From positions 2,852,001 to 2,916,000 of the forward strand of contig JBLDXI010000020.1 of NCBI GenBank assembly GCA_047495785.1: a stretch of DNA of 64,000 nucleotides, given 5' to 3'. The notes under the pieces were generated by a model. It was not told the origin of the DNA. It made no database searches and saw nothing but the letters and a program-made list of their open reading frames with translations. Each line of letters begins with the position of its first letter. Positions within the stretch are counted from its first letter, which is position 1. Both the position numbers and the translations under genes were made by a program. This document shows, one piece after another, positions 1 to 64,000 of the stretch. The DNA comes from Lepidodermella squamata (taxonomy: Eukaryota; Animalia; Gastrotricha).

Positions 1-315
1 TCCGCTTGGCTAACAACTTTGGTTGCGTTGAATTTGGTTCTTATTATGATATCCTGTCTGGCGACTTTTAAAATGCGGCACTCTAGGAATTGCGCCGTTG
101 AAAGTAATGAAATAGCATTAGCCGTTTGTTTCCTGGCTTCGATATTTTCAGCGACCCTCTTAATTCTGCTTATTCTGGGTGATGTCTATCGTCAACAGTC
201 GACTGTTGCGATTACTTCGCTTATCGTCTCAATGGTGATGAGCGCCACCTGGTTGAGCGGAAATGTGAAACACTTAATCGCGCATTTATCGCCGAAAATA
301 TTCTATCGCGCGTGA
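1..315 (+). CDS. 3' end (TM5-TM7) of a C-subtype GABA-B-like class C GPCR, truncated by the window edge
   Basis: ATFKMRHSRNCAVESNEIALAVCFLASIF...LGDVYRQQ aligns with the C-terminus of the 20581-22923 receptor. Confidence 0.75.
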   Translation, partial: SAWLTTLVALNLVLIMISCLATFKMRHSRNCAVESNEIALAVCFLASIFSATLLILLILGDVYRQQSTVAITSLIVSMVMSATWLSGNVKHLIAHLSPKIFYRA

Positions 316-808
316 GTGAAAAACCTGGCGTTGACAATCTGATACTCTTGATACTCTTCAGATTGTGTCAGAATGTCTGTGCAAGTGTGCATCACAGCGG
401 AAGCTATAGGACCTATCGTGCGGAGATTCTAATTTCAACTAAGATAAAATCTAATTCAATACTGTGCTCTGATATGGATAACTATATACCATTGTCTTTA
501 AGAGTAGGATACCTGTGGGATTAAAAATTTGTTGAAAGGTTCATCGATTTAAATTCAACACGATGTTACTTCCGTGAATGAAATGAAAAATAAAAATAAA
601 TGACTCAACTAGCAGCTCTAGCCGTGAGACCCACAGTAAGTCTCATTGCTCCAGCGATATTCCCGCTGAGCAGCCTGAAGTGACATAGGTGTTTACTTGA
701 CAGGATCCGGATCCAGGAATGAAATTTCAGTTTGCTGACGAAGATCATTTGATGCTGGCAGGCGTCTTCCACGTAGATTTACAATTTGAAGCTCTTTCTT
801 TTGAAAAA

Positions 809-3196
809 ATGAAGATGAAACTTATTCAAACAGTCGCCTTGCTTGCTTTTCTTTGCAGTGCTCAAACTCTCAGCGGTGCTAAGTTGAAGCGATTGAGGAT
901 AATGGTTACATACCCCATAACCGGAGCAATTATCCGAATTGTCGATCGCCTCTATGGCTACAACGTTCTGCTTGACATCGCTAACAATAGGAGTGACATT
1001 CTACCAGGTTATAAGCTCGAGGTCGAATACGGCGATGAGACTGGTAGCGGAAATAATGCTCCCACTGCTGTTATGGGTTGGCTGAGGAAGATGGAGACTA
1101 CAAAGGAGCCTGATCTAAACCCATCTCCTATAACTCTTGCTGCAGCGAACGGCAACGGCTGCAAAGGTTTAGGTGTATTCATTCATCACGTCAATTTAGT
1201 GACGGTCTCAGGAACTTGCACAGCCTCATATCTGGCTGAAAGAAACAGGTACCCCAATTTGTATCTAACCATGCCAGTTGCAGGACTCAGAAACTACGGT
1301 TACGTTCGATTTGTGCGTGAAGTTGGCAGATGGAATCGCTTGGGACTGATAGCCACGCCTGATAGCTCCAATGATTTCAGTGCTGCTCTCTCTTTTCATA
1401 GAATTGCAACCCAACAGGGTACAGAATTCGCATGGCTAGACGCGCCGATAAACTTTGATTTGGAGCGAGCTAATTCCCTGAAACAAAGCGATGCGAGAAT
1501 CATTGTAGCAATGACGTCACAGCGCGCCGTTGTTATACAGTTTCATTGCGTAGCTTATCAAGCTGGCATTACGGGTCCACGGTATATTTTCATAACTTTC
1601 GACAATGCTTTTGCGAATCCTGCAACTCTGACTGACGACGCGATACCGTTTGGTTGCTCACGCTCAATTATCTACAAGCAGCTGAAACAAACCTACTGGA
1701 TGGTCAATTTGGATGGGATGGTCGACCTTACTCAACGAAGTTCTCTCGGTCTGACGAGAGCTGACTTGGACAATCTCATCTGGATGTATAAAAACTCGTC
1801 GATTCCAGGTCCTGATTACGACTCACGACTACCTCATCTTGACGCCATGATGCACATAATTCTGGCGCTGAATAAAACTGAAGCCATGCTCAACGCAGAG
1901 AATCTAACACTTAGTGACTATAAAACGAATGGCAGCCGGATTATGCAGCTAGCGAATCGCTCGGTGCTAACAACTGACTACTTTGGTCTGAGAACTCCAA
2001 GAGTGCGTTACGATTCGAATGGCCAACTGTTCGGGATACCAGGTTTCATCAGCTACTGGACGCCAGAAAAATCATTTGAAAAAGTGGTCCAAATCGATCA
2101 GTTTGAAAACAGTTCCTCGGAATCGTATGATGCGTATTCGATAAAACCACTGGCGCGGATCCTATGGCCGAGTGAAGACGGAAATTCTCCGCGAGATTCC
2201 CGACAAGTCGTCACGGAAATTCTCGAACCAAGTCGAGCTTTTCTGATCGCAGTATCATGTTTCGCAGCGATTATCGCTGCCGCCCAATTAACAAGTCTAA
2301 TTGCATTATTTAAGCAGCGAAACGTAGCACCTCTTTCGTACTCAATGCTTGAAATCAAAATGCTAGGAATCCTGGGCTGTTTGATTCTCGATGCTGCAGC
2401 TATTTTCCATTCATTGAAAACCAGTGATTTTCACTATTTGGGTGGGCTTAGAATAATTTCGGTAGCGGTCGCATTCTCACTTGTTACGCCGGCTGTGTTT
2501 CTGAGACCCGTCTTCCATCTAACGGATGCTAGTACACCCTCTGGTAATCTTACAACCTCGCAAAGAGGTAACGCTCTTAATATTCAACAGAAGAAGAGCA
2601 GTGCACTATTTATTAGTGGCACGTCTAGCATGAAAAGTCCTGGTGCCAGAATGTACGGTCCCCCAGATCTCAACTATTCCCAGCTTGCAAATGAGCAAAA
2701 CTTTCCTAAGAAGAAGCTGAAAGCTTTGAAGATTTTTGCTGGGATATTCACGGTTGTAATCAGCGTTCTAATTGCCTGGCTAACACGTTCCGATCTGAAA
2801 TGTAAGCTGACCCTTGTCCACACTCCAATCTATGACCTGGCAGGGGATACTGAGTATATCACCTATGTTACGTCTTGCACTACGGCAAATCACTCAGCAT
2901 GGTTACTAGCTTTGGTCGCATCTCACCTGCTTCTGGTTGGAATTTCGTGCTTAGCCGCTTTCAAAATGCGGCACAAGCGGGGTCGCGCTGTTGAAAGTAA
3001 CCAAATTACGCTCGCAGTTTGCTTTTTGGCTTCAACCCTTGTGGCTTCAGTCTTATTGCTTGTAATTCTTGGCGACGCGTATCGTCAGCAGCTTGCAGTA
3101 GCTATACTAGCGCTGATAATTTCTGCGGTTATTAGTGTGACTTGGATGATTGGAAATGTAAATAAGTTGACTTCGTCTGGGATATCCAATAGATAG
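809..3196 (+). CDS. GABA-B-like class C GPCR, subtype B copy 1 (signal peptide, Venus flytrap domain, 7TM; intronless)
   Basis: Signal peptide MKMKLIQTVALLAFL; DIANNRSDILPGYKL, RYPNLYLTMP and LKQSDARIIV VFT motifs; WPSEDGNSPRD stalk with no Cys-rich domain; seven hydrophobic segments. ATG 809 is preferred over 719 because the paralog starts there. Confidence 0.85.
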   Translation: MKMKLIQTVALLAFLCSAQTLSGAKLKRLRIMVTYPITGAIIRIVDRLYGYNVLLDIANNRSDILPGYKLEVEYGDETGSGNNAPTAVMGWLRKMETTKEPDLNPSPITLAAANGNGCKGLGVFIHHVNLVTVSGTCTASYLAERNRYPNLYLTMPVAGLRNYGYVRFVREVGRWNRLGLIATPDSSNDFSAALSFHRIATQQGTEFAWLDAPINFDLERANSLKQSDARIIVAMTSQRAVVIQFHCVAYQAGITGPRYIFITFDNAFANPATLTDDAIPFGCSRSIIYKQLKQTYWMVNLDGMVDLTQRSSLGLTRADLDNLIWMYKNSSIPGPDYDSRLPHLDAMMHIILALNKTEAMLNAENLTLSDYKTNGSRIMQLANRSVLTTDYFGLRTPRVRYDSNGQLFGIPGFISYWTPEKSFEKVVQIDQFENSSSESYDAYSIKPLARILWPSEDGNSPRDSRQVVTEILEPSRAFLIAVSCFAAIIAAAQLTSLIALFKQRNVAPLSYSMLEIKMLGILGCLILDAAAIFHSLKTSDFHYLGGLRIISVAVAFSLVTPAVFLRPVFHLTDASTPSGNLTTSQRGNALNIQQKKSSALFISGTSSMKSPGARMYGPPDLNYSQLANEQNFPKKKLKALKIFAGIFTVVISVLIAWLTRSDLKCKLTLVHTPIYDLAGDTEYITYVTSCTTANHSAWLLALVASHLLLVGISCLAAFKMRHKRGRAVESNQITLAVCFLASTLVASVLLLVILGDAYRQQLAVAILALIISAVISVTWMIGNVNKLTSSGISNR

Positions 3197-3674
3197 TCCA
3201 GATGTACCCATATCTCTTTGTTTTATTCAGAATTTCTGAGAGAGTCATGAAATAAAATTTGAGCAGAAGTCCGCAAAAGGACTGAAATGGAGGCCCATTT
3301 CTGAAAAGGGTCGCATGCCGGCAATTGTTTTGTAAAAGTTCAAGAAAATGAACTATCATATTCGTTCGTGAGACGCGTTCGTGCTGCATGGAATCATTTA
3401 CCTTATACTATTATTGGCTTATCGTATTCATTAATTACGTGAAAAAGAATGCCGATGATTTGCGAAAATATAGAATTGTCCCCAAAAATATAGGTTGAGT
3501 AGCTTGGCCAATTCGTTATTTTACGGTATATATAGTAAAATCATTTACAGAAATTCCGATAATTCAAGGTTGCACCAAGTTGGCGCAATTTTCCCAGTCG
3601 AGATGAATGAGCTTTTCTTATGAGATTCAGCTTACCTTGTTACCTCGAAGGCCGATGATGAGGAAAATTATTCA

Positions 3675-5541
3675 GAGAAAACCTTTTATAGGTATACTGT
3701 GTTATATACAAACTATAACATTGCCTTTGAGACACAGGATTATAAATTATTAAGTTTATAATTTGATGAGATTAATTGATGAATTAATTGCTTGATTGAT
3801 TGATTAGTTAGCGTCTTTGAGTAGGTTGGCTATTTGAGTAAAGATGATTATTCAGGATCCTAATGCTATCCTTAAGGATTTGATGGGCCATATCAACAGC
3901 TGTACTGCTGCTGATTCCGTAATCTTGAAGTAATTGGATCGCTTCTTTGGTTAGCGAGCCCCGTGTGCCGATATAAAGGCCGTGTACTTCTATCGAGTCC
4001 AAATCAAAGGCTTCGCAGATGAACTTGCTACACGGCTCGTAGATCGAACGCTTCTCAATGTCGACATCTCCGAATTGACCTTCTGATGATTCAAATCTAA
4101 TCGTGGGGTCGATGATTGCTCCATGTCTGCTTCCTCTTCGAAATGCCAATATATCAAAACGCCGAGAGGATCCGTTTTCGGCTATACAGTGTCCCTCTTC
4201 AGTGACGTTGTATCCTTGGCGTCGTAGTTCCAAAGCAATCTTCTGGCGGATTTTGTTGTGCCTCGACGTTATCAGCAGCGAGTTAAAGGGGCAGGCGCCC
4301 AGAACGTGTGCTAGGGATTCAATCTCAGCGCCGCATCGGCGGCACTGGCGTCCGTCCTGGCTGACACCCGGTACACCTCTAACTGGAGCCGTGTTAGTCG
4401 ACATTTTCAAAGCCATCGTCCATTCCGCAACACTAAGTCCATTTCTTCGCAGTACCCAGTTGTTTGTTTTCGGTACGCATTTAAACTGTGAAACTCCTCT
4501 TCCTTTTTGATCAAGGTTACACCATGATTGGAATTCCTTCATTCGTAGGCCGTTTCGAATCATTTTTACATTGGGCGGTAGAATCCTTTCAGTGTCTTCT
4601 GTGTAATTTCCTTCCGAGTCACCATCCGAGCCTTCATTCAAATCAGTTTCTGTTAAGTCAACTCCGACTCTAGCGAGACAGTCTGCCATTTCCGATTCAA
4701 GGTCCCTACATGCAAGTACAAGTGGCTCGCCGTTGATCAACAGCTTTCTGCAGATATTGTAAATTTGTAAATATGCTTCCCAGGACGCTTTTGGTAAACC
4801 GAGACCGCGGTGTTTCCGGGCAGAATAAAAGAAACTTGAAGGCGTGCTGGTTGGAAGTCCAATGAATTCTTTAACCACACTTCGCAAAATTGTATCGACA
4901 GAATCAAGGAACGTTTTCCTTATAGCTTTTGCAGGAGCGGTTTGAAAAGGATATATTAGTTTAGGCCATATAAATTGGGTCAATATAGTCAGTTTCTGGT
5001 CGGCGTGAAGAAGATTTGACTTTGCCAACAGTTCGAGCTGGTCTTTGAGTTCTGAGATAACAGCCCCCTCGTCAAAAACTATTTCATCTTTGAACGTGAC
5101 ACCCAAATATTTTATAGTTTCTTCTTCATCGATGGCAGGTATCAAGTCTCCATTGCTCAATATCAACGGCTCTGAATTAAGAACGCCATCTTCAACAATT
5201 ATGGCGACACACTTTTTGACATTGACCTCCAAACCAATCTGCGAAAACAAATTTCTTGCCATGTCAACGAGGTATGCAGCCGATTCGCGGCTGTTTCCGA
5301 TAGGGGTTGTGTCATCGGCAAATCCAAGAACCGATACATTCGGTAGATCAGACGACAATTTGAAGCCATAAGCGTCAGCAACTTCACGTTCGGATAATTC
5401 ACGAAGGACATAATCAATGCAGAGATTAAATATCGTAGGTGATATCGGCGACCCTTGCATCACTCCGCGTTCAAACGTTATTTTAGATGTCCTGAGTCCG
5501 TTTGCTTTGATATGAGTCCGTTTCATATTGAAAAATGGCAA
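3675..5541 (-). mobile_element. 5'-truncated non-LTR retrotransposon with restriction-like endonuclease (R2/NeSL/R4-type superfamily); ORF 3808-5541
   Basis: RT motifs RGVMQGSPISP, FADD and YLG; CCHC knuckle CRRC..HVLGAC; RHN; RRFD..IIDPTIRFE..EKRSIY. The 3' end is defined by identity with the copy at 44064-45131. Confidence 0.9.
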
Positions 5542-6959
5542 TAGCTACTAAAAATCCCCGGCATCAATAGAACGCTTCGTGATAATGCCATTCAAAAGGT
5601 AATGCGACATGGTTTCAAATAAAATGTGAATTAATTATCCATCGAAGGAGCTGTTTCATGCACAGTTATCTCCTAGCTCCTAGCTAACATTCAAGTATTC
5701 AACACGCTGTATATGAGTTAACCACCTGTCGAGTGTAGTAGTCAAACGCCCCTCTTTTCTTCGCATGAGAATGGTATAATAATCTTTACGGTTTCTGTCA
5801 TGAGACGTACTATAGGACGCCGCGGTTTGCAGAAAATCAGAAAAAAGTATTTTTAATGAGGTTCAAAGTCGAACTCGAATGAATCATCGTTAAACTTTCA
5901 ATGTTATCTAAGGTGGGTACACCTACATTAGGCAGCAACCAATTATAGGGCACAACCGGAATAAAGGGCAGAGGGTAATGGTCATTTGAAATAAAAGGCA
6001 GAACCGCATTAATAGGCAGGGCCCTGTATGACGTGGCTTGCATGAGCGCCTGATGGGTAAGTGGTTGAAGCTGGCGGTGGTTGAGATTTTTCGTCAGTCA
6101 CTAACCATCCTTAATCCACTTGAGCAAACTCTTCACACATGTAGTCACAGGTGGAAGGGAGTAACTATAGTGGTTATTCGGCGGTTTTAGCTGTGGATCT
6201 CTTAGATCGTAGGTACTCTTCAGACTGACTTATTAGGTTCAAAAAAATAAAGGACAAACCCTAAATACAAGGCAGGACTTGAACCCCGTTAGAAAAAAAT
6301 AAAGGTCAGTGTCTTATAATTAATAAAATACGGTAATTGGAATGTTCTCAGGCCTTGTCAAATTTCAAAGCTTAGCAGCTCGAAGCTCGAAGTCATATGA
6401 TAAATCGAAGTCAATCTAAATATCAAGCTGATTTCTTGAAAAGGCTGATTACAGTGATGTTCAGGTTGTTCGGCGAGAGTCGCAGCGGAAGCTGGCAAAC
6501 CTTCAAGGCATTGACGCTGAACAAGTGCCGGGTGGACTCAGTGGAAGTTTCAAGAAGACAAGAAGGACAAGAAGGTTTTAACGGCAACAAGCGCACCGCC
6601 TGCCCCACTTTTCTTTTTATATTCACCGGCGCGGTCCTGCTCATTTCGTTGTTGCGTATCGACGAGTACGCCTAATACCTTTTGTGATACATCGTCTAGA
6701 CCAAAATTTCACGAGGAATCGAATGGCAGCTTTAGTTTTGTTGCGGCGAACATTGGTGAAAAGGAATTAACGGTTAAATTGATGCAAAATCCAATTTTTC
6801 AAAAAAATATGTTCACCTTTTTCTGCCCACATGGTCACCTCCATTAATAGAATCGAAGATAAAAGTGACAGCACTGAATAATGCAGGTGTAACACATACA
6901 GTGAGAACTTGGAATATCTACGGTGGAAGACACACATTTTAGCTGGTTCAGCTATGTAT

Positions 6960-7383
6960 AGCCAAAACGCGATCCGGCGGTTTTTAAAGCTGGAAAAAAA
7001 TGGAACTGGGCGGTTTCGGTTCGGAAAAAACCGGTTAGAACCGGCGGTTTTTTGGAACCGGAACATCTCTACTTAATTGGGAAACTTAATTGGGATCGGA
7101 AGTAACACTGATTGGGTCCAATTGGCCAACAATGCTAAAAATTTGTAGTCCGGGGTAGAATTTCACGCTGAAGACGCTGGGACCGTTTGTTTCTTTGCCT
7201 GAGCAACGGATTATCGAGTATCGATTATCGATTATCGGTTATTAATTATGAATGATCAATTCCATCTTAAATAGCGGAACCCGCGGTTAACCGCCGGTTA
7301 AACCGAAAAAGCCGGGTTACACCTCAAAAAGTCCGGAACCGAACCGAACCGTACAGATTAAAAATGGAACCGGAACATCTCTA
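6960..7383. mobile_element. Remnants of hAT-like MITE(s): two same-orientation termini
   Basis: GGAACCGGAACATCTCTA ends at 7071 and 7383 (reverse complement TAGAGATG...), with AACCG-rich subterminal repeats. Confidence 0.55.
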
Positions 7384-7695
7384 CTGGCTAACGACTTTGA
7401 TAGCGTTGAATTTGATTTTTATCGTGATATCCTGTCTGGCGACTTTTAAAATGCGGCACTCTAGGAATTGCGCCGTTGAAAGTAATGAAATAGCATTGGC
7501 CGTTTGTTTCCTGTCTTCGATGTTCTCAGCGACCCTCTTAATTCTGCTTATTTTGGGCGATGTCTATTGTCAAAAGTTGAGACTGTTGCTATTACTTCGC
7601 TTATTGTCTCAATTGTGATGAGCGCCGCGGAGTTGAGCGGAAATGCGAAACACTTAATCGCGCAGAAATCACCGAAAATATTCTATCGCGCATGA
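7384..7695 (+). pseudogene. Frameshifted 3' fragment of a C-subtype GPCR
   Basis: Near copy of 6-315 with a 2-bp insertion near 7578; 5' side is cut at the hAT-like terminus. Confidence 0.8.
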
Positions 7696-8121
7696 CTGAA
7701 AAACCTGGCGAGGAAAATTTGATACTCGCCGTGTTCAGATTGTTTCAGATTGCTCGCAAGACGCAAGAAACTATTGAACCTTACCGTGCAGAGAGTGTAA
7801 TTTCAACTCGAATGATCCTAAATAGAATATTCAATTGTCCATAACATAGTTGTTTACCTGTGTGGGATGAACAATTTGTTGAAGTTTTCATCGATTAAAA
7901 CTCAACACGATGTTACCTCTACGAATAAAATGAAAAATAGCAATAAATGACTGAACTAGCAGCTTTAACGATATTCTCGCTGAGCCGCTTGAAGACACCT
8001 GGGTGTTTACTAGACAGGATACGGATCCAGGGGTGAAATTTCAGTATGCTGACAAGAATCATTTGATGCTGGCAGGAATCATCACTGTAGATTTTCCCTT
8101 TCAAGCTCATTCTAGCGAAAA

Positions 8122-11100
8122 ATGAAGATGAAATTTGTTAACGCCGTCGCCTTGCTTGCTTTTCTTTGCAATGCTCAGATTATCAGCGGTGCCAAGCTGA
8201 AGCGATTGAGGATAATGGTTACATACCCCATAACCGGAGCAATCATCCGAATGGTCGATCGCCTCACTGGATTCAATATCCTGCTTGACATCGCCAATAA
8301 CAGGAGTGACATTTTACCGGATTATAAACTCGAGGTCGAATACGGCGATGAGTCTGCAGGTGGTAATAATGCCCCAGCTGCTGTCATGGGTTGGCTGAGG
8401 AAGATGGAGACAACAAAGGAGCCTGATCTCAGCCCATCTCCTATAACGCTTGCTGCAGCGAACAGCAATGGCTGTAAAGGTATAGGTGCATTCATACATC
8501 ACGTCAATCTAGTGACGGTCTCAGGAACCTGCACAGCCTCTTATTTAGCTGAAAGAAGCAGATACCCTAATTTGTACCTAACCATGCCAGTTGCAGGACC
8601 GAAACAGTACGGCTACGTTCGATTTGTACGTGATATTGGTAAATGGAGTCGCTTGGGACTAGTAGCCACGCCTGATAGCTCTAATGATTTCAACACTGCT
8701 ATCTTTTTCCATAAAATAGCAACTCAGCAGGGTGTAGTATTTGCGTGGTTCGACGCGCCCATTAAGTTTGATTTGGAGCGAGCTAATTCCCTAAAACAAA
8801 GCGATGCGAGAATCATTGTAGTGATGTCGTCACAGCGCGCCGTTTTTATACAGTTTCAATGCGTGACCTATCACGCTGGCATTACGGGTCCACGATATAT
8901 TTTCATAACTTTTGACAATGCCATTGCAAATCCTACTTCAATACCTGACGACGCAATACCTTTTGGGTGCTCGCGCTCAATTATCTCCCAGCAGATGAAA
9001 CAAACCTACTGGACACTAGTAAAAATAAGTTATTAGCTAGCAGGGCTAGCTAGCCGCTAGCTAGCTCACTGTTTCAGCACTATGTATAAGGTGGGATATC
9101 TAGCGCGCAATGAAAAGTTGCTAGCTAACGGATCAAGTTGCTAAATAGCGCAACGCTTAGACGCGAATATTGACAAGCTGCTATAGAGAGCTACCTAGCA
9201 GGTTATTTCGTAATCTAGCTGCTAGCTAGCATATGATCGTGCCTCAATGCGCTATCTAGCAGGACCTGAAATTCAAATACTTCCCGCCAACCGCCATTTT
9301 GGATTTTCACCTGCTAGCTAGCCCAAAAATTCAAATTTTTAAGCTAGCTAGCCCAAATATTTGAATTTTCAAGCTAGCTAGCGCACATCTCTCGCACAGC
9401 AGAACTTGAATGCCTTGACATTGTTACATTTTCTCATTTCAACAAGTCAACTTAAACTTAGAGCATCAGAACTCCGGCTAGGTATTGCGGTTACTTTCTC
9501 TGTTTTCCCGCCCGTTTTCATACGAATTAATGTATCGATATTTGTATTTTTTAGATCATAGCTACGATAAAAGTTTAACATCAAACGCGACGCGGCCAGC
9601 AGCCAAGGATCGCTCTATGAACTGGTTTTTACATCGCTTTCATCTTTTATTTCAGTAACAAAGTAAGTAACAGTTATTTGATAATTGCTGAAATATAATT
9701 TTCTTGCCTGTTTTTAGTTCTTGCAACAAGCTGTTTGATCCTATGCAATATCAATAGATGCGCTATACTAGCCGCGGTGGCTGTTCAAATTCTAATACTG
9801 CTGCCTAACTGCTCTCGTCGACTATCGTTATCTTCGGCCATTTAGTATTTTTGTTATTGCTTCTATGTCATGTTAACGATCGTTCTCGAGTGCTATGTTA
9901 TGCTTCTGAAATTACCAAGTTGTTTTTTTGCGCTAATGACAAATGAATACATGCTATCTAATAAAAAAGAAGGTTCAAAAATTGACTTGACTGTAATTAA
10001 CTCAAATTACGAGAAAACCAGGAAGGAGAGGATAGCGGGATGGCTAGCTAGCCATGAAAGTTATAAAACTAGCCAGTCCTGCCCTATTTAGCACCCAGTG
10101 CTATATAGTGGGATGGCTAATATAGCAGCCTGCTAGGCAACGAAGCTGCTACATAGCGCGCCTTGTTACTATTATCTAGCAACTTTCTACATAGAACATC
10201 GTGCGCTAGTTAGGGGGGCACCAGGCTTATATATAACGGGTTACTAGCTAGCAAGTGAAGTTTCTAGCTAGCGCAAGACGCTAAAACTAACTAGCAGCTT
10301 ATTTTTACTAGTGGATGGTAGATTTAGATGGGATGGTCGACCTAACACAAAAAAGTTCTTTTGGTCTGAATAGAGCAGAATTGGACAATCTCATCTGGAG
10401 GTATAAAAACTCCTCGATTCCGGGTCCTGATTACGACTCACGACTACCTCACCTTGATGCGATGATGCACATAATTCTGGCGCTGAACAAAACTGAAGTC
10501 ATGCTCAACTTAGAGAATCTAACACTTAGTGACTATAAAACGAATGGCAGCCGGACTATGCAGCTAGCGAATCGCTCGGTGCTAACAACTGAATACTTCG
10601 GCCTGAGAACTCCAAGAGTGCGATACGATTCGAATGGCCAACTGTTCGGCATACCAGGTTTCATCAGCTACTGGACGCCAGAAAAATCATTCGAAAAAGT
10701 GGTTCAAATCAATCAGTATGAGAACAGTTCCTCGGAATCCTATGATGCGTATTCAATAAAACCACTGGCGCGGATCCTTTGGCCGAGTGAAGACGGAAGT
10801 TCTCCGCGAGATTCCCGACAAGTCGTCACGGAAATTCTCGAACCAAGTCGAGCTTTTTTAATCGCAATATCTTGTTTCGCAGCGATTATCGCTGCCGCCC
10901 AATTAACAAGTCTAATTGCATTATTTAAGCAGCGAAACGTAGCACCTCTTTCGTACTCAATGTTTGAAATCAAAATGCTTGGAATTCTGGGTTGTTTGAT
11001 TCTCGATGTCGCAGCTATCTTCCATTCATTGAAAAGCAGTGATTGCTACTTTTTGGGCGTGCTAAGAATTATTTCGGTAGCGGTCGCATTCTCACTGGTT

Positions 11101-11823
11101 ACGCCGGCTGTGTTTCTGAGGCCCATCTTCCATCTAACGGATGCTAGTCCCGTCTCTGGTAATCTTTTAACCTCACAAAGAAGTAGCGCTTTTATGCAGC
11201 CCAAAAGGAGCAGTACACAATTTATCAGTGGTACGAAGTCGAGCATGAAAAGTCAATCCATTCCTGGTGGCGGAATGTACGGTCCCCCAGAGCTTAACTA
11301 TGCCCAGCTTGCGGATGAGCAAAATTTCGCAAAGAAGAAGCTGAATGCTTTGAAAATCTTTGCCGGATTATTCACGACTGTAAACAGCGTTCTAATTGCC
11401 TGGCTGACAAGTTCCGATTTAAAATGTAAGCTAATCCTTGTCCAAGCTCCATTATATGACCCGGCAATGGATACTGAGTATAACAGCTTTGTTACATCTT
11501 GCATTACGGCAAATATTTCAGCATGGTTACTTGCTTTAGTTGCTCTACACCTAATACTAGTCGCAATATCGTGTTTAGCCGCCTTCAAAATGCGACACAA
11601 GCGAGGTCGCGCCGTAGAGAGTAACCAAATTACTCTTGCAGTTTGCTTCTTGGCTTCAACCTTGGTAGCTTCAGTCTTATTGCTTGTCATTCTTGGCGAC
11701 GCGTATCGTCAGCAGCTTGCAGTAGCTATACTAGCGCTGATAATTTCTGCAGTTATTAGTGTGACTTGGATGATTGGAAATGTAAATAAGTTGACTTCCT
11801 CTGGGTTATCCAATAGATTATAG
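8122..11823 (+). CDS. GABA-B-like class C GPCR, subtype B copy 2, interrupted by a CACTA insertion (possibly spliced as join 8122-9018, 10312-11823)
   Basis: ORFs 8122-9036 and 10315-11823 are the two uninterrupted halves of a paralog of 809-3196; the junction is QTYW|MVDLDG. Confidence 0.8.
9014..10313. mobile_element. Non-autonomous CACTA/EnSpm-like DNA transposon, 1300 bp
   Basis: Perfect 16-bp TIR CACTAGTAAAAATAAG; 2-bp TSD GA (9012-9013, 10314-10315); many CTAGCTAG subterminal repeats; the empty site is seen in paralogs. Confidence 0.9.
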
Positions 11824-11851
11824 TCAAAAGGTATATAATATAGGTTTATTC

Positions 11852-13439
11852 ATGGTTAATAAACGGTCTATTCAGAATGCCGATGTGCGCACAGGCCAGC
11901 TGGAGTCATCAGGGAGAAAATTCGTGGAAGTATCTTTTAGGCACAAGAAAAAAGCATCTGGTGCCGAAAGAGGCGCGCCGAAACGCGGCTTCCAAACACG
12001 GCGATTATATGAAACCGACGGCGAGTTTTCGCCTTACAAGGTAGTGATGGCGTACCGCGCAAGAAAAACGCAAACTCAGAACCATGCTTCTGGTGCATAT
12101 TACCTCACCCCCAATATCGGGCGATGGGCCTGGACGCCCGGAACCAAGCGGCGCTGGTTTAAAAAGTCGCGACTTGGCAAAAATAGTCAAGACTCTTTAC
12201 TGAAAAGCATGTTGAAAAAGTTCGCTCCGCAATTTGCTCACCACTACACCAACTATTCTTTGAGAAAATATACCGTCGACCGATTGTGCGCTTCATTACG
12301 AATTCCACCCCACATCATCGCTTTACACATTTCCCACGATAACGCTGGGACGTCGATTAACCCTTACGTAAGCATTAGCTTGGAGATGCAGCTTCTTCTT
12401 CAAGAGTTGGTAATGTCAGAATTTGAGGCTGCTCTCGACGACGATGGTGACGATGGTGATGATTCGGAGAACAGCGATGAAGCAGAAATCTGCAATGATT
12501 CCGCCGCCGCTGAACCCGCAAAAAAGAAATCCAAAACGCTATCGAGCGAAACAGTAAGCGAAGAAGAAGAAGAAGTACATGATGATGCTGATGCTGAGGC
12601 TGAGGCTGATGCTGAGGCTGAGGCTGATGCTGAGGCTGAGGCTGATGCTGAGGCTGAGGCTGAGGCTGAGGCTGAGGCTGAGGCTGAGGCTGAGGCTGAG
12701 GCTGAGGCTGAGGCTGATGATGACGATGATGACGATGCTGATGCTGGTGATACTGTTCATGTACGTAACGCTGCCAGGTCTCAAATTTCGAGCTCGACGA
12801 AAGATAGCGTGATTGAGTCGAATGCAGGTTGTTTAGTCTCCCGTGTTTTTTTTGAATTATAACCTGTTTAATTAAAGATGAGTCGATTGGCGAATCTTTG
12901 CCGCCAACGCTTGGTGTTGAACGTAATTCAGTTGTCCGCAGTAATGCAGGTTCGATCGAACTACCGGGAAATCGAGATATCCCACGTCGTGAATCTCCAT
13001 CGGTCAGTAACGTCGAAAACTCGCCTGCAGAAAAGCAATTACGACGCCGGAATGCCGCCAGCTCAATAACTTCCAGCAGTGGCCATGCTAGCATTGATGG
13101 TGGTTGGCTTGTTTTTGAACAATCTCGTATATATTCAAGTCTAGGATTGTTTTAGATTCTTCAACGCCCCCGGTCATTGCTTCTGAAAGTAATGAGCATG
13201 CCGATAGCGTTGAACGCAGGGCAGTTGGTGCTGATCGTGATCGACTTCCAAGTTCAATAAAGGCAGAAATAGTCGTAGAGGTCGACAACGACGACGACGA
13301 CTGTTTTATTGTTGAGCCTGCAGTAAAGAAGGAGCCTTTCTCCGCCAGCGTTGGCCGGATAGTAAACGCTATCCGGTCAACGAGTGGTAATAAGAATATT
13401 ACCATAAACTTGAATTTCCACAACTGCACCTTTCATTGA
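11852..13439 (+). CDS. Partial Crypton-type tyrosine recombinase (DUF3504-like) with acidic tail; probably two short introns near 12.83-12.93 kb and 13.10-13.16 kb
   Basis: ORF 11852-12862 plus downstream exon-like segments ending in NLNFHNCTFH*. Confidence 0.55.
12582..12745 (+). repeat. (GCTGAG)n/(GCTGAT)n microsatellite encoding an Ala-Glu/Asp run
   Basis: Directly visible tandem hexamer. Confidence 0.95.
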
Positions 13440-14469
13440 CGAAGAATGCGTGAAATGTTGATAGTTGTTGCATTAATCCGCTGGTTTTTATACTGCGGCC
13501 CGATGTTATAAGCTTGGTTTTATTGTTCAGGTTTGATGTACCATAATAGCAATATTGTGATATATGCGGATTGTGATATATGTATTACGCGCACCTTGTG
13601 ATTATCCAATGTTTTTTTTATATTTGATCGATGAATGAAAAAAGAAAAAAATGCGAAAAAAATGATAAAATTCCATCAAAATCCACTTCATAAAAATCCA
13701 TATAAATAAAAAATGTTAATTTCTTTAATTTTCTTGTCGTTTAGATTTGATTTGATATGCAATAGTTCGCGATTACTGTTCCGCAATGTCAGATTTCTGA
13801 CTGGTGCCTGCGACTCAATGAACCAGCCTGAGATCTGAGATAAATGGTTCTGACTGTCGCCTTCGCTTTTTTTGCCAGGGAAACTGGGTAAAACAGCGTT
13901 AAGCGGAGTTTTACATTAATCTAGGAGAAGAGACATTGACTTATTGTAGGTCCCATGTTTGAGAAATTTATTTTTCGTCAACCATGAAGTAACCGTGATA
14001 ATTCATAGTTGACAAACATCAACTATGAAGTAATTCTGATAATTCATGGCTTGTTAAAACGTTCATCAACTATGAATTAACACGGATAATACATGTTTGA
14101 TGAGTGAAAACTGGCCCCATATCAACCATGAATAACCGCATTTTTCGTTTATAATTGATATTTAATGAAATATGATTAAATTTTCTATAGTATTACTTAA
14201 TCTTTTTTATTGCATTCAGAATTTCTGAAATTGTCAAGAAATAAAATATGATTTGACATACCTAACGACTGAAAGAGAGACACAGCGACTAATTTAGGCA
14301 GAGTTTATAATATAATGAGATTTTAGGCTCACTTTGCACCACTGAGTTTCCGGTAATGAGAACTCCGCAATATTTTTACTTTGCAAAGAGTTACGACGCT
14401 ATAATCAATGTTTTAACGGCATCTCTACACGTTCATTATCAGTTTTATGCAATGTGGTGAATTTCATCT

Positions 14470-16584
14470 CATAGACAATGATGGTACAGATCGGACACTC
14501 ACGCACTTCGCATTGAAACACTAATTATGCGTGGATCGGCCATATTATAAATCCGGCCGAAAAGTCGTTGTTCTCCTAAATTCTTGAAAAAAATATCGAA
14601 AAATCGGGCATTTTTTTACGTTTATAATGATCCAAGTCCCGTAGTGCGGTTCGATTTCGTTGCCGAGAAAATCAATATCGAAAAATCGATTACTCACACT
14701 CTGTATTGTTGTGTTGCGTCATCGCGTGCCATGCTCACTCAATAAAAATAAGCATTCGAAAAATGTAAAGTTGTTGTGTGCATGTGTCATTAAAGTCAGC
14801 ACTTCAGAGGAAATCTATTTCCTACCCATTTTTATTGAGTTTCATTTGTTGCGACGATAGCAGCCAAAAGGTGAGTGATGATCCTCCTTAAATTGTGCTC
14901 ATTTTTATTTTTTTTCCAAAATATTGAAACCGATAAAAATATTTAGTATAGGCTGCAAAATTGTGAAAGAAATTTGAAGTAGGTTTTATTATAAATCTAT
15001 GAAAAAAAATCTCATTTATTGGAAAATAATTCGAAAATTGATTAAATTCAATTTAAATTGGTTTCTGCCCTCGCGGTGCTCTGCTTCGCAACGCCCGCCA
15101 TCATAGAGTGCGAACTACGATCGCAGACTCCTTGCGCAAGAACAAGACCCTCGAAGTCTACGAAGAAGTTTCCTGCCTCGCAGAAAATGACGGCCTCAAA
15201 AGGGTCGACATTATCGCCTTCAATAAAAACACGAGAGAAGAGTGGATCTTGGACCCTACCATCCGCTTCGAAAAAAGCCCAGATCAAGCCCTGGAAGTCG
15301 ACAAAGAAAAACGGGCACACTACGAGCCTTGCGCAGAATACTTCAAGGAAAGATACAATCTAACTTCCCTCGAAGTAATCGGTCTCTTCGTTGGAGCCCG
15401 TGGTACCATCACCAAGTTCTTTCGCGACTTCGCAAAACGTCTCGAACTACCGCAGTCACTCATGTGCGACATCGTCATTTCAACGACTCATGCAAAATCA
15501 TAAATAATCATTTGTACAGAAAGAATTAAATGTAAATACCCGTGTCTATAGGCAAACTGTTACTTAGTATCAGTCGGATCATTGTTTTAACAATAAACTA
15601 CTTAAAAATTGATTTTTCCATAATTTTTTTGAATTTTTCGATATTTTTTTATTCAGACCAAGGTTGATTTTGCCTCGATAATTGAGACTTGAATTAGATG
15701 GAGATTTGTTCTTAACAACTTTATTTTCTTCTAGGTTGCTGAGCTTCATGATTTAACTGAATGGGACGAAATTGAAGCTGAAGACGAGTTACTGCAAAGA
15801 GGAATGGAGTACGAAGCAACGCTCCCCTAATTGGGGAAGAAATTATTGCCAACATTGGTGGATTTTGCGTCAAAAAACTTCTAACTGACAAGCTGAAATG
15901 CCCCGGCTGTATCGATTCCCTGACACGCGATTTCCTTCTGACTCCATGCCGTGTGATAAAGGGCTTCAGTTTCCGAAAACAAGACGGGAAATTATGGTAA
16001 TAAACATTTTGCTTGGAATTCGCTATCTAAAAGTTGTACGATTTCAGTCTCACTCGCCCGTCATTGACGGTATATCGAATCGTGAAATCAAGCTCAAAAT
16101 GGGGCAGGTGGCTATGAAGCAACCGACGAAAAGCCGTAAAGCGGCTCAAAACCAAAACATGTGAATGAAAAATGAAAAACGCTTCAATTTTTTTCTATTT
16201 TGATATCTATCTACTATTTTTCGATCAACTTAAATTAAAGCTGAAAAATAGCAATAAAAATGGAGTATGCCACAGATGTTCGTTTTTCGTAACAATCAAA
16301 TTTTGAGTGGCGCTAAAAAAAACTTGAAAATAGACTTAACAACTGACAAAAATCGCTACAATCTTTTTTCCTAATTTAAAAATCACAGGGAAGGAACCGC
16401 ACCTCGAAGTTTGCATCACTAGCATCCTTGAAAGATGAGGAATTTTTAGGAAGTTTCAAAAAATTCCGAGGCCTACGACTATTTACACCTTTTAAATCAA
16501 TGCATTCAATTTAGTGTGCAAATTTATGGTTTAACTTAAACAGGCAAGTGCGTGAGTGTCCGATCTGTTACATCATTGTCTATG
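14470..16584. mobile_element. Non-autonomous TIR DNA transposon (CATAGA termini, possibly P-like)
   Basis: 39-bp TIR CATAGACAATGATG..ACAGATCGGACACTCACGCACTT with 2 mismatches; no TSD found. Confidence 0.75.
15060..15605 (+). mobile_element. Heavily 5'-truncated RLE retrotransposon of a second family, nested in the TIR element
   Basis: GFCP..RHHRVR..EEVSC..KRVDII..ILDPTIRFE..EKRAHYEP; frameshift near the end; AATAAA near 15592. Confidence 0.8.
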
Positions 16585-16589
16585 GCGGC

Positions 16590-17420
16590 AATGATCTGAT
16601 TCTAAAAATCGCCGCTTTCTTGTTCGCGATTTAGAATCAAGATACCGCACTTGCGTTATAGACATTACGTGTCTGTTTTTTTTCTAATTCACTAATCACG
16701 GCGGCGACTCTTTCAAGATCGATTTTTACCTGAAGAAGACTGTCTTTCGAGCGTCTGCATTCTGCATAGCCCATGCATATCCTAAAGACGAAGTGGTGTT
16801 TACGAATGACAGTGCCCGAGAGTGTTGAAGTCATCAAGAAACAGTTCTCATTTCTCATGTGCATCGACACAGCACAATAACTACAACAGATTCTTCAGCC
16901 ATTAACTACGGGTTTGATGAACACGCTAGGGGGTTTGAGGAAAGGACGGTTGCGATTAACTTGTGTATTTTGATTGCGTGGTTAGCTGTGTTGACTTTAA
17001 AACACTGCCAAATCAGCTACATTAGCTGACGTTTTTTAAGATTCGGAGTAACAAAGTGTTGTCACCACATGCGTTGCACATGTGTCTCATCACTCCGCCT
17101 TGGTTGCGTCGAATTTTGTTCTTGTCGTGATATCTGTATCCTGTCTGGCTGCTTTTAAAATGCGCCACTCCGCGAATTAGTATAGCATGTATGCTTAGTA
17201 TGCCATGAAATAGCATTAGCTGTTTGTTTCCTGGCTTCGTTATTCTCAGCGTCCCTTTTAATTCTGCTCATTTTGGGTGACGTCTGCCGTCTGTATCGTC
17301 AGCAGTTGGCTGTCGCGGTTTTTGCGCTTATCGACTCAGTGGTGACAGGCGCAAGGTGGGTGAGCGGAAGCTATAGAAACGCATTTGACGCCGAAAATAT
17401 TCTTCTCACCGTATGCATAT
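16590..17420 (+). pseudogene. Degraded 7TM part of a C-subtype GPCR
   Basis: 17100-17400 aligns with 1-315 with indels (CCTGTCTGGCTGCTTTTAAAATGCG; GTTTGTTTCCTGGCTTCG); 5' limit is approximate. Confidence 0.7.
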
Positions 17421-17852
17421 CCAACAAAAATTGTTCACGTACAATTACTATTGTGTATTCGCCGCGATTATGCCACACATCATTGCGACCTGTTTCTCGC
17501 GCTGAATCTCATTTCGACTCACAAAATTCAGTGATGCCACAGACATAGATACCTTGATATTTAATTATTTCTAAAAGAATTATATCCCAGAGTTATAAAT
17601 AACTTGTTATGAAGTTCGCCGATCAAGAGCATTCTGCAAGCATATGTCTTGCATCTTGCATGTATTACGCCAGTGAAACTGATGCAAAAATATCAGCTCT
17701 ATGGATAATTTTCGCTAATAAGTGGATAAATTAGGAATTATGGAAAATTTCGCGACAGGATCCAGGGGGTGTGAAATTTCAGTTTACGTCCTCACGCTGG
17801 CGTTCAATCATCGTCGTATATCTGCAAATTTCAGGCTCGTCACATCGCAATA

Positions 17853-20282
17853 ATGGGGGTAAAAATTATTTTGAACTTCACTATTTTCGCTTTCCTCTTT
17901 GTTTCCTCTCAATTGATCAGCGGTGCCAAGTTGAAGCGATTGAGGATATTGGTTACATATCCCATAACTGGAACAGCTGTCCGCATTGTCGATCGCCTAA
18001 TTGGATACAACATTCTACTTGATATCGCCAATAACAGGAGCGATATCCTACCAGACTATAAACTCGAGGTCGAATACGGCGATGAGTCTGCAGGTGGAAA
18101 TAACGCTCCGACTGCTGTTATGGGTTGGCTGAGGATGATGGAAACTTCAAAGGAGCCCGATCTCAGCCCAGCGCCTATAACTCTAGCGGCTGCGAACAGC
18201 AATGGCTGTAAAGGTATTGGTGCATTCATTCATCACGTCAATCTAGTGACGGTCTCAGGAACCTGCACAGCCTCATATCTAGCTGAAAGAAACAGATACC
18301 CTAATTTGTATCTAACCATGCCAGTTGCAGGACCGAAAAACTACGGTTATGTTCGATTTGTGCGTGAGGTTGGCAAATGGGGCCGTTTAGGACTAGTAGC
18401 CCCGCCAGATAACTCCAATGACTTCAATGCTGCTATCTCTTTCCATAGAATTGCAACTCAACAGGGTATAGAATTCGCATGGTTTGACGCGCCGATAAAG
18501 TTTGATTTGGAGCGAGCTAATTCCCTAAAACAAAGCGATGCTCGAATCATTGTAGCAATGACGTCATCACGCGCCGTTGCTCTAACGTATCATTGCATGG
18601 CCTATCAAGCCGGAATCACAGGTTCCAGGTATCTGTTCATAATTTTCGACAATGCTTTTGCGAATCCTGCAACTTTGACGGACGACGCGATACCCTTCGG
18701 TTGTTCGCGCTCAATGCTCTACGAGCAAATCAAACAAACCTACTGGATGGTAGATTTGGATGGGATGGTCGACCTAACCCAAAGAAGTTCTTTTGGTCTG
18801 AATAGAGCCGAATTAGACAACCTCATTTGGAGGTACAAAAACTCGTCGATTCCAGGTCCTGATTACGACTCACGACTACCTCACCTTGATGCCATGATGC
18901 ATATAATTCTGGCGCTAAATAAGACTGAAGCAATGCTTAACGCGGAGAATCTAACGCTTAGCGACTATAAAACGAATGGCAGCCGGATTATGCAGCTAGC
19001 GAATCGCTCGGTGTTAACAACTGACTACTTTGGTCTGAGAACGCCAAGAGTGCGTTACGATTCGAATGGACAACTCTTCGGCTTGCCGGGTTTCATCAGC
19101 TACTGGACACCGGAAAAATCATTCGAAAAGGTGTTCCAAATCGATCAGTTTGAAAACAGTTCCTCGGAATCGTATGATGCGTATTCTATAAAATCGCTGG
19201 CGCGAATTCAATGGCCGAGCGAAGACGGAAATCCGCCGCGGGATTCTCGACGGCTGGTCACGGAAATTCTCGAGCCAAGTCGAGCTTTTCTGATCGCAGT
19301 ATCTTGTTTTGCAGCGATTATCGCTGTCATCCAAGTAACAGGCCTAATTGCAGTATTTATTCAGCGAAAAGTAATACCGCTTTCTTACTCAATGTTTGAA
19401 ATCAAAATGCTAGGAATTGTCGGCTGTTTGATTCTCGATGCTGCTGCTATTTTCCATTCAATGAAAAGCAACGATTGTCACTATTTGGGTGCGCTAAGAA
19501 TAATTTCGGTAGCGGTCACATTCTCACTGGTTACGCCGGCTGTGTTTCTGAGACCCATTTTCCATCTAACAGATGCTAATAGCTTTGCCCCGAGGTTTTC
19601 CACCGGCAATCCTGCAACCCAACGAAGAAGCAGTGCGTTTAATTTGCAACATCGGAGAAGCAGCACGCTAATTACCAATGGTCCAAGGTCGAGCATTCTA
19701 AGCCTGTCGCTACCTGGAGGCGGAATGTATGGTCTCTCAGAAAATACTCTCGACTATGCCCAGCTAGCAGATGAGCAAAATTTCCCTAGGAAAAAGTCCG
19801 CAGCTCTGAAAACTTTTGCCGGCATATTCACAGCTCTAAACAGTGTTCTAATAGCCTGGTTTACATGTTCTGATTTAAAATGTAAGCTGACCCTTATCCG
19901 TACTCCAATCTATGACCTGGCAGGGGATACGGAGTATAGCACCTCTGTTACTTCTTGCACTACGGCAAATCACACAGCATGGTTACTTGCTTTGGTCGCC
20001 TCACACCTGATTCTGGTCGCAATATCGTGCCTAGCCGCCTTCAAAATGCGACACAAGCGAGCTCGTGCTGTAGAAAGTAACCAAATTGCCATTGCAGTTT
20101 CCTTTCTGGCCTCAACCCTGGTGGCTGCAATCTTATTACTTGTTATTCTTGGCGACGCGTATCGTCAACAACTTACAGTTGCTATCCTTGCCCTGATAAT
20201 ATCTGCAGTTATGAGTATGACTTGGATGATTGGAAATGTAAAGAAGTTGACCTCCTCTGTTGGGCCATCTAATAGAATATAG
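17853..20282 (+). CDS. GABA-B-like class C GPCR, subtype B copy 3
   Basis: 809-aa intact ORF, close paralog of 809-3196. Confidence 0.88.
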   Translation: MGVKIILNFTIFAFLFVSSQLISGAKLKRLRILVTYPITGTAVRIVDRLIGYNILLDIANNRSDILPDYKLEVEYGDESAGGNNAPTAVMGWLRMMETSKEPDLSPAPITLAAANSNGCKGIGAFIHHVNLVTVSGTCTASYLAERNRYPNLYLTMPVAGPKNYGYVRFVREVGKWGRLGLVAPPDNSNDFNAAISFHRIATQQGIEFAWFDAPIKFDLERANSLKQSDARIIVAMTSSRAVALTYHCMAYQAGITGSRYLFIIFDNAFANPATLTDDAIPFGCSRSMLYEQIKQTYWMVDLDGMVDLTQRSSFGLNRAELDNLIWRYKNSSIPGPDYDSRLPHLDAMMHIILALNKTEAMLNAENLTLSDYKTNGSRIMQLANRSVLTTDYFGLRTPRVRYDSNGQLFGLPGFISYWTPEKSFEKVFQIDQFENSSSESYDAYSIKSLARIQWPSEDGNPPRDSRRLVTEILEPSRAFLIAVSCFAAIIAVIQVTGLIAVFIQRKVIPLSYSMFEIKMLGIVGCLILDAAAIFHSMKSNDCHYLGALRIISVAVTFSLVTPAVFLRPIFHLTDANSFAPRFSTGNPATQRRSSAFNLQHRRSSTLITNGPRSSILSLSLPGGGMYGLSENTLDYAQLADEQNFPRKKSAALKTFAGIFTALNSVLIAWFTCSDLKCKLTLIRTPIYDLAGDTEYSTSVTSCTTANHTAWLLALVASHLILVAISCLAAFKMRHKRARAVESNQIAIAVSFLASTLVAAILLLVILGDAYRQQLTVAILALIISAVMSMTWMIGNVKKLTSSVGPSNRI

Positions 20283-20580
20283 TCGCTATAATTTTGCTAA
20301 ATTCAGGATTTATGAGAGAGGGTCTTGAAATAAAATATTAGCAGTAATTCCCAAGTACTCTGAAAGGAAGTCCAGTCGACTGTTTACAAAATTAGGCGAG
20401 ATAATGTAAGTTGTTTTATTAGAGAGCATGAGCTCACTCTTCATCACTGAATTTCCGGTAATGAGACCTACCCTACGTCTGCTTCTTCAAAATATTCTTA
20501 GCTTGCTAAGAGGTACGCTTTAATCAGAGCCCTGAAACCTTGAGACAGATCTACTTTTTTATTTCGTGAATAAAACCAAT

Positions 20581-22923
20581 ATGATCAGAGTCGAGTTTTT
20601 TACTTTCTCCCTCCTAGCTCTGCACCTATGCTTTCACCAGCCAACTGATAGTGCCAAAACCAAACGGCTGAGGATATTGGTTACATATCCTATAACAGGA
20701 ATGCTAATCAAAGTCGTTGATCGCCTCGCAGGATTCAACGCTCTGCTAGACATGGCAAACAACAGGACTGATCTATTGCCAGATTATAAACTCGAGGTCG
20801 AATACGAGGATGAAGCTTACGCTGGTAATAACGCTCCAACTGCTGTGATGAGCTGGCATAGAAGGATTATGACGACTAACGAGCCTGATCTCTACCCATC
20901 CCCGATCGTTCTTGGTGCCTCAAACAGTAACGGCTGTAAAGGTTTGGGTTTTTTCTTGCAGTACGTAAATCTCGTAACAGTTTCCGGATCTTGCACTGCA
21001 TCTTACTTGGCAGAACGAAGGCGTTTTCAAAATCTATATCTAACAACTCCAGTCGCAGGCCCGAAAAACTATGGTTACGTTCGTTTTTTGAAGGAAATCG
21101 GCAAGTGGGCACGTCTTGGGTTGTATGCTACCCCAGACAATACCAACGACTTCAACGCTGCCATTTCCTTCCATAAGATCGCGACTCAACAAGGGATCAA
21201 TTTCGCATGGTTTGACGCTCCAATAAAATTCGATGAGGAACGAGCTGAATCGCTCAAGAGTAGCGACGCTCGAATTATTGTTGTGATGACTACTTCGCGA
21301 TCAATCGCAATTCCCTTTTATTGCGTGGCCTACAATTCTGGTATTCGTGGCTCTCGATATCTTTTCCTGATTGTGGATAGTGCGTTTTCCAACCCTGTAA
21401 CTTTGAGTGAGGAGGTGATACCCGTGGGTTGTTCTCGGGATGTCATTGCCCTGCAAACCAAACAAACATTTTGGTTTGTTGATATTGATGGCACTGTCGA
21501 CGTGACTCAACGTAACTCCTTAGGCCTCAACAGGGCCGAAATGGATAATTTGATTTGGAAAAACAAAAACTCGACCATTCCTGGTCCTGATTACGAATCG
21601 CGGCTACCATACCTAGACGCTATGGCTATTATCATTCTGGCGCTTAACCGTACTGATTCTATGCTTAAAGCGGAGAATTTGACGTTTAGCGACTATCCAA
21701 TTCATGGTAGACGAATAATGCAATTAGCAAATCAATCTGTATTGAACACTGATTACTACGGACTTCGAGCTCCTAGGGTCCGTTACGATTTCAACGGACA
21801 GCTTTTCGGTTTGCCCAATTTCATCAGCTACTGGACCCCGCAGAAATCTTTCGATAAACTTGTCCAAATCGATCAGTTGGAACACAGCTCGTCGGAATCG
21901 TACGAAGCTTACGAGATTAAACCTTTGGCGCGAATCCAATGGCCGACTGAGGACGGAAATCCCCCGCGCGACTCGCGTAGGACTGTGATTGAAATCCTCG
22001 AACCTTCTAACAGCTTTCGCATTGCGATTTCCTTCGTTGCGGTGTTATTTATCGCGTTTCAACTGTTCGGTCTATTAGCTCTGATTCGAAAACGAAGAAT
22101 CTTACCCCTTGCCTACTCACTAATTGAAATCAAAGCTTGTGGGCTGGCGGGTTGCTTGATGCTCAACGTGTCTGCTGTTTTGTTTGCATTTAAAGCCAAA
22201 GATGAAAATGTGCTGTGGATATTGCGCATTTGCTCCTTGGCAAGCGCAATGTCTGCTATTTCATCAGCTACATTTCTAAGATCGATTTTCACGACAAAAA
22301 TAGCACCGCCTAGTAAAAGGAAAAGCAGCGCCGCAATTTTGCAAAAGCCAAGCGATGCATCAACTGTTATTACCCAGAAAAATAGCAGCAGCAATCTAGT
22401 TGCGGAAAATAACGTTGATATCCCGCGCCAGGCTAGGGAGCAAAATTTTGCGGGAAAAGTGAAGAAATCCAGGCAGATCTTGGCAGGGATCTTCGGAATT
22501 CACGCAGCAGTTCTCATTGCTTGGTTTGCGAGCCATGAAATCAGCTGCAGCTTGGTCTTGATTCAAGAGCCTATCTACGACTCAATTCTCGACACTGAGT
22601 ATTTGAGCTATGTTACGCTCTGTAAGACCGACAATTATTTGGCATGGATTATGGCTCTTGTATCGTCTAGTATTGCTGTGATTGCGGCTGCTGGCCTAGC
22701 GACTTTCAAAATGCGACGTTTGCAGAGTCGGGTAATTGAGAGGAATGAAATAGCTCTTGCTGTGTGCTTTCTGGGTTCGATCTTTCCTGCATCCATTTTG
22801 ATTCTTATCATCTTGGGCGATATCTATCGGCAGCAAATGGCCATATCGGTTCTGTCTCTTCTTTTGTCCTTATTAATGAGCGGTACCTGGATAAGCGGAA
22901 CTTTCAAAGTTATATTCTGGTAG
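20581..22923 (+). CDS. GABA-B-like class C GPCR, subtype C
   Basis: Intact ORF from ATG 20581; same architecture, more divergent from the B copies. Confidence 0.88.
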   Translation: MIRVEFFTFSLLALHLCFHQPTDSAKTKRLRILVTYPITGMLIKVVDRLAGFNALLDMANNRTDLLPDYKLEVEYEDEAYAGNNAPTAVMSWHRRIMTTNEPDLYPSPIVLGASNSNGCKGLGFFLQYVNLVTVSGSCTASYLAERRRFQNLYLTTPVAGPKNYGYVRFLKEIGKWARLGLYATPDNTNDFNAAISFHKIATQQGINFAWFDAPIKFDEERAESLKSSDARIIVVMTTSRSIAIPFYCVAYNSGIRGSRYLFLIVDSAFSNPVTLSEEVIPVGCSRDVIALQTKQTFWFVDIDGTVDVTQRNSLGLNRAEMDNLIWKNKNSTIPGPDYESRLPYLDAMAIIILALNRTDSMLKAENLTFSDYPIHGRRIMQLANQSVLNTDYYGLRAPRVRYDFNGQLFGLPNFISYWTPQKSFDKLVQIDQLEHSSSESYEAYEIKPLARIQWPTEDGNPPRDSRRTVIEILEPSNSFRIAISFVAVLFIAFQLFGLLALIRKRRILPLAYSLIEIKACGLAGCLMLNVSAVLFAFKAKDENVLWILRICSLASAMSAISSATFLRSIFTTKIAPPSKRKSSAAILQKPSDASTVITQKNSSSNLVAENNVDIPRQAREQNFAGKVKKSRQILAGIFGIHAAVLIAWFASHEISCSLVLIQEPIYDSILDTEYLSYVTLCKTDNYLAWIMALVSSSIAVIAAAGLATFKMRRLQSRVIERNEIALAVCFLGSIFPASILILIILGDIYRQQMAISVLSLLLSLLMSGTWISGTFKVIFW

Positions 22924-23007
22924 TAATCATCGTAAGCTGGCTAACGATAGCAAGGTAATCGCAATTTATTAAAAAGCTACCGTCTCAATTCCTAATTCAT
23001 AAAAATC

Positions 23008-25404
23008 CTATATTATAATCGCACTTGAACTAACAGACAAAACAAGCTCACCGATAGATACTACAATCATTTGATCGCAGAAACTTCGAGATGAAGTGAC
23101 TAGCATCAGTAAAATAATTGCGCACAAAATGACTGTAACGTTTGCCATTGCTATTCTCAGTCTTTTGCTTTGGGGAAGGTAATGCTGTGGTATGTCAAGC
23201 CCCCGTAAGTTGAATGCCAGCAAGCAACCTCCCAAAATGAGTATGGCATGAAGGGCAAGTATAGCCCCGAGCCAATACATTGAGTAAGCCGAAGAGCATG
23301 AAAGGCTTTCAGTATCAAAATAGCTATCCATTGCTGAATCAAAGTCTACTTCAGAGGTTTTCCTCACGGGAATCAACGGGTCAATAATAAGCCAAATTAC
23401 CGCAATCGCCATGTGCAGCAAGACAATAGATATAATAGTAAGGATTTTCTGAACATCAAACCACTGCTTGACGCTGTCTATGTAATCAGGACGCACAGAT
23501 GAACTCGGTGCTGCAGTCGTGTCACACTTATTATTAGCTTGCTTGTACTTCTGAAGGGCCCCAGATGAAGCGCTTTGAGAAATCTGCGGTTTCCTCGATT
23601 GCAAGTTCTTGTCAGCTCGAATCGCATTTGATCCGAAGTTACTTGGGACTGAACGAGCACCTTTCATCTTCGCAACATCGCTGATTTTCTTCAGAGCCAT
23701 AACAATGGTTACATCGAGAATAGCCAGACCCACAACAGATGGAATAACTTTAACACCACAGGATAAAGCAGGGAATGAATCTATGCAGCCAAACGAGATA
23801 GCCGCATCAAGATATAAGATTAAGCTACCGGAAAAAATGAGAGCTTTATAAGGCAGGTCACTGTTACTCTTATTTCGCTTGAATTTCGCAATAAACAATG
23901 CCACGGTGCCAATGAAGAAAACTGAAGCTAAAGCAGCGATGATAGATACAGCGGTCATCCCGCATTGAGACGCGAGATGAATCACTTTGGACAAATCCTT
24001 TGGTGGGCGCCCAGATTCCGTAAACCAAATTGGGCTGCTTTCGTACGAAAATATGTATCCGTTGATGTCCCATTGAGAATAATTACTGCTTTGGTTATAG
24101 ATAGCCCGAGCTACGACAGTTGGAGTATTGTTTGTCATTTGAGCGATTGACATCATTTCAGACACCGTCCCCAGATCTGTGTAAGACCATTTGCCAATGC
24201 GGAGACCAGTGTACTGAGAGAATATAGCCGTCTGGTTTGCGACAGTCTGGATTAGCCTTGGAAAATCAGTAAAATCTCTCAAGGTCATGTTGTAGTTCCT
24301 CTGCAGAGCGATTTCTGTCCTATGAAGAGTAAGAACGCCAGCCATTGCTGCGTCGTAGCATAAGTGTCTATAGGTGTAGTCTGCAGCTTTCACGTTGTTA
24401 GTTCTCAGATCATGCATTGTTTCGAAATCCTTCAAGGTATGACCGAGGCTTGTCACAACATTCGAGTTGGGGTCTGGGTTTTGGAAAGATCCTGTGAAAA
24501 ATCCGATTTTCAACTGCTCCAAAATGATATCTCGACTACATCCATCTGGTAGAGCGAGTGTCAGAGGGTCTATAGGGAAGAAGCACCAATAGAGAAAAAT
24601 TAGAACATAGTGAGGTGCTCGCATCCCTAATTGATATGTGTAGCACATGAATTTCGCGCATATCGGAATTTGAATCATGGAGAATGCAATCACTCTAGCC
24701 CCACTTTTCTTCACTTCCATCACAGAATCCAAAGTTACATCGTAGTCACTTGAGTAGTAAACAACATTGACCCCAGCTGTTGTAGCCACGCTGTAGAATC
24801 GTTGCCCTTGCATGAGTTCATTTATATTCCCAGCATAAGCGAGAAGTCCGACTTGGTTCCAATTGCCGATTCTCCTCATAATCGCCAGAGCAAGAACAGC
24901 TACGCTTTCCGTAGGCATTTGGACGGAGAACAATGTTTGAAACAACGAGTTTCGTTTCGACGTTATGAAAGCACCGCTACATTGCTCGGAGAAAGTTGTT
25001 AATTGCACAGTTCTCATCGCAAGACCGACGGTTTGGCACGCTACAGTTGGTCCCAAGTTTATAGGAGCAATGTAGTTACCATCTGGCCGTTCCTTTCGCA
25101 TAAATTTCATCAAATTGCGATTCGCATTGATGTTACCTGGGCCTTCATCTTCGATTTCTGGCACTACGTTGTAATCGGGGAGAATATCCGAACGAGCATT
25201 TACGTTTTCGATGACGATTTGCATCGCTGCTTCGCAAGATGGCCACGTGACTTCGCCGGCAGCATTTTTCGGAAAAAATCTCAACATTGTCAAATTGTAG
25301 CGTTTTGGCAGCGCCTCTGTACCAAGGGAAAAGGCAGCTATCAGCAGGGGAGTTATCATGGTATTTTGCAATGGTTTATTTCTCTGACGGAAAACGATGT
25401 CCAT
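23008..25404 (-). CDS. GABA-B-like class C GPCR, subtype D copy 1 (start may be ATG 25359)
   Basis: VNARSDILPDY, VKKSGARVI, YDAAMA, PPKD, WLIIDP and C..YWLG motifs. Confidence 0.85.
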   Translation of the reverse strand: MDIVFRQRNKPLQNTMITPLLIAAFSLGTEALPKRYNLTMLRFFPKNAAGEVTWPSCEAAMQIVIENVNARSDILPDYNVVPEIEDEGPGNINANRNLMKFMRKERPDGNYIAPINLGPTVACQTVGLAMRTVQLTTFSEQCSGAFITSKRNSLFQTLFSVQMPTESVAVLALAIMRRIGNWNQVGLLAYAGNINELMQGQRFYSVATTAGVNVVYYSSDYDVTLDSVMEVKKSGARVIAFSMIQIPICAKFMCYTYQLGMRAPHYVLIFLYWCFFPIDPLTLALPDGCSRDIILEQLKIGFFTGSFQNPDPNSNVVTSLGHTLKDFETMHDLRTNNVKAADYTYRHLCYDAAMAGVLTLHRTEIALQRNYNMTLRDFTDFPRLIQTVANQTAIFSQYTGLRIGKWSYTDLGTVSEMMSIAQMTNNTPTVVARAIYNQSSNYSQWDINGYIFSYESSPIWFTESGRPPKDLSKVIHLASQCGMTAVSIIAALASVFFIGTVALFIAKFKRNKSNSDLPYKALIFSGSLILYLDAAISFGCIDSFPALSCGVKVIPSVVGLAILDVTIVMALKKISDVAKMKGARSVPSNFGSNAIRADKNLQSRKPQISQSASSGALQKYKQANNKCDTTAAPSSSVRPDYIDSVKQWFDVQKILTIISIVLLHMAIAVIWLIIDPLIPVRKTSEVDFDSAMDSYFDTESLSCSSAYSMYWLGAILALHAILILGGCLLAFNLRGLDIPQHYLPQSKRLRIAMANVTVILCAIILLMLVTSSRSFCDQMIVVSIGELVLSVSSSAIII

Positions 25405-27905
25405 CAGATAAACAGGAGTTGCTTGAGTGCAATCTTTAATTATGGCGAAGTGCTTGGAATTAATTTAAAGAAAGAGTCTGATTTGAACACTCCTCTGCTT
25501 TTTAAATCAAAATCCGGAGCAAATAATCAATAAAATGTCCCTGTTTTCCTGAGATGAGCTTTCGTATAATTTGATGAAGGCGGAGTATGTATCTGGAATT
25601 AATTCGAATAATGTGTTGAATTTTGAACACTCCACCAAAAAATCATCTGAATGAGAAAAGTCAAGAATTTAATGACCCTGCTGAATGCTGAAATTTTAAC
25701 GTCACGCCGCGAACATCAGCTAATCTTCTACCTAGTCATTCCTTATAGCGAAAATTTTTGCTTCATTATTGCCTTTGTAAAAATAACTCCAAGTCTACTC
25801 TAACCCTCTTTGACCGGCATATAGAAATATGCACTTGGAGAATCGGGCCTAGGGGTAACCTGGTCCGCTGATCTAGAATCTGGATATATTTTTTTATATA
25901 TTGATAACGGGCAGGTTGTTACGTAACTTTAAAAAATGCTTGAGAATCTACAGATCTCGTAAACTGTAACTGTGAATCTGAAACGGATTTCACTAGCTTC
26001 ATCTTCGCATAGGAAAACCTAGGAATCCTCGGAAGCATAAATATTCACTCAGGTTGGGATAATTGGTGTTACGTAAGCTAATTACCTAATTAGTGACTAA
26101 TTGACTGGATGACGGGGAACTCCCGTCGTTGTGGGGCATGTTCCGTTCCGTCGGTCCGTCAGTCCGTCCGTCGTCAAAGTTGTATGTGTTAGTTGATAGT
26201 GTGTCAAAAAATGAGTCTTTTGTTACAATGTGTGTGTAGCAGTAAAAAATGAGTTGTCGTGTGACGGGGCGTGTTGTCCTGGGGTGTGTTCCGTTTTGTC
26301 GGTCCGTCGGCAAAAAGCATCAGTAGGGAGTGTTAAATAATTAATCCCATTTACAGCAGGATTAGGGTGTGCCAGTTGCCGCGCAATTGTGCGCACGACA
26401 TCGACATGGCGTCTTTCAATCGTCTTTCACCTGTTTTCAATCCTATGAAAAAGCTTCCGCACACCTGCTATTCGTACTATTTTAGCTTGTTCGACATGGC
26501 AACTTTAAACTACGGCTAACAGTAATAGAACATTCCCAGACCCGCTTACGTTTTCGTTTGCGCGCTATTTTTACCGAATACATGATTAGCAAATGTGACA
26601 TTCGTGATTTGTAGCTTGAATTGAAGCCCACCTGAGCAACAATACATTGATTTGCAAGCCAATCTCAAATAATAGCCCCGGCTTCTACGTAACTTGATAA
26701 GCTGCGTGATATGGACCCTAATGCCAACTGGTGTAGGTGGCGGTTACCGAATGGTTCTCAAGGATCAATTCCATCCGGGAATTACGCCGTCGTCGCGCGA
26801 CACGCTACATTGGCGCAAAGCCAAGGATGTGCACGAAAACGTTATACTTGGGTCTTAGGTTATGCATGTTCAAGGTCACACCTGCCCACGTACTTGACAA
26901 AGTCACGGAGTTCCTCGGCTACTGTCAAAGACCGCAGGCCGACAGTGGTAATCCTTCCAGCTTTTTTGACACGGAAGGATGAGGTGATAACATGGAAATG
27001 TGCCTTATGTGTTATATGCCATTGGAAAGCTCGACGAACGGATATTCCGTTTTCATACGTCGCATCTCATTTTTGGAGTCTGATAGGCGAAAATAATTGA
27101 GTTAGATTGAATGTTACACCCGTGTAACCCACGGCTAAAGAGGGCTAAAATGAGAGGCAATGTCAGAGCAGAAATACCTAATTTCGGCCGCTAGGACCAA
27201 ACTTCGGCCACCGGATGAAATTCGGACACTAACAGTTATTTTCACGCAGCTCAAGATGCAATCTGTGAGCCAACCTGTTTCGTGATTTTTCAAGCACGTG
27301 ATCACAAAAAAATATTCTAAATGCGGGCGAGGGTGGCTCTCGGCTCTCATGAGTGCTTTGCTACCATAAACAATAGAGGTTCAGGCAACACGTTATCACG
27401 GAAAAGCTCAAATGTAAAGCAACGAAGTCGATTTCCACACTAAGCTTGCCGAGACGAATTTAACGGTAACAAACTTGGGGTATTACCGTAGCTGAATAAG
27501 GTGGCCGAGATTAGGGCACCCGGTTCCCTAATTCCGGACAGGATTCTGGCTGACGACAAAATTAGCCATAAATCAAGGCAAAATCGTCCGGACTTCAAGA
27601 AACCGGCATTCGATATAGCCCAAAGTACTGTCTATAATTCTGTATTTTTCGAATATTTTCTAAAAATTCACCTGGCTAGGGAAACCCCAAAAACGGCTGA
27701 ATATTGAGCGCGTTGTTCTATTTTGACATAATTTCAAAATAAAGCCAAGAAAATGTCGATTTTACTCATGATTTCTTTTCATAATTATTAGGAAACATGA
27801 ATAACTAGTCAATATTTTGAAAACTACAACAACAATGTTGGAAAGGATTTTATTCGTATGCGAAAAATCGCACATTAGTGAATCCATCTTCTGCTCTTAC
27901 AAATC

Positions 27906-30296
27906 CTATAATATTGTAATCGCACTTGAACTAGCAGACAAAACAAGCTCACCGATAGAAAATACAATCATTTGATCGCAGTAACTTCGAGATGAAGTTA
28001 CTAGCATTAGTAAAATTATTGCACAAAAGATCATGGCTACATTTGCCATTGCTATTCTCAGTCTTTTGCTTTGGGGAAGGTATTGCTGTGGTATGTCAAG
28101 CCTCCGTAGCTTGAATGCCAGTAAGCAACCTCCTAAAATGACAAGAGCATGAAGGGCGAGTAGAGCCCCGAGCCAATACATGGAGTGAGCCGAAGTGCAT
28201 GAAACGCTCTCCGTGTCGAAGTAGCTATCCAAAGCAGTATCAAAATCGATTGTTGAGATTTTACTCGCTGGCACCAATGGATCAAAAATTAGCCAAGTTA
28301 TCGCGATTGCCATATGCATCAAGACGAGCATAATTATAAAAATTATTTTCCGCATATCAAACCATTGCTTAACGGCTTCTTCACTGTCAGGACGTGCTTG
28401 TGCAGAAGAATGGGCCGCTATAGTCACATCTTGAATTTTATTGCTTGCTTGCTTTCTGGACATCATTGGAGACTTCTCGAGAATGCCAGCAGAAGATGCT
28501 TTTATGTTGCTCTTCGGTGCTTTCTTCTTCGAGCCAAAGTTACTTCGACCCGAAGATCCAGAATGGGCGACTTTCGCTTTTGAAACCTCACCTATTTTCT
28601 TCAGAGCCGAAATGATTGTTGCGTCGAGGATAGACAAGCCAAGAACAGGCAAAATGACTTTAATACCGCACGAAAGGGCTGGAAATGAGTCCATGCTGCC
28701 GAAAGAAATCGCAGCTTCAAAGTATAGAGGCAAGCAACCAATGAAAATAAGAGTCTTCAAGGGCAAATCCTTGTTTTTCCTATTCTGTTTCAATTTGGCA
28801 ATAAACAAGGTTGCAGAAACAATTGAGAAACTTATAGCTAGCGCAACGATGACAGATGTAGAGACAACGCCACATTGAGACTTAAGGTGAATCACTTTGG
28901 ACAAATCTTTAGGCGGAGCGCCAGATGTCGTGAACCAGATAGGACTATTCTGAGGCGAAAATGTGTAGCCTTTCAAGTCCCACTGAGAAAAGCCGCTACT
29001 TTCGTTGTAGATGGCACGAGCAACTACCATCGGGGTGTTATTTATCATTTGAGCGATCGACATTAGTTCCGACATCGTCCCCAAATCTGTGTAAGACCAT
29101 TTGCCAATCCGCAGGCCAGTATATTGATATGTCAAAACCGTTTGATTAGCAACATATTGCACGAGCCTTGGATAGTCATTGAAATCTCTCAAGCTCATGT
29201 TGTAGTTCATCTGCAGAGCGATTTCTGTCCTATGAAGTGTTAGAACGCCAGCCATAGCTGCGTCGTAGCATAGGTGTCTATAGGTGTAGTCTGCAGCTTT
29301 CACGTTGTTAGTTCTCAGATCATGCATTGTTTCGAAATCGTTCAGGTTATGACCGAGACTTGTCAGCACATTCGAGTTGGCGTCGGGGTTTTGGAAAGAT
29401 CCTGTGAAAAATCCGATTTTCAACTGCTCCAAAATGATTTCCCGACTGCATCCTTCTGGCAGTGAGATCGTCAGAGGATCTGTTGGGAAGAAGCACCAAT
29501 ACAGGAAAATGAATACGTAGTAAGGAGCCCGCATCCCTAATTGATATGCATAACACATGAATTTGGCACACATTGGGATTTGAACCATTGAAAATGCAAT
29601 CACTCTCGCACCACTTTTCTTCACTTCCATCACTGAATCCAAGGTTATATCGTAGTCGCTCGAGTAGTGGAGAACGTTTATTCCATCGGCTGTAGCCACG
29701 CTGTAAAAGCGTTGTCCTTGCATTAGTTCATTGATATTCCCTGCAAAGGCGAGGATTCCGACTTGGTTCCAATTACCCATTCTCCTCAGAATCGCCAAAG
29801 CAAGAACTGCGACGGTTTCCGTCGGCATTTGTACGGAGAAAAGCGTTTGAAACAACGAGTTTCGCTTTGAAATTATGAAAGCACCACTGCATTGTTCGGA
29901 GAAGGTTGTCAAGTATACAGTTCTAATCGCTAAGCCTGCGATTTGGCAAGCAGCTGTTGGTCCCAGGTTTACAGGGGCAATGTAATTGCCGTCTGGTCGT
30001 TCTTTCCTCAGGAATTGTATCAGATTTCGATTTGCATTGGTGTTGCCAGGGCCTTCGTCCTCAATTTCTGGCACGATGTTGTAGTCGGGCAGAATATCCG
30101 ACCGAGCATTAACGTTTTCGATGACAATTCGCATCGCTGCCTCGCAAGATGGCCACGTGACCTGGCCAGCAGCATTCTTAGGTAGGAACCTCAACAAAGT
30201 CAGATTGTACTGTTTCGAGGCTGCTCGTACCTCGATAAGAGCGGCTGAAATCAGCAACAGAATCACGATTTCCCTGGTCACTCGTCTCATCTTCAT
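27906..30296 (-). CDS. GABA-B-like class C GPCR, subtype D copy 2
   Basis: Intact 796-aa paralog of 23008-25404. Confidence 0.85.
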   Translation of the reverse strand: MKMRRVTREIVILLLISAALIEVRAASKQYNLTLLRFLPKNAAGQVTWPSCEAAMRIVIENVNARSDILPDYNIVPEIEDEGPGNTNANRNLIQFLRKERPDGNYIAPVNLGPTAACQIAGLAIRTVYLTTFSEQCSGAFIISKRNSLFQTLFSVQMPTETVAVLALAILRRMGNWNQVGILAFAGNINELMQGQRFYSVATADGINVLHYSSDYDITLDSVMEVKKSGARVIAFSMVQIPMCAKFMCYAYQLGMRAPYYVFIFLYWCFFPTDPLTISLPEGCSREIILEQLKIGFFTGSFQNPDANSNVLTSLGHNLNDFETMHDLRTNNVKAADYTYRHLCYDAAMAGVLTLHRTEIALQMNYNMSLRDFNDYPRLVQYVANQTVLTYQYTGLRIGKWSYTDLGTMSELMSIAQMINNTPMVVARAIYNESSGFSQWDLKGYTFSPQNSPIWFTTSGAPPKDLSKVIHLKSQCGVVSTSVIVALAISFSIVSATLFIAKLKQNRKNKDLPLKTLIFIGCLPLYFEAAISFGSMDSFPALSCGIKVILPVLGLSILDATIISALKKIGEVSKAKVAHSGSSGRSNFGSKKKAPKSNIKASSAGILEKSPMMSRKQASNKIQDVTIAAHSSAQARPDSEEAVKQWFDMRKIIFIIMLVLMHMAIAITWLIFDPLVPASKISTIDFDTALDSYFDTESVSCTSAHSMYWLGALLALHALVILGGCLLAFKLRRLDIPQQYLPQSKRLRIAMANVAMIFCAIILLMLVTSSRSYCDQMIVFSIGELVLSASSSAITIL

Positions 30297-31738
30297 TCAC
30301 AGTCTGTGCAAATCATGCAATGATGCAATGTTTTTCTGAGACTCAACCTTCCAGATTTTCCAATTAAGGTGGAGTGTGCGTAGAATTAATCCGAATAATG
30401 TGTTGATTTTCGAACACTCCTCCAATAAATAAAACGTCAGTATGAGATAAATTAGGTACGATTAGATCTTTCACATCGAATCCGTCTGACTATCTCTTTT
30501 ATTCCTCTTACACAGCAAGAGTGAGCTACTCTCGAGTCTCGTGTTTCATGCTTATAACCGCCGTCAGCCGTCTCTCAAAATGGTACGGGATGATGAGAAT
30601 CCTAATTACACACTTTTTTCATGTTTCAAAATGCGTACATTTAATTTGAGCTAAAAGCCCATATTTTTCCTAATTTTCTCATTTTGCTTATTATACAGAG
30701 GGAAGAAAATGGAGAACGCAGAAAAAAAACAGGGCGCTGATTTAGGCGTAAAAGCTAGTTGTTCAAAACGAAGGTTCACTAAGTTTTGAACAGCTTCTGC
30801 CTGAATCGGCGGGTTCCAATAAATACAGGCTGATTCAGGCTTTTGCAAACAATTGTTGGTGGTTTCGTTGGCGAAAGCTCCAATTTGATGGTAGACAACC
30901 TGAATTAAAATTTTAGGGTTTGATGGTGAACGTCCCTGAAATTGATGGTGAAAAGCCCAAATTTGATGGTAGGCAAATTTAAACCCGATTGATTTCATTG
31001 GATAACATAGGTAATTGCTGAAATAAATTGGAAAACCATTTCGGTTCAACTTGTTTTGAAATTTTTTGAAATTGTGATTTCAAATGCTGAAAAATTGAGC
31101 CGATATGGCTTTCCAATGGGAGCCTCCTATAGAGGTCTTAGAAAATTCTCTACGATTACAAGTCAAGTCACCCTTTTGCCAATTGCTGGGAAATACAGAA
31201 AATACTGTAACGCGGTCCTTTTTCGAACACTTTTGGCTTTGAGCGTGAGTTTCTCCTCAACCCTGGTAGATAGAGATAACATTCAAAATGCAGAAGATAG
31301 CCCAGAATCTCGTCTTTCAAATGACACATGAGAAACAGATTAGTTAAGGAAGAATGGTTGTACTTCTTCGCAGGTGCGCCAAGGTGAAAAATTGCCAACT
31401 TTTTCAAATGGCAGTAATTTTCATGGCCATCACAAAATTAAGCCAGAAAAACATGTTTTTGTGCGAATTAAGACCACGTTACAGTACAAAAGTTCGAAAG
31501 ACGAGCAATTTTATGCATAAATTCCAGTATCTTTATACTCCGGCATTAGAAAACTATTCACCCGCAAAGCCGAATAGTCCGAAAAGTTTTAAATTAAATC
31601 AAATTTCGTTGTTTAATCAAGGCATTCTTGTATTCAAAATGACAAAATGACGACCAATTTTTATTTATTTCATAGGTAATTATTAGCAAACATGAACAGC
31701 TTCTCAGTATTTTAAAACCACAACAAAAATGTTCAAAA

Positions 31739-33925
31739 CTATTTTTTCGATGACATCAATTTATCAATGACACACTGCGTCGATTTTCTAGCCGCGTCAA
31801 GGTCGTTGAAAGACAGCTGATTGCGCGCACAAAACGCCGCAAACATTTTACAACTCGCAAAATCGTCAAAATCCCGCTCATCCCGCCTGTCACGAATAAA
31901 CTCGTGATCAGGCTCCAGCATAGCAACCGATCTCGAACCAGCCAAATTGACATTGGGCGGGTGAAAATTGATGATGTAGACGAATCGTTTTTCCAACAAA
32001 TTTTCAACGAGTAAAATGTCCGAAACTAGGCGACGATTCGGCGCGTTCGCAGCCATTCGAACCCACTCTGGAATGGGGCGTTTCATGATTGAGCCCGCGG
32101 CCTTCTCAAACCACCGGCACGGGTTCTCGTCGAAAACATCGACGACAATAGGCATGAGATCGAAGGACATGCAAAATCGATCCGCAACCGTGTAATACCG
32201 ATCGAGAAAGCCGAGCCGGCCTGCGTCCTCGAAAATGGACATCAGCCATTCGTTTGAGAATTGGATCGAGCCAGCGCCAAAGAAGGACGCCTCGGGCAGG
32301 GCGGTTTTGTGAGTATTGACGTTAGCCAGCATTTGGGTTGAAAAAATGACTTGGTCGAAGCCGGACGCTTTCGCGTACAAGAAATACGCGAGTAGTAATT
32401 GGCAGAATAATTCCGAGTGTAAGGTATCGTCGACGCCTTGTAGAAAGCCGGGCGCGCCGAAGTTTGAGATGAAAACGCGGCGTTTATTGGCATCGGGCGT
32501 GTTAGCGTCGGTGAATTCTTGAACGAAAAGGCCGAAGACGAGGTAGTAAAAGCCGGCGATTTCTTCGAATAGGAATATTGTCTTGATTGTTGATTCGATG
32601 GCGGATTCTGAAGGTCTGAGGTTGAGCAAATCTTGCACGAATTGGGACTTGAACTAAAAAAACCAAAATAAAAAAATCAAACATAAAATAATAATTGAGG
32701 AAATTAACTAATTAACTAAGTCCCAAATTTTGACAAAAAAAGTTGTTGGAAGAAGAATAATTTTCTAAAATGAATGTTGTCGTGGTATTCGATAAGTTTT
32801 GAAAAATTGCAAAAAATGGCCCATGAATTTTGAAGAATATCGAACGTGTACATTTTCATAAAAAAAAATTGATGTGTCAATAAATAAATAATTTTTTCCG
32901 GCCAAATTTTGCGAAAAAATATCTTAAGCTAAAAACGGAAAATAACCGGAATAATAATTGTTGAGAGAAACCCAAAACGTCGCGGAACATAATTTAGGGT
33001 GCGTATTACGTGTCGCGCTTTGCCTAATTTGCGCGCAACCTTCTGTTATGCGCGACATTCGAATTATTTTGCGCGACGCTTGTCCAAGACTCGTAATTTT
33101 TAAGTATAATTTTTTGCAAAAATGATATCATTTTCCTCACCTCAGTCGATGTTTTCGAAGCTGAAACCATTCGAACGGCAATCTTGACGTCGTTTAAATT
33201 TTTCGCGGTAAGAAATTCGTTGATTTTCTTCTCGATCAAGCTGCCTAGAAACGTCTTCGGCAAACCTAAATATCAATAACGAAAATTTATAATAAAACCA
33301 TAATAAATATCTCTAAATTTTACTTTGAGCAGTATTAAATGGCGTTAATTTCGGCATTGACGGATCCGTAGACGCCTCGGGCGATTGTTGAACCGGAGTA
33401 TCCGGCAGCGGCGAGACCATGGTAGAGATAGACGAGATCCAAGTTCTGTTCGGCGGCGGCGGAGCAGGAGGGTAGCTGAACGCGTAGTCACCCATCGCCG
33501 AATGCGGCGGGGTCGGAACAGCCGTCGACAAGCCAGAGTCGCTGCGAGGCGCCCCGGGTGATGCGGGTGCTGAATGCGTCGGCAGGGGTGACGGGGCAGG
33601 GACACCAGGTGGGGGCATGCTGAATTGCGCCGGGTTCATAGGCAATTTCAACGGCTCCATCCCGTTCAAAGTCTTGCCATGCGCGTGAAGTTGATGAGCT
33701 GTTAACGCCAAACCGCTTGGCCAGATGGTTAGACACAACTGTAAATTCGGAAAAATATTCAATTTTCGATTATATTTTCAAATTAATTTTGAATACCTCG
33801 CATTGGAACACGCGTATGTTAACCGCGCTATTGAACTGCTTTTGAATGCTGAGCTGGCCGTGTTGACGCGAACTTGGCCGGTTGCCATGCGAAGATTGCG
33901 GCCGGAGTGTCTTCTCGTTACCCAT
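31739..33925 (-). CDS. C2H2 zinc finger - degenerate p300/CBP HAT (KAT11) fusion, gene 1; exons 33925-33797, 33738-33324, 33265-33141, 32653-31739 (527 aa)
   Basis: All GT-AG junctions are phase-compatible; finger FQCE|LCLTIWPSGLALTAHQLHAH; HAT-like LPKTFLGSLIEKKINEFL..VRMV, KTIFLFEEI..FGLFVQEF..NKRRVFIS and LSFNDLDAARKST. Confidence 0.75.
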
Positions 33926-34756
33926 GTAACAATCGATTGTGTTTAAAGCGTTCTGATTAAATTTAAATCGATACGAAAATCGCACGTGTTGCGAAACGAC
34001 TTTTGTGTTCCAATTGTAAATTTCAACCGTGTTTCGCAATTATTTGTTGACTTAGTGCCTTGTTGCGATGAGGTGCGACACTTGTCGGTAATCAGAGGCC
34101 GCGGATTAGCAGCCTAATCCGCACCTTGTGTTGACGCCAAGACGCTCTCTTGTTTTCAAACACGCGCAAGACCTGTCCTCTCGATCGTTTTAATAAACCG
34201 CCAATTACTTCATTATATTTTCGACAGGCAAATATCGCAATAATGCGCCAAGTCTCGTTAAACACCGGTGTCAAGGTTGAACTTGTAAAAACTAATTAAA
34301 ATCAAAGCAAGCAATAAAGCTGAAACTGCGCGAAATTTACAAAAAAAATGGCTGAAAAGATTGGAAAACCAATTCGACTCAATTTTTGAAATTTTCGAGA
34401 AAGAAAAATTTCAAAATTTGAAAATTCTGAGAAATGGGATTTCAAATTTTTTTAAATTCTAATTTCAATTTTTCAGAATTTTAAAATTTTAAAATTTCAA
34501 TGTTGATTTTTTAGAATTTTTTCAATTTTCGAGAAATTAAAATTTTAAAATTCTGAAAAATTACAATTATATTTTACTAATTTTTTAATTCTAACTAAAT
34601 TCAAATATTCGAAAAATTTTCGCCATGAAAGTCCCAAATTATCTCGGCAAATATTCAACAATTTTGCGCTGTTTTGGCAGACATGATCATTTTTTGGCAT
34701 TAAAAAGCGGGAAAGCAGCATTCATAACTTGTTCAATGTCTCGAAAATATATCGCA

Positions 34757-37559
34757 TCACGAGTTTCTGCTATTTTGTTGCGAACAAGCCGCAATTTTGT
34801 ACACAATATTAGCCGTCGCGTTGATAGCCAACTCAAGCGTGTCGAATCGCCAGTTTTTACGCCGACATTTCGCCAAAAATCGCGCCGGGGTTGACAGAAA
34901 TTTTGGCCGTTTTACATAGCAAAAATCGTTAGTTTCATCCGCGTCAAAAGCCGGCGTTGCCTCGGCGGTGTTTTTTCGATAACCAGGCGGCTGGGCGTTG
35001 ATGACAATGAATTGATGCCCGGATAGCAGGTCGTACATCAGCACATCGGCCATAGTTCGCGAGTGGTCGATATCGCGAGACGCTGATCTATCGATTTCAA
35101 TCCAATCACGGCGGTGTTTGCGCAGCAGGTTAACAGCCGCGCTTTCAATAGTAGCCGACCACGCCGCCTCGTCACCGTCATGGTCGAAAATGAACAGCGG
35201 AAATCGCCGCTCATCCACGCTGGTATCTCGGCAGTAGTGCCGGTAGTCGGCTAGCGTTTGAAAATTGCCGATATAGGCAAGTTGCGATGACGTCTTCGCA
35301 TCGTTGAACACGCTAGCCAGCCAGGCGTGACGGAATTTGATGGCGTTGTCGCAGTGGAACACATTCGTATTTTCGTTTTGCGTCTCGAATTCGGCTATCA
35401 TTTTCTGCGAGAAGTACACCTGTTCGAAGCCGCGTGACGCTGCGTAGTTGAGGTAGCTGAGCAAGAAGCGGCAGAAAATTTCCGAGTGCACCGAGTCGTT
35501 GATGCCCTGCAAGAAGCCGGGCGCGCCGAAGTTGGAGACGAAAGCGCGGCGGCGATTTGCGAGCGGCAGTTCGTCGTCGAATTCTTGTACGAATAGTGCG
35601 AAGACGATGACGTCAACGTTGCCGAAGCGTTCGAATAGGAAGAAGGTTTTCGCGGAACATTCGACTCGAGGCGACGGTAGTTGGAACAGATTTTGGACAA
35701 AGGTACTAACCTATGAAGAAGAGAAGTATTGAGGTTAATGAGTTTCTTAAAAGGTCCAACAATAATTGCACCACTGAAATTGAGGCTTCAGCTCTAAATT
35801 TGCCTATTTTTCTGAGCTTTTGCCTTTCCTTTTTTGATTGATACCGATCTATCGTTTGGACAGGGTCCTAGGAAAGACTTGAAAAACCATATTTTGGGGA
35901 AATTTAGTGCTGGAACCCTAACCCCGGAACCCTGTAACCCCTTAAATTTAGAGTGTCACTATATTATAAGCTCAGTAAACTGGAAATCACCCTATCATCT
36001 GCGAATTTGTCATTGATTCGAGCTCGCCGACCGTTTCTGATAGTGAGCTATTCGCGTGCCCCGACATTTGAGCAAACGACAATTGAGCAAACAAGCTGTT
36101 CAGAAAATTTGTTTCCTTTGTGAATAAAAAGTTTTTCAAAAGAATTATTCTGGGCTACTCGGTATAACTGATTTGGGCAGACCGTCAAAACAGCAAATAC
36201 CTGAAACAGCAAAAGCGACAAAACAGCAAATTTTTCAACTTGCGACATAACAGCAGAAAAACGATGATGTAAAAAACGATGTTAGTAAGTTTTTGCTCTT
36301 TTGTCGCGAATTTGCTATTTTGTCGCATAGTCGTTCTGCGAAGTTGCTGTCATGTCGCTGGACCCTGATTTGCGGACGATAAAAATATTCATTTTGCTTA
36401 TGCGCCCTGCTCGTTTGTCGTTTGCTCAAATGTCGGCACACAACAATTTCTCACCATCAGAAACGGTCGTCGAGCTCGAATCAATGAAAAATCCACAGAT
36501 GATAGGGGTTGGGGAATCTTATCACGGGTCAAAAAAATCTCTCACACAATCCGAAATATCAGTGAATTTCGATAATTAAGGCCTGAATATTCATTTGACG
36601 GACTTACCTCGAACGCCTTTTTGGTGGACGATACCACGCGGACTGCTATATGAAACTTTTTTGAAAGCTTTCTTTCAGCGAGGTACGACTCGATTTGACT
36701 CTGAATCGCCTGGCTTGCATAGGTTTGAGGCAGAGCTGCGTAAGAAATAAAATATAATAATTATGACCTAATTTACCAAAGTTGAATAGAATGTACCTTT
36801 TGCGTTGAAGCGATGTTTCGATTTTTCGTTGCTATTGGACCCGCAGCAATCAGCCAGTTCGTGGTGCTCGTTCAACGTTTTGTGCAGACGATAAGCGGAA
36901 TGTGTCGGAAATAACTCGAGGCAAACATTGCACCGGTAATACTTGTGCGGCTCAACTGGAGGCCGGTCATCATTATTGCTATGACTCTGATGTTGGTGAT
37001 GTTGGCGACAATCAAACTGCGGCGATGGGGTGGGTGGCACCGAAGTCGACCGTTTCCATTGCTGGTTCCGGTTATCGTAAGAATCAGACCGTGACCGAGA
37101 TAACGGGTAATTATTATTCCTAATAACTTCTTCAATACTGTCCTCCAAGCTATCCTCGGCATCGAAAAATCGGTCGCCATTTTCGCTGTTGTCGTCAATG
37201 AAAGAAACCCGGTTCTTCTGGTACCGGTCGTCGCCACGTTGGTACCGGTGTTGATTCTGATCTTGGTACCGAGAGATGTTGTAGTCGCTGTGATGTTTAC
37301 TCCGTTCGATTGTCGCCTGCTTATTCTTGTAAGTCTCCCCGCCATTTCGGCTGTTGTGAAATTCTTCATGGTGGTCTTGCAGATCGGACAGGTGGACAAA
37401 GCACTGCGGGCATAAGGCGCATGAGATGAATTTTTTGCCACCTGGTTGGCGCAAATAGCTGCTACGCGTTATCGCCTCGGTCGCCTCGTCCTCGGACAAA
37501 TCGCACGAGTCGTACCAGCGCAGCTTTTTGCGCACCGCTTTTTTACCGGTTTTGTTCAT
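34757..37559 (-). CDS. C2H2 x2 - degenerate p300/CBP HAT fusion, gene 2; exons 37559-36797, 36735-36608, 35710-34757 (614 aa)
   Basis: Fingers CALC..HHEEFH and CNVC..HKTLNEH; middle exon LPQTYASQAIQSQIESYL..IAVRVVSS; last exon KTFFLFERF..FALFVQEF; phases 1 and 0 are consistent. Confidence 0.75.
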
Positions 37560-37669
37560 TAAAAAAAATTAGATCTATAGGAAATAATTGAGAACGATAC
37601 TCAAAATATAAGACTTTGCAAAAAAATCCTTATTTAATGAAAAAAATATTTAAGGGGGAATTTTTTTAA

Positions 37670-38142
37670 GGGTGTTGCTATTGGCACATAATTATGTGCC
37701 TCTTATTGGCTATTGGCACATACATTATGTGCCCCTTAACGGCTATTGGCACATAACGCTAATTTCAACTTTCGATGTTTTAGAAAGTCACGCATCGAAA
37801 TGTTCCACGGGTATTGATATTAGGGTTTTCGTCAACGGGGAATCGAATGGCGATATCGAAATTGCAGTCATGGGCCCGCAAATCGGGGTATCCGTCATCT
37901 AATGGGTAGCCCAAGTAGAGTATCTGAAGTCTATCGCACAGTTACGTGAAATCCGACGATTCCAGTGAATTCGCCGCCCCTAGATTGCTAATGCAAGGTT
38001 GAAATGCTGGTATCTGGGAATTAAACTCCCGAAGTAAGCAGTTAAATGAAAAATGTTATGTGCCAATAGCCATTAAGGGGCACATAATGTATGTGCCAAT
38101 AGCCAATAAGAGGCACATAATTATGTGCCAATAGCCACACCG
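37670..38142. mobile_element. Mutator-like MITE
   Basis: About 85-bp TIRs built from GCTATTGGCACATA units; 9-bp TSD TTTTTTTAA. Confidence 0.85.
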
Positions 38143-39909
38143 TTTTTTTAAAAGGTGAGTTGATGAAATAATTTCAAATATTCCGCCGAGTATTCTCAAA
38201 AATAATATTTGTATAGCCTGTTAGGCCACGCATCTTCCATGTGATGGGCGAATATTAATTTTTCGACAGGTAATAAAAAATTAGTCCTGAAGATGCCTCT
38301 CGAATCACACGTGGCCAGTAGCCGGCCGGAGCAATAAAAAATTACCTGCGCGCAAGACATAAACATAATACCTATCTCAACCGCACGTGTTACAAGACAA
38401 GGGTGCGCGTCCATAAAAAAAATCGCCCATTTTTATGTGTTCTTGTTTTTTATACACAAAAGTGCGCACACGCATCAACGCGCACACACACTTTGTTTTA
38501 TAGTCTGAAGAGTTATAAAATACAAAAGATGCTATACAGGTATAATAAAGCGCTACTCAATAATAGTACATATAAGCAGAGCTTCGACTTGGTTAATTTT
38601 TTACGAACATGCCTCATTTCACGTGGCATCATAATGGCTATAAATTCGGGGCCCTGAATGTCACTCAGAATTATATTTTTACGCCTCGTTTGCAGAACAC
38701 GCGTTTAAGGACAGCTATAATTACTGCTGCTTTTTTCAGCGTTGCGCCTGAAATTATATATTAGGTGGGCTTTATCACGTACCTATTCACCGCGCATACT
38801 TCACACCTCGTAATAAGCGATATTGACCTATAATGTCACGAGCCAATTCATGCGTGGAAAATACCGGAATCGTAATAAATTTGCACCCGTTTCCCAACAT
38901 TATTACAATGGAAACAGCAATAAAAAAAGATGGAATAATTAAGGTGGTAGGAAGGAACTGCTAAACGCTAAACTGCACTGATTTCCAGTATAGAGACATT
39001 AGACATGCTAAAAAAAAATGTTGAAAATTATAATTTTTTCTCGCAGCAGCGGGAATCATGAAGCAGCGGGTTTCCCGGTGGGATGTCTGCCGTTTTCGAC
39101 GATCGATTTATCACTAATAGTATTTCTTTCCATGTTTTTTTTCATTAAAATGATGAGCCGGTAAAATATTGGAAAAATCGGTTTTTATGCTGAATTGTCA
39201 TTAGCTGAAATGTCGCATAAAATCCAGAATTCCATTTGCAGCAATAAAAAATTAGAAAAATTCGAAGGTTTTAATTACATAATTTTTTTAACTTTCTGTC
39301 TTTTTTAAATATTGCTGAAAACGATTGTTCATATCCTGAACATTCCGAGTCGAAATGTCTTTCACCTACTCTGAGCGTTAAGTTTCGGATGTCAACTTGC
39401 ACGAATGCACGTGATGATGATGATAAAAGCAACAAATGAACTCGACCCATCATGCTGTAAAAAATCGATTTCTCCTGCTGCGATTCGCGTTGACTTATCT
39501 AAAGTACATCCGAGTAGACGGATTAGCTGAATTCAACACGTTTTTATCGTCGCGTTTCTTGATAACCGAAAATTCGCTGCTCAATATCAGCTTGTTAACT
39601 GCATTTGGAAAAAAACATCAACTTTTAATGGGAATAAATTCGACATCAAGTGTTCGACTCAATGCTACGGCGGTGCACGCGACAAACATTCACAGTAAGA
39701 AATTTTTTCCGCAATTTTCTTGAGACGATTTTTTGGGTAAAAATAGGGCATAATATTAGTCGAAATTCTTATAAGACACTAGCGAAGACAATTTTACGAC
39801 ACGAATAGGCTAAAAGCAATTTATTAAAATTTTATTTGCTTTTCAATGACCAATAATAACAATAGGGTGTTAATTTGTGAAATTCAAATGATGATTTTTG
39901 CTCGAATAG

Positions 39910-40964
39910 GTGGAACTCCTATGCACCCGATCCCGGCGTGTATACCGAAAAATGAGGGAAACATCTATTTGACGCAAATGATCGCTGTTTCGATCGTGGC
40001 TGCAATTTTTGTCACAACGGCCGCTGTTATTGTCGGATGGCGCGCGGTCACGTGCGTTCGCGAGGAGGACAAGCATCGACGGCGCAACTCGGTACCCCAG
40101 CCCCATGACGCCCATGAGGTGTTCGAAGCCCTGCTCGAGCAGCAACTCTACCGGCCTTTATCGCCCGTCGCTAGTATGGGCACTATGATGATGGGGTCGT
40201 CGCATGAAATGTCCCGACCTAGTTCGATGATGAAGTAAATTTCGCCATAATTTTTTTTAATTTCACTTATAAATTTTAATTTTATTTATTTTTAAATTTT
40301 CAGAATGAATTTTGGTTTAAAAATATAGATTTGAAAATTTCAAACTTTTTGAAAAAAAATTTGAAATTTTTTAAAATTTATAAAATTAATTTCATAATTT
40401 CAAAATTTCTCCTAGATCTAAATTTAAATATTCCGACTTTCAAATAATTTTTAAATTCATTTAAATTTGGATTCTAATTTTTCATTTTTTTCAAGCGCCC
40501 ATAATCAGGCGCCATCAGTGTCCTCGAAGCACACCTGTGGTGTTTATTACGGCGGCGGCAGGACGGCAGATGAGAGCGATGCAACAACAGTCGGCCGATC
40601 TCTAGGCGGCTATGAATCATTTGTAGTTCGCGACAGTAAACGTACCAGCCGCTTGGACACGAACGACGAGGACGTTGAGGAAGACGTCGAGTTCGGTGAC
40701 GACGACTGCGAATCGCCGTACGAACGCATCGAGCGTAATAACAATAATAATTATTCGCGGAATCGACGCCGCCGTCCGATGGGTGTTCGATCGCCGAAAA
40801 ATTCGGCGAGTCGTGAGATAATTGATGAAACTGCGAATAATGAAGGTGGCATTTCTGGCAAGGCTGGCGAGTCGAGTAATGAAGAAATGCCGCTGGGCGA
40901 TGGTGCTGATGTGAGGATTCGCCAGCCGAAAATTATATCTGGATACAAACCCGTGTATAACTGA
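39910..40964 (+). CDS. 3' exons (39910-40234, 40496-40964) of an unidentified single-pass membrane protein
   Basis: Hydrophobic MIAVSIVAAIFVTTAAVIVGW; phase-2 intron joins the two ORFs in frame; 5' exons not identified. Confidence 0.5.
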
Positions 40965-42596
40965 AAAATCTACAACAATTTGGACTGATTTGCGAATTAT
41001 TCAGTCTCTTTCAGGCTAAGGAAATAATTGCAGAAATATTTTACTTGAACGTTTTAAATTCGGAAATAATTCAAAATAAATGTGGAATATTCAGGAAATC
41101 AACTGTTAATCATTTTTGAATATACATTCTTTTTCTGAAGCTGAATTTCGATTTGGGACCTTGTATCTCCTGATGAAAGATCAGCTCAGGACAATAAATT
41201 TGGACTAATGGAATAGCTTTCGACGGTATACAAATACAGTGGCCTAAAACGTTTTTCCTTGAAAAACAGAAATTGAAAAACAGAGATGGTGCTCACATCA
41301 TAATTAAAATTAAAATTAACTTGGACTTGTCAAATTTGCCTCGAAAACATGAAACTAGGGTTGGAAAGCTCAGGAAACCTAAAAGGTCCTGAACCTTAGA
41401 TCCAACTTAATGAAAATAGGGAAAGACTCCTGATTTTGCCAGCAAATTTGACAATTCCAAGTTATGATAGGATTTATAGGCTTTATAGGTGAGATATGAT
41501 TCTTTATCAGTTTTAAATGCTGAAAATGATGTTAAAAAGAAATTCGAATAAGTATTACGTAACCGGAAAGCCGCGGAAGTATGAATATAAAAAACGCCTA
41601 CTTATTGTCCAAACACGTCTCAATTTGCATAAAATCAGGTAAAAATATATAAATTCTCTAAATTTACAGTGAATTCAAGTCTTAGCTTTTCCAACTTTGG
41701 TAAAAATTTCTGAAATTTAGAAGCAAAGGCTGATTTTTTTCATGACTGAAAAAAGCGTTTTCTCCATAGGTACCCCTCGTTAAAGTATCAATAGAGCAGA
41801 CTTTGAAGTTATTAGTTACGGCAGATGGACTATAGGAGGTCGCTTTCAAACCGGCCGAAGCCCTACCCTACGCTATTCTAAAACGCAGCTGAACTCGGGA
41901 ATTGGCCAGATAATATCTATGTAGCATTGTTTTCATAAAATCAAGCAAAGAGAGGAAAACAAGTCTTGAAAGAAGAAGATTACTGAAAAAGATGCTGCTT
42001 CGGTTCCATAAGCGTAAAGCTGCCATCAGATGGCGCTAAGCCATGACCCGACCCACGGCTTTTCTTCGCAAAGCAGACATCTAAAATAAGACAGATTTGC
42101 TGCCAACAGGATGCGAGAATCTGATTAACTCACGACGTCGAGATGAGACAATCAAGTGGGTAGAAAAATGAGGCCGAAAAAATGAGTTCAATCTATTTTT
42201 CATCGCCCGAGTAGCGCCAAGACCACTGTCCTAAAAGAGTTAGTCAACGATAAGGAGCGACAGAAAAAGGCGGGAAGTGGATTAGCCTAGTCATGGCCGC
42301 GCGATGTGGATGAGCTGCCCAGGGCCAGATAAAAAACTTGTAAATTTCATCTTCATGCGCCAATAAAAATGCTCTTCACTAAAAAGAGACTTCCTTCATC
42401 GATATATAACAATCGCTTCCCGCATTTTCTGGCTGGGATAGCGCCAGATGTTGCGCCTTTTAACAATAAAAATGTTTGACGAGCTTCAATTTGTCCCTGG
42501 TCGCTTTCGGATGGCGGTTACATCTCAACCCAGGGCCATTTGAAGGTCGGGACCTTCATTTTCCGGAGGCCGTCTCGAGATCGCGGCTACGTGAGA

Positions 42597-42606
42597 CTAT
42601 ATAAAC
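42597..42606 (+). promoter_or_regulatory. TATA box of the cdc25-like gene
   Basis: CTATATAAAC about 100 bp upstream of ATG 42701. Confidence 0.5.
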
Positions 42607-42700
42607 CGCAGCGAGATGGCAGATGAATCGTATCATTGCATTCAAGCATTTCAATTAAATAACAAGCTTTTGCTTATTCACCTTATCTTCACCCGCAAAT

Positions 42701-43811
42701 ATGGCTACTCAAACTCAACAAGAAGTTTGCGCCATGCTTCAATCTGTTTCGAACGCGGCACTGCACGGTTCGATGGCGAATCTTTCGCTTGAAAACTCGA
42801 CCTCGCAAGACCAGTTCGAAGAGCCTAAACACCAGGTGAGAATAATTTCTTTAAAAAAAATCATCAACTAATGTTGGGAATTTATTGATTAATTTTGGAA
42901 AAATATAATAAAAATTATTTCATAATTATAAATTTTGTTCGAATCATAAAATTCAATAAAAAGTCAACCTGTGCTCAAAAATTAGAATATTTAAACCACA
43001 GGCGGGCAAGGTTATTCTTGATTTTCCTGCAAATTTTGAGAATTTTGAGAATTTTTCCATTTTTATCTAAATTTTGGCAATTTAAAATGTGTTTGGCTAA
43101 TTTTGGATAATTATTCGATTGTATTAAATTTTCTCTTTCTCTCAGACTTTACTTCCGAGCTCGCCCGAGAAAAGCCTAGTCGCCATCAAGCCGCAAGTTC
43201 TCGCCGATCTGATGGATGGCAAGTTCGCAGGCTGCGTCGAAACTTTCGAAATTGCCGACTGCCGCTACCCTTACGAGTACGAGGGTGGCCACATTCGCAA
43301 TGCCGTCAACACACCGCTAATGTCCCAGGTCGAAACCGTTTTTCCGATCACCGGCCAGCCAGGCAACAACCAGCGCCGCGTTATCATCTTTCACTGCGAG
43401 TTCAGCAGCCAGCGCGGCCCGGCGATGCTGCGCCGGTTTCGCAAGGCCGATCGCGACCGCAACAAGGCCAACTACCCGCGGCTCGACTACCCGGAGGTGT
43501 ACCTGCTCGAGGGTGGCTACAAGGCGTTCATCGAGTTCTGCGAAGCCAACGGCCGTTTCGACTTGCTGTCATCGACGCAACAGCTCGAATCGCGCCGCAG
43601 CTATTACGTAACCATGCGTGACGCTGCTTTTCACGCTCAAGAGCGAAACTGGCGCCGGGCTGTTGATAACGACCGAGCTTCTACGTCGTCGTCGTCATCC
43701 TGTTCGAGCAGTAATGTCGATGCGACTCCGCCGAGCAAGCGCCCCGCCGGCAAACTCGGTCTTCGAAGCCTGTTGCCGAAACGTCGTCTCGACCTTGAAA
43801 TCGAGGCGTAA
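42701..43811 (+). CDS. cdc25: Cdc25/string-like M-phase inducer phosphatase; exons 42701-42835 and 43146-43811 (266 aa)
   Basis: DCRYPYEYEGGHI, IFHCEFSSQRGP (HCX5R), DR..N.YP.L.YPEVYLLEGGY; phase-0 intron. Confidence 0.9.
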
Positions 43812-43950
43812 TGAATAACTCTTGTAAAGTTCATCGCTATTTTAATCCCTCATTTGTGATTACGCTTTTTTACCTGTTTTTCTCTTATGATTTTCACATT
43901 TTATCTCACGGAAGTAAAATTACATTTTGATTGAAACGGCAATTTTTGTG

Positions 43951-45906
43951 CGGATCTACGTCATTTCAGTAGAGAAATTTCAGAAATCGACATTTCAGAA
44001 CGTACATTTCAGAACGCGACATTTCAGAAAATTAAAATAATTATTATTTTAGCGACATTTCAGTGTTGATCAACGGCGAGCCACTTGTACTTGCATGTAG
44101 GGACCTTGAATCGGAAATGGCAGACTGTCTCGCTAGAATCGGAATTGACTTAACAGAAACTGATTTGAATGAAGGCTCGGATGGTGACTCGGAAGGAAAT
44201 TACACAGAAGACACTGAAAGGATTCTACCGCCCAATGTAAAAATGATTCGAAACGGCCTACGAATGAAGGAATTCCAATCATGGTGTAACCTTGATCAAA
44301 AAGGAAGAGGAGTTTCACAGTTTAAATGCGTACCGAAAACAAACAACTGGGTACTGCGAAGAAATGGACTTAGTGTTGCGGAATGGACGATGGCTTTGAA
44401 AATGTCGACTAACACGGCTCCAGTTAGAGGTGTACCGGGTGTCAGCCAGGACGGACGCCAGTGCCGCCGATGCGGCGCTGAGATTGAATCCCTAGCACAC
44501 GTTCTGGGCGCCTGCCCCTTTAACTCGCTGCTGATAACGTCGAGGCACAACAAAATCCGCCAGAAGATTGCTTTGGAACTACGACGCCAAGGATACAACG
44601 TCACTGAAGAGGGACACTGTATAGCCGAAAACGGATCCTCTCGGCGTTTTGATATATTGGCATTTCGAAGAGGAAGCAGACATGGAGCAATCATCGACCC
44701 CACAATTAGATTTGAATCATCAGAAGGTCAATTCGGAGATGTCGACATTGAGAAGCGTTCGATCTACGAGCCGTGTAGCAAGTTCATCTGCGAAGCCTTT
44801 GATTTGGACTCGATAGAAGTACACGGCCTTTATATCGGCACACGGGGCTCGCTAACCAAAGAAGCGATCCAATTACTTCAAGAATACGGAATCAGCAGCA
44901 GTACAGCTGTTGATATGGCCCATCAAATCCTTAAGGATAGCTTTAGGATCCTGAATAATCATCTTTACTCAAATAGCCAACCTACTCAAAGACGCTAACT
45001 AATCAATCAATCAAGCAATTAATTCATCAATTAATCTCATCAAATTATAAACTTAATAATTTATAATCCTGTGTCTCAAAGGCAATGTTATAGTTTGTAT
45101 ATAACACAGTATACCAATAAAAGGTTTTCTCCCCCCTCGCGTCATTTCAGAATCGTACAACTCAGAAAAATGAATTTTGATATTATTTTAATTAACTCCG
45201 AAAACTCCGAAAACTCCGAATATTATTTTAATCAATATTATTCCAATAGCCTGGACAAAGGTCCCATAGGTCCCATAGGTCCTATATAGGTCTCATCCGC
45301 CACTAGATGATCAGGATGACCTCTGACCCGTTCCATTTTGTTTCGCGAGCCAAATAAAATTATCCATCTGGTCGTCGCCCGTGCCACTGCCATGTTACTC
45401 GTCATCCTTGTCCTGGTCAAGAGGCGGAAGATCATCATCGTCGAAATCCCCTGCCGCAACCACAAGTAAATGATTGTAGCCCTCGTTGCTACGCTACTAG
45501 CCCGACTGCCCTTGGCGACGACCGACATTCTGGCTTTCCTAGGTCAATAACGAAATCGGCCAGCGGCCTGGTAAAAGGTGGACACGGAGTTACGAGAAGG
45601 TGATGAAGCTCCATTCGAGCTGGTCCGAGTCAGACCACAGCCTACTGCATATAGAAACTCGAATTAAATTATTCTGAGTTTTCTGAGTTTATTGTAATAA
45701 ATTTCTGAGTTAATAATATTAATTTTCTGAGTTTTCTGAGTTAAATATTCTGATTTTTCGGAGTTATCAGATTAATTATTAAAAATATATTCTGAGTTTT
45801 TCATTCTGAAATGACGCTCAGAAAAATCATTCATTAATTTTCTGAAGTGTCGTGTTCTGAATTGTCGCGACATTTCAGATCGAAATTTCTGAAATGTCGT
45901 TACACG
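43951..45906. mobile_element. Foldback-type non-autonomous DNA element with repetitive inverted arms
   Basis: CGACATTTCAGAA / AACTC(C/A)GAA repeats on the left are mirrored by TTCTGAGTT / TTCTGAAATGTCG on the right; no TSD found. Confidence 0.55.
44064..45131 (+). mobile_element. Second, shorter 5'-truncated copy of the RLE retrotransposon at 3675-5541
   Basis: Near-identical protein (about 4 substitutions) and 3'UTR. Confidence 0.9.
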
Positions 45907-46619
45907 TTTTTATTACTGTGAAAAGCAACATATTGAGAAAAATACCCAAAGCATCCCGACCGCATGAGACTCAAATTTGACCGTTAACAATTGAAAAGTA
46001 GGGTTAGGCGTATTTTCTATATTTTCCAGCAAATGGCGAAAATTGGGTTGACTTGAAGAGGGACGATTCTTGGATTCCTAGATTTTCTCACTCAGTTTTT
46101 CTCAACGATTTTGAATTCGCATGAACCTCGACATGAACCTTGCATGTCAACGAGGTTGGGATCATCCTAGAACCTAGAGGTCTGGACAACTTGGAAACTC
46201 GCAAAATCTCACCTTTCACTTTTCGGATAAGTTTAACTATAAGTTAATATGCGTAAAATCATCACTACGCTAACCTTTCAATATTAATTATATCAATTAT
46301 CATCATTTCGTTAGCGTCGTTAAATAAGAATCTCGGAGTTGAAATTGTTTACGACAATTTTGAGGTAAAAACATGACCTCAAGTGAAAAGTGAAAAGTAG
46401 CTTATTTTTGGGTCTTCATTCATAAAAAGCAACGCCACTTTTTTACTTGCCATTCATCAGCTTGAAACTGAAGCAAATAAGGTTGAATCCGAGTTATTCA
46501 AAGACACTAACACGATAGCAATATCTTGATTCAATTATTACAATGTTGCCTCCATCATCACCTATTTACGTTACTCTTTACGCTAAATTGCAACTGCACA
46601 TTCGCCGCTTTTTTAGGGC

Positions 46620-49600
46620 ATGATTAATCCACTAGAGCAACAAAACTCGCAAGAGACGCCATGCGAAATTTGCACCAAGCCAACCTTCAGCATACGCTGC
46701 GGGGTGTTTGCCTGTGAAGCTTGCAAGGTAACCATATCATATAATATTTATGGTTTATGGATGGTGAACATCTGTAACGATTAGTTATTGTTTTGATATT
46801 GTTGTTCATGTTTGTTTGGCATTTGGCCATTGTACTATCAGCTCATTCATAACTTGGCTTCTATTGCGTTTCCCTCATTAGTCATAGCTGTGGCCTATAA
46901 TAAGGCGTAGATGTATCATTTTCAGTATTCTGGTTATTTTCAATGAATAAATCAAGCATCTCGGGAAACGTTGACTCTTCATGACAAAATAACCAGAATC
47001 CAAACTTTTTTTCGAAACTTCGTATCTTTCGTATCAAATTTTTTTTGAACCATGAATGTCGAGGATCAACTCACCGAACTCATTGCGCGTTTCAATGGTC
47101 TTGAAATCTCAGTTAATGAATTGCAGACCGGGCTTCAAGCAGTTGGCAATCGGCCTGTTTTCGAGCCGAAAAGAGGCGGGACCCCGAAACCATTCAAAGG
47201 CGACCGCAAAGAATTCAGAACGTTCTGGAGCCAGTGTATTCTTTATTTAGGCATGAATGCTTCAATTTACTCGACCGATCCGCTTCGCGTTGGCTTTGTC
47301 ATTTCTCTTCTTCAAGACAGCGCCGGAAAATGGGCCGCTCCTTTGTTGGAAACAAATCATGCTTTGCTGACAAATTTTCAAAATTTCGGTAACGCCCTCG
47401 CTGCTGTTTTCGACGACCCTTCCCGACAAATTGCAGCTGAAAACGCACTCGATGTACTCAGGCAAGGAAATCGTACTGTTGCTGAATTCACTTCGGAGTT
47501 CACGTTGTTTCAAGTCGATGTTCCTTACAACGAAGCAGCCCTTATTCATATTTATCGTCGAGGTCTCTCGCAGGAAATCCGTGATCATTTAACTCACTAC
47601 CCGTTACCTACAACACTGGCCGAATTAATTAAGACAGCTACTCAAATCGACCGCCGTTTGGCTGAACGCCAGGCAGAAAAGCAATTTGAAACTCATCATT
47701 ACCAAGCCTCGAGTAACTTGCCAAGCAATTATCAAGTATCATACGCAGCGGGAACTAATGCTGCTGGTGCTAATGGTCACATGGCAATGGAAGTTGGCCG
47801 AGTGGCGCGTGCGCCCATTGATGGCTTTGAACGCGAACGTCGTCGTCGCCTTGGCCTGTGCTTTTATTGCGGTTCGGCTGGTCATCTTGTTGCTCGCTGC
47901 CCTACGACCTCTTCGAACCGCGCGAACCGGGTTAACCGTGATTTTCCGAATTACTCTAATGCTAAGTCAAACTCTAATAAACAAGGAGATAATTACACTG
48001 ATGAGCTTTTTATTTTACAAGGTATGGTCATCGAGCCGCTCACTGATCGTGGCGCTTTCGCCGTTGTTTTGGTGGATTGCGGTGCAGAGGGCAACTTCAT
48101 GGATGCGAGATTCGCTCGGCAGCGTGGCATTTCGTTGGTTCCTAAGCGTGCACCTGTCCGTTTGGAAGGCATGGATGGTCGGATGCTGGGTTCTAGCCCG
48201 ACAACTCTCGAAACCGTTCCTCTCCTGCTTGAGTTAGCTGGCCACAAAGAATTAATTAGGTTCGATATTATGGAGAGCCCGCACTATCCCGTTATTCTAG
48301 GAATGCCCTGGTTGAAGCAGCACAATCCGAGCATTGATTGGGCGAATAACACGATTCATTACTCCTCTCGTTACTGCGCTGATCACTGTCATGCCGAAGG
48401 TCAAGAAAACTCGTCTACTGGCCGCGTACTACTGGGCGGAGTTCGTCAAGATAAATCGAATGCTAAGCCAAGTACGGTCCTGCCTGAGAAGTACCGCGAG
48501 TTTGCCGATGTGTTTGACGAGAAAGAAGCTGACAAATTACCGCCGCATCGCCCTTACGACTGTCAAATCGATCTGGAGCCAGGAAAAAGCCCGCCGTTTG
48601 GTCCGATTTACAGCTTATCCGAAACTGAACTCGAAGTTCTGCGAAAGTATTTGAAAGAAAATTTGGCAAAAGGCTTCATTCGTGCTTCAAAATCATCCGC
48701 TTCTTCGCCAATAATGTTTGTCAAGAAAAAAGACGGCACCCTAAGACCAGTTGTCGACTACCGCGGGTTGAACAAGGTCACTAAGAAGGCGCGGTACCCC
48801 TTGCCATTGATACCGGAACTCATCGATCGCATTGGAAAAGCCAAGGTCTTCACTCGCCTGGACCTCAAAAATGCGTACAATCTACTTCGAATTCGAGAAG
48901 GTGACGAGTGGAAATCCGCCTTCCGTTCAAGATATGGCCTCTTCGAATATTTGGTCATGCCATTCGGCCTGTCTAATGCCCCAGCAGCATTTCAGCACTT
49001 CATGAACGATTTGTTTCGCGACATGCTAGATTCTTTTGTAGTAATTTATTTGGATGATATTTTGATCTTTTCGAATAGCCTGGACGAACACGAAGGTCAC
49101 GTTCGCCAAGTCCTTCAACGACTGCGTGAAAACCGACTTTTTGCCAAGTTAACGAAATGCGAATTCGAGGTAACAAAAGTTGATTTCCTAGGTTTCGTTG
49201 TCGGCACCGATGGTATTTCAATGTCGCCCGAGAAAGTCGAAGCCATCCGTGATTGGAAAAGCCCGACTACCTTCAAGGAAGTTCAGACCTTTCTAGGTTT
49301 CGCCAATTTCTACCGTCGTTTCATCAACGATTTCGCCAAGGTTGCCAAGCCACTGAATCAACTCATGAAGAAGGATATCAAGTCTTTCGTATGGGACGAC
49401 CGTGCTGAACGAGCCTTCTGCGAATTGAAGAAGCGGTTCACTTCAGCTCCGGTACTGGTCCACCCCGACCCGGATAAGCCATTTGTTGTTGAAACTGATG
49501 CCTCGAATTTTGCTGTGGGTTGTATTTTGTCACAGGTTGCTTCGGATGGCTTACTTCACCCGTGTGCTTACTACTCGAGAAGTCTAACGTCGGCTGAACA

Positions 49601-52600
49601 AGGCTACGGCATCTACGACAAAGAACTGCTGGCTGTCAAGGTCGCGTTCGAAAATTGGCGCCACTATCTCGAAGGGGCGCGGCACCGTGTTACGGTTCTA
49701 ACTGATCATCGGAACTTGGAATTTTTCGAGTCCAAGGTCAAGATCCTCAATCAACGTCATGCGCGATGGGCTCAGTTCTTTTCCCGCTTCGATTTCGTTC
49801 TAAGCTATCGCCCTGGTTCAGAAGCCGGTGACGCCGACGCCTTGTCGCGAAAACCTCAGCTTCAATTGCCAGGTACACAGTCGATCGAGCCTCAGTTTGT
49901 ATTGCAGCCAGCAAATCTTCGCATACTGGCCACTCGCTCATTCGTCTATGCCGAAGACCCCCTGGTCGATCGAATTCGTGCAGCGCAAACCAAGGACAAC
50001 TTCGCTATCGCCGCCCGCAACCGTCTCGCTGGTAAACCGGCCTCAATGAACATTGACCGAACACGTCTCAGCGAAGCCAACGGTGTTCTACTTTATGAAA
50101 ATCTCATTTACGTTCCGGCTGAATTGCGTCTCGAGATTCTCGATTCTCGACATGATTGCAAACTGGCTGGTCACCCTGGTATTAACAAAACGATCGAGCT
50201 GATATCACGCGATTATTGGTGGCCGGGTCAAGCAGCGTTCATCAAAGCGTACGTTCGTTCCTGCGAAACTTGCCGCCGTGTGAAATCAAGCCGGCACGAA
50301 CCCTATGGACTTCTTCAACCGCTACCGACGCCTTCGCGGCCATGGTCATCGATATCGATGGATTTCATCACTGACCTGCCGCCTTCACAGGGTAAGACAT
50401 GTATTCTGAATGTTGTTGATCGCCTGACTAAAATGGCTCATTTTATTGCATTTCCTGGTTTACCGACCGCCGAGCAAACGGCCCAAGCTGTCCTGGACCA
50501 GGTGTTTCGACTTCACGGTTTGGCCGACGACGCCGTCAGCGATCGTGGCTCTCAATTTTCATCTCATTTTTGGAAACGATTTCTCGAATTACTCAATTGC
50601 CAAGTCAAATTGTCGACTGCATTTCACCCGGAAACTGACGGTCAAACGGAACGGGTTAATCAGCAGTTGGAACAATATTTACGATGCTTCACTTCTTATC
50701 AACAAGATGACTGGTACGAACTCTTACCACTCGCCGAATTCGCCTACAACAACACTTCGCATTCTTCAATCAACACTTCGCCATTTTTCGCAAATTACGG
50801 GTTTCATCCGCGATTCGACATTTCAACGCCGTCTTCTTCACAAGTACCCCGAGCCGAGTTCCGTGCAAAAAATCTGGCTGATGTTTCTCGAGTTCTAGTC
50901 AATCATTTGGATAACGCGAAAGCTCGATACAAAAATTTTGCCGATCGTCATCGCCAGGAAGCGCCATTGGTCAAAGTCGGCGACAAAGTTTGGCTCAATT
51001 CAAGAAATCTTACTACGACGAGGCCGTCAAAGAAGTTGGATTACAAGAAAATCGGACCTTTCGTTGTCAAAAGCCTGGTTGGTCAATCAGCTGTTCGGCT
51101 TTCTCTTCCGCATTCTCTTCGCATTCACCCCGTTGTACATGTCTCTTTGATCGAACCTTATGTTGCTAATGAAATCAAGAATCGGATTCAGCCGCCACCT
51201 CCAGCTGTTACAATCAACGGTGAACAAGAGTTTGAAGTTCGCGCAATTTTGGATTCCAAACTCGAGCGAGGTCGCGTCAAGTACCTCGTTGACTGGTGTG
51301 GCTACGGCCCAGAAGACCGCACTTGGGAACCGCCTGGAAATTTGTCTCATTCGGCTGATTCAGTTGCTGATTTTCACCGACGTTATCCTGAGAAGCCGGC
51401 GCCTCGAAAGCCGTAAGGAGGGTGTGGTGTAACGATTAGTTATTGTTTTGATATTGTTGTTCATGTTTGTTTGGCATTTGGCCATTGTACTATCAGCTCA
51501 TTCATAACTTGGCTTCTATTGCGTTTCCCTCATTAGTCATAGCTGCGGCCTATAATAAGGCGTAGATGTATCATTTTCAGTATTCTGGTTATTTTCAATG
51601 AATAAATCAAGCATCTCGGGAAACGTTGACTCTTCATGACAACATCTCTTTTCCAGAAATTCTTCTTGAGGAATCGCCGGCTGTTGAAAGACTCCATACC
51701 TTGTAAAACCGGAACGAACAACTGTGACGTCATATACCTACGGGGATTCCCAGCCTGTTCGAAATGCCGATTGGCGAAATGTTATGCTGTAGGAATGAGA
51801 GTGAAAAGTATGTGTACCCGATATGATTGTTTTCAAACCGATGACTGCTCCATTGTTTTTATCAGGAGAAAATCGAAGTACTACCAAAGACCGAGCTAAG
51901 CTTGAGCTTGAAATTAAGATGGAACCAGTTCAAATATCTCACGATCCACCTGATTTGTTAGCTATCAATGCCGAGATGATGCTTCAGTCATCAGTCATCG
52001 CGCAAGCATCATTGGCAGATCTTCAAAACGTGAGAATTTCGTTTTTTTCCGTTATGTATTGCTATTGCCTTGACTTGAATTTAAAGTTGCCAGTGTCACA
52101 TTCAAGTGAAGTGCTCCCCCTCGATTGCAGCAGGGTAGTTTGGCAGCGAGGCATGGACAATTTTACGCAGATATCCAGAATTTGCACATCTTTCGTAAAG
52201 AAACTGCCATGTTTGCTTTCGTAAAGAAAAATACTTGTAGCATAACTTCGTATCTGATTTGTCTAGGTTATTCAGATATACCTGTATCAGATCGCTGTCA
52301 GTTATTCGGAAAATCGATATTCCCGATCACCGTATCTCAATTGTGCACTTATGGGAAGCCGTTGTGGGGCATGAACGAGATCAATCGTTGCGAGCTTATG
52401 CGCCATTTTCCGATTTTTCACGTATAATAAATGCGAATTTAGTCTGTTTCGCCAATTTATTTTTATGATCTAAAAGGTATCTGCTTCTCAAATCGACGAT
52501 GTCGATCGAGCAATTCAATTGTGGCAACCTTCGCCAGCCGAACTAGCTCTACTTCAAGCTCTGTTTTTCTATTGTGGTAGTGAATCATCATAAATTACCG

Positions 52601-52969
52601 GTAATCAGTCATAAATTCTATTCTTGCAGGTGGCCTCAGTCCTAAGAGACTCGAATCCGAAATGAAAATCCAAGAAATGGCTGCATGGATTGACTTGGCT
52701 CTGAAAGCCTACTTGGCGAAGCGTCCATTGCAATTGCAGGATAGAGTGGGAGCTAACGAAAATGTTTATCTTTACTGTTCTATAGGTAATTTCTTTTATA
52801 GTACGAAAGGTTCTATGGGATATTTGGCCTGCTGCGAACGACGGCAGCTAATCATGGCGATTTGGTCACGCAGTTCAAAGCAATTCGGCCTGATTTGGTG
52901 TTCGCGAACCAAGCCTTCTCAGAAATGGTTGCAATGCTAGCCGAGAACAAGTTTGACGTCGCGAATTGA
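46620..52969 (+). CDS. Divergent nuclear hormone receptor, copy 1 (exon 1 46620-46727; exon 2 from 51657; several short introns follow)
   Basis: CEIC..GVFACEACK|KFF..C..C..CSKCRLAKCYAVGM DBD; LBD signature FVKKLP|GYSDIPVSDRCQL. Confidence 0.8.
46773..51641 (+). mobile_element. Full-length Ty3/gypsy chromovirus (Tf1/sushi-like)
   Basis: 214-bp TG..CA LTRs (46773-46986, 51428-51641) with 1 mismatch; 5-bp TSD ACATC; PPT AAGGAGGGTGTGG. Confidence 0.97.
47052..51416 (+). CDS. Gag-Pol polyprotein (Gag, CCHC, protease, RT, RNase H, integrase, chromodomain) in a single ORF
   Basis: CFYCGSAGHLVARC, LVDCGA, YLDD, TDAS, HHCC, SMDF..SDRG..E, GPF, YLVDWCGYGPEDRTWEP. Confidence 0.97.
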   Translation: MNVEDQLTELIARFNGLEISVNELQTGLQAVGNRPVFEPKRGGTPKPFKGDRKEFRTFWSQCILYLGMNASIYSTDPLRVGFVISLLQDSAGKWAAPLLETNHALLTNFQNFGNALAAVFDDPSRQIAAENALDVLRQGNRTVAEFTSEFTLFQVDVPYNEAALIHIYRRGLSQEIRDHLTHYPLPTTLAELIKTATQIDRRLAERQAEKQFETHHYQASSNLPSNYQVSYAAGTNAAGANGHMAMEVGRVARAPIDGFERERRRRLGLCFYCGSAGHLVARCPTTSSNRANRVNRDFPNYSNAKSNSNKQGDNYTDELFILQGMVIEPLTDRGAFAVVLVDCGAEGNFMDARFARQRGISLVPKRAPVRLEGMDGRMLGSSPTTLETVPLLLELAGHKELIRFDIMESPHYPVILGMPWLKQHNPSIDWANNTIHYSSRYCADHCHAEGQENSSTGRVLLGGVRQDKSNAKPSTVLPEKYREFADVFDEKEADKLPPHRPYDCQIDLEPGKSPPFGPIYSLSETELEVLRKYLKENLAKGFIRASKSSASSPIMFVKKKDGTLRPVVDYRGLNKVTKKARYPLPLIPELIDRIGKAKVFTRLDLKNAYNLLRIREGDEWKSAFRSRYGLFEYLVMPFGLSNAPAAFQHFMNDLFRDMLDSFVVIYLDDILIFSNSLDEHEGHVRQVLQRLRENRLFAKLTKCEFEVTKVDFLGFVVGTDGISMSPEKVEAIRDWKSPTTFKEVQTFLGFANFYRRFINDFAKVAKPLNQLMKKDIKSFVWDDRAERAFCELKKRFTSAPVLVHPDPDKPFVVETDASNFAVGCILSQVASDGLLHPCAYYSRSLTSAEQGYGIYDKELLAVKVAFENWRHYLEGARHRVTVLTDHRNLEFFESKVKILNQRHARWAQFFSRFDFVLSYRPGSEAGDADALSRKPQLQLPGTQSIEPQFVLQPANLRILATRSFVYAEDPLVDRIRAAQTKDNFAIAARNRLAGKPASMNIDRTRLSEANGVLLYENLIYVPAELRLEILDSRHDCKLAGHPGINKTIELISRDYWWPGQAAFIKAYVRSCETCRRVKSSRHEPYGLLQPLPTPSRPWSSISMDFITDLPPSQGKTCILNVVDRLTKMAHFIAFPGLPTAEQTAQAVLDQVFRLHGLADDAVSDRGSQFSSHFWKRFLELLNCQVKLSTAFHPETDGQTERVNQQLEQYLRCFTSYQQDDWYELLPLAEFAYNNTSHSSINTSPFFANYGFHPRFDISTPSSSQVPRAEFRAKNLADVSRVLVNHLDNAKARYKNFADRHRQEAPLVKVGDKVWLNSRNLTTTRPSKKLDYKKIGPFVVKSLVGQSAVRLSLPHSLRIHPVVHVSLIEPYVANEIKNRIQPPPPAVTINGEQEFEVRAILDSKLERGRVKYLVDWCGYGPEDRTWEPPGNLSHSADSVADFHRRYPEKPAPRKP

Positions 52970-53239
52970 TAGCCCTGTTTGATTGTTGATAGATACTAAA
53001 TAATAAAATTGTGTATTCAGTTGTATGCTGATGTCATCACCGCCATGAAAGCAGGCAGTGCCATCGTCGTGTCTTGAAACTAGGGCATCCTTATATCATC
53101 AGCGCCAAAAAAAGCAGAGAAATAATGAGCAGTTAGCTCCAAGTTAGGACGAATCCTAAGTATGTTATGCAAAATGTTCTTGCTCGGCCTGATTTCCCCC
53201 GAATTTTATTTAGCAGCTCATGAATATTCATCATGTAAC

Positions 53240-54010
53240 GTTTCGGGCGGCAACCACCAGCCCTGCATTTGACGCTCAACGGCTCCGTTATCCCCCAGAT
53301 CGAAGTGTTGCGCGTCTTAGGCATTCAATTTGACGCGAAGCTCTCTTGGAAGCCCCACATGGACCGCACTCTGAGCCGATGCGGGCAAAATCTTTCTTGG
53401 TATCACACCATCGTTCGATCCTCGTTCGGCGCCCTGGGCTCTCCTTCCGCTGGCGTCGTGCCAGCTATGTACCTCGCTCTCGTCCGCTCGATCGCCTCTT
53501 TCGGCTGTGTCGTATTTTCGTCCGCTGCAACACAACAGCTGCGCCGTCTCGACGTCCTCCTGAACAAGTGCATGCGTGCTATGCTCGCCTCTCTGACCGC
53601 GTTCACCGAGCTCGAGCGGCGCTGTCGCCTGCCTAGCCTTCCCGAGTTTTTCTCTCAGGTTCAAAGCCGCTACGCCGAGAATGCCTGCCACTCCGCGAAC
53701 CAATCGAAGGCGCCCGCTTAAGTCCGCTAACGACTAACAGTTAAGTCGCCAGTAGTCGTCCTCCATGGCCGCCTGTCGTCGGGCCCGCTCCCTGTCTTCG
53801 TGTCCTAATCTCCCTCTGCTATTCCTTCTCTTCTCCGTTACATTCTTTCTGTTACCATCTGTTCTTTCCGTTTCTTCCTTCTGTTTCTGTATTTTCCGCC
53901 TATAATTCATGTCCGCGGTCTCCTCTGCCGTGATTTAAGTTGCCTTCAGTCTTATCACCTCTACTAGCACTAGCGTTCCTCTTCACATTCCCCGTAACCG
54001 ATAAACTGCT
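53240..54010 (+). mobile_element. 5'-truncated LINE fragment (I/Jockey-like RT C-terminus)
   Basis: LNGSVIP..RVLGIQFDAKLSWKPH..YLALVRS..G; pyrimidine-rich 3'UTR. Confidence 0.65.
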
Positions 54011-54898
54011 GATAGCTGCTGATAATTTCATCATTCTTGATGGGGTGTGATCGGGGTGTGATCGAAAATTCTCTTTTCAAAGGCGCCTTCAAGTTAAGTT
54101 AAGATTGGTGATCTAATGATATCGAAACCCTTATAAGGTACAATCACACCCCTTAGAGTGGAATTTAACTAAGAGCGCCTTTGAAAAGAAGGTTTAGATT
54201 ACACCCCGCGTAAGGGAGAACTTCACAAATTGAAAATATGCGAATCTAATCGCTTCCATCGAGACAACCTGCAACTACTACCTACATAAAAATCATCCAT
54301 GAAAATTATTCTTCTTGGAATATTGCATGGACTGATCCATTCAATTAACAAGGCGCATTCGTGGATACGACCAACTGACCAATCATAGCGAGCGGATTTT
54401 TCCCAACTTCCAACCTCAAACGCAATGACTTCTAATGACTCACAACAGCGAAGAACTTCTCCGAAATCCAAAAAGTTTGTAATTAAGTTGAGGTTCACTG
54501 ATAAATTCACCTCTTTATACTAAGCGATGATTAGCCATATAGGCCATTAGGCTGTCAATATTAATTGTCCATTACCCTAATATCGTTAAGTCGTTGAGCA
54601 AGTCCGAGTTAAACTTGTTTACGTCGCAGTTTTGAGGTGAAATGTGACAAGTGAAAAGTCATCTGTTTTAGCCTCTTCATTCCGTAAAACAACGCAGTTT
54701 TTACTTGTCAATCATCACCTTATAAAACTGACGCAAATGAGGTTAAATCCGAGTAATTCAACGACACCAGCACGATATCAATCTTAATCAAACCTGAACA
54801 CACTATGTCCCCCATTTTCACCTCTTTATACTAACATTGATTAGTCAGAAGTTAGTCAGTAAAACTGTAACTGCATTCGCCGCACTGTATTTTAAGCC

Positions 54899-56378
54899 AT
54901 GATTAATTATCCACTCGAGCAACAAAACTCGCAAGAGACGCCATGCGAAATTTGCACTAAGCCAACCTTCAGCATACGCTGCGGGGTGTTTGCCTGTGAA
55001 ACTTGCAAGGTAACCATAATATCCTACAAATAATGAATGGTGAATATCGCTTTTTCAGAAATTCTTCTTGAGGAATCGACTGTTGAAAGACTCCATACCT
55101 TGTAAAACCGGAACGAACAACTGTGACGTCATATACCTACGGGGATTCCCAGCCTGTTCGAAATGCCGATTGGCGAAATGTTATGCTGTAGGAATGAGAG
55201 TGAAAAGTACATGTCCGATATGATTGGTTACAATGCAAAGATAGCTTATTCCTTTTTAGAAAGTCGAAATAATGTCAAACAGCAAGCTAAACTTGATCTT
55301 GAGATGAAGTTGGAAGAAGTTTCAACGCCAACAGTTCAGATTTCTCACAATCCAACTGATTTGTTAGCTATCAAGGTCGAGACGATGCTTCAGTCGTCAG
55401 TCCTCGCGCAAGCATCATTGGCAGATCTTCAAAATGTTTGAATTTTCGTTATTTTCCGTTATGTATCTCGATTGCCTTGACTTGCATTTCAAGCTTCCAT
55501 TGTCACATTCGACTGGAATGTTCCCCCTTCATCGCAGCGGGCTGTTTTGGCAGCGAGCTATGGAAAATTTTACGCAGATATCCAGGATTTGCACATCTTT
55601 CGTAAAGAATCTGCCATGTTTGCTTTCGTAAAGAAGAATACTTTAACAAAACTTTGTTTCTGACCTGTCTAGGTTATTCGGATATTCCTGTATCAGATCG
55701 ATGTCAGTTATTTGGAAAATCGATAATCCCGATCGCTGTCTCTCAGTTGAGCACCTATGGGAAGCCGCTGTGGGGCTACAACGAGCTCAATCGCTGTGAG
55801 CTTATGCGCCATTTTCCGATTTTTCATGTAATTAATGCGAACTTCGTAAAAGTTGTAACCCGACCTGATTTTTTGACCTAAGGTATCTGCTTCTCAAATC
55901 GACGATGTCGATCGAGCAATTCAATTGTGGCAACCTTTGCCAGCCGAACTAGCTCTACTTCAAGCCCTGTTTTTCTATTGCGGTAATGAATCATTATAAA
56001 TCACCTAATCAGTCATAAATTCGATACTTGCAGGTGGCCTCAGTCCTCAAAGACTAGAATCCGAAGTGAAAATCCAAGATATGGCTGCATGGATTGACTT
56101 GGCTCTGAAAGCTTACTTAGCGAAGCTTCCATTGCAATTCCAGGATAGAGTGGGAGCTGAGAAATTTTTTCATTGTTTGTATATCAATTCTTTTATAGTA
56201 TGAAAGGTTCTATGGAATATTTGCCCTGCTACGAACGACTGCAGCCAATCATGGCGATTTGGTCACGCAGTTCAAAGCAATTCGGCCTGATTTGGTGTTC
56301 GCGAACCAAGCCTACTCAGAAATGGTTGCAATGCTAGCCGAGGATAAGTGGACGCCAAGAAATAATAACTCTGCTTAA
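54899..56378 (+). CDS. Divergent nuclear hormone receptor, copy 2 (multi-exon)
   Basis: Tandem duplicate of copy 1 with the same intron positions and an empty intron 1; P-box CETCK. Confidence 0.8.
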
Positions 56379-56482
56379 TTGTAGATAGATATTCATAAAA
56401 TACAATTGTAGCCAGTAAACGGTTGTAGACGGTTGTCTGTCACCTGGGATCTCGAATTCGTCGTTACAGACGTTTTAAGTAA

Positions 56483-56886
56483 CAGCGTGTCCCAGAAGTT
56501 GAGCAGCTATTTTTAATTTGGCACTTTTGCACAAGTTGCTCAGCTATTTAGCAACTTTTTCTAGGCAATATAACTCATTTTAATAATAAATTAAATTAAA
56601 TCTTTCATACGCGATAACCGAAAATATAAAAATTTTACCGGAGAAATCCCGGAAAAACCCGATTGTAACTGGTTCAGCAATTTTCGGTATTTTACCCGAT
56701 TGGACAAAATTTCTCCGGACATTTTTAATCCCATTAACAAGTGAAAAAAGTAATTCCTATTCTCGCGATTTTTTTAATTTTTCTAAAAATTTTCTGGCCA
56801 AAAGATGTGACTTTGTCTCTCATTTTAGAGTTTCTAAACCCTTTTCCGTGTATTTTCTTTGCTTGCGCTACTTATGGGACACGCTG
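56483..56886. mobile_element. Tc1/mariner-like MITE
   Basis: TIR CAGCGTGTCCCA(G/T)AAGT, with TA at the right end; a related terminus occurs near 62125-62149. Confidence 0.6.
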
Positions 56887-57401
56887 TACCAAATGGCCAT
56901 TTTTCGAAAATAAATGCCCGCACAAAAAATACCTAAATGCATCATAAAATGAACATAAAAAATCACTGGCGATCCTTTTTGCAGTAGCTCGAATCAATAT
57001 TTAAAAGTGAACAGTAGGGCAAAGTACCCCAAATCTGCAAAAAACGTCATCGCGGAACAATGGTGAACTTTTCGAAAATTTCCATTTGGGGTTGTCAAGG
57101 GGCATCTACTGGCAAAAAAGGGCCCGTGCTAGGGGCTCCGATATCGGTGACGTCAAAAATCGCTAAAGATTTTGTTGCAGATTTTGGGTAATTTACCCGA
57201 TGAATATAGTTATCGTTATAGTTTACCGTTATAGTTATCCGGATTTGATTATTTTTGACACCGGGCAACAATTCGGGTGTTGTCGATTATTTATGGACAT
57301 CGCTACACCAATCCACAACACCAAAAAAACAATATAATATTGGCTAATTTTATTCAATATTCAAATAATATCGATCAAATAATCACCGAAAAAATTCAGC
57401 A

Positions 57402-60400
57402 TCAGAACAAAAATCGGCCAGCCTTAACTGCCGAATCATACGTGTCAAAAGCAATATTGTTTTTTGAGCAAGTTTCAGCAAAGTCAACCGCATCACTGAG
57501 GTGAGCCGGCTGATCACCGTTCATCGGTTCAAAATCACCGCCATTATTGATATCATCAGATGCATCCTGAAGCAGTTGCACGACTAAAAAATTTTCATTT
57601 TCCAGCAAATTGAGCAAAGCGATGTCGATAGGGCGACGAAGGCTGAGATTCGACAAATTATGAAAGTCACTTGTCAAGATTTTCGCTAAATTCTTCTCAA
57701 ATCCAGCCAGCCACTTCGACCGAGAATTTTCGATAAAAATCGGAATTTCCGAAAATTTATCAGCGCATTTCGATAAAGGCTGGACCGAGTCAATAATTCC
57801 GGAATTTTTCGCCTCTTCAAACACAGAATTTAGCCATTCGGTAGAAAATTTATTTTCGTTACGATCGAAAATGAAATCCGAGCAACTTTCCGCCATAGAT
57901 TTCGTCGAGAAAAGCACGCGTTTAACAGACGTGAATCGCTTCAAATAGCCTAAATAGGCGCGTAAAAATTGCGAGAAAATCTCCGAATACAGGCTGTCGT
58001 TGTTGGCATTTCGAAGAAACCCAGGCGCGGCGATGTGAGATACAAATACGAGATTTTCGTTGGCACATGGAATCGATGAGGTGGATGATTCGTTGATTTC
58101 GTAAAATTCCTGGGTAAATAACGCGAAAGTGACGACTCGATCCGTTGGCAACGGGCCGTTTTCGAACAGGAAAAAGCTTTTTGATACATAATCAATCTTT
58201 GGCTCGGCGAGTTTCAACAAATTTTGTACGAAGCTGTTGACCTAATACACAAAAAATAATTATATATAAAAATTGCCGAATTAAAGAAAATCAGAAACAA
58301 TTCCAATCAAGAATAAAAATATAACTGTGATTTCCATAGCTCAAAAGTACCAAATTTGGGACAAGAAGAGGCTCGGGAACGGAACCAAATTCCGTGAGTT
58401 ACAATTCACAATAAAATTCTACGAAATTATCTTCAAGAGCCCGGAGTAATCATAATTTTTTGTAATTTTCCCATCGTCCAAGTTCCGCAGCCTAAAAATG
58501 TGGACTAAATGTCCCCAAACATGGTTTTTCGAGTTTCGTGATCTCTTTTAAATGTCAATGCCATTTATATCCGGGTGTAAATGTTCCTATAATCAATTTC
58601 GGGTTTATCATCATTAAATTAGGGCTCTCGCCAGCGAAACGGAAATATAACCGCCATCAATTTTGCTACTTTCGCCAACAAACTGGATTTTCTCCGACAA
58701 ATCCGAAAATACCCGCTGATTAGGCCGAAAACTTTTAGAGACATAGCCTGTCCATGTCAGGTACCTAAATTGATGGCGTTCTCCGTTTCGCTGACGCAAG
58801 CCCCAATTTAATGATGAAAAGCCCGAAATTGACGGTGAAATTTGAATTTTCCGGTTTGTTGATGAAAGTCCCAAAAATTGATGGTGAAACTCTAAATTTG
58901 ATGCTAGAAAGCATTTCCCCTTTATATCCTGTCTAGCCTTATGAATGTAAGAGTCTCTGAAGGTAAAACGCTGCTTCAACCACAAAGACCTTGGCCTTAT
59001 TGTTGACCATCAAAAGCGGAACTTCGAAGCACATTCATCGATTCGACGTACAGCAACGTGACTCATCTCGGCTATTGGTTCTCTACGAATTCAGCTATCT
59101 CAAATAAGCATGACAAAGCGGTCCCAATTGCATTCTTCGCGATTCATACCGACGATGCTGCTTACATTGACGGCTTTCAAGGCTCGATGCCAGGCCGTTT
59201 CCTGCGGGCGATTTATACCCCGATGTAGGATGCTGGCTACTTATTCAAATTAATGTTCGAATACATTATCGAGCAAAGTTGAAGTTAGTGAGCTACCAGG
59301 TGGGGGATGAAGGGTTGTCTATGATCCGAACGAAGAAGAGCAGGAAGCGATTCGTCTTTGCATCCATGAGTGTAAAATTTTTGCTAAAAAATTGCCAGCG
59401 TCAGCTATCAATAGAAAAATGTGCCGTTCTTCACCTGGGTTCTAAAAACCCTATTTACTCTTACTTTATCTCGCAAGTCTCGGATAACTGGATCTGGACG
59501 GGAAACGGAAAGTCCACCTGGCGACACTACTCTGGCGCTGCATTAATGGCGAGGGCCCAGTGGCCATTGCCAACTTTTTTAAACCTCGAAAGCAATCTCA
59601 AACATTTCGGAAGTGCCCGGGGCCAAGCCAGCGATTATGGATCGATGTTTGGCTCACAATGGATCGGTATTTTGGAATTCTCTCCCCGACCACGGATTTT
59701 CTGGCAGGTTATTTCGCAGTAATTATAAGCCAATACACCTTCGATTTTACGCCGAACTCGGATTTTCGAGGAATCGCCCGCGAATTTGTTCTCACGAATC
59801 AAATATCTAGAGAAGAGTCCAGTCGGGTGGCGAGTATGCTGAATCGCTCCAATAGCTACTCTGCTTAAGATTCTTCAAGAGTTCTCTCCTGGCAATATCG
59901 TGTATGCCAACGCGTTATTTTGGTGTCTATAACCGGATCAAACACTCGCCTTCAAAGGTGAGAGGTGTTCTGAGAGGAAACGTTTGAAGAGCAGAATAAC
60001 GGTTCTAGCAGCGGCAAGTTAGTTCGGGAAAAAACTCCCGTAATTGTGATCGGAAAATATGAATCCCCTCGACGTTTCAACCGCTTGAAATATCGAGCCA
60101 TCAGGGCATCTCTATGGAGATGAAAATCACGCTCAAATTAAATGATTTTGAGCTGTAAATTGTTAAGTATTCTAGTTCGCCTTGGGTCTTCCTCAGTTAT
60201 ATTCGAAAATAACAAACAAATTCTATTATTAGTTCTGCCACACCACGAGAAAACATGTTACCATCTACAGCTACGCCTCAACACTACCGAACAAGGAGAT
60301 GAAGACTGTTGTCAAAGGTCTCGAAAAAATGATGGCCATTCTTGGGCCGAGTAAGAAATTTTTTAAGATCGTGGAATTGTAACGGTGTCATCATCAACAC

Positions 60401-61506
60401 AAACTTTGCTGTTAGTCACATTTCCCCGTATTGGAGGGCGCGATTTTACAGCTTACCGCTGCGAAGCAACTTACTCGAAGTGTAAATGATTGCTAAGTAT
60501 ATACTCTAAGTGTAGGGTTCCAGCTCCGAATTTGAGACTCCAGATTTCCCAAACAATAAGAATCTCAGTTTTTGTTATCAACAGGCCTAACCGTCTCCAT
60601 ATTACGCGTATTGTTCGATGTTAGCTGTCAGTTAACGACCTACATAGAACCGATATCGATTCCAAATATCGATTTTATAAATCAGTGATTTTTCCGATAT
60701 CAACCCGCTTGGAACCCATGAGTACATAGCTGAGGGCAAAACGTAGCCATAAAGTAAAAAAATCAGTATCGATCAGCAATAAAAAATCGATATTTGAAAA
60801 CTTCGGATAATTCGATTTTCGAGCTCCACATTGCAAAAATGCTTCAATTTTTGATTTTGTTTAATTTAATTTTTAATCAAAATTTTTGATAAATTCCCGG
60901 TTTGATTTTTTATTAATTCTACAAATTTTAAAAGCCTATTATTATTTTCAGTAAACTCACCCAAATTTTTCTGGCCGCAGAAGCTGATTTTAGCTGAACG
61001 TTGAAAACTTCACCATCAGCTAGCACGAGATGCCGCTCGCGCAAAAAATCGCGAAAAATCGATTGCAACACCGCATCTCGACTGGGTGGCTTCTCCGATT
61101 TTTCCGGCTGACTTTGACGCGTTATTTCGGCAACAGGAGTTGAGGAAACAACCGAATCAGTTGTAATAGAATTAGAGCTGATTTTACAGCTCAAATTCAA
61201 CGCAGATTTGTCATCTTCAATCTGCGGTCCACTTGGCGCTCTCGAAAAATTGTGAGCGTACAGTGGGAGAGGCGATACCAGACTGCCGTGAGCTTGGTTG
61301 AAATTCATCGCAATCGCGTGAGGAACGGGCGTCTCGTAGAACGAATTCATCGGCTCGACTTTCGGCTTTTTCGGCTCGGGTGACTCGGTGTTATCGTGAG
61401 CCGGCGAGTCGCTGCTCGCTCCGCCAGTTTCGCCGCAACTAGCCGGGTGTTTGCTTCGACGATGTGATCGCAGTGAAGCAGGGTGAGTGTAAGTCTTCGG
61501 GCAGAA
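57402..61506 (-). CDS. C2H2 - degenerate p300/CBP HAT fusion, gene 3; exons 61506-60961 and 58241-57402; first exon not located
   Basis: Exon starts FCPKTYTHPASLRSHRRSKH; LQSIFRDFLRE..VQLKSAS; last exon KSFFLFE..FALFTQEF..APGFL..FDTYDSA. Confidence 0.68.
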
Positions 61507-62879
61507 CTGGAGAAATTAAAAGAATGATTTTAGCAAATGCCGTCATTTTAGAAGGCTAAAAATTAAGCTTGTTCTCAAGGAAAATCCTAAAAATTCCCTC
61601 GCTTCGCTAGAATTTTGAATCAGTCGTTGTAGTCGAAGGACTAATATGCGTTTTTTTCATCGCTGTCGGCCTAATCCTGCTGATTGTAATACGACGCCTC
61701 ATTCGCAGTCTGTTTGAAGGTTATCAAACAAAATGACATACAATATGTCCCATTCAAGTAACGCAAGCAAAGAAAATACCCGGAAAAGGGTTCAGAAACT
61801 CAACCACGGAAAATGTGAGACGAAGTCACATCTCATGGCCAAAACTTTTTTTAGAAAAATTCAAAAAATCACAGAAATAGTAGTCAAGTATTTTTTCAAT
61901 TGTTTGCTAATGAGATTAAAAATGTCCGGAGAAATGTGGTCCAACCGGGTAAAATACCGAAAATTACCGAACCAGTTAACATCGGGGTTTTCCGTGTTTT
62001 CTCCGGTCCATTTTTCATTTCTTGAGTTAAATCGTGGATAACAGATAGAACATTCTCTCGGTTAGGTGTAATTTAAAAAAATTACAGGAATTTTTTACAA
62101 AAATTTGCCACATTCAAAAATAAATGCGCAACTTCTGGGACACGTTGTAGAAATTTAAATTCTTAATTATGGCGTGTCAATTTCAGCTGAATTATTTTGT
62201 AAGCAAAACAAATATTGGTTCCATTTTTTCAGCGGAAGTTTTTTCACTCTTGCAAGTTTTCTCATCTGTCGTTGAAATTTAAAGCTAATATAAAAAATTA
62301 GGCCCCGGCAGACCTTGGAAAACCTTGGTGATTCCAAAGACTCGAGTTCAACTACGACTACTGAGCTCGTTCCTCTCGAAAACAATACATCGGCGCAGGA
62401 CAATGACACGCGATAGAATTCGAAATTCTATATGCTGCAACGATTTCTCAAACTTGAACCTTCCGTTAAGCAAATCTCTGGCGAAATAGACATTTCGCTT
62501 TTTCGAGCCAGCGTTAAACAATTAATATTTATTCAATTTTTAAAAATCCCTTCAAAGTAACTGATTTTCTAGTTTTAACATCGTAAAAAACGTATTCCAT
62601 CGCGTATACAACAAAGAGAAGTCGCTTGGCACCAGATCTGGCTGAAAAACTAATATTCTTCTAAACGTCCTACATGGCCCACCTCTGCCAAGTTGCCATG
62701 GTTCCACTGAAAAGAGGTCGTGGTAGACCACCAAAGAATGCTGTTGAACCTGTCGTGGTTGCTGGGCCTGTCCGCACCAGTCTCGAAGTCTCCCCCACCT
62801 GCTGCTAATGCTACGGCTAAGGCTTCTGTTCCTGTCGATTCAAAACCCGCCCCAACCTACGCTTAGCGAACTACGACGT

Positions 62880-63245
62880 TTCTTTCGCGAGAAGAAGTTC
62901 TTTTGAAGAAGATTGCTGGCGACGGCTCTTGCTTGTTCAGGCAGCTGCAGCCGAATGCGGGCAGCTCATTTCGACGCTGCGAACAGATTTCGTTCAATTA
63001 TTCCGGGTGAATTTAGACAGGATGAAAGATTTTCTTCTTGGTTTCTTCGCTGAATGGAGAGTCCACGTTCGAAGTCTCCGACCATGACTACGATGGATGG
63101 GGTTAATGGTTAGTAATTTTCTCTTGAGTAATTTCTCATAATTTCTCTGATTAGTTGACAATTTGGCCCAACCTGGAACCTTCGCATAGAAGCCCTGGTG
63201 GCTATCGCCAAAATGTATGGCGTCCATAATCATACATCACTATAT
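62880..63245 (+). pseudogene. Decayed OTU-protease-like sequence
   Basis: LKKIAGDGSCLFR at 62903-62941, followed by frameshifted sequence. Confidence 0.45.
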
Positions 63246-63249
63246 AGGC

Positions 63250-63647
63250 CCGAGTTGTACGAAATATTTGCAACCGGATGATTTGTCCTGGAATAAACCG
63301 TTCAAAGATTACTTTCGGGAAAAATACGACGACTGGATGTTGAACAACACTAGCAACGACGAATAGCCGAAGCCGGAGTTGATCTGTCAATGGCTTGTTG
63401 AAGCCTGGAAAAGTACTTCGCCTGAGATGATTCGATATTTTCCTCTGCGGAATCACTTCCCTAGATGAAGCAGTGGTATTTTAACCTAGCAAGCCTTTGG
63501 TAACGGCCATGACCAACTTATGGAACGAACGGGTACGGTTGCTACATTGACGTTTGAGAATTAACAATCGCCTCCCTCGATTCGCGACCCGATTTTTATC
63601 ACTTATTTTGAGTTCGGAATTTCGCTATTATTCGACGAATTACGGTA
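63250..63647 (+). mobile_element. 3' fragment of a pogo/Tigger-like DDE transposon
   Basis: CTKYLQPDDLSWNKPFKDY..YDDW and WLVEAWK; terminus TATTCGACGAATTACGG|TA. Confidence 0.7.
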
Positions 63648-64000
63648 ATGGCCGCGGCCATTATGACAACCTCCGCAAACCTTGAACTATTTCATTTGTT
63701 TTTTTTGTAATAAATACGCGTTTTCTATCAACTTTAATGACGCATACCACCGGTGATAATCAAAGAAAAATTGACCGCTAACTTCCAGCGGGCTAAAAAA
63801 TTTCAAAATGACAAAGAAGAATCGACAGGTAAATTAAATAAATTTTTGGAGGTCATCTTGTGTTTGTAAAATATGTGGAAAAATGGCTGAAATCCGAAAA
63901 TCGATAAAATGAAAAAGTAAAGGCTGTAATCGATAATTTCAGATTTCAGGAAAAATCAGAATATATTGTTCCTAGCTGAAATTATACAAATTAAAAATGT

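Follow-up and report, generated by a model that had tools for sequence, protein, structure and literature searches.

Work by Wessler and colleagues in the late 1980s on the maize Ds and dSpm alleles wx-m9, bz-m13 and adh1 reportedly revealed that an element lodged in an exon can be partly or wholly spliced out of the transcript. The elements there are defective ones of CACTA or hAT type whose terminal splice sites give leaky alleles with few extra codons. The element described here is alike in offering a GT and an AG at its ends, but in maize cDNA showed the splicing, at sites that were often several and imprecise, whereas ours is known from genomic sequence alone. Transposon-derived introns with terminal inverted repeats (TIRs) and target site duplications (TSDs) are also well documented (PMC9860276, PMC11282704). 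Introners, described from Micromonas, Aureococcus, dinoflagellates and some animals (PMC9860276, PMC12130899, PMC11282704), are, like our element, non-autonomous DNA transposons with TIRs and TSDs that lie in coding sequence and whose ends supply GT and AG; they differ in forming many similar copies that are the spliced introns of many genes, whereas our element has one genic copy, a poor donor and a length of 1.3 kb. Among animals, introns made by transposons are very rare: Gozashti et al. (2022) recorded introners in just two groups. Even splicing of the element would add a further case or variation to a kind already recognised, since introners and the leaky splicing of Ds and dSpm are on record. 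We know of no introner-like intron makers in Gastrotricha, or in the class-C GPCR family concerned here.

The second point of comparison is provided by the CACTA/CMC elements of animals, which have 5'-CAC...GTG-3' ends and a 2-bp TSD (PMC6004678) and belong to a wider CMC-Transib clade with CA..TG ends and TSDs of 2-5 bp (PMC12730594). ENS1_Cis of Ciona savignyi and the CMC-NA MITEs (PMC6004678) resemble our element in their CAC...GTG ends, 2-bp TSD, short TIRs and lack of coding capacity. Compared with a typical MITE, however, the element is bigger (1.3 kb), has long subterminal GCTAGC arrays and is present in very few copies, and no transposase partner with matching TIRs was found for it in the assembly.

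The window analysed is a stretch of 64,000 nucleotides from a gastrotrich genome (C20:2852001-2916000), and positions given without a contig are positions in it. Positions 9014-10313 hold a non-autonomous DNA transposon of 1300 bp that has CAC...GTG ends and TIRs matching perfectly over 16 bp, and its insertion point lies inside the ligand-binding domain of an intronless gene, about 806 codons long, for a class-C GPCR. We consider it most likely, at a probability of roughly 0.78, that this is a young insertion of the CMC kind which has left one redundant tandem receptor gene as a null or truncated allele and has created no new intron. The features of the gene, its empty counterparts and the element are as follows.

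8122-9013, forward strand: 5' half of the host gene, signal region and most of ANF_receptor (Pfam, E 5.5e-10)
10316-11823, forward strand: 3' half of the host gene, end of the ligand-binding domain and 7tm_3 (Pfam, E 1.2e-11)
1690-1709, forward strand: empty counterpart of the insertion point in gene 719-3196, the closest paralog, single GA at 1699-1700
18739-18763, forward strand: empty homologous site in the second paralog (gene 17853-20282), single GA at 18746-18747
9012-9013, no strand: left copy of the target site duplication, GA, single at the paralogs' empty sites
10314-10315, no strand: right copy of the target site duplication, GA, likewise single at the empty sites
9014-9029, forward strand: 5' terminal inverted repeat, CACTAGTAAAAATAAG, holding the proposed donor GT at 9019-9020
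10298-10313, forward strand: 3' terminal inverted repeat, CTTATTTTTACTAGTG, exact reverse complement of CACTAGTAAAAATAAG, holding the proposed acceptor AG at 10310-10311
9034-9036, forward strand: in-frame stop TAG, reached if the mRNA keeps the element
9036-9386, no strand: 5' subterminal array of GCTAGC(TAGC), 30-bp repeats included (motif count)
10043-10272, no strand: 3' subterminal array of GCTAGC(TAGC) (motif count)

The host is one of six intronless class-C GPCR genes in 30 kb (719-30296), the others lying at 719, 17853, 20566, 23008 and 27906, the last two on the reverse strand. In the five intact paralogs the ANF_receptor and 7tm_3 matches occur together, and in the host they are split between its two halves. 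The cluster encodes ANF_receptor plus 7tm_3 proteins of about 785-825 aa, which fall into two subfamilies at only 26% mutual identity. Acceptor-like sites (tttcaag, ctcattctag, aatttcag) stand 6-20 nt before GPCR start codons (8062-8121 and 17793-17852), an arrangement that would be consistent with spliced-leader trans-splicing. Elsewhere in the window, an apparently intact Ty3/gypsy gag-pol ORF of 1454 aa occupies 47052-51416 on the forward strand and encodes protease, RT, RNase H, integrase and a chromodomain at the C terminus; another RT fragment, separate from it, is found at 3808-5541 on the reverse strand.

The host gene is 82-89% identical in nucleotides to its two closest paralogs. Against the closest, gene 719-3196, its 5' half aligns at 86% identity up to exactly paralog base 982, and its 3' half at 89% from paralog base 983 on. 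Both paralogs read AAACCTACTGGATGGT at the insertion point and align gaplessly over it, from which it follows that the element was inserted precisely with duplication of 2 bp of target. A search of the assembly for an empty allele turned up only the paralog site. The 5' half reads into the element as far as the TAG (ORF 8122-9036, 304 aa), and the 3' ORF, 10315-11823, is in the same frame and has an in-frame ATG at 10315, 3 nt after the AG.

Beyond the perfect repeats, the inverted arms of the element reach 39 nt at 77% identity. The internal repeats prove to be subterminal motif arrays: all 18 GCTAGC motifs lie within 9036-9377 and 10043-10267, that is, in the subterminal 350 bp and 230 bp, whereas over the rest of the window the motif occurs at 0.18 per kb. 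The 5' array probably comprises predicted transposase-binding sites. The coding capacity of 9014-10313 is slight, with no ORF longer than 73 aa, and an Rfam scan of 8000-12000 gave no match.

Copies were sought throughout the genome (121 Mb in 151 contigs). The family is small, with two near-identical copies, two diverged complete relatives and five solo 5' ends, or about four complete copies in all. The complete copies other than the one in the window are these.

C60:421770-423066: sister copy, 1297 bp, 99% identical, TSD CG
C30:357177-364760: 7.6-kb relative, TSD TA
C30: 700-bp relative, TSD TA

The CAC...GTG ends of the CACTAGTAAAAATAAG type recur in the C60 and C30 copies. A 2-bp TSD is present at all four complete copies (GA, CG, TA and TA), far above the chance expectation of about (1/16)^4. 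A search with the terminal 12-mer for extra members gave 27 matches, against 125 for a reversed control, and thus no enrichment beyond the set found with the 16-mer. Relative to 9014-10313 the sister copy has 14 substitutions and lacks 3 nt at one place, a difference of 1.1% overall; it is nested in a Ty3/gypsy pol gene, with protease on one side and RT on the other, and a G>T change in its right repeat destroys its own AG. The size of the 7.6-kb relative is due to a satellite in its interior, made up of 51 units of 51 bp that are 99% identical. This satellite is open on both strands, and it produces spurious long ORFs and spurious Pfam matches (LbH_EIF2B, ImpA_N). Neither of the C30 relatives lies in a clear reading frame, and the only copy in a host gene is the one at 9014-10313; on the enrichment in exons that the first-pass annotation had proposed to look for, the four or so complete copies, one of them in a host gene and its sister in a Ty3/gypsy pol gene, show no bias to genes.

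The best assignment of the element is CMC/CACTA-like, on the strength of short TIRs with CAC...GTG ends, a 2-bp TSD (CMC elements have 2-4 bp, and animal CACTA/Mirage 2 bp) and subterminal repeated motifs; since no autonomous element was found, the superfamily would be given by the ends and the TSD alone. The description of the locus as a CACTA-type transposon inserted into the coding part of a gene from an intronless family is thereby upheld in its TIRs, CAC...GTG ends, 2-bp TSD and subterminal repeats. No Pfam transposase, and so no CMC-type DDE transposase with matching TIRs, was present in the 7.6-kb relative, and the ORFs of the DNA adjoining solo ends on C13, C42, C43 and C54 contained none either; that DNA holds ordinary host genes, namely a peptidase M4 fragment, an ankyrin protein, temptin, a Cu monooxygenase and ANF_receptor genes. 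Two ORFs of 578 and 495 aa with Transposase_21 matches, of CACTA/EnSpm type (Pfam 36.8 bits), occur at C42:58506-58910 (reverse strand) and C42:1366028-1366432 (forward strand). They are a possible source of the mobilising transposase; none of the 12-mer TIR matches lies near them, and they could not be linked to the element. Two other identities were considered and rejected: a Transib-like parse with a TSD of 4 or 5 bp fails at the C60 and C30 copies, and Tc1/mariner is ruled out by TSDs other than TA at two of the four complete copies.

The course of events that we favor is as follows. A non-autonomous cut-and-paste element of the CMC (CACTA/Mirage/Chapaev) group, presumably mobilised in trans by a transposase that is encoded elsewhere or has since been lost, would have entered the ligand-binding-domain coding sequence of one of the tandem intronless class-C GPCR genes, duplicating GA. 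In doing so it would have brought in a stop that the reading frame meets after seven codons, 21 nt from the left end of the element, and the outcome would be a nascent pseudogene or a polymorphic insertion. The loss of one receptor gene should be cheap, as at least five intact paralogs lie within 30 kb. So understood, the locus would be nothing unusual, a young insertion inactivating one chemoreceptor-like gene out of many in tandem, and it would put on record, in a gastrotrich genome, a small and recently active CMC/CACTA-like family with 2-bp TSDs.

That both halves of the gene are still open had been taken as a sign that the element functions as an intron. The observation itself stands (ORFs 8122-9036 and 10315-11823), but the significance attached to it does not, since open frames are to be expected of an insertion only 1.1% removed from its sister copy: about 12 neutral changes at most would have accumulated in the 2.4-kb gene since insertion, and we estimate the odds that both frames survived by chance at roughly 1 in 3 or better. 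Lineage-specific changes, polarized with gene 17853 as outgroup, number 78 synonymous and 60 nonsynonymous in the host gene and 58 and 49 in its closest paralog. The two genes have been under similar purifying selection through most of their history, and the host branch shows no excess of nonsynonymous change, a point against a null allele; the insertion is, however, too young for this comparison to discriminate, and for the same reason it says nothing about the time after insertion.

What gave the locus its interest is the arithmetic of its ends. The first-pass annotation had placed a donor GT at 9019, an acceptor AG at 10310-10311, a branch-point-like ACTAAC at 10286-10291 and a stop at 9036, and all of these are where it put them. 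The signals that matter for splicing, besides those in the repeats, are the following.

10286-10291, forward strand: branch-point-like ACTAAC, 20 nt upstream of the AG
9202-9203, forward strand: internal donor-like CAG/GTTATT, 7.8 bits (PWM scan)
9663, forward strand: internal donor-like AAA/GTAAGT (PWM scan)
9091, forward strand: internal donor-like AAG/GTGGGA (PWM scan)

A T-rich pyrimidine run is present as well, and the interval from GT to AG, 9019-10311, is 1293 nt, or 3 x 431. If it were excised, nine nucleotides would stay behind, five from the left repeat, two from the right one and two from the second GA, and they would add Thr-Leu-Trp between ...KQTYW and MVDLDG..., with the host halves in one frame; the earlier statement that the frame is restored with three extra residues is therefore correct as arithmetic. 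It is equally true, as had been pointed out, that the same sum holds in either orientation and any phase, since each strand presents the same 16 bases at its end, and that it follows from the palindrome ACTAGT. Yet the arithmetic alone is weak evidence of design, since by our estimate roughly one in eight random 16-nt repeats would offer some in-frame GT/CT pair. Transposition would then dictate the sequence of the repeat, and the in-frame GT...AG would be incidental to the palindrome within it.

To judge the strength of the signals we compared them with 17 distinct introns from the same genome, which were verified by aligning intronless tubulin and HSP70 copies to intron-bearing paralogs. (De novo discovery of introns by ORF continuity yielded noise without a donor consensus and was discarded.) Most of the verified introns measure 50-60 nt and all fall within 50-488 nt, so the candidate is well above their range. 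A G at -1 or at +5 is needed by donors in animals generally. In the verified set G(-1) is found in 14/17 donors, G(+5) also in 14/17, and one or the other in all 17, whereas the proposed donor, CTA/GTAAAA, has neither. On a small matrix built from these 17 introns of two gene families, scores of 5.0-12.0 bits are obtained for the verified donors (2.3-11.4 on leave-one-out scoring) and the proposed donor scores -2.5 bits, which places it at rank 57 of the 95 GTs between 8122 and 10311; by the same matrix the proposed acceptor, at 0.4 bits, falls in the lower portion of the verified range. The internal sites at 9202, 9663 and 9091 score 5.1-7.8 bits, and splicing from any one of them would leave the stop at 9034 in the mRNA. 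The two repeats with their flanks could also pair in RNA, at -37.6 kcal/mol, which would bury both splice sites and might help or hinder splicing. It seems likely that the element is not spliced out with any efficiency.

Of the other fates that such an insertion might meet, an unlikely one, in our view, is that it has divided the gene into two expressed parts or gives rise to aberrant mRNAs. Cryptic splicing in cis might join the donor at 9202 or 9663 to 10311, and these two donors score 6.9-7.8 bits. Alternatively, a spliced leader might be joined in trans at acceptor 10311, just 3 nt upstream of an in-frame ATG, in a setting (ACTAG/TGGATG) that resembles the acceptor-then-ATG layout before the intact paralogs; the products would be an N-terminally truncated receptor of 502 aa and a soluble fragment of 304 aa. 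Both routes, however, are read purely from sequence and depend on an acceptor of only 0.4 bits, and a class-C receptor deprived of its signal peptide and the greater part of its ligand-binding domain would probably fail to insert properly into the membrane.

The proposal that the spliceosome removes 9019-10311 and leaves Thr-Leu-Trp behind, so that the receptor remains functional and an intronless family has gained an intron, in any phase or orientation, appears very unlikely. It has in its favor the placement of GT and AG, a length divisible by three, the T-rich tract and the ACTAAC, together with the two open halves of the gene; in addition, the distant paralogs differ in length by three residues five residues past the insertion site, and an inserted TLW might on that account be tolerated. 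Against it stand a donor with neither G(-1) nor G(+5) where all 17 verified donors have at least one of them, stronger internal donors that would compete and retain the stop, a length well beyond the verified range, the burial of both splice sites in the potential repeat duplex, and a tiny family without bias to genes, while youth accounts for the open frames. Transcripts or proteins of the host gene were, moreover, not found in the collections searched: word-index protein searches, run separately with the 502 aa of exon 2 and the final 135 aa of exon 1, retrieved nothing, not so much as a paralog; exact-product look-ups of both host halves were likewise empty; and the 20-mer leading up to the insertion site had, in a metagenome scan, a single unrelated chance match of 21 nt. 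Taken together, the sequence evidence argues against the birth of an intron at 9014-10313, and precise splicing of the element has perhaps a slim chance of being correct. Were it to occur, a single fresh in-frame case whose paralogs keep the empty site would offer a clean snapshot of intron birth.

Slim, too, is the chance that the palindromic ends are a built-in escape device, as the term self-mitigating, applied to the element when it was first described, would imply. Splicing at CACTA/GT...AG/TG would leave nine bases in any exon and in either orientation, and the element would be an introner-like intron maker seen at its first genic insertion. The poor donor, the better donors within, the unusual length and the small family with no preference for genes all tell against this idea as they do against splicing itself.

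It is barely conceivable that the insertion is an artefact of assembly or amplification. In favor of this are the chimeric reads that occur in HiFi data from multiple-displacement-amplified DNA (PMC11660948), the probable source of the assembly, and the fact that no empty allele is found in it; against it, a chimera would not yield a precise 2-bp target duplication at the exact ends of the TIRs, and the 14 substitutions and one 3-base indel that separate the element from the C60 copy show that it is not a misplaced read of the latter.

Contig C42 also preserves a trace of recent change in DNA that contains the family. Two identical truncated copies of the element, at C42:2122108 and C42:2132462, lie 10,354 bp apart and have a common flank, which points to a segmental duplication, of recent date and some 10 kb in size, with ANF_receptor genes inside it; further class-C GPCR genes of the type found in the cluster adjoin these truncated copies.

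Follow-up and report, generated by a model that had tools for sequence, protein, structure and literature searches.

The acetyltransferases p300 and CBP (KAT3) are among the best-studied chromatin enzymes. A stand-alone KAT11 fold without the accessory domains of CBP is found in the fungal protein Rtt109, an enzyme without zinc fingers that acts together with histone chaperones. In C. elegans, CBP-2 and CBP-3 represent truncated paralogues of CBP-1 that have no catalytic capacity and appear to be functional (PMC10320766; bioRxiv 10.64898/2026.08.14.744963), and the additional 'CBP/p300' genes found in C. elegans and P. pacificus are TAZ-only as well (PMC11075575). Outside this fold, ZAP-L/PARP13 recognises its targets through zinc fingers at the N-terminus, which are joined to a conserved but catalytically dead PARP domain that serves as effector or scaffold (PMC8568172). 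We found no description in the literature of a pseudoenzyme derived from the catalytic domain of p300/CBP.

Here we analyzed a group of genes located in a 64,000-nucleotide stretch of DNA (the window) from Lepidodermella squamata. We assign a probability of about 0.7 to the reading that they belong to a lineage-specific, tandemly amplified family, in which one or two C2H2 fingers and a disordered linker precede a catalytically degenerate p300/CBP HAT module that acts without catalysis. The family is collinear with metazoan p300/CBP over the HAT domain and shares its fold, and its RFNAK-x-LP start motif resembles that of animal CBPs. In contrast to metazoan p300/CBP, it lacks the bromodomain, RING/PHD, ZZ, TAZ and KIX domains as well as the autoinhibitory lysine-rich loop, and it has additional C2H2 fingers at the N-terminus. 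CBP-2 and CBP-3 likewise represent partial duplicates of a CBP gene without catalytic capacity, but what they retain is the other end of CBP (TAZ1 alone or together with KIX) and no HAT domain, so we rejected the identification of the family with cbp-2/cbp-3. The design logic of ZAP-L/PARP13 is the same, although this is an analogy only, since its folds (CCCH fingers, PARP domain) are unrelated to those of the family.

Gene structure and transcription

The initial annotation of the window had proposed two tandem genes splicing in frame into proteins of 527 and 614 aa, each with finger(s), a low-complexity linker and a C-terminal module made of the HAT domain alone. When the models of these genes (G1 and G2) were rebuilt from the sequence, both lengths were reproduced exactly, every junction was GT..AG and in frame, and the architecture was confirmed (Table 1). 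A tblastn search found exactly three HAT-like copies in the window. Exon 1 of G1 stops one residue past the first Cys of its finger, the linker in exon 2 is rich in Pro (25%) and Ser (14%), and exon 3 corresponds by equivalence to about residues 1284-1325 of p300. In exon 1 of G2 a polar low-complexity linker lies between both fingers. Intron 2 of G2 is enlarged by a high-copy foldback element with 100-nt inverted arms at 35990-36089 and 36408-36507; within this intron X2 depth reaches 8,488, and X1 depth is 0 in the bins 35879-36077 and 36277-36475. The region around the gene family is rich in transposons.

Table 1. Position and content of the genes, exons and introns of the family in the window.
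Feature	Position	Strand	Content
G1	33925-31739	minus	4 exons, 527 aa; rebuilt from sequence
G1 exon 1	33797..33925	minus	start codon; single C2H2 finger, first half
G1 exon 2	33324..33738	minus	second half of the finger, then Pro/Ser-rich linker
G1 exon 3	33141..33265	minus	helix and strand at the N-terminus of the HAT-like domain; LPKT... motif
G1 exon 4	31739..32653	minus	predicted KAT11-like pseudo-acetyltransferase core and C-terminal part, stop codon
G2	37559-34757	minus	3 exons, 614 aa; rebuilt from sequence
G2 exon 1	36797..37559	minus	classical C2H2 fingers at aa 45-68 and at aa 208-233
G2 exon 2	36608..36735	minus	HAT-like domain, N-terminal part; follows the conserved RFNAK boundary directly
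G2 intron 2	35711..36607	minus	897 nt
G2 exon 3	34757..35710	minus	predicted KAT11-like pseudo-acetyltransferase core and C-terminal part, stop codon
G3	61506-57402	minus	third copy; exons 61506-60961 and 58241-57402
Possible G3 exon 1	61733..61753	minus	seven codons ending in Cys-His; no GT donor after them
G3 exon	60961..61506	minus	second half of C2H2 finger, linker and HAT-like N-terminal part in one exon
G3 intron	58242..60960	minus	2.7 kb, carries inserted DNA
G3 HAT-like exon	57402..58241	minus	279 aa, most divergent copy

Junctions were compared with the public run X1, which is transcriptome-like in its behaviour; that it is RNA is our guess. Its contigs skip both 58-nt introns of G1: the joint 33738>33797 leaves out 33739-33796, and the joint 33263>33322 (58 nt, cut +2) leaves out 33266-33323, both with CT..AC on the plus strand. 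Moreover, loose ends of X1 at 33141 and 32655 read into exons 4 and 3 of G1, respectively, and those at 36737 and 36797 read into the neighbouring exon of G2, as expected for two more of the junctions in the initial annotation; the remaining one, 36608>35710 in G2, had no counterpart among the X1 joints listed. X1 depth was 0 within intron 3 of G1, within intron 2 of G2 and upstream of the G2 ATG.

The HAT-like domain

The C-terminal domain is homologous to and collinear with the whole p300/CBP HAT, as the initial annotation had claimed. Pfam HAT_KAT11 (PF08214), with a cut-off of 22.5 bits, scored 25.3 bits in G1, 29.7 in G2 and 35.6 in P0001, the 578-aa orthologue of G2 encoded on metagenome contig L001 of another organism. 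Exon 4 of G1 matched the p300 HAT with an E-value of 3e-6, and a profile of the family run against the PDB retrieved the p300 HAT (E 1e-9), pairing the W-L of the family with W1466-Y1467 of p300. The AlphaFold model of P0001, made from an alignment that included canonical CBP sequences, had a pLDDT of 74 and a pTM of 0.80. It matched the p300/CBP HAT in Foldseek (E 2e-19, TM 0.74) and superposed on p300 1298-1663 with a Z of 24.6 over 299 aligned residues (p300/CBP about Z 24), so that the likeness to the p300 HAT was also upheld at the level of structure. The match to Rtt109 was much weaker, with a Z of 11-13.6 only; the family derives from the CBP branch. A model of the G2 domain made from a family-only alignment (5 sequences) was unusable, with a pLDDT of 40. 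The ESM Atlas's own model of P0001 likewise matches KAT11 clusters. The Atlas clusters nearest to the HAT-like domain carry labels that are mostly Nematoda, which we take as a lead only.

The module spans just the HAT domain (p300 about 1280-1665). No Pfam match to a bromodomain, RING/PHD, ZZ, TAZ or KIX domain was found in any exon of the family, and the proteins have C2H2 fingers at the start and end right after the HAT-like domain. In a tree of the domain the family is a single clade (100/100) with a very long branch, and because of this length its attachment among the canonical CBPs is not fixed by the tree.

Loss of catalytic and cofactor residues

According to the initial annotation, these proteins were self-targeting acetyltransferases. 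To this claim the active site runs counter: residues of the catalytic and CoA pockets are replaced in every member and the loop over the cofactor is partly deleted. We tabulated the pocket in 12 canonical CBP/p300 proteins and four members of the family, with the residue list taken from PMC6770547 and the catalytic Tyr from PMC6770547 and PMC12305233. All four family members show a replacement or deletion at the same 11 of the 13 pocket residues that do not vary among the 12 canonical proteins. Invariant in 12/12 canonical proteins are Y1397, D1399, S1400, W1436, C1438, P1439, P1440, Q1455, P1458, W1466 and Y1467, while 11 of them have R1410 and T1411; in the same alignment, which reaches from animals to oomycetes and algae, the canonical pocket positions vary little or not at all. 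The family has N/H at Y1397, G/A at D1399, A at S1400, H/Y and S at R1410 and T1411, K/Q at both C1438 and Q1455, and variable residues at P1439 and P1440. The Trp of the lysine tunnel, W1436, is Ser or Phe, at a place where the alignment is uncertain by one residue. Particularly, the catalytic general acid Tyr1467 is Leu in 4/4 members, R1462 is F, and four residues of the CoA-covering loop L1 (1456-1459, including K1456 and P1458) are deleted. W1466 and the hydrophobic core are retained. From the sequence we infer that the HAT-like domain has ceased to transfer acetyl groups. In place of the D1399 loop of p300 there is a conserved motif rich in glycine, G/A-A-P-G-F-L, which could still hold a nucleotide cofactor.

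Zinc fingers

G1 has one finger, and G2 and the orthologue have two each. All fit the classical arrangement C-x2-C-x12-H-x4-6-H (pattern tested: C-x2-C-x12-H-x3-6-H with hydrophobic core positions). Their scores against Pfam zf-C2H2 (PF00096) were 15.4-18.1 bits and did not reach the gathering threshold of 25.2, and one finger additionally touched zf-met with an E-value of 0.26. The profile search suggested with the initial annotation succeeded for HAT_KAT11 in G1 and G2 and fell short for zf-C2H2. Isolated single C2H2 fingers often score this low. The fingers of G2 are about 140 residues apart, the second one with a long H-x5/6-H spacing, and nowhere in the family do three or more fingers follow one another in tandem, joined by short conserved TGEKP-type linkers. 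One or two isolated fingers without such linkers do not, as sequence features, demonstrate sequence-specific DNA binding. The finger adjoining the domain in G2 was also considered as a remnant of the PHD finger of CBP; we rejected this, as the finger conforms to the classical C2H2 pattern and the apparent resemblance of the Cys pairs in G2 is not kept in the orthologue.

Selection and distribution

The HAT-like domain is under purifying selection. As dS between G2 and the orthologue on L001 is saturated, dN/dS could not be estimated and variant counts were therefore used instead. Among the listed variants in the HAT-like exons, 28 are synonymous and 2 non-synonymous (P 5e-16), with 23 of 25 synonymous in exon 4 of G1 and five of five in exon 3 of G2. 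Between G2 and the orthologue the same two fingers and the domain are kept, in contrast to the linker: each of the eight zinc ligands in the two fingers is conserved, exon 3 of G2 is 57% identical to P0001, and the intron is identical in place and phase. Among 1.84 billion protein representatives P0001 alone was a close relative. It was also the sole match in two word-indexed protein searches, and JGI metagenome contigs, when scanned, yielded no relative. The family is multi-copy, transcribed and, as the initial annotation had supposed, lineage-specific. Likewise, its architecture was absent from the searchable papers, and no paper on the family was found.

Possible functions and alternative explanations

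The proteins might still be active acyltransferases with an altered catalytic chemistry, brought by their fingers to targets of their own. The fold is whole, with W1466 and the hydrophobic core retained, purifying selection is strong, a conserved glycine-rich loop occupies the former cofactor site, and Rtt109 catalyses on a KAT11 fold with residues other than those of p300. Nevertheless, catalysis is unlikely because Tyr1467 (Leu in all members), Trp1436, Asp1399/Ser1400, Arg1410/Thr1411 and Arg1462 are replaced and the loop 1456-1459 that covers CoA has lost four residues, and we regard an active enzyme as quite improbable. It is far harder to believe that the genes are decaying, functionless CBP duplicates with chance patterns of Cys and His for fingers. 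This would suit the transposon-rich region and the state of G3, which has no resolvable first exon, a 2.7-kb intron insertion and no Pfam match alone, but not the intact reading frames in all exons of G1 and G2, the 28:2 excess of synonymous variants, the spliced transcripts in X1, or a deeply diverged orthologue whose linker has drifted but which retains all eight zinc ligands and is 57% identical in its domain.

The proteins could also be non-catalytic regulators whose fingers bind RNA or protein and not DNA, working as decoys or adaptors of the CBP pathway and not on chromatin. One or two widely spaced fingers without a TGEKP-type array, the long H-x5/6-H of the second finger and the weak zf-C2H2 matches agree with this; however, the present data fit binding of DNA, RNA and protein alike, and a lone finger flanked by basic residues is able to bind DNA. 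We consider the restriction to RNA or protein unlikely. A more novel but likewise unlikely proposal is that they are an expanding set of finger-targeted decoys of CBP/p300, the dead HAT docking on histone tails or on substrates or partners of CBP and locally blocking or redirecting acetylation. If so, they would form a lineage-specific, fast-diversifying repressor system with a logic comparable to that of KRAB zinc-finger genes.

We favor an undescribed family of "dead enzymes" over self-targeting acetyltransferases because the pocket residues are lost and yet the genes are transcribed, spliced and selected. In this family of degenerate HAT modules, a complete copy of the KAT11 domain would have been excised exactly at the domain borders and would serve to bind or scaffold other molecules, such as histone tails or proteins that partner the real CBP; the finger(s) would bring it to a nucleic acid or protein partner. 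A p300/CBP domain cut out at its borders that lost its chemistry, gained fingers and multiplied, yet was preserved by selection, would offer a natural test of the roles of the HAT fold beyond catalysis, such as substrate docking and scaffolding, and would add one more case to the conserved dead enzymes that act as regulators.

The third copy

Finally, the initial annotation had placed a third member at 57402-61506. A real HAT-like copy is found there (tblastn), although the first cysteine of its finger is missing from the resolved exons. The zf-C2H2 profile matches the exon 60961..61506 with 16.7 bits over profile positions 6-23 only. The 2.5 kb scanned upstream contain no codon pair for Cys-x with a GT donor after it, and the candidate exon at 61733..61753 would complete the finger as C-x2-C. 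The ORFs of the G3 intron had no Pfam match, and neither had the HAT-like exon alone, which still aligns to the family. G3 probably belongs to the same family as G1 and G2: its HAT-like exon matches G1, G2 and P0001 with E-values of 1e-20 to 1e-25 (tblastn), and its intron is placed identically to intron 3 of G1 and intron 2 of G2. Of the words sampled from this HAT-like exon, 38% were present in X1.

Gene Models and Transcripts

The DNA of the window is eukaryotic, with short introns. On the minus strand between 37559 and 31739, separate ORFs linked by GT..AG junctions could be assembled into a head-to-tail pair of genes, G1 and G2. These rebuilt models have exactly the lengths that the initial annotation had given for a tandem pair with canonical in-frame junctions. 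Searching the whole window by tblastn with both proteins as queries, we recovered one more copy, G3, and none beyond it. It corresponds to the third member proposed at 57402-61506 and comprises two exons, from which the first finger cysteine is absent: the upstream exon begins at the second cysteine, with the intron positioned as in G1, and the sole upstream candidate for the first, seven codons at 61753-61733, has no GT donor after it. G3 may be a damaged copy. Its intron at 58242-60960 measures 2.7 kb, against 487 nt in G1 and 897 nt in G2 at the same position, and since its ORFs on both strands gave no Pfam match, the extra DNA is probably an unclassified insertion.

The single finger of G1 is interrupted by intron 1, while G2 has two (residues 45-68 and 208-233), all matching the classical C-x2-C-x12-H-x4-6-H pattern with the aromatic and aliphatic core positions present. 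Against the Pfam zf-C2H2 profile the window exons scored 16.7-18.1 bits, below the cut-off of 25.2. Low Pfam scores are frequent for isolated single C2H2 fingers. Both genes have the low-complexity linker first described; that of G1 is rich in Pro and Ser, and that of G2, which separates its two fingers, is polar.

The window sequence is present in two public sequencing runs, X1 and X2. X2 covers the window evenly, introns too, and may be the sample from which the window derives; X1 behaves like a transcriptome, and that it is RNA is only a guess. One X1 contig lacks 33739-33796 and a second lacks 33266-33323, each stretch being 58 nt and bounded by CT..AC on the plus strand, that is, GT..AG for minus-strand G1. 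Loose ends of X1 contigs lead from 32655 into exon 3 and from 33141 into exon 4 sequence of G1, and from 36737 into exon 1 and from 36797 into exon 2 sequence of G2, and depth is 0 in bins within G1 intron 3 and G2 intron 2 as well as ahead of the start of G2. From these skips and loose ends, the finger exons of G1 are connected to its HAT-like exon at every junction. The claim that finger and HAT exons are joined in transcripts (X1 being presumed RNA) thus holds throughout G1 and in G2 for the supported exon 1-exon 2 junction only, the joint 36608>35710 not being among the X1 joints listed. Expression of G3 has weak evidence, 38% of the sampled words of its HAT-like exon being present in X1.

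Features of the window and of metagenome contig L001
Feature	Position	Strand	Remarks
G1 exons	33925-33797, 33738-33324, 33265-33141, 32653-31739	minus	527 aa
G2 exons	37559-36797, 36735-36608, 35710-34757	minus	614 aa
G3 HAT-like exon	58241-57402	minus	
G3 upstream exon	61506-60961	minus	
Class-C GPCR array	719-30296	both	at least 6 genes, mostly intron-less; ANF_receptor + 7tm_3; ~800 aa each
Separate RT fragment	3808-5541		
Foldback/MITE-like element	35990-36507		in G2 intron 2; two 100-nt arms in inverted orientation, 86% complementary, with 318 nt between them
Rhodanese-like domain ORF	43212-43811		E 2.5e-12; between family cluster and retrotransposon
Ty3/gypsy chromodomain retrotransposon	47052-51416		uninterrupted 1454-aa ORF: gag, protease, RT, RNase H, integrase, chromodomain
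ANF_receptor-domain ORF	L001 7925-8833		E 1e-9; 3.6 kb from G2 orthologue

Origin and Active Site of the HAT-Like Domain

HAT_KAT11 exceeds its gathering score in G1 (25.3 bits) and G2 (29.7 bits). A phmmer search of the PDB with G1 retrieved p300/CBP HAT chains only (E = 3e-6), and a profile of four family members (G1, G2, G3 and the database orthologue P0001) reached E = 1e-9, the match now extending to the W1466-Y1467 region (human p300 numbering). When aligned with the HAT regions of 12 canonical CBP/p300 proteins (crinoid, nematode, oomycete, alga and environmental eukaryotes), the family is collinear from the FNAK-x-LP start through the C-terminal A-x-x-S-T helix, which upholds the proposed correspondence to the whole p300/CBP HAT. 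Structure prediction for P0001, the intron-less orthologue, agrees (pLDDT 74, pTM 0.80): the model matches p300/CBP HAT structures (Foldseek E = 2e-19, TM 0.74) and superposes on p300 1298-1663 with Z = 24.6 over 299 residues, versus only Z = 11-13.6 for Rtt109. The alignment behind the P0001 model included canonical CBP sequences; a family-only model failed. ESM Atlas's own model of P0001 gave an independent match to KAT11 clusters. No other CBP domain was detected in the family. The proposed architecture of fingers, linker and a lone HAT domain is borne out.

The alignment was given p300 numbering through a nematode CBP with human p300 spacing, verified on PDB chain indices, and was read at the pocket residues listed in PMC6770547. 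Thirteen pocket residues are invariant in 12/12 canonical sequences (Y1397, D1399, S1400, W1436, C1438, P1439, P1440, Q1455, P1458, L1463, W1466, Y1467 and, conservatively, I/L1398), and R1410 and T1411 are retained in 11/12. The four family members, only 32-57% identical pairwise, have common replacements: N/H stands at Y1397, G/A at D1399, A at S1400, S at W1436 (F being adjacent) and K/Q at C1438. Catalytic Tyr1467 is L in all four, R1410-T1411 has become H/Y-S and R1462 F, and a deletion spans K1456-K1459. W1466 is the only pocket residue kept unchanged; Q1455 persists in G1 alone. PMC12305233 assigns the role of general acid to the Tyr equivalent to EP300 Tyr1467 and names Arg1462 and Lys1456 as residues that contact CoA. 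Shared loss of catalytic and CoA-contact residues makes p300-type catalysis very unlikely, and the active self-targeting acetyltransferase of the initial annotation is in all likelihood wrong.

The domain is nevertheless under constraint. Comparison of the window with X1 and X2 contigs listed 30 variants in those exons of G1 and G2 that encode the HAT-like domain. Of these variants 28 are synonymous, where chance predicts 23% (P = 5e-16), and they show constraint whether they represent alleles or very recent paralogues. On sequence grounds, G1, G2 and probably G3 form a conserved, amplified zinc-finger and putative pseudo-KAT11 family derived from the p300/CBP HAT, in all likelihood not enzymatic. 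The nearest design analogy is ZAP-L, which combines zinc fingers with a dead PARP domain (PMC8568172).

In X2 the G1 region has two versions at about equal depth (~42 of 87; 32066-32588 and 33216-33634), some 5-6% apart with nearly all differences at third positions of codons, and so represent either divergent alleles or a duplication of very recent date.

Conservation and Spread

Among 1.84 billion protein representatives P0001 was the only close relative (E = 2e-38), in line with the lineage restriction first suggested. On its source, ENA metagenome contig L001, an upstream ORF has the same two fingers as G2, followed by a 60-nt intron after RFNAK, in place and phase as in G2, and the HAT-like domain (578 aa in total). 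Fingers and domain are conserved between G2 and L001 and the linker has diverged; dS is saturated. The fusion is therefore both old and conserved. The intron before the V/F-x-x-F-V-Q motif, common to G1, G2 and G3, is absent from L001, and was gained or lost within the family. At 3173-3234 and 3350-3360 of L001, the RFNAK intron is shared with G2 and the intron before the HAT-like core is absent.

The nearest Atlas clusters by features are short KAT11-only proteins labelled mostly Nematoda, so unrecognised relatives may sit in databases. In C. elegans and P. pacificus, the additional genes labelled 'CBP/p300' besides CBP-2/CBP-3 are TAZ-only (PMC11075575). Full-text literature searches that paired KAT11 with C2H2, with pseudoenzymes or with inactive paralogues returned nothing relevant, as the claim of an unreported architecture had it.

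Genomic Surroundings

The family lies between the GPCR gene array and retrotransposons. The ANF_receptor ORF near the L001 orthologue, together with the array beside the family, suggests loose conserved synteny. One GPCR gene is interrupted around 9014-10313, and the nearest Atlas clusters of the array by features are labelled diatoms, not animals. X2 contig depth over the foldback element rises to 8,488 against ~65 in its flanks, which makes it a very high-copy repeat.
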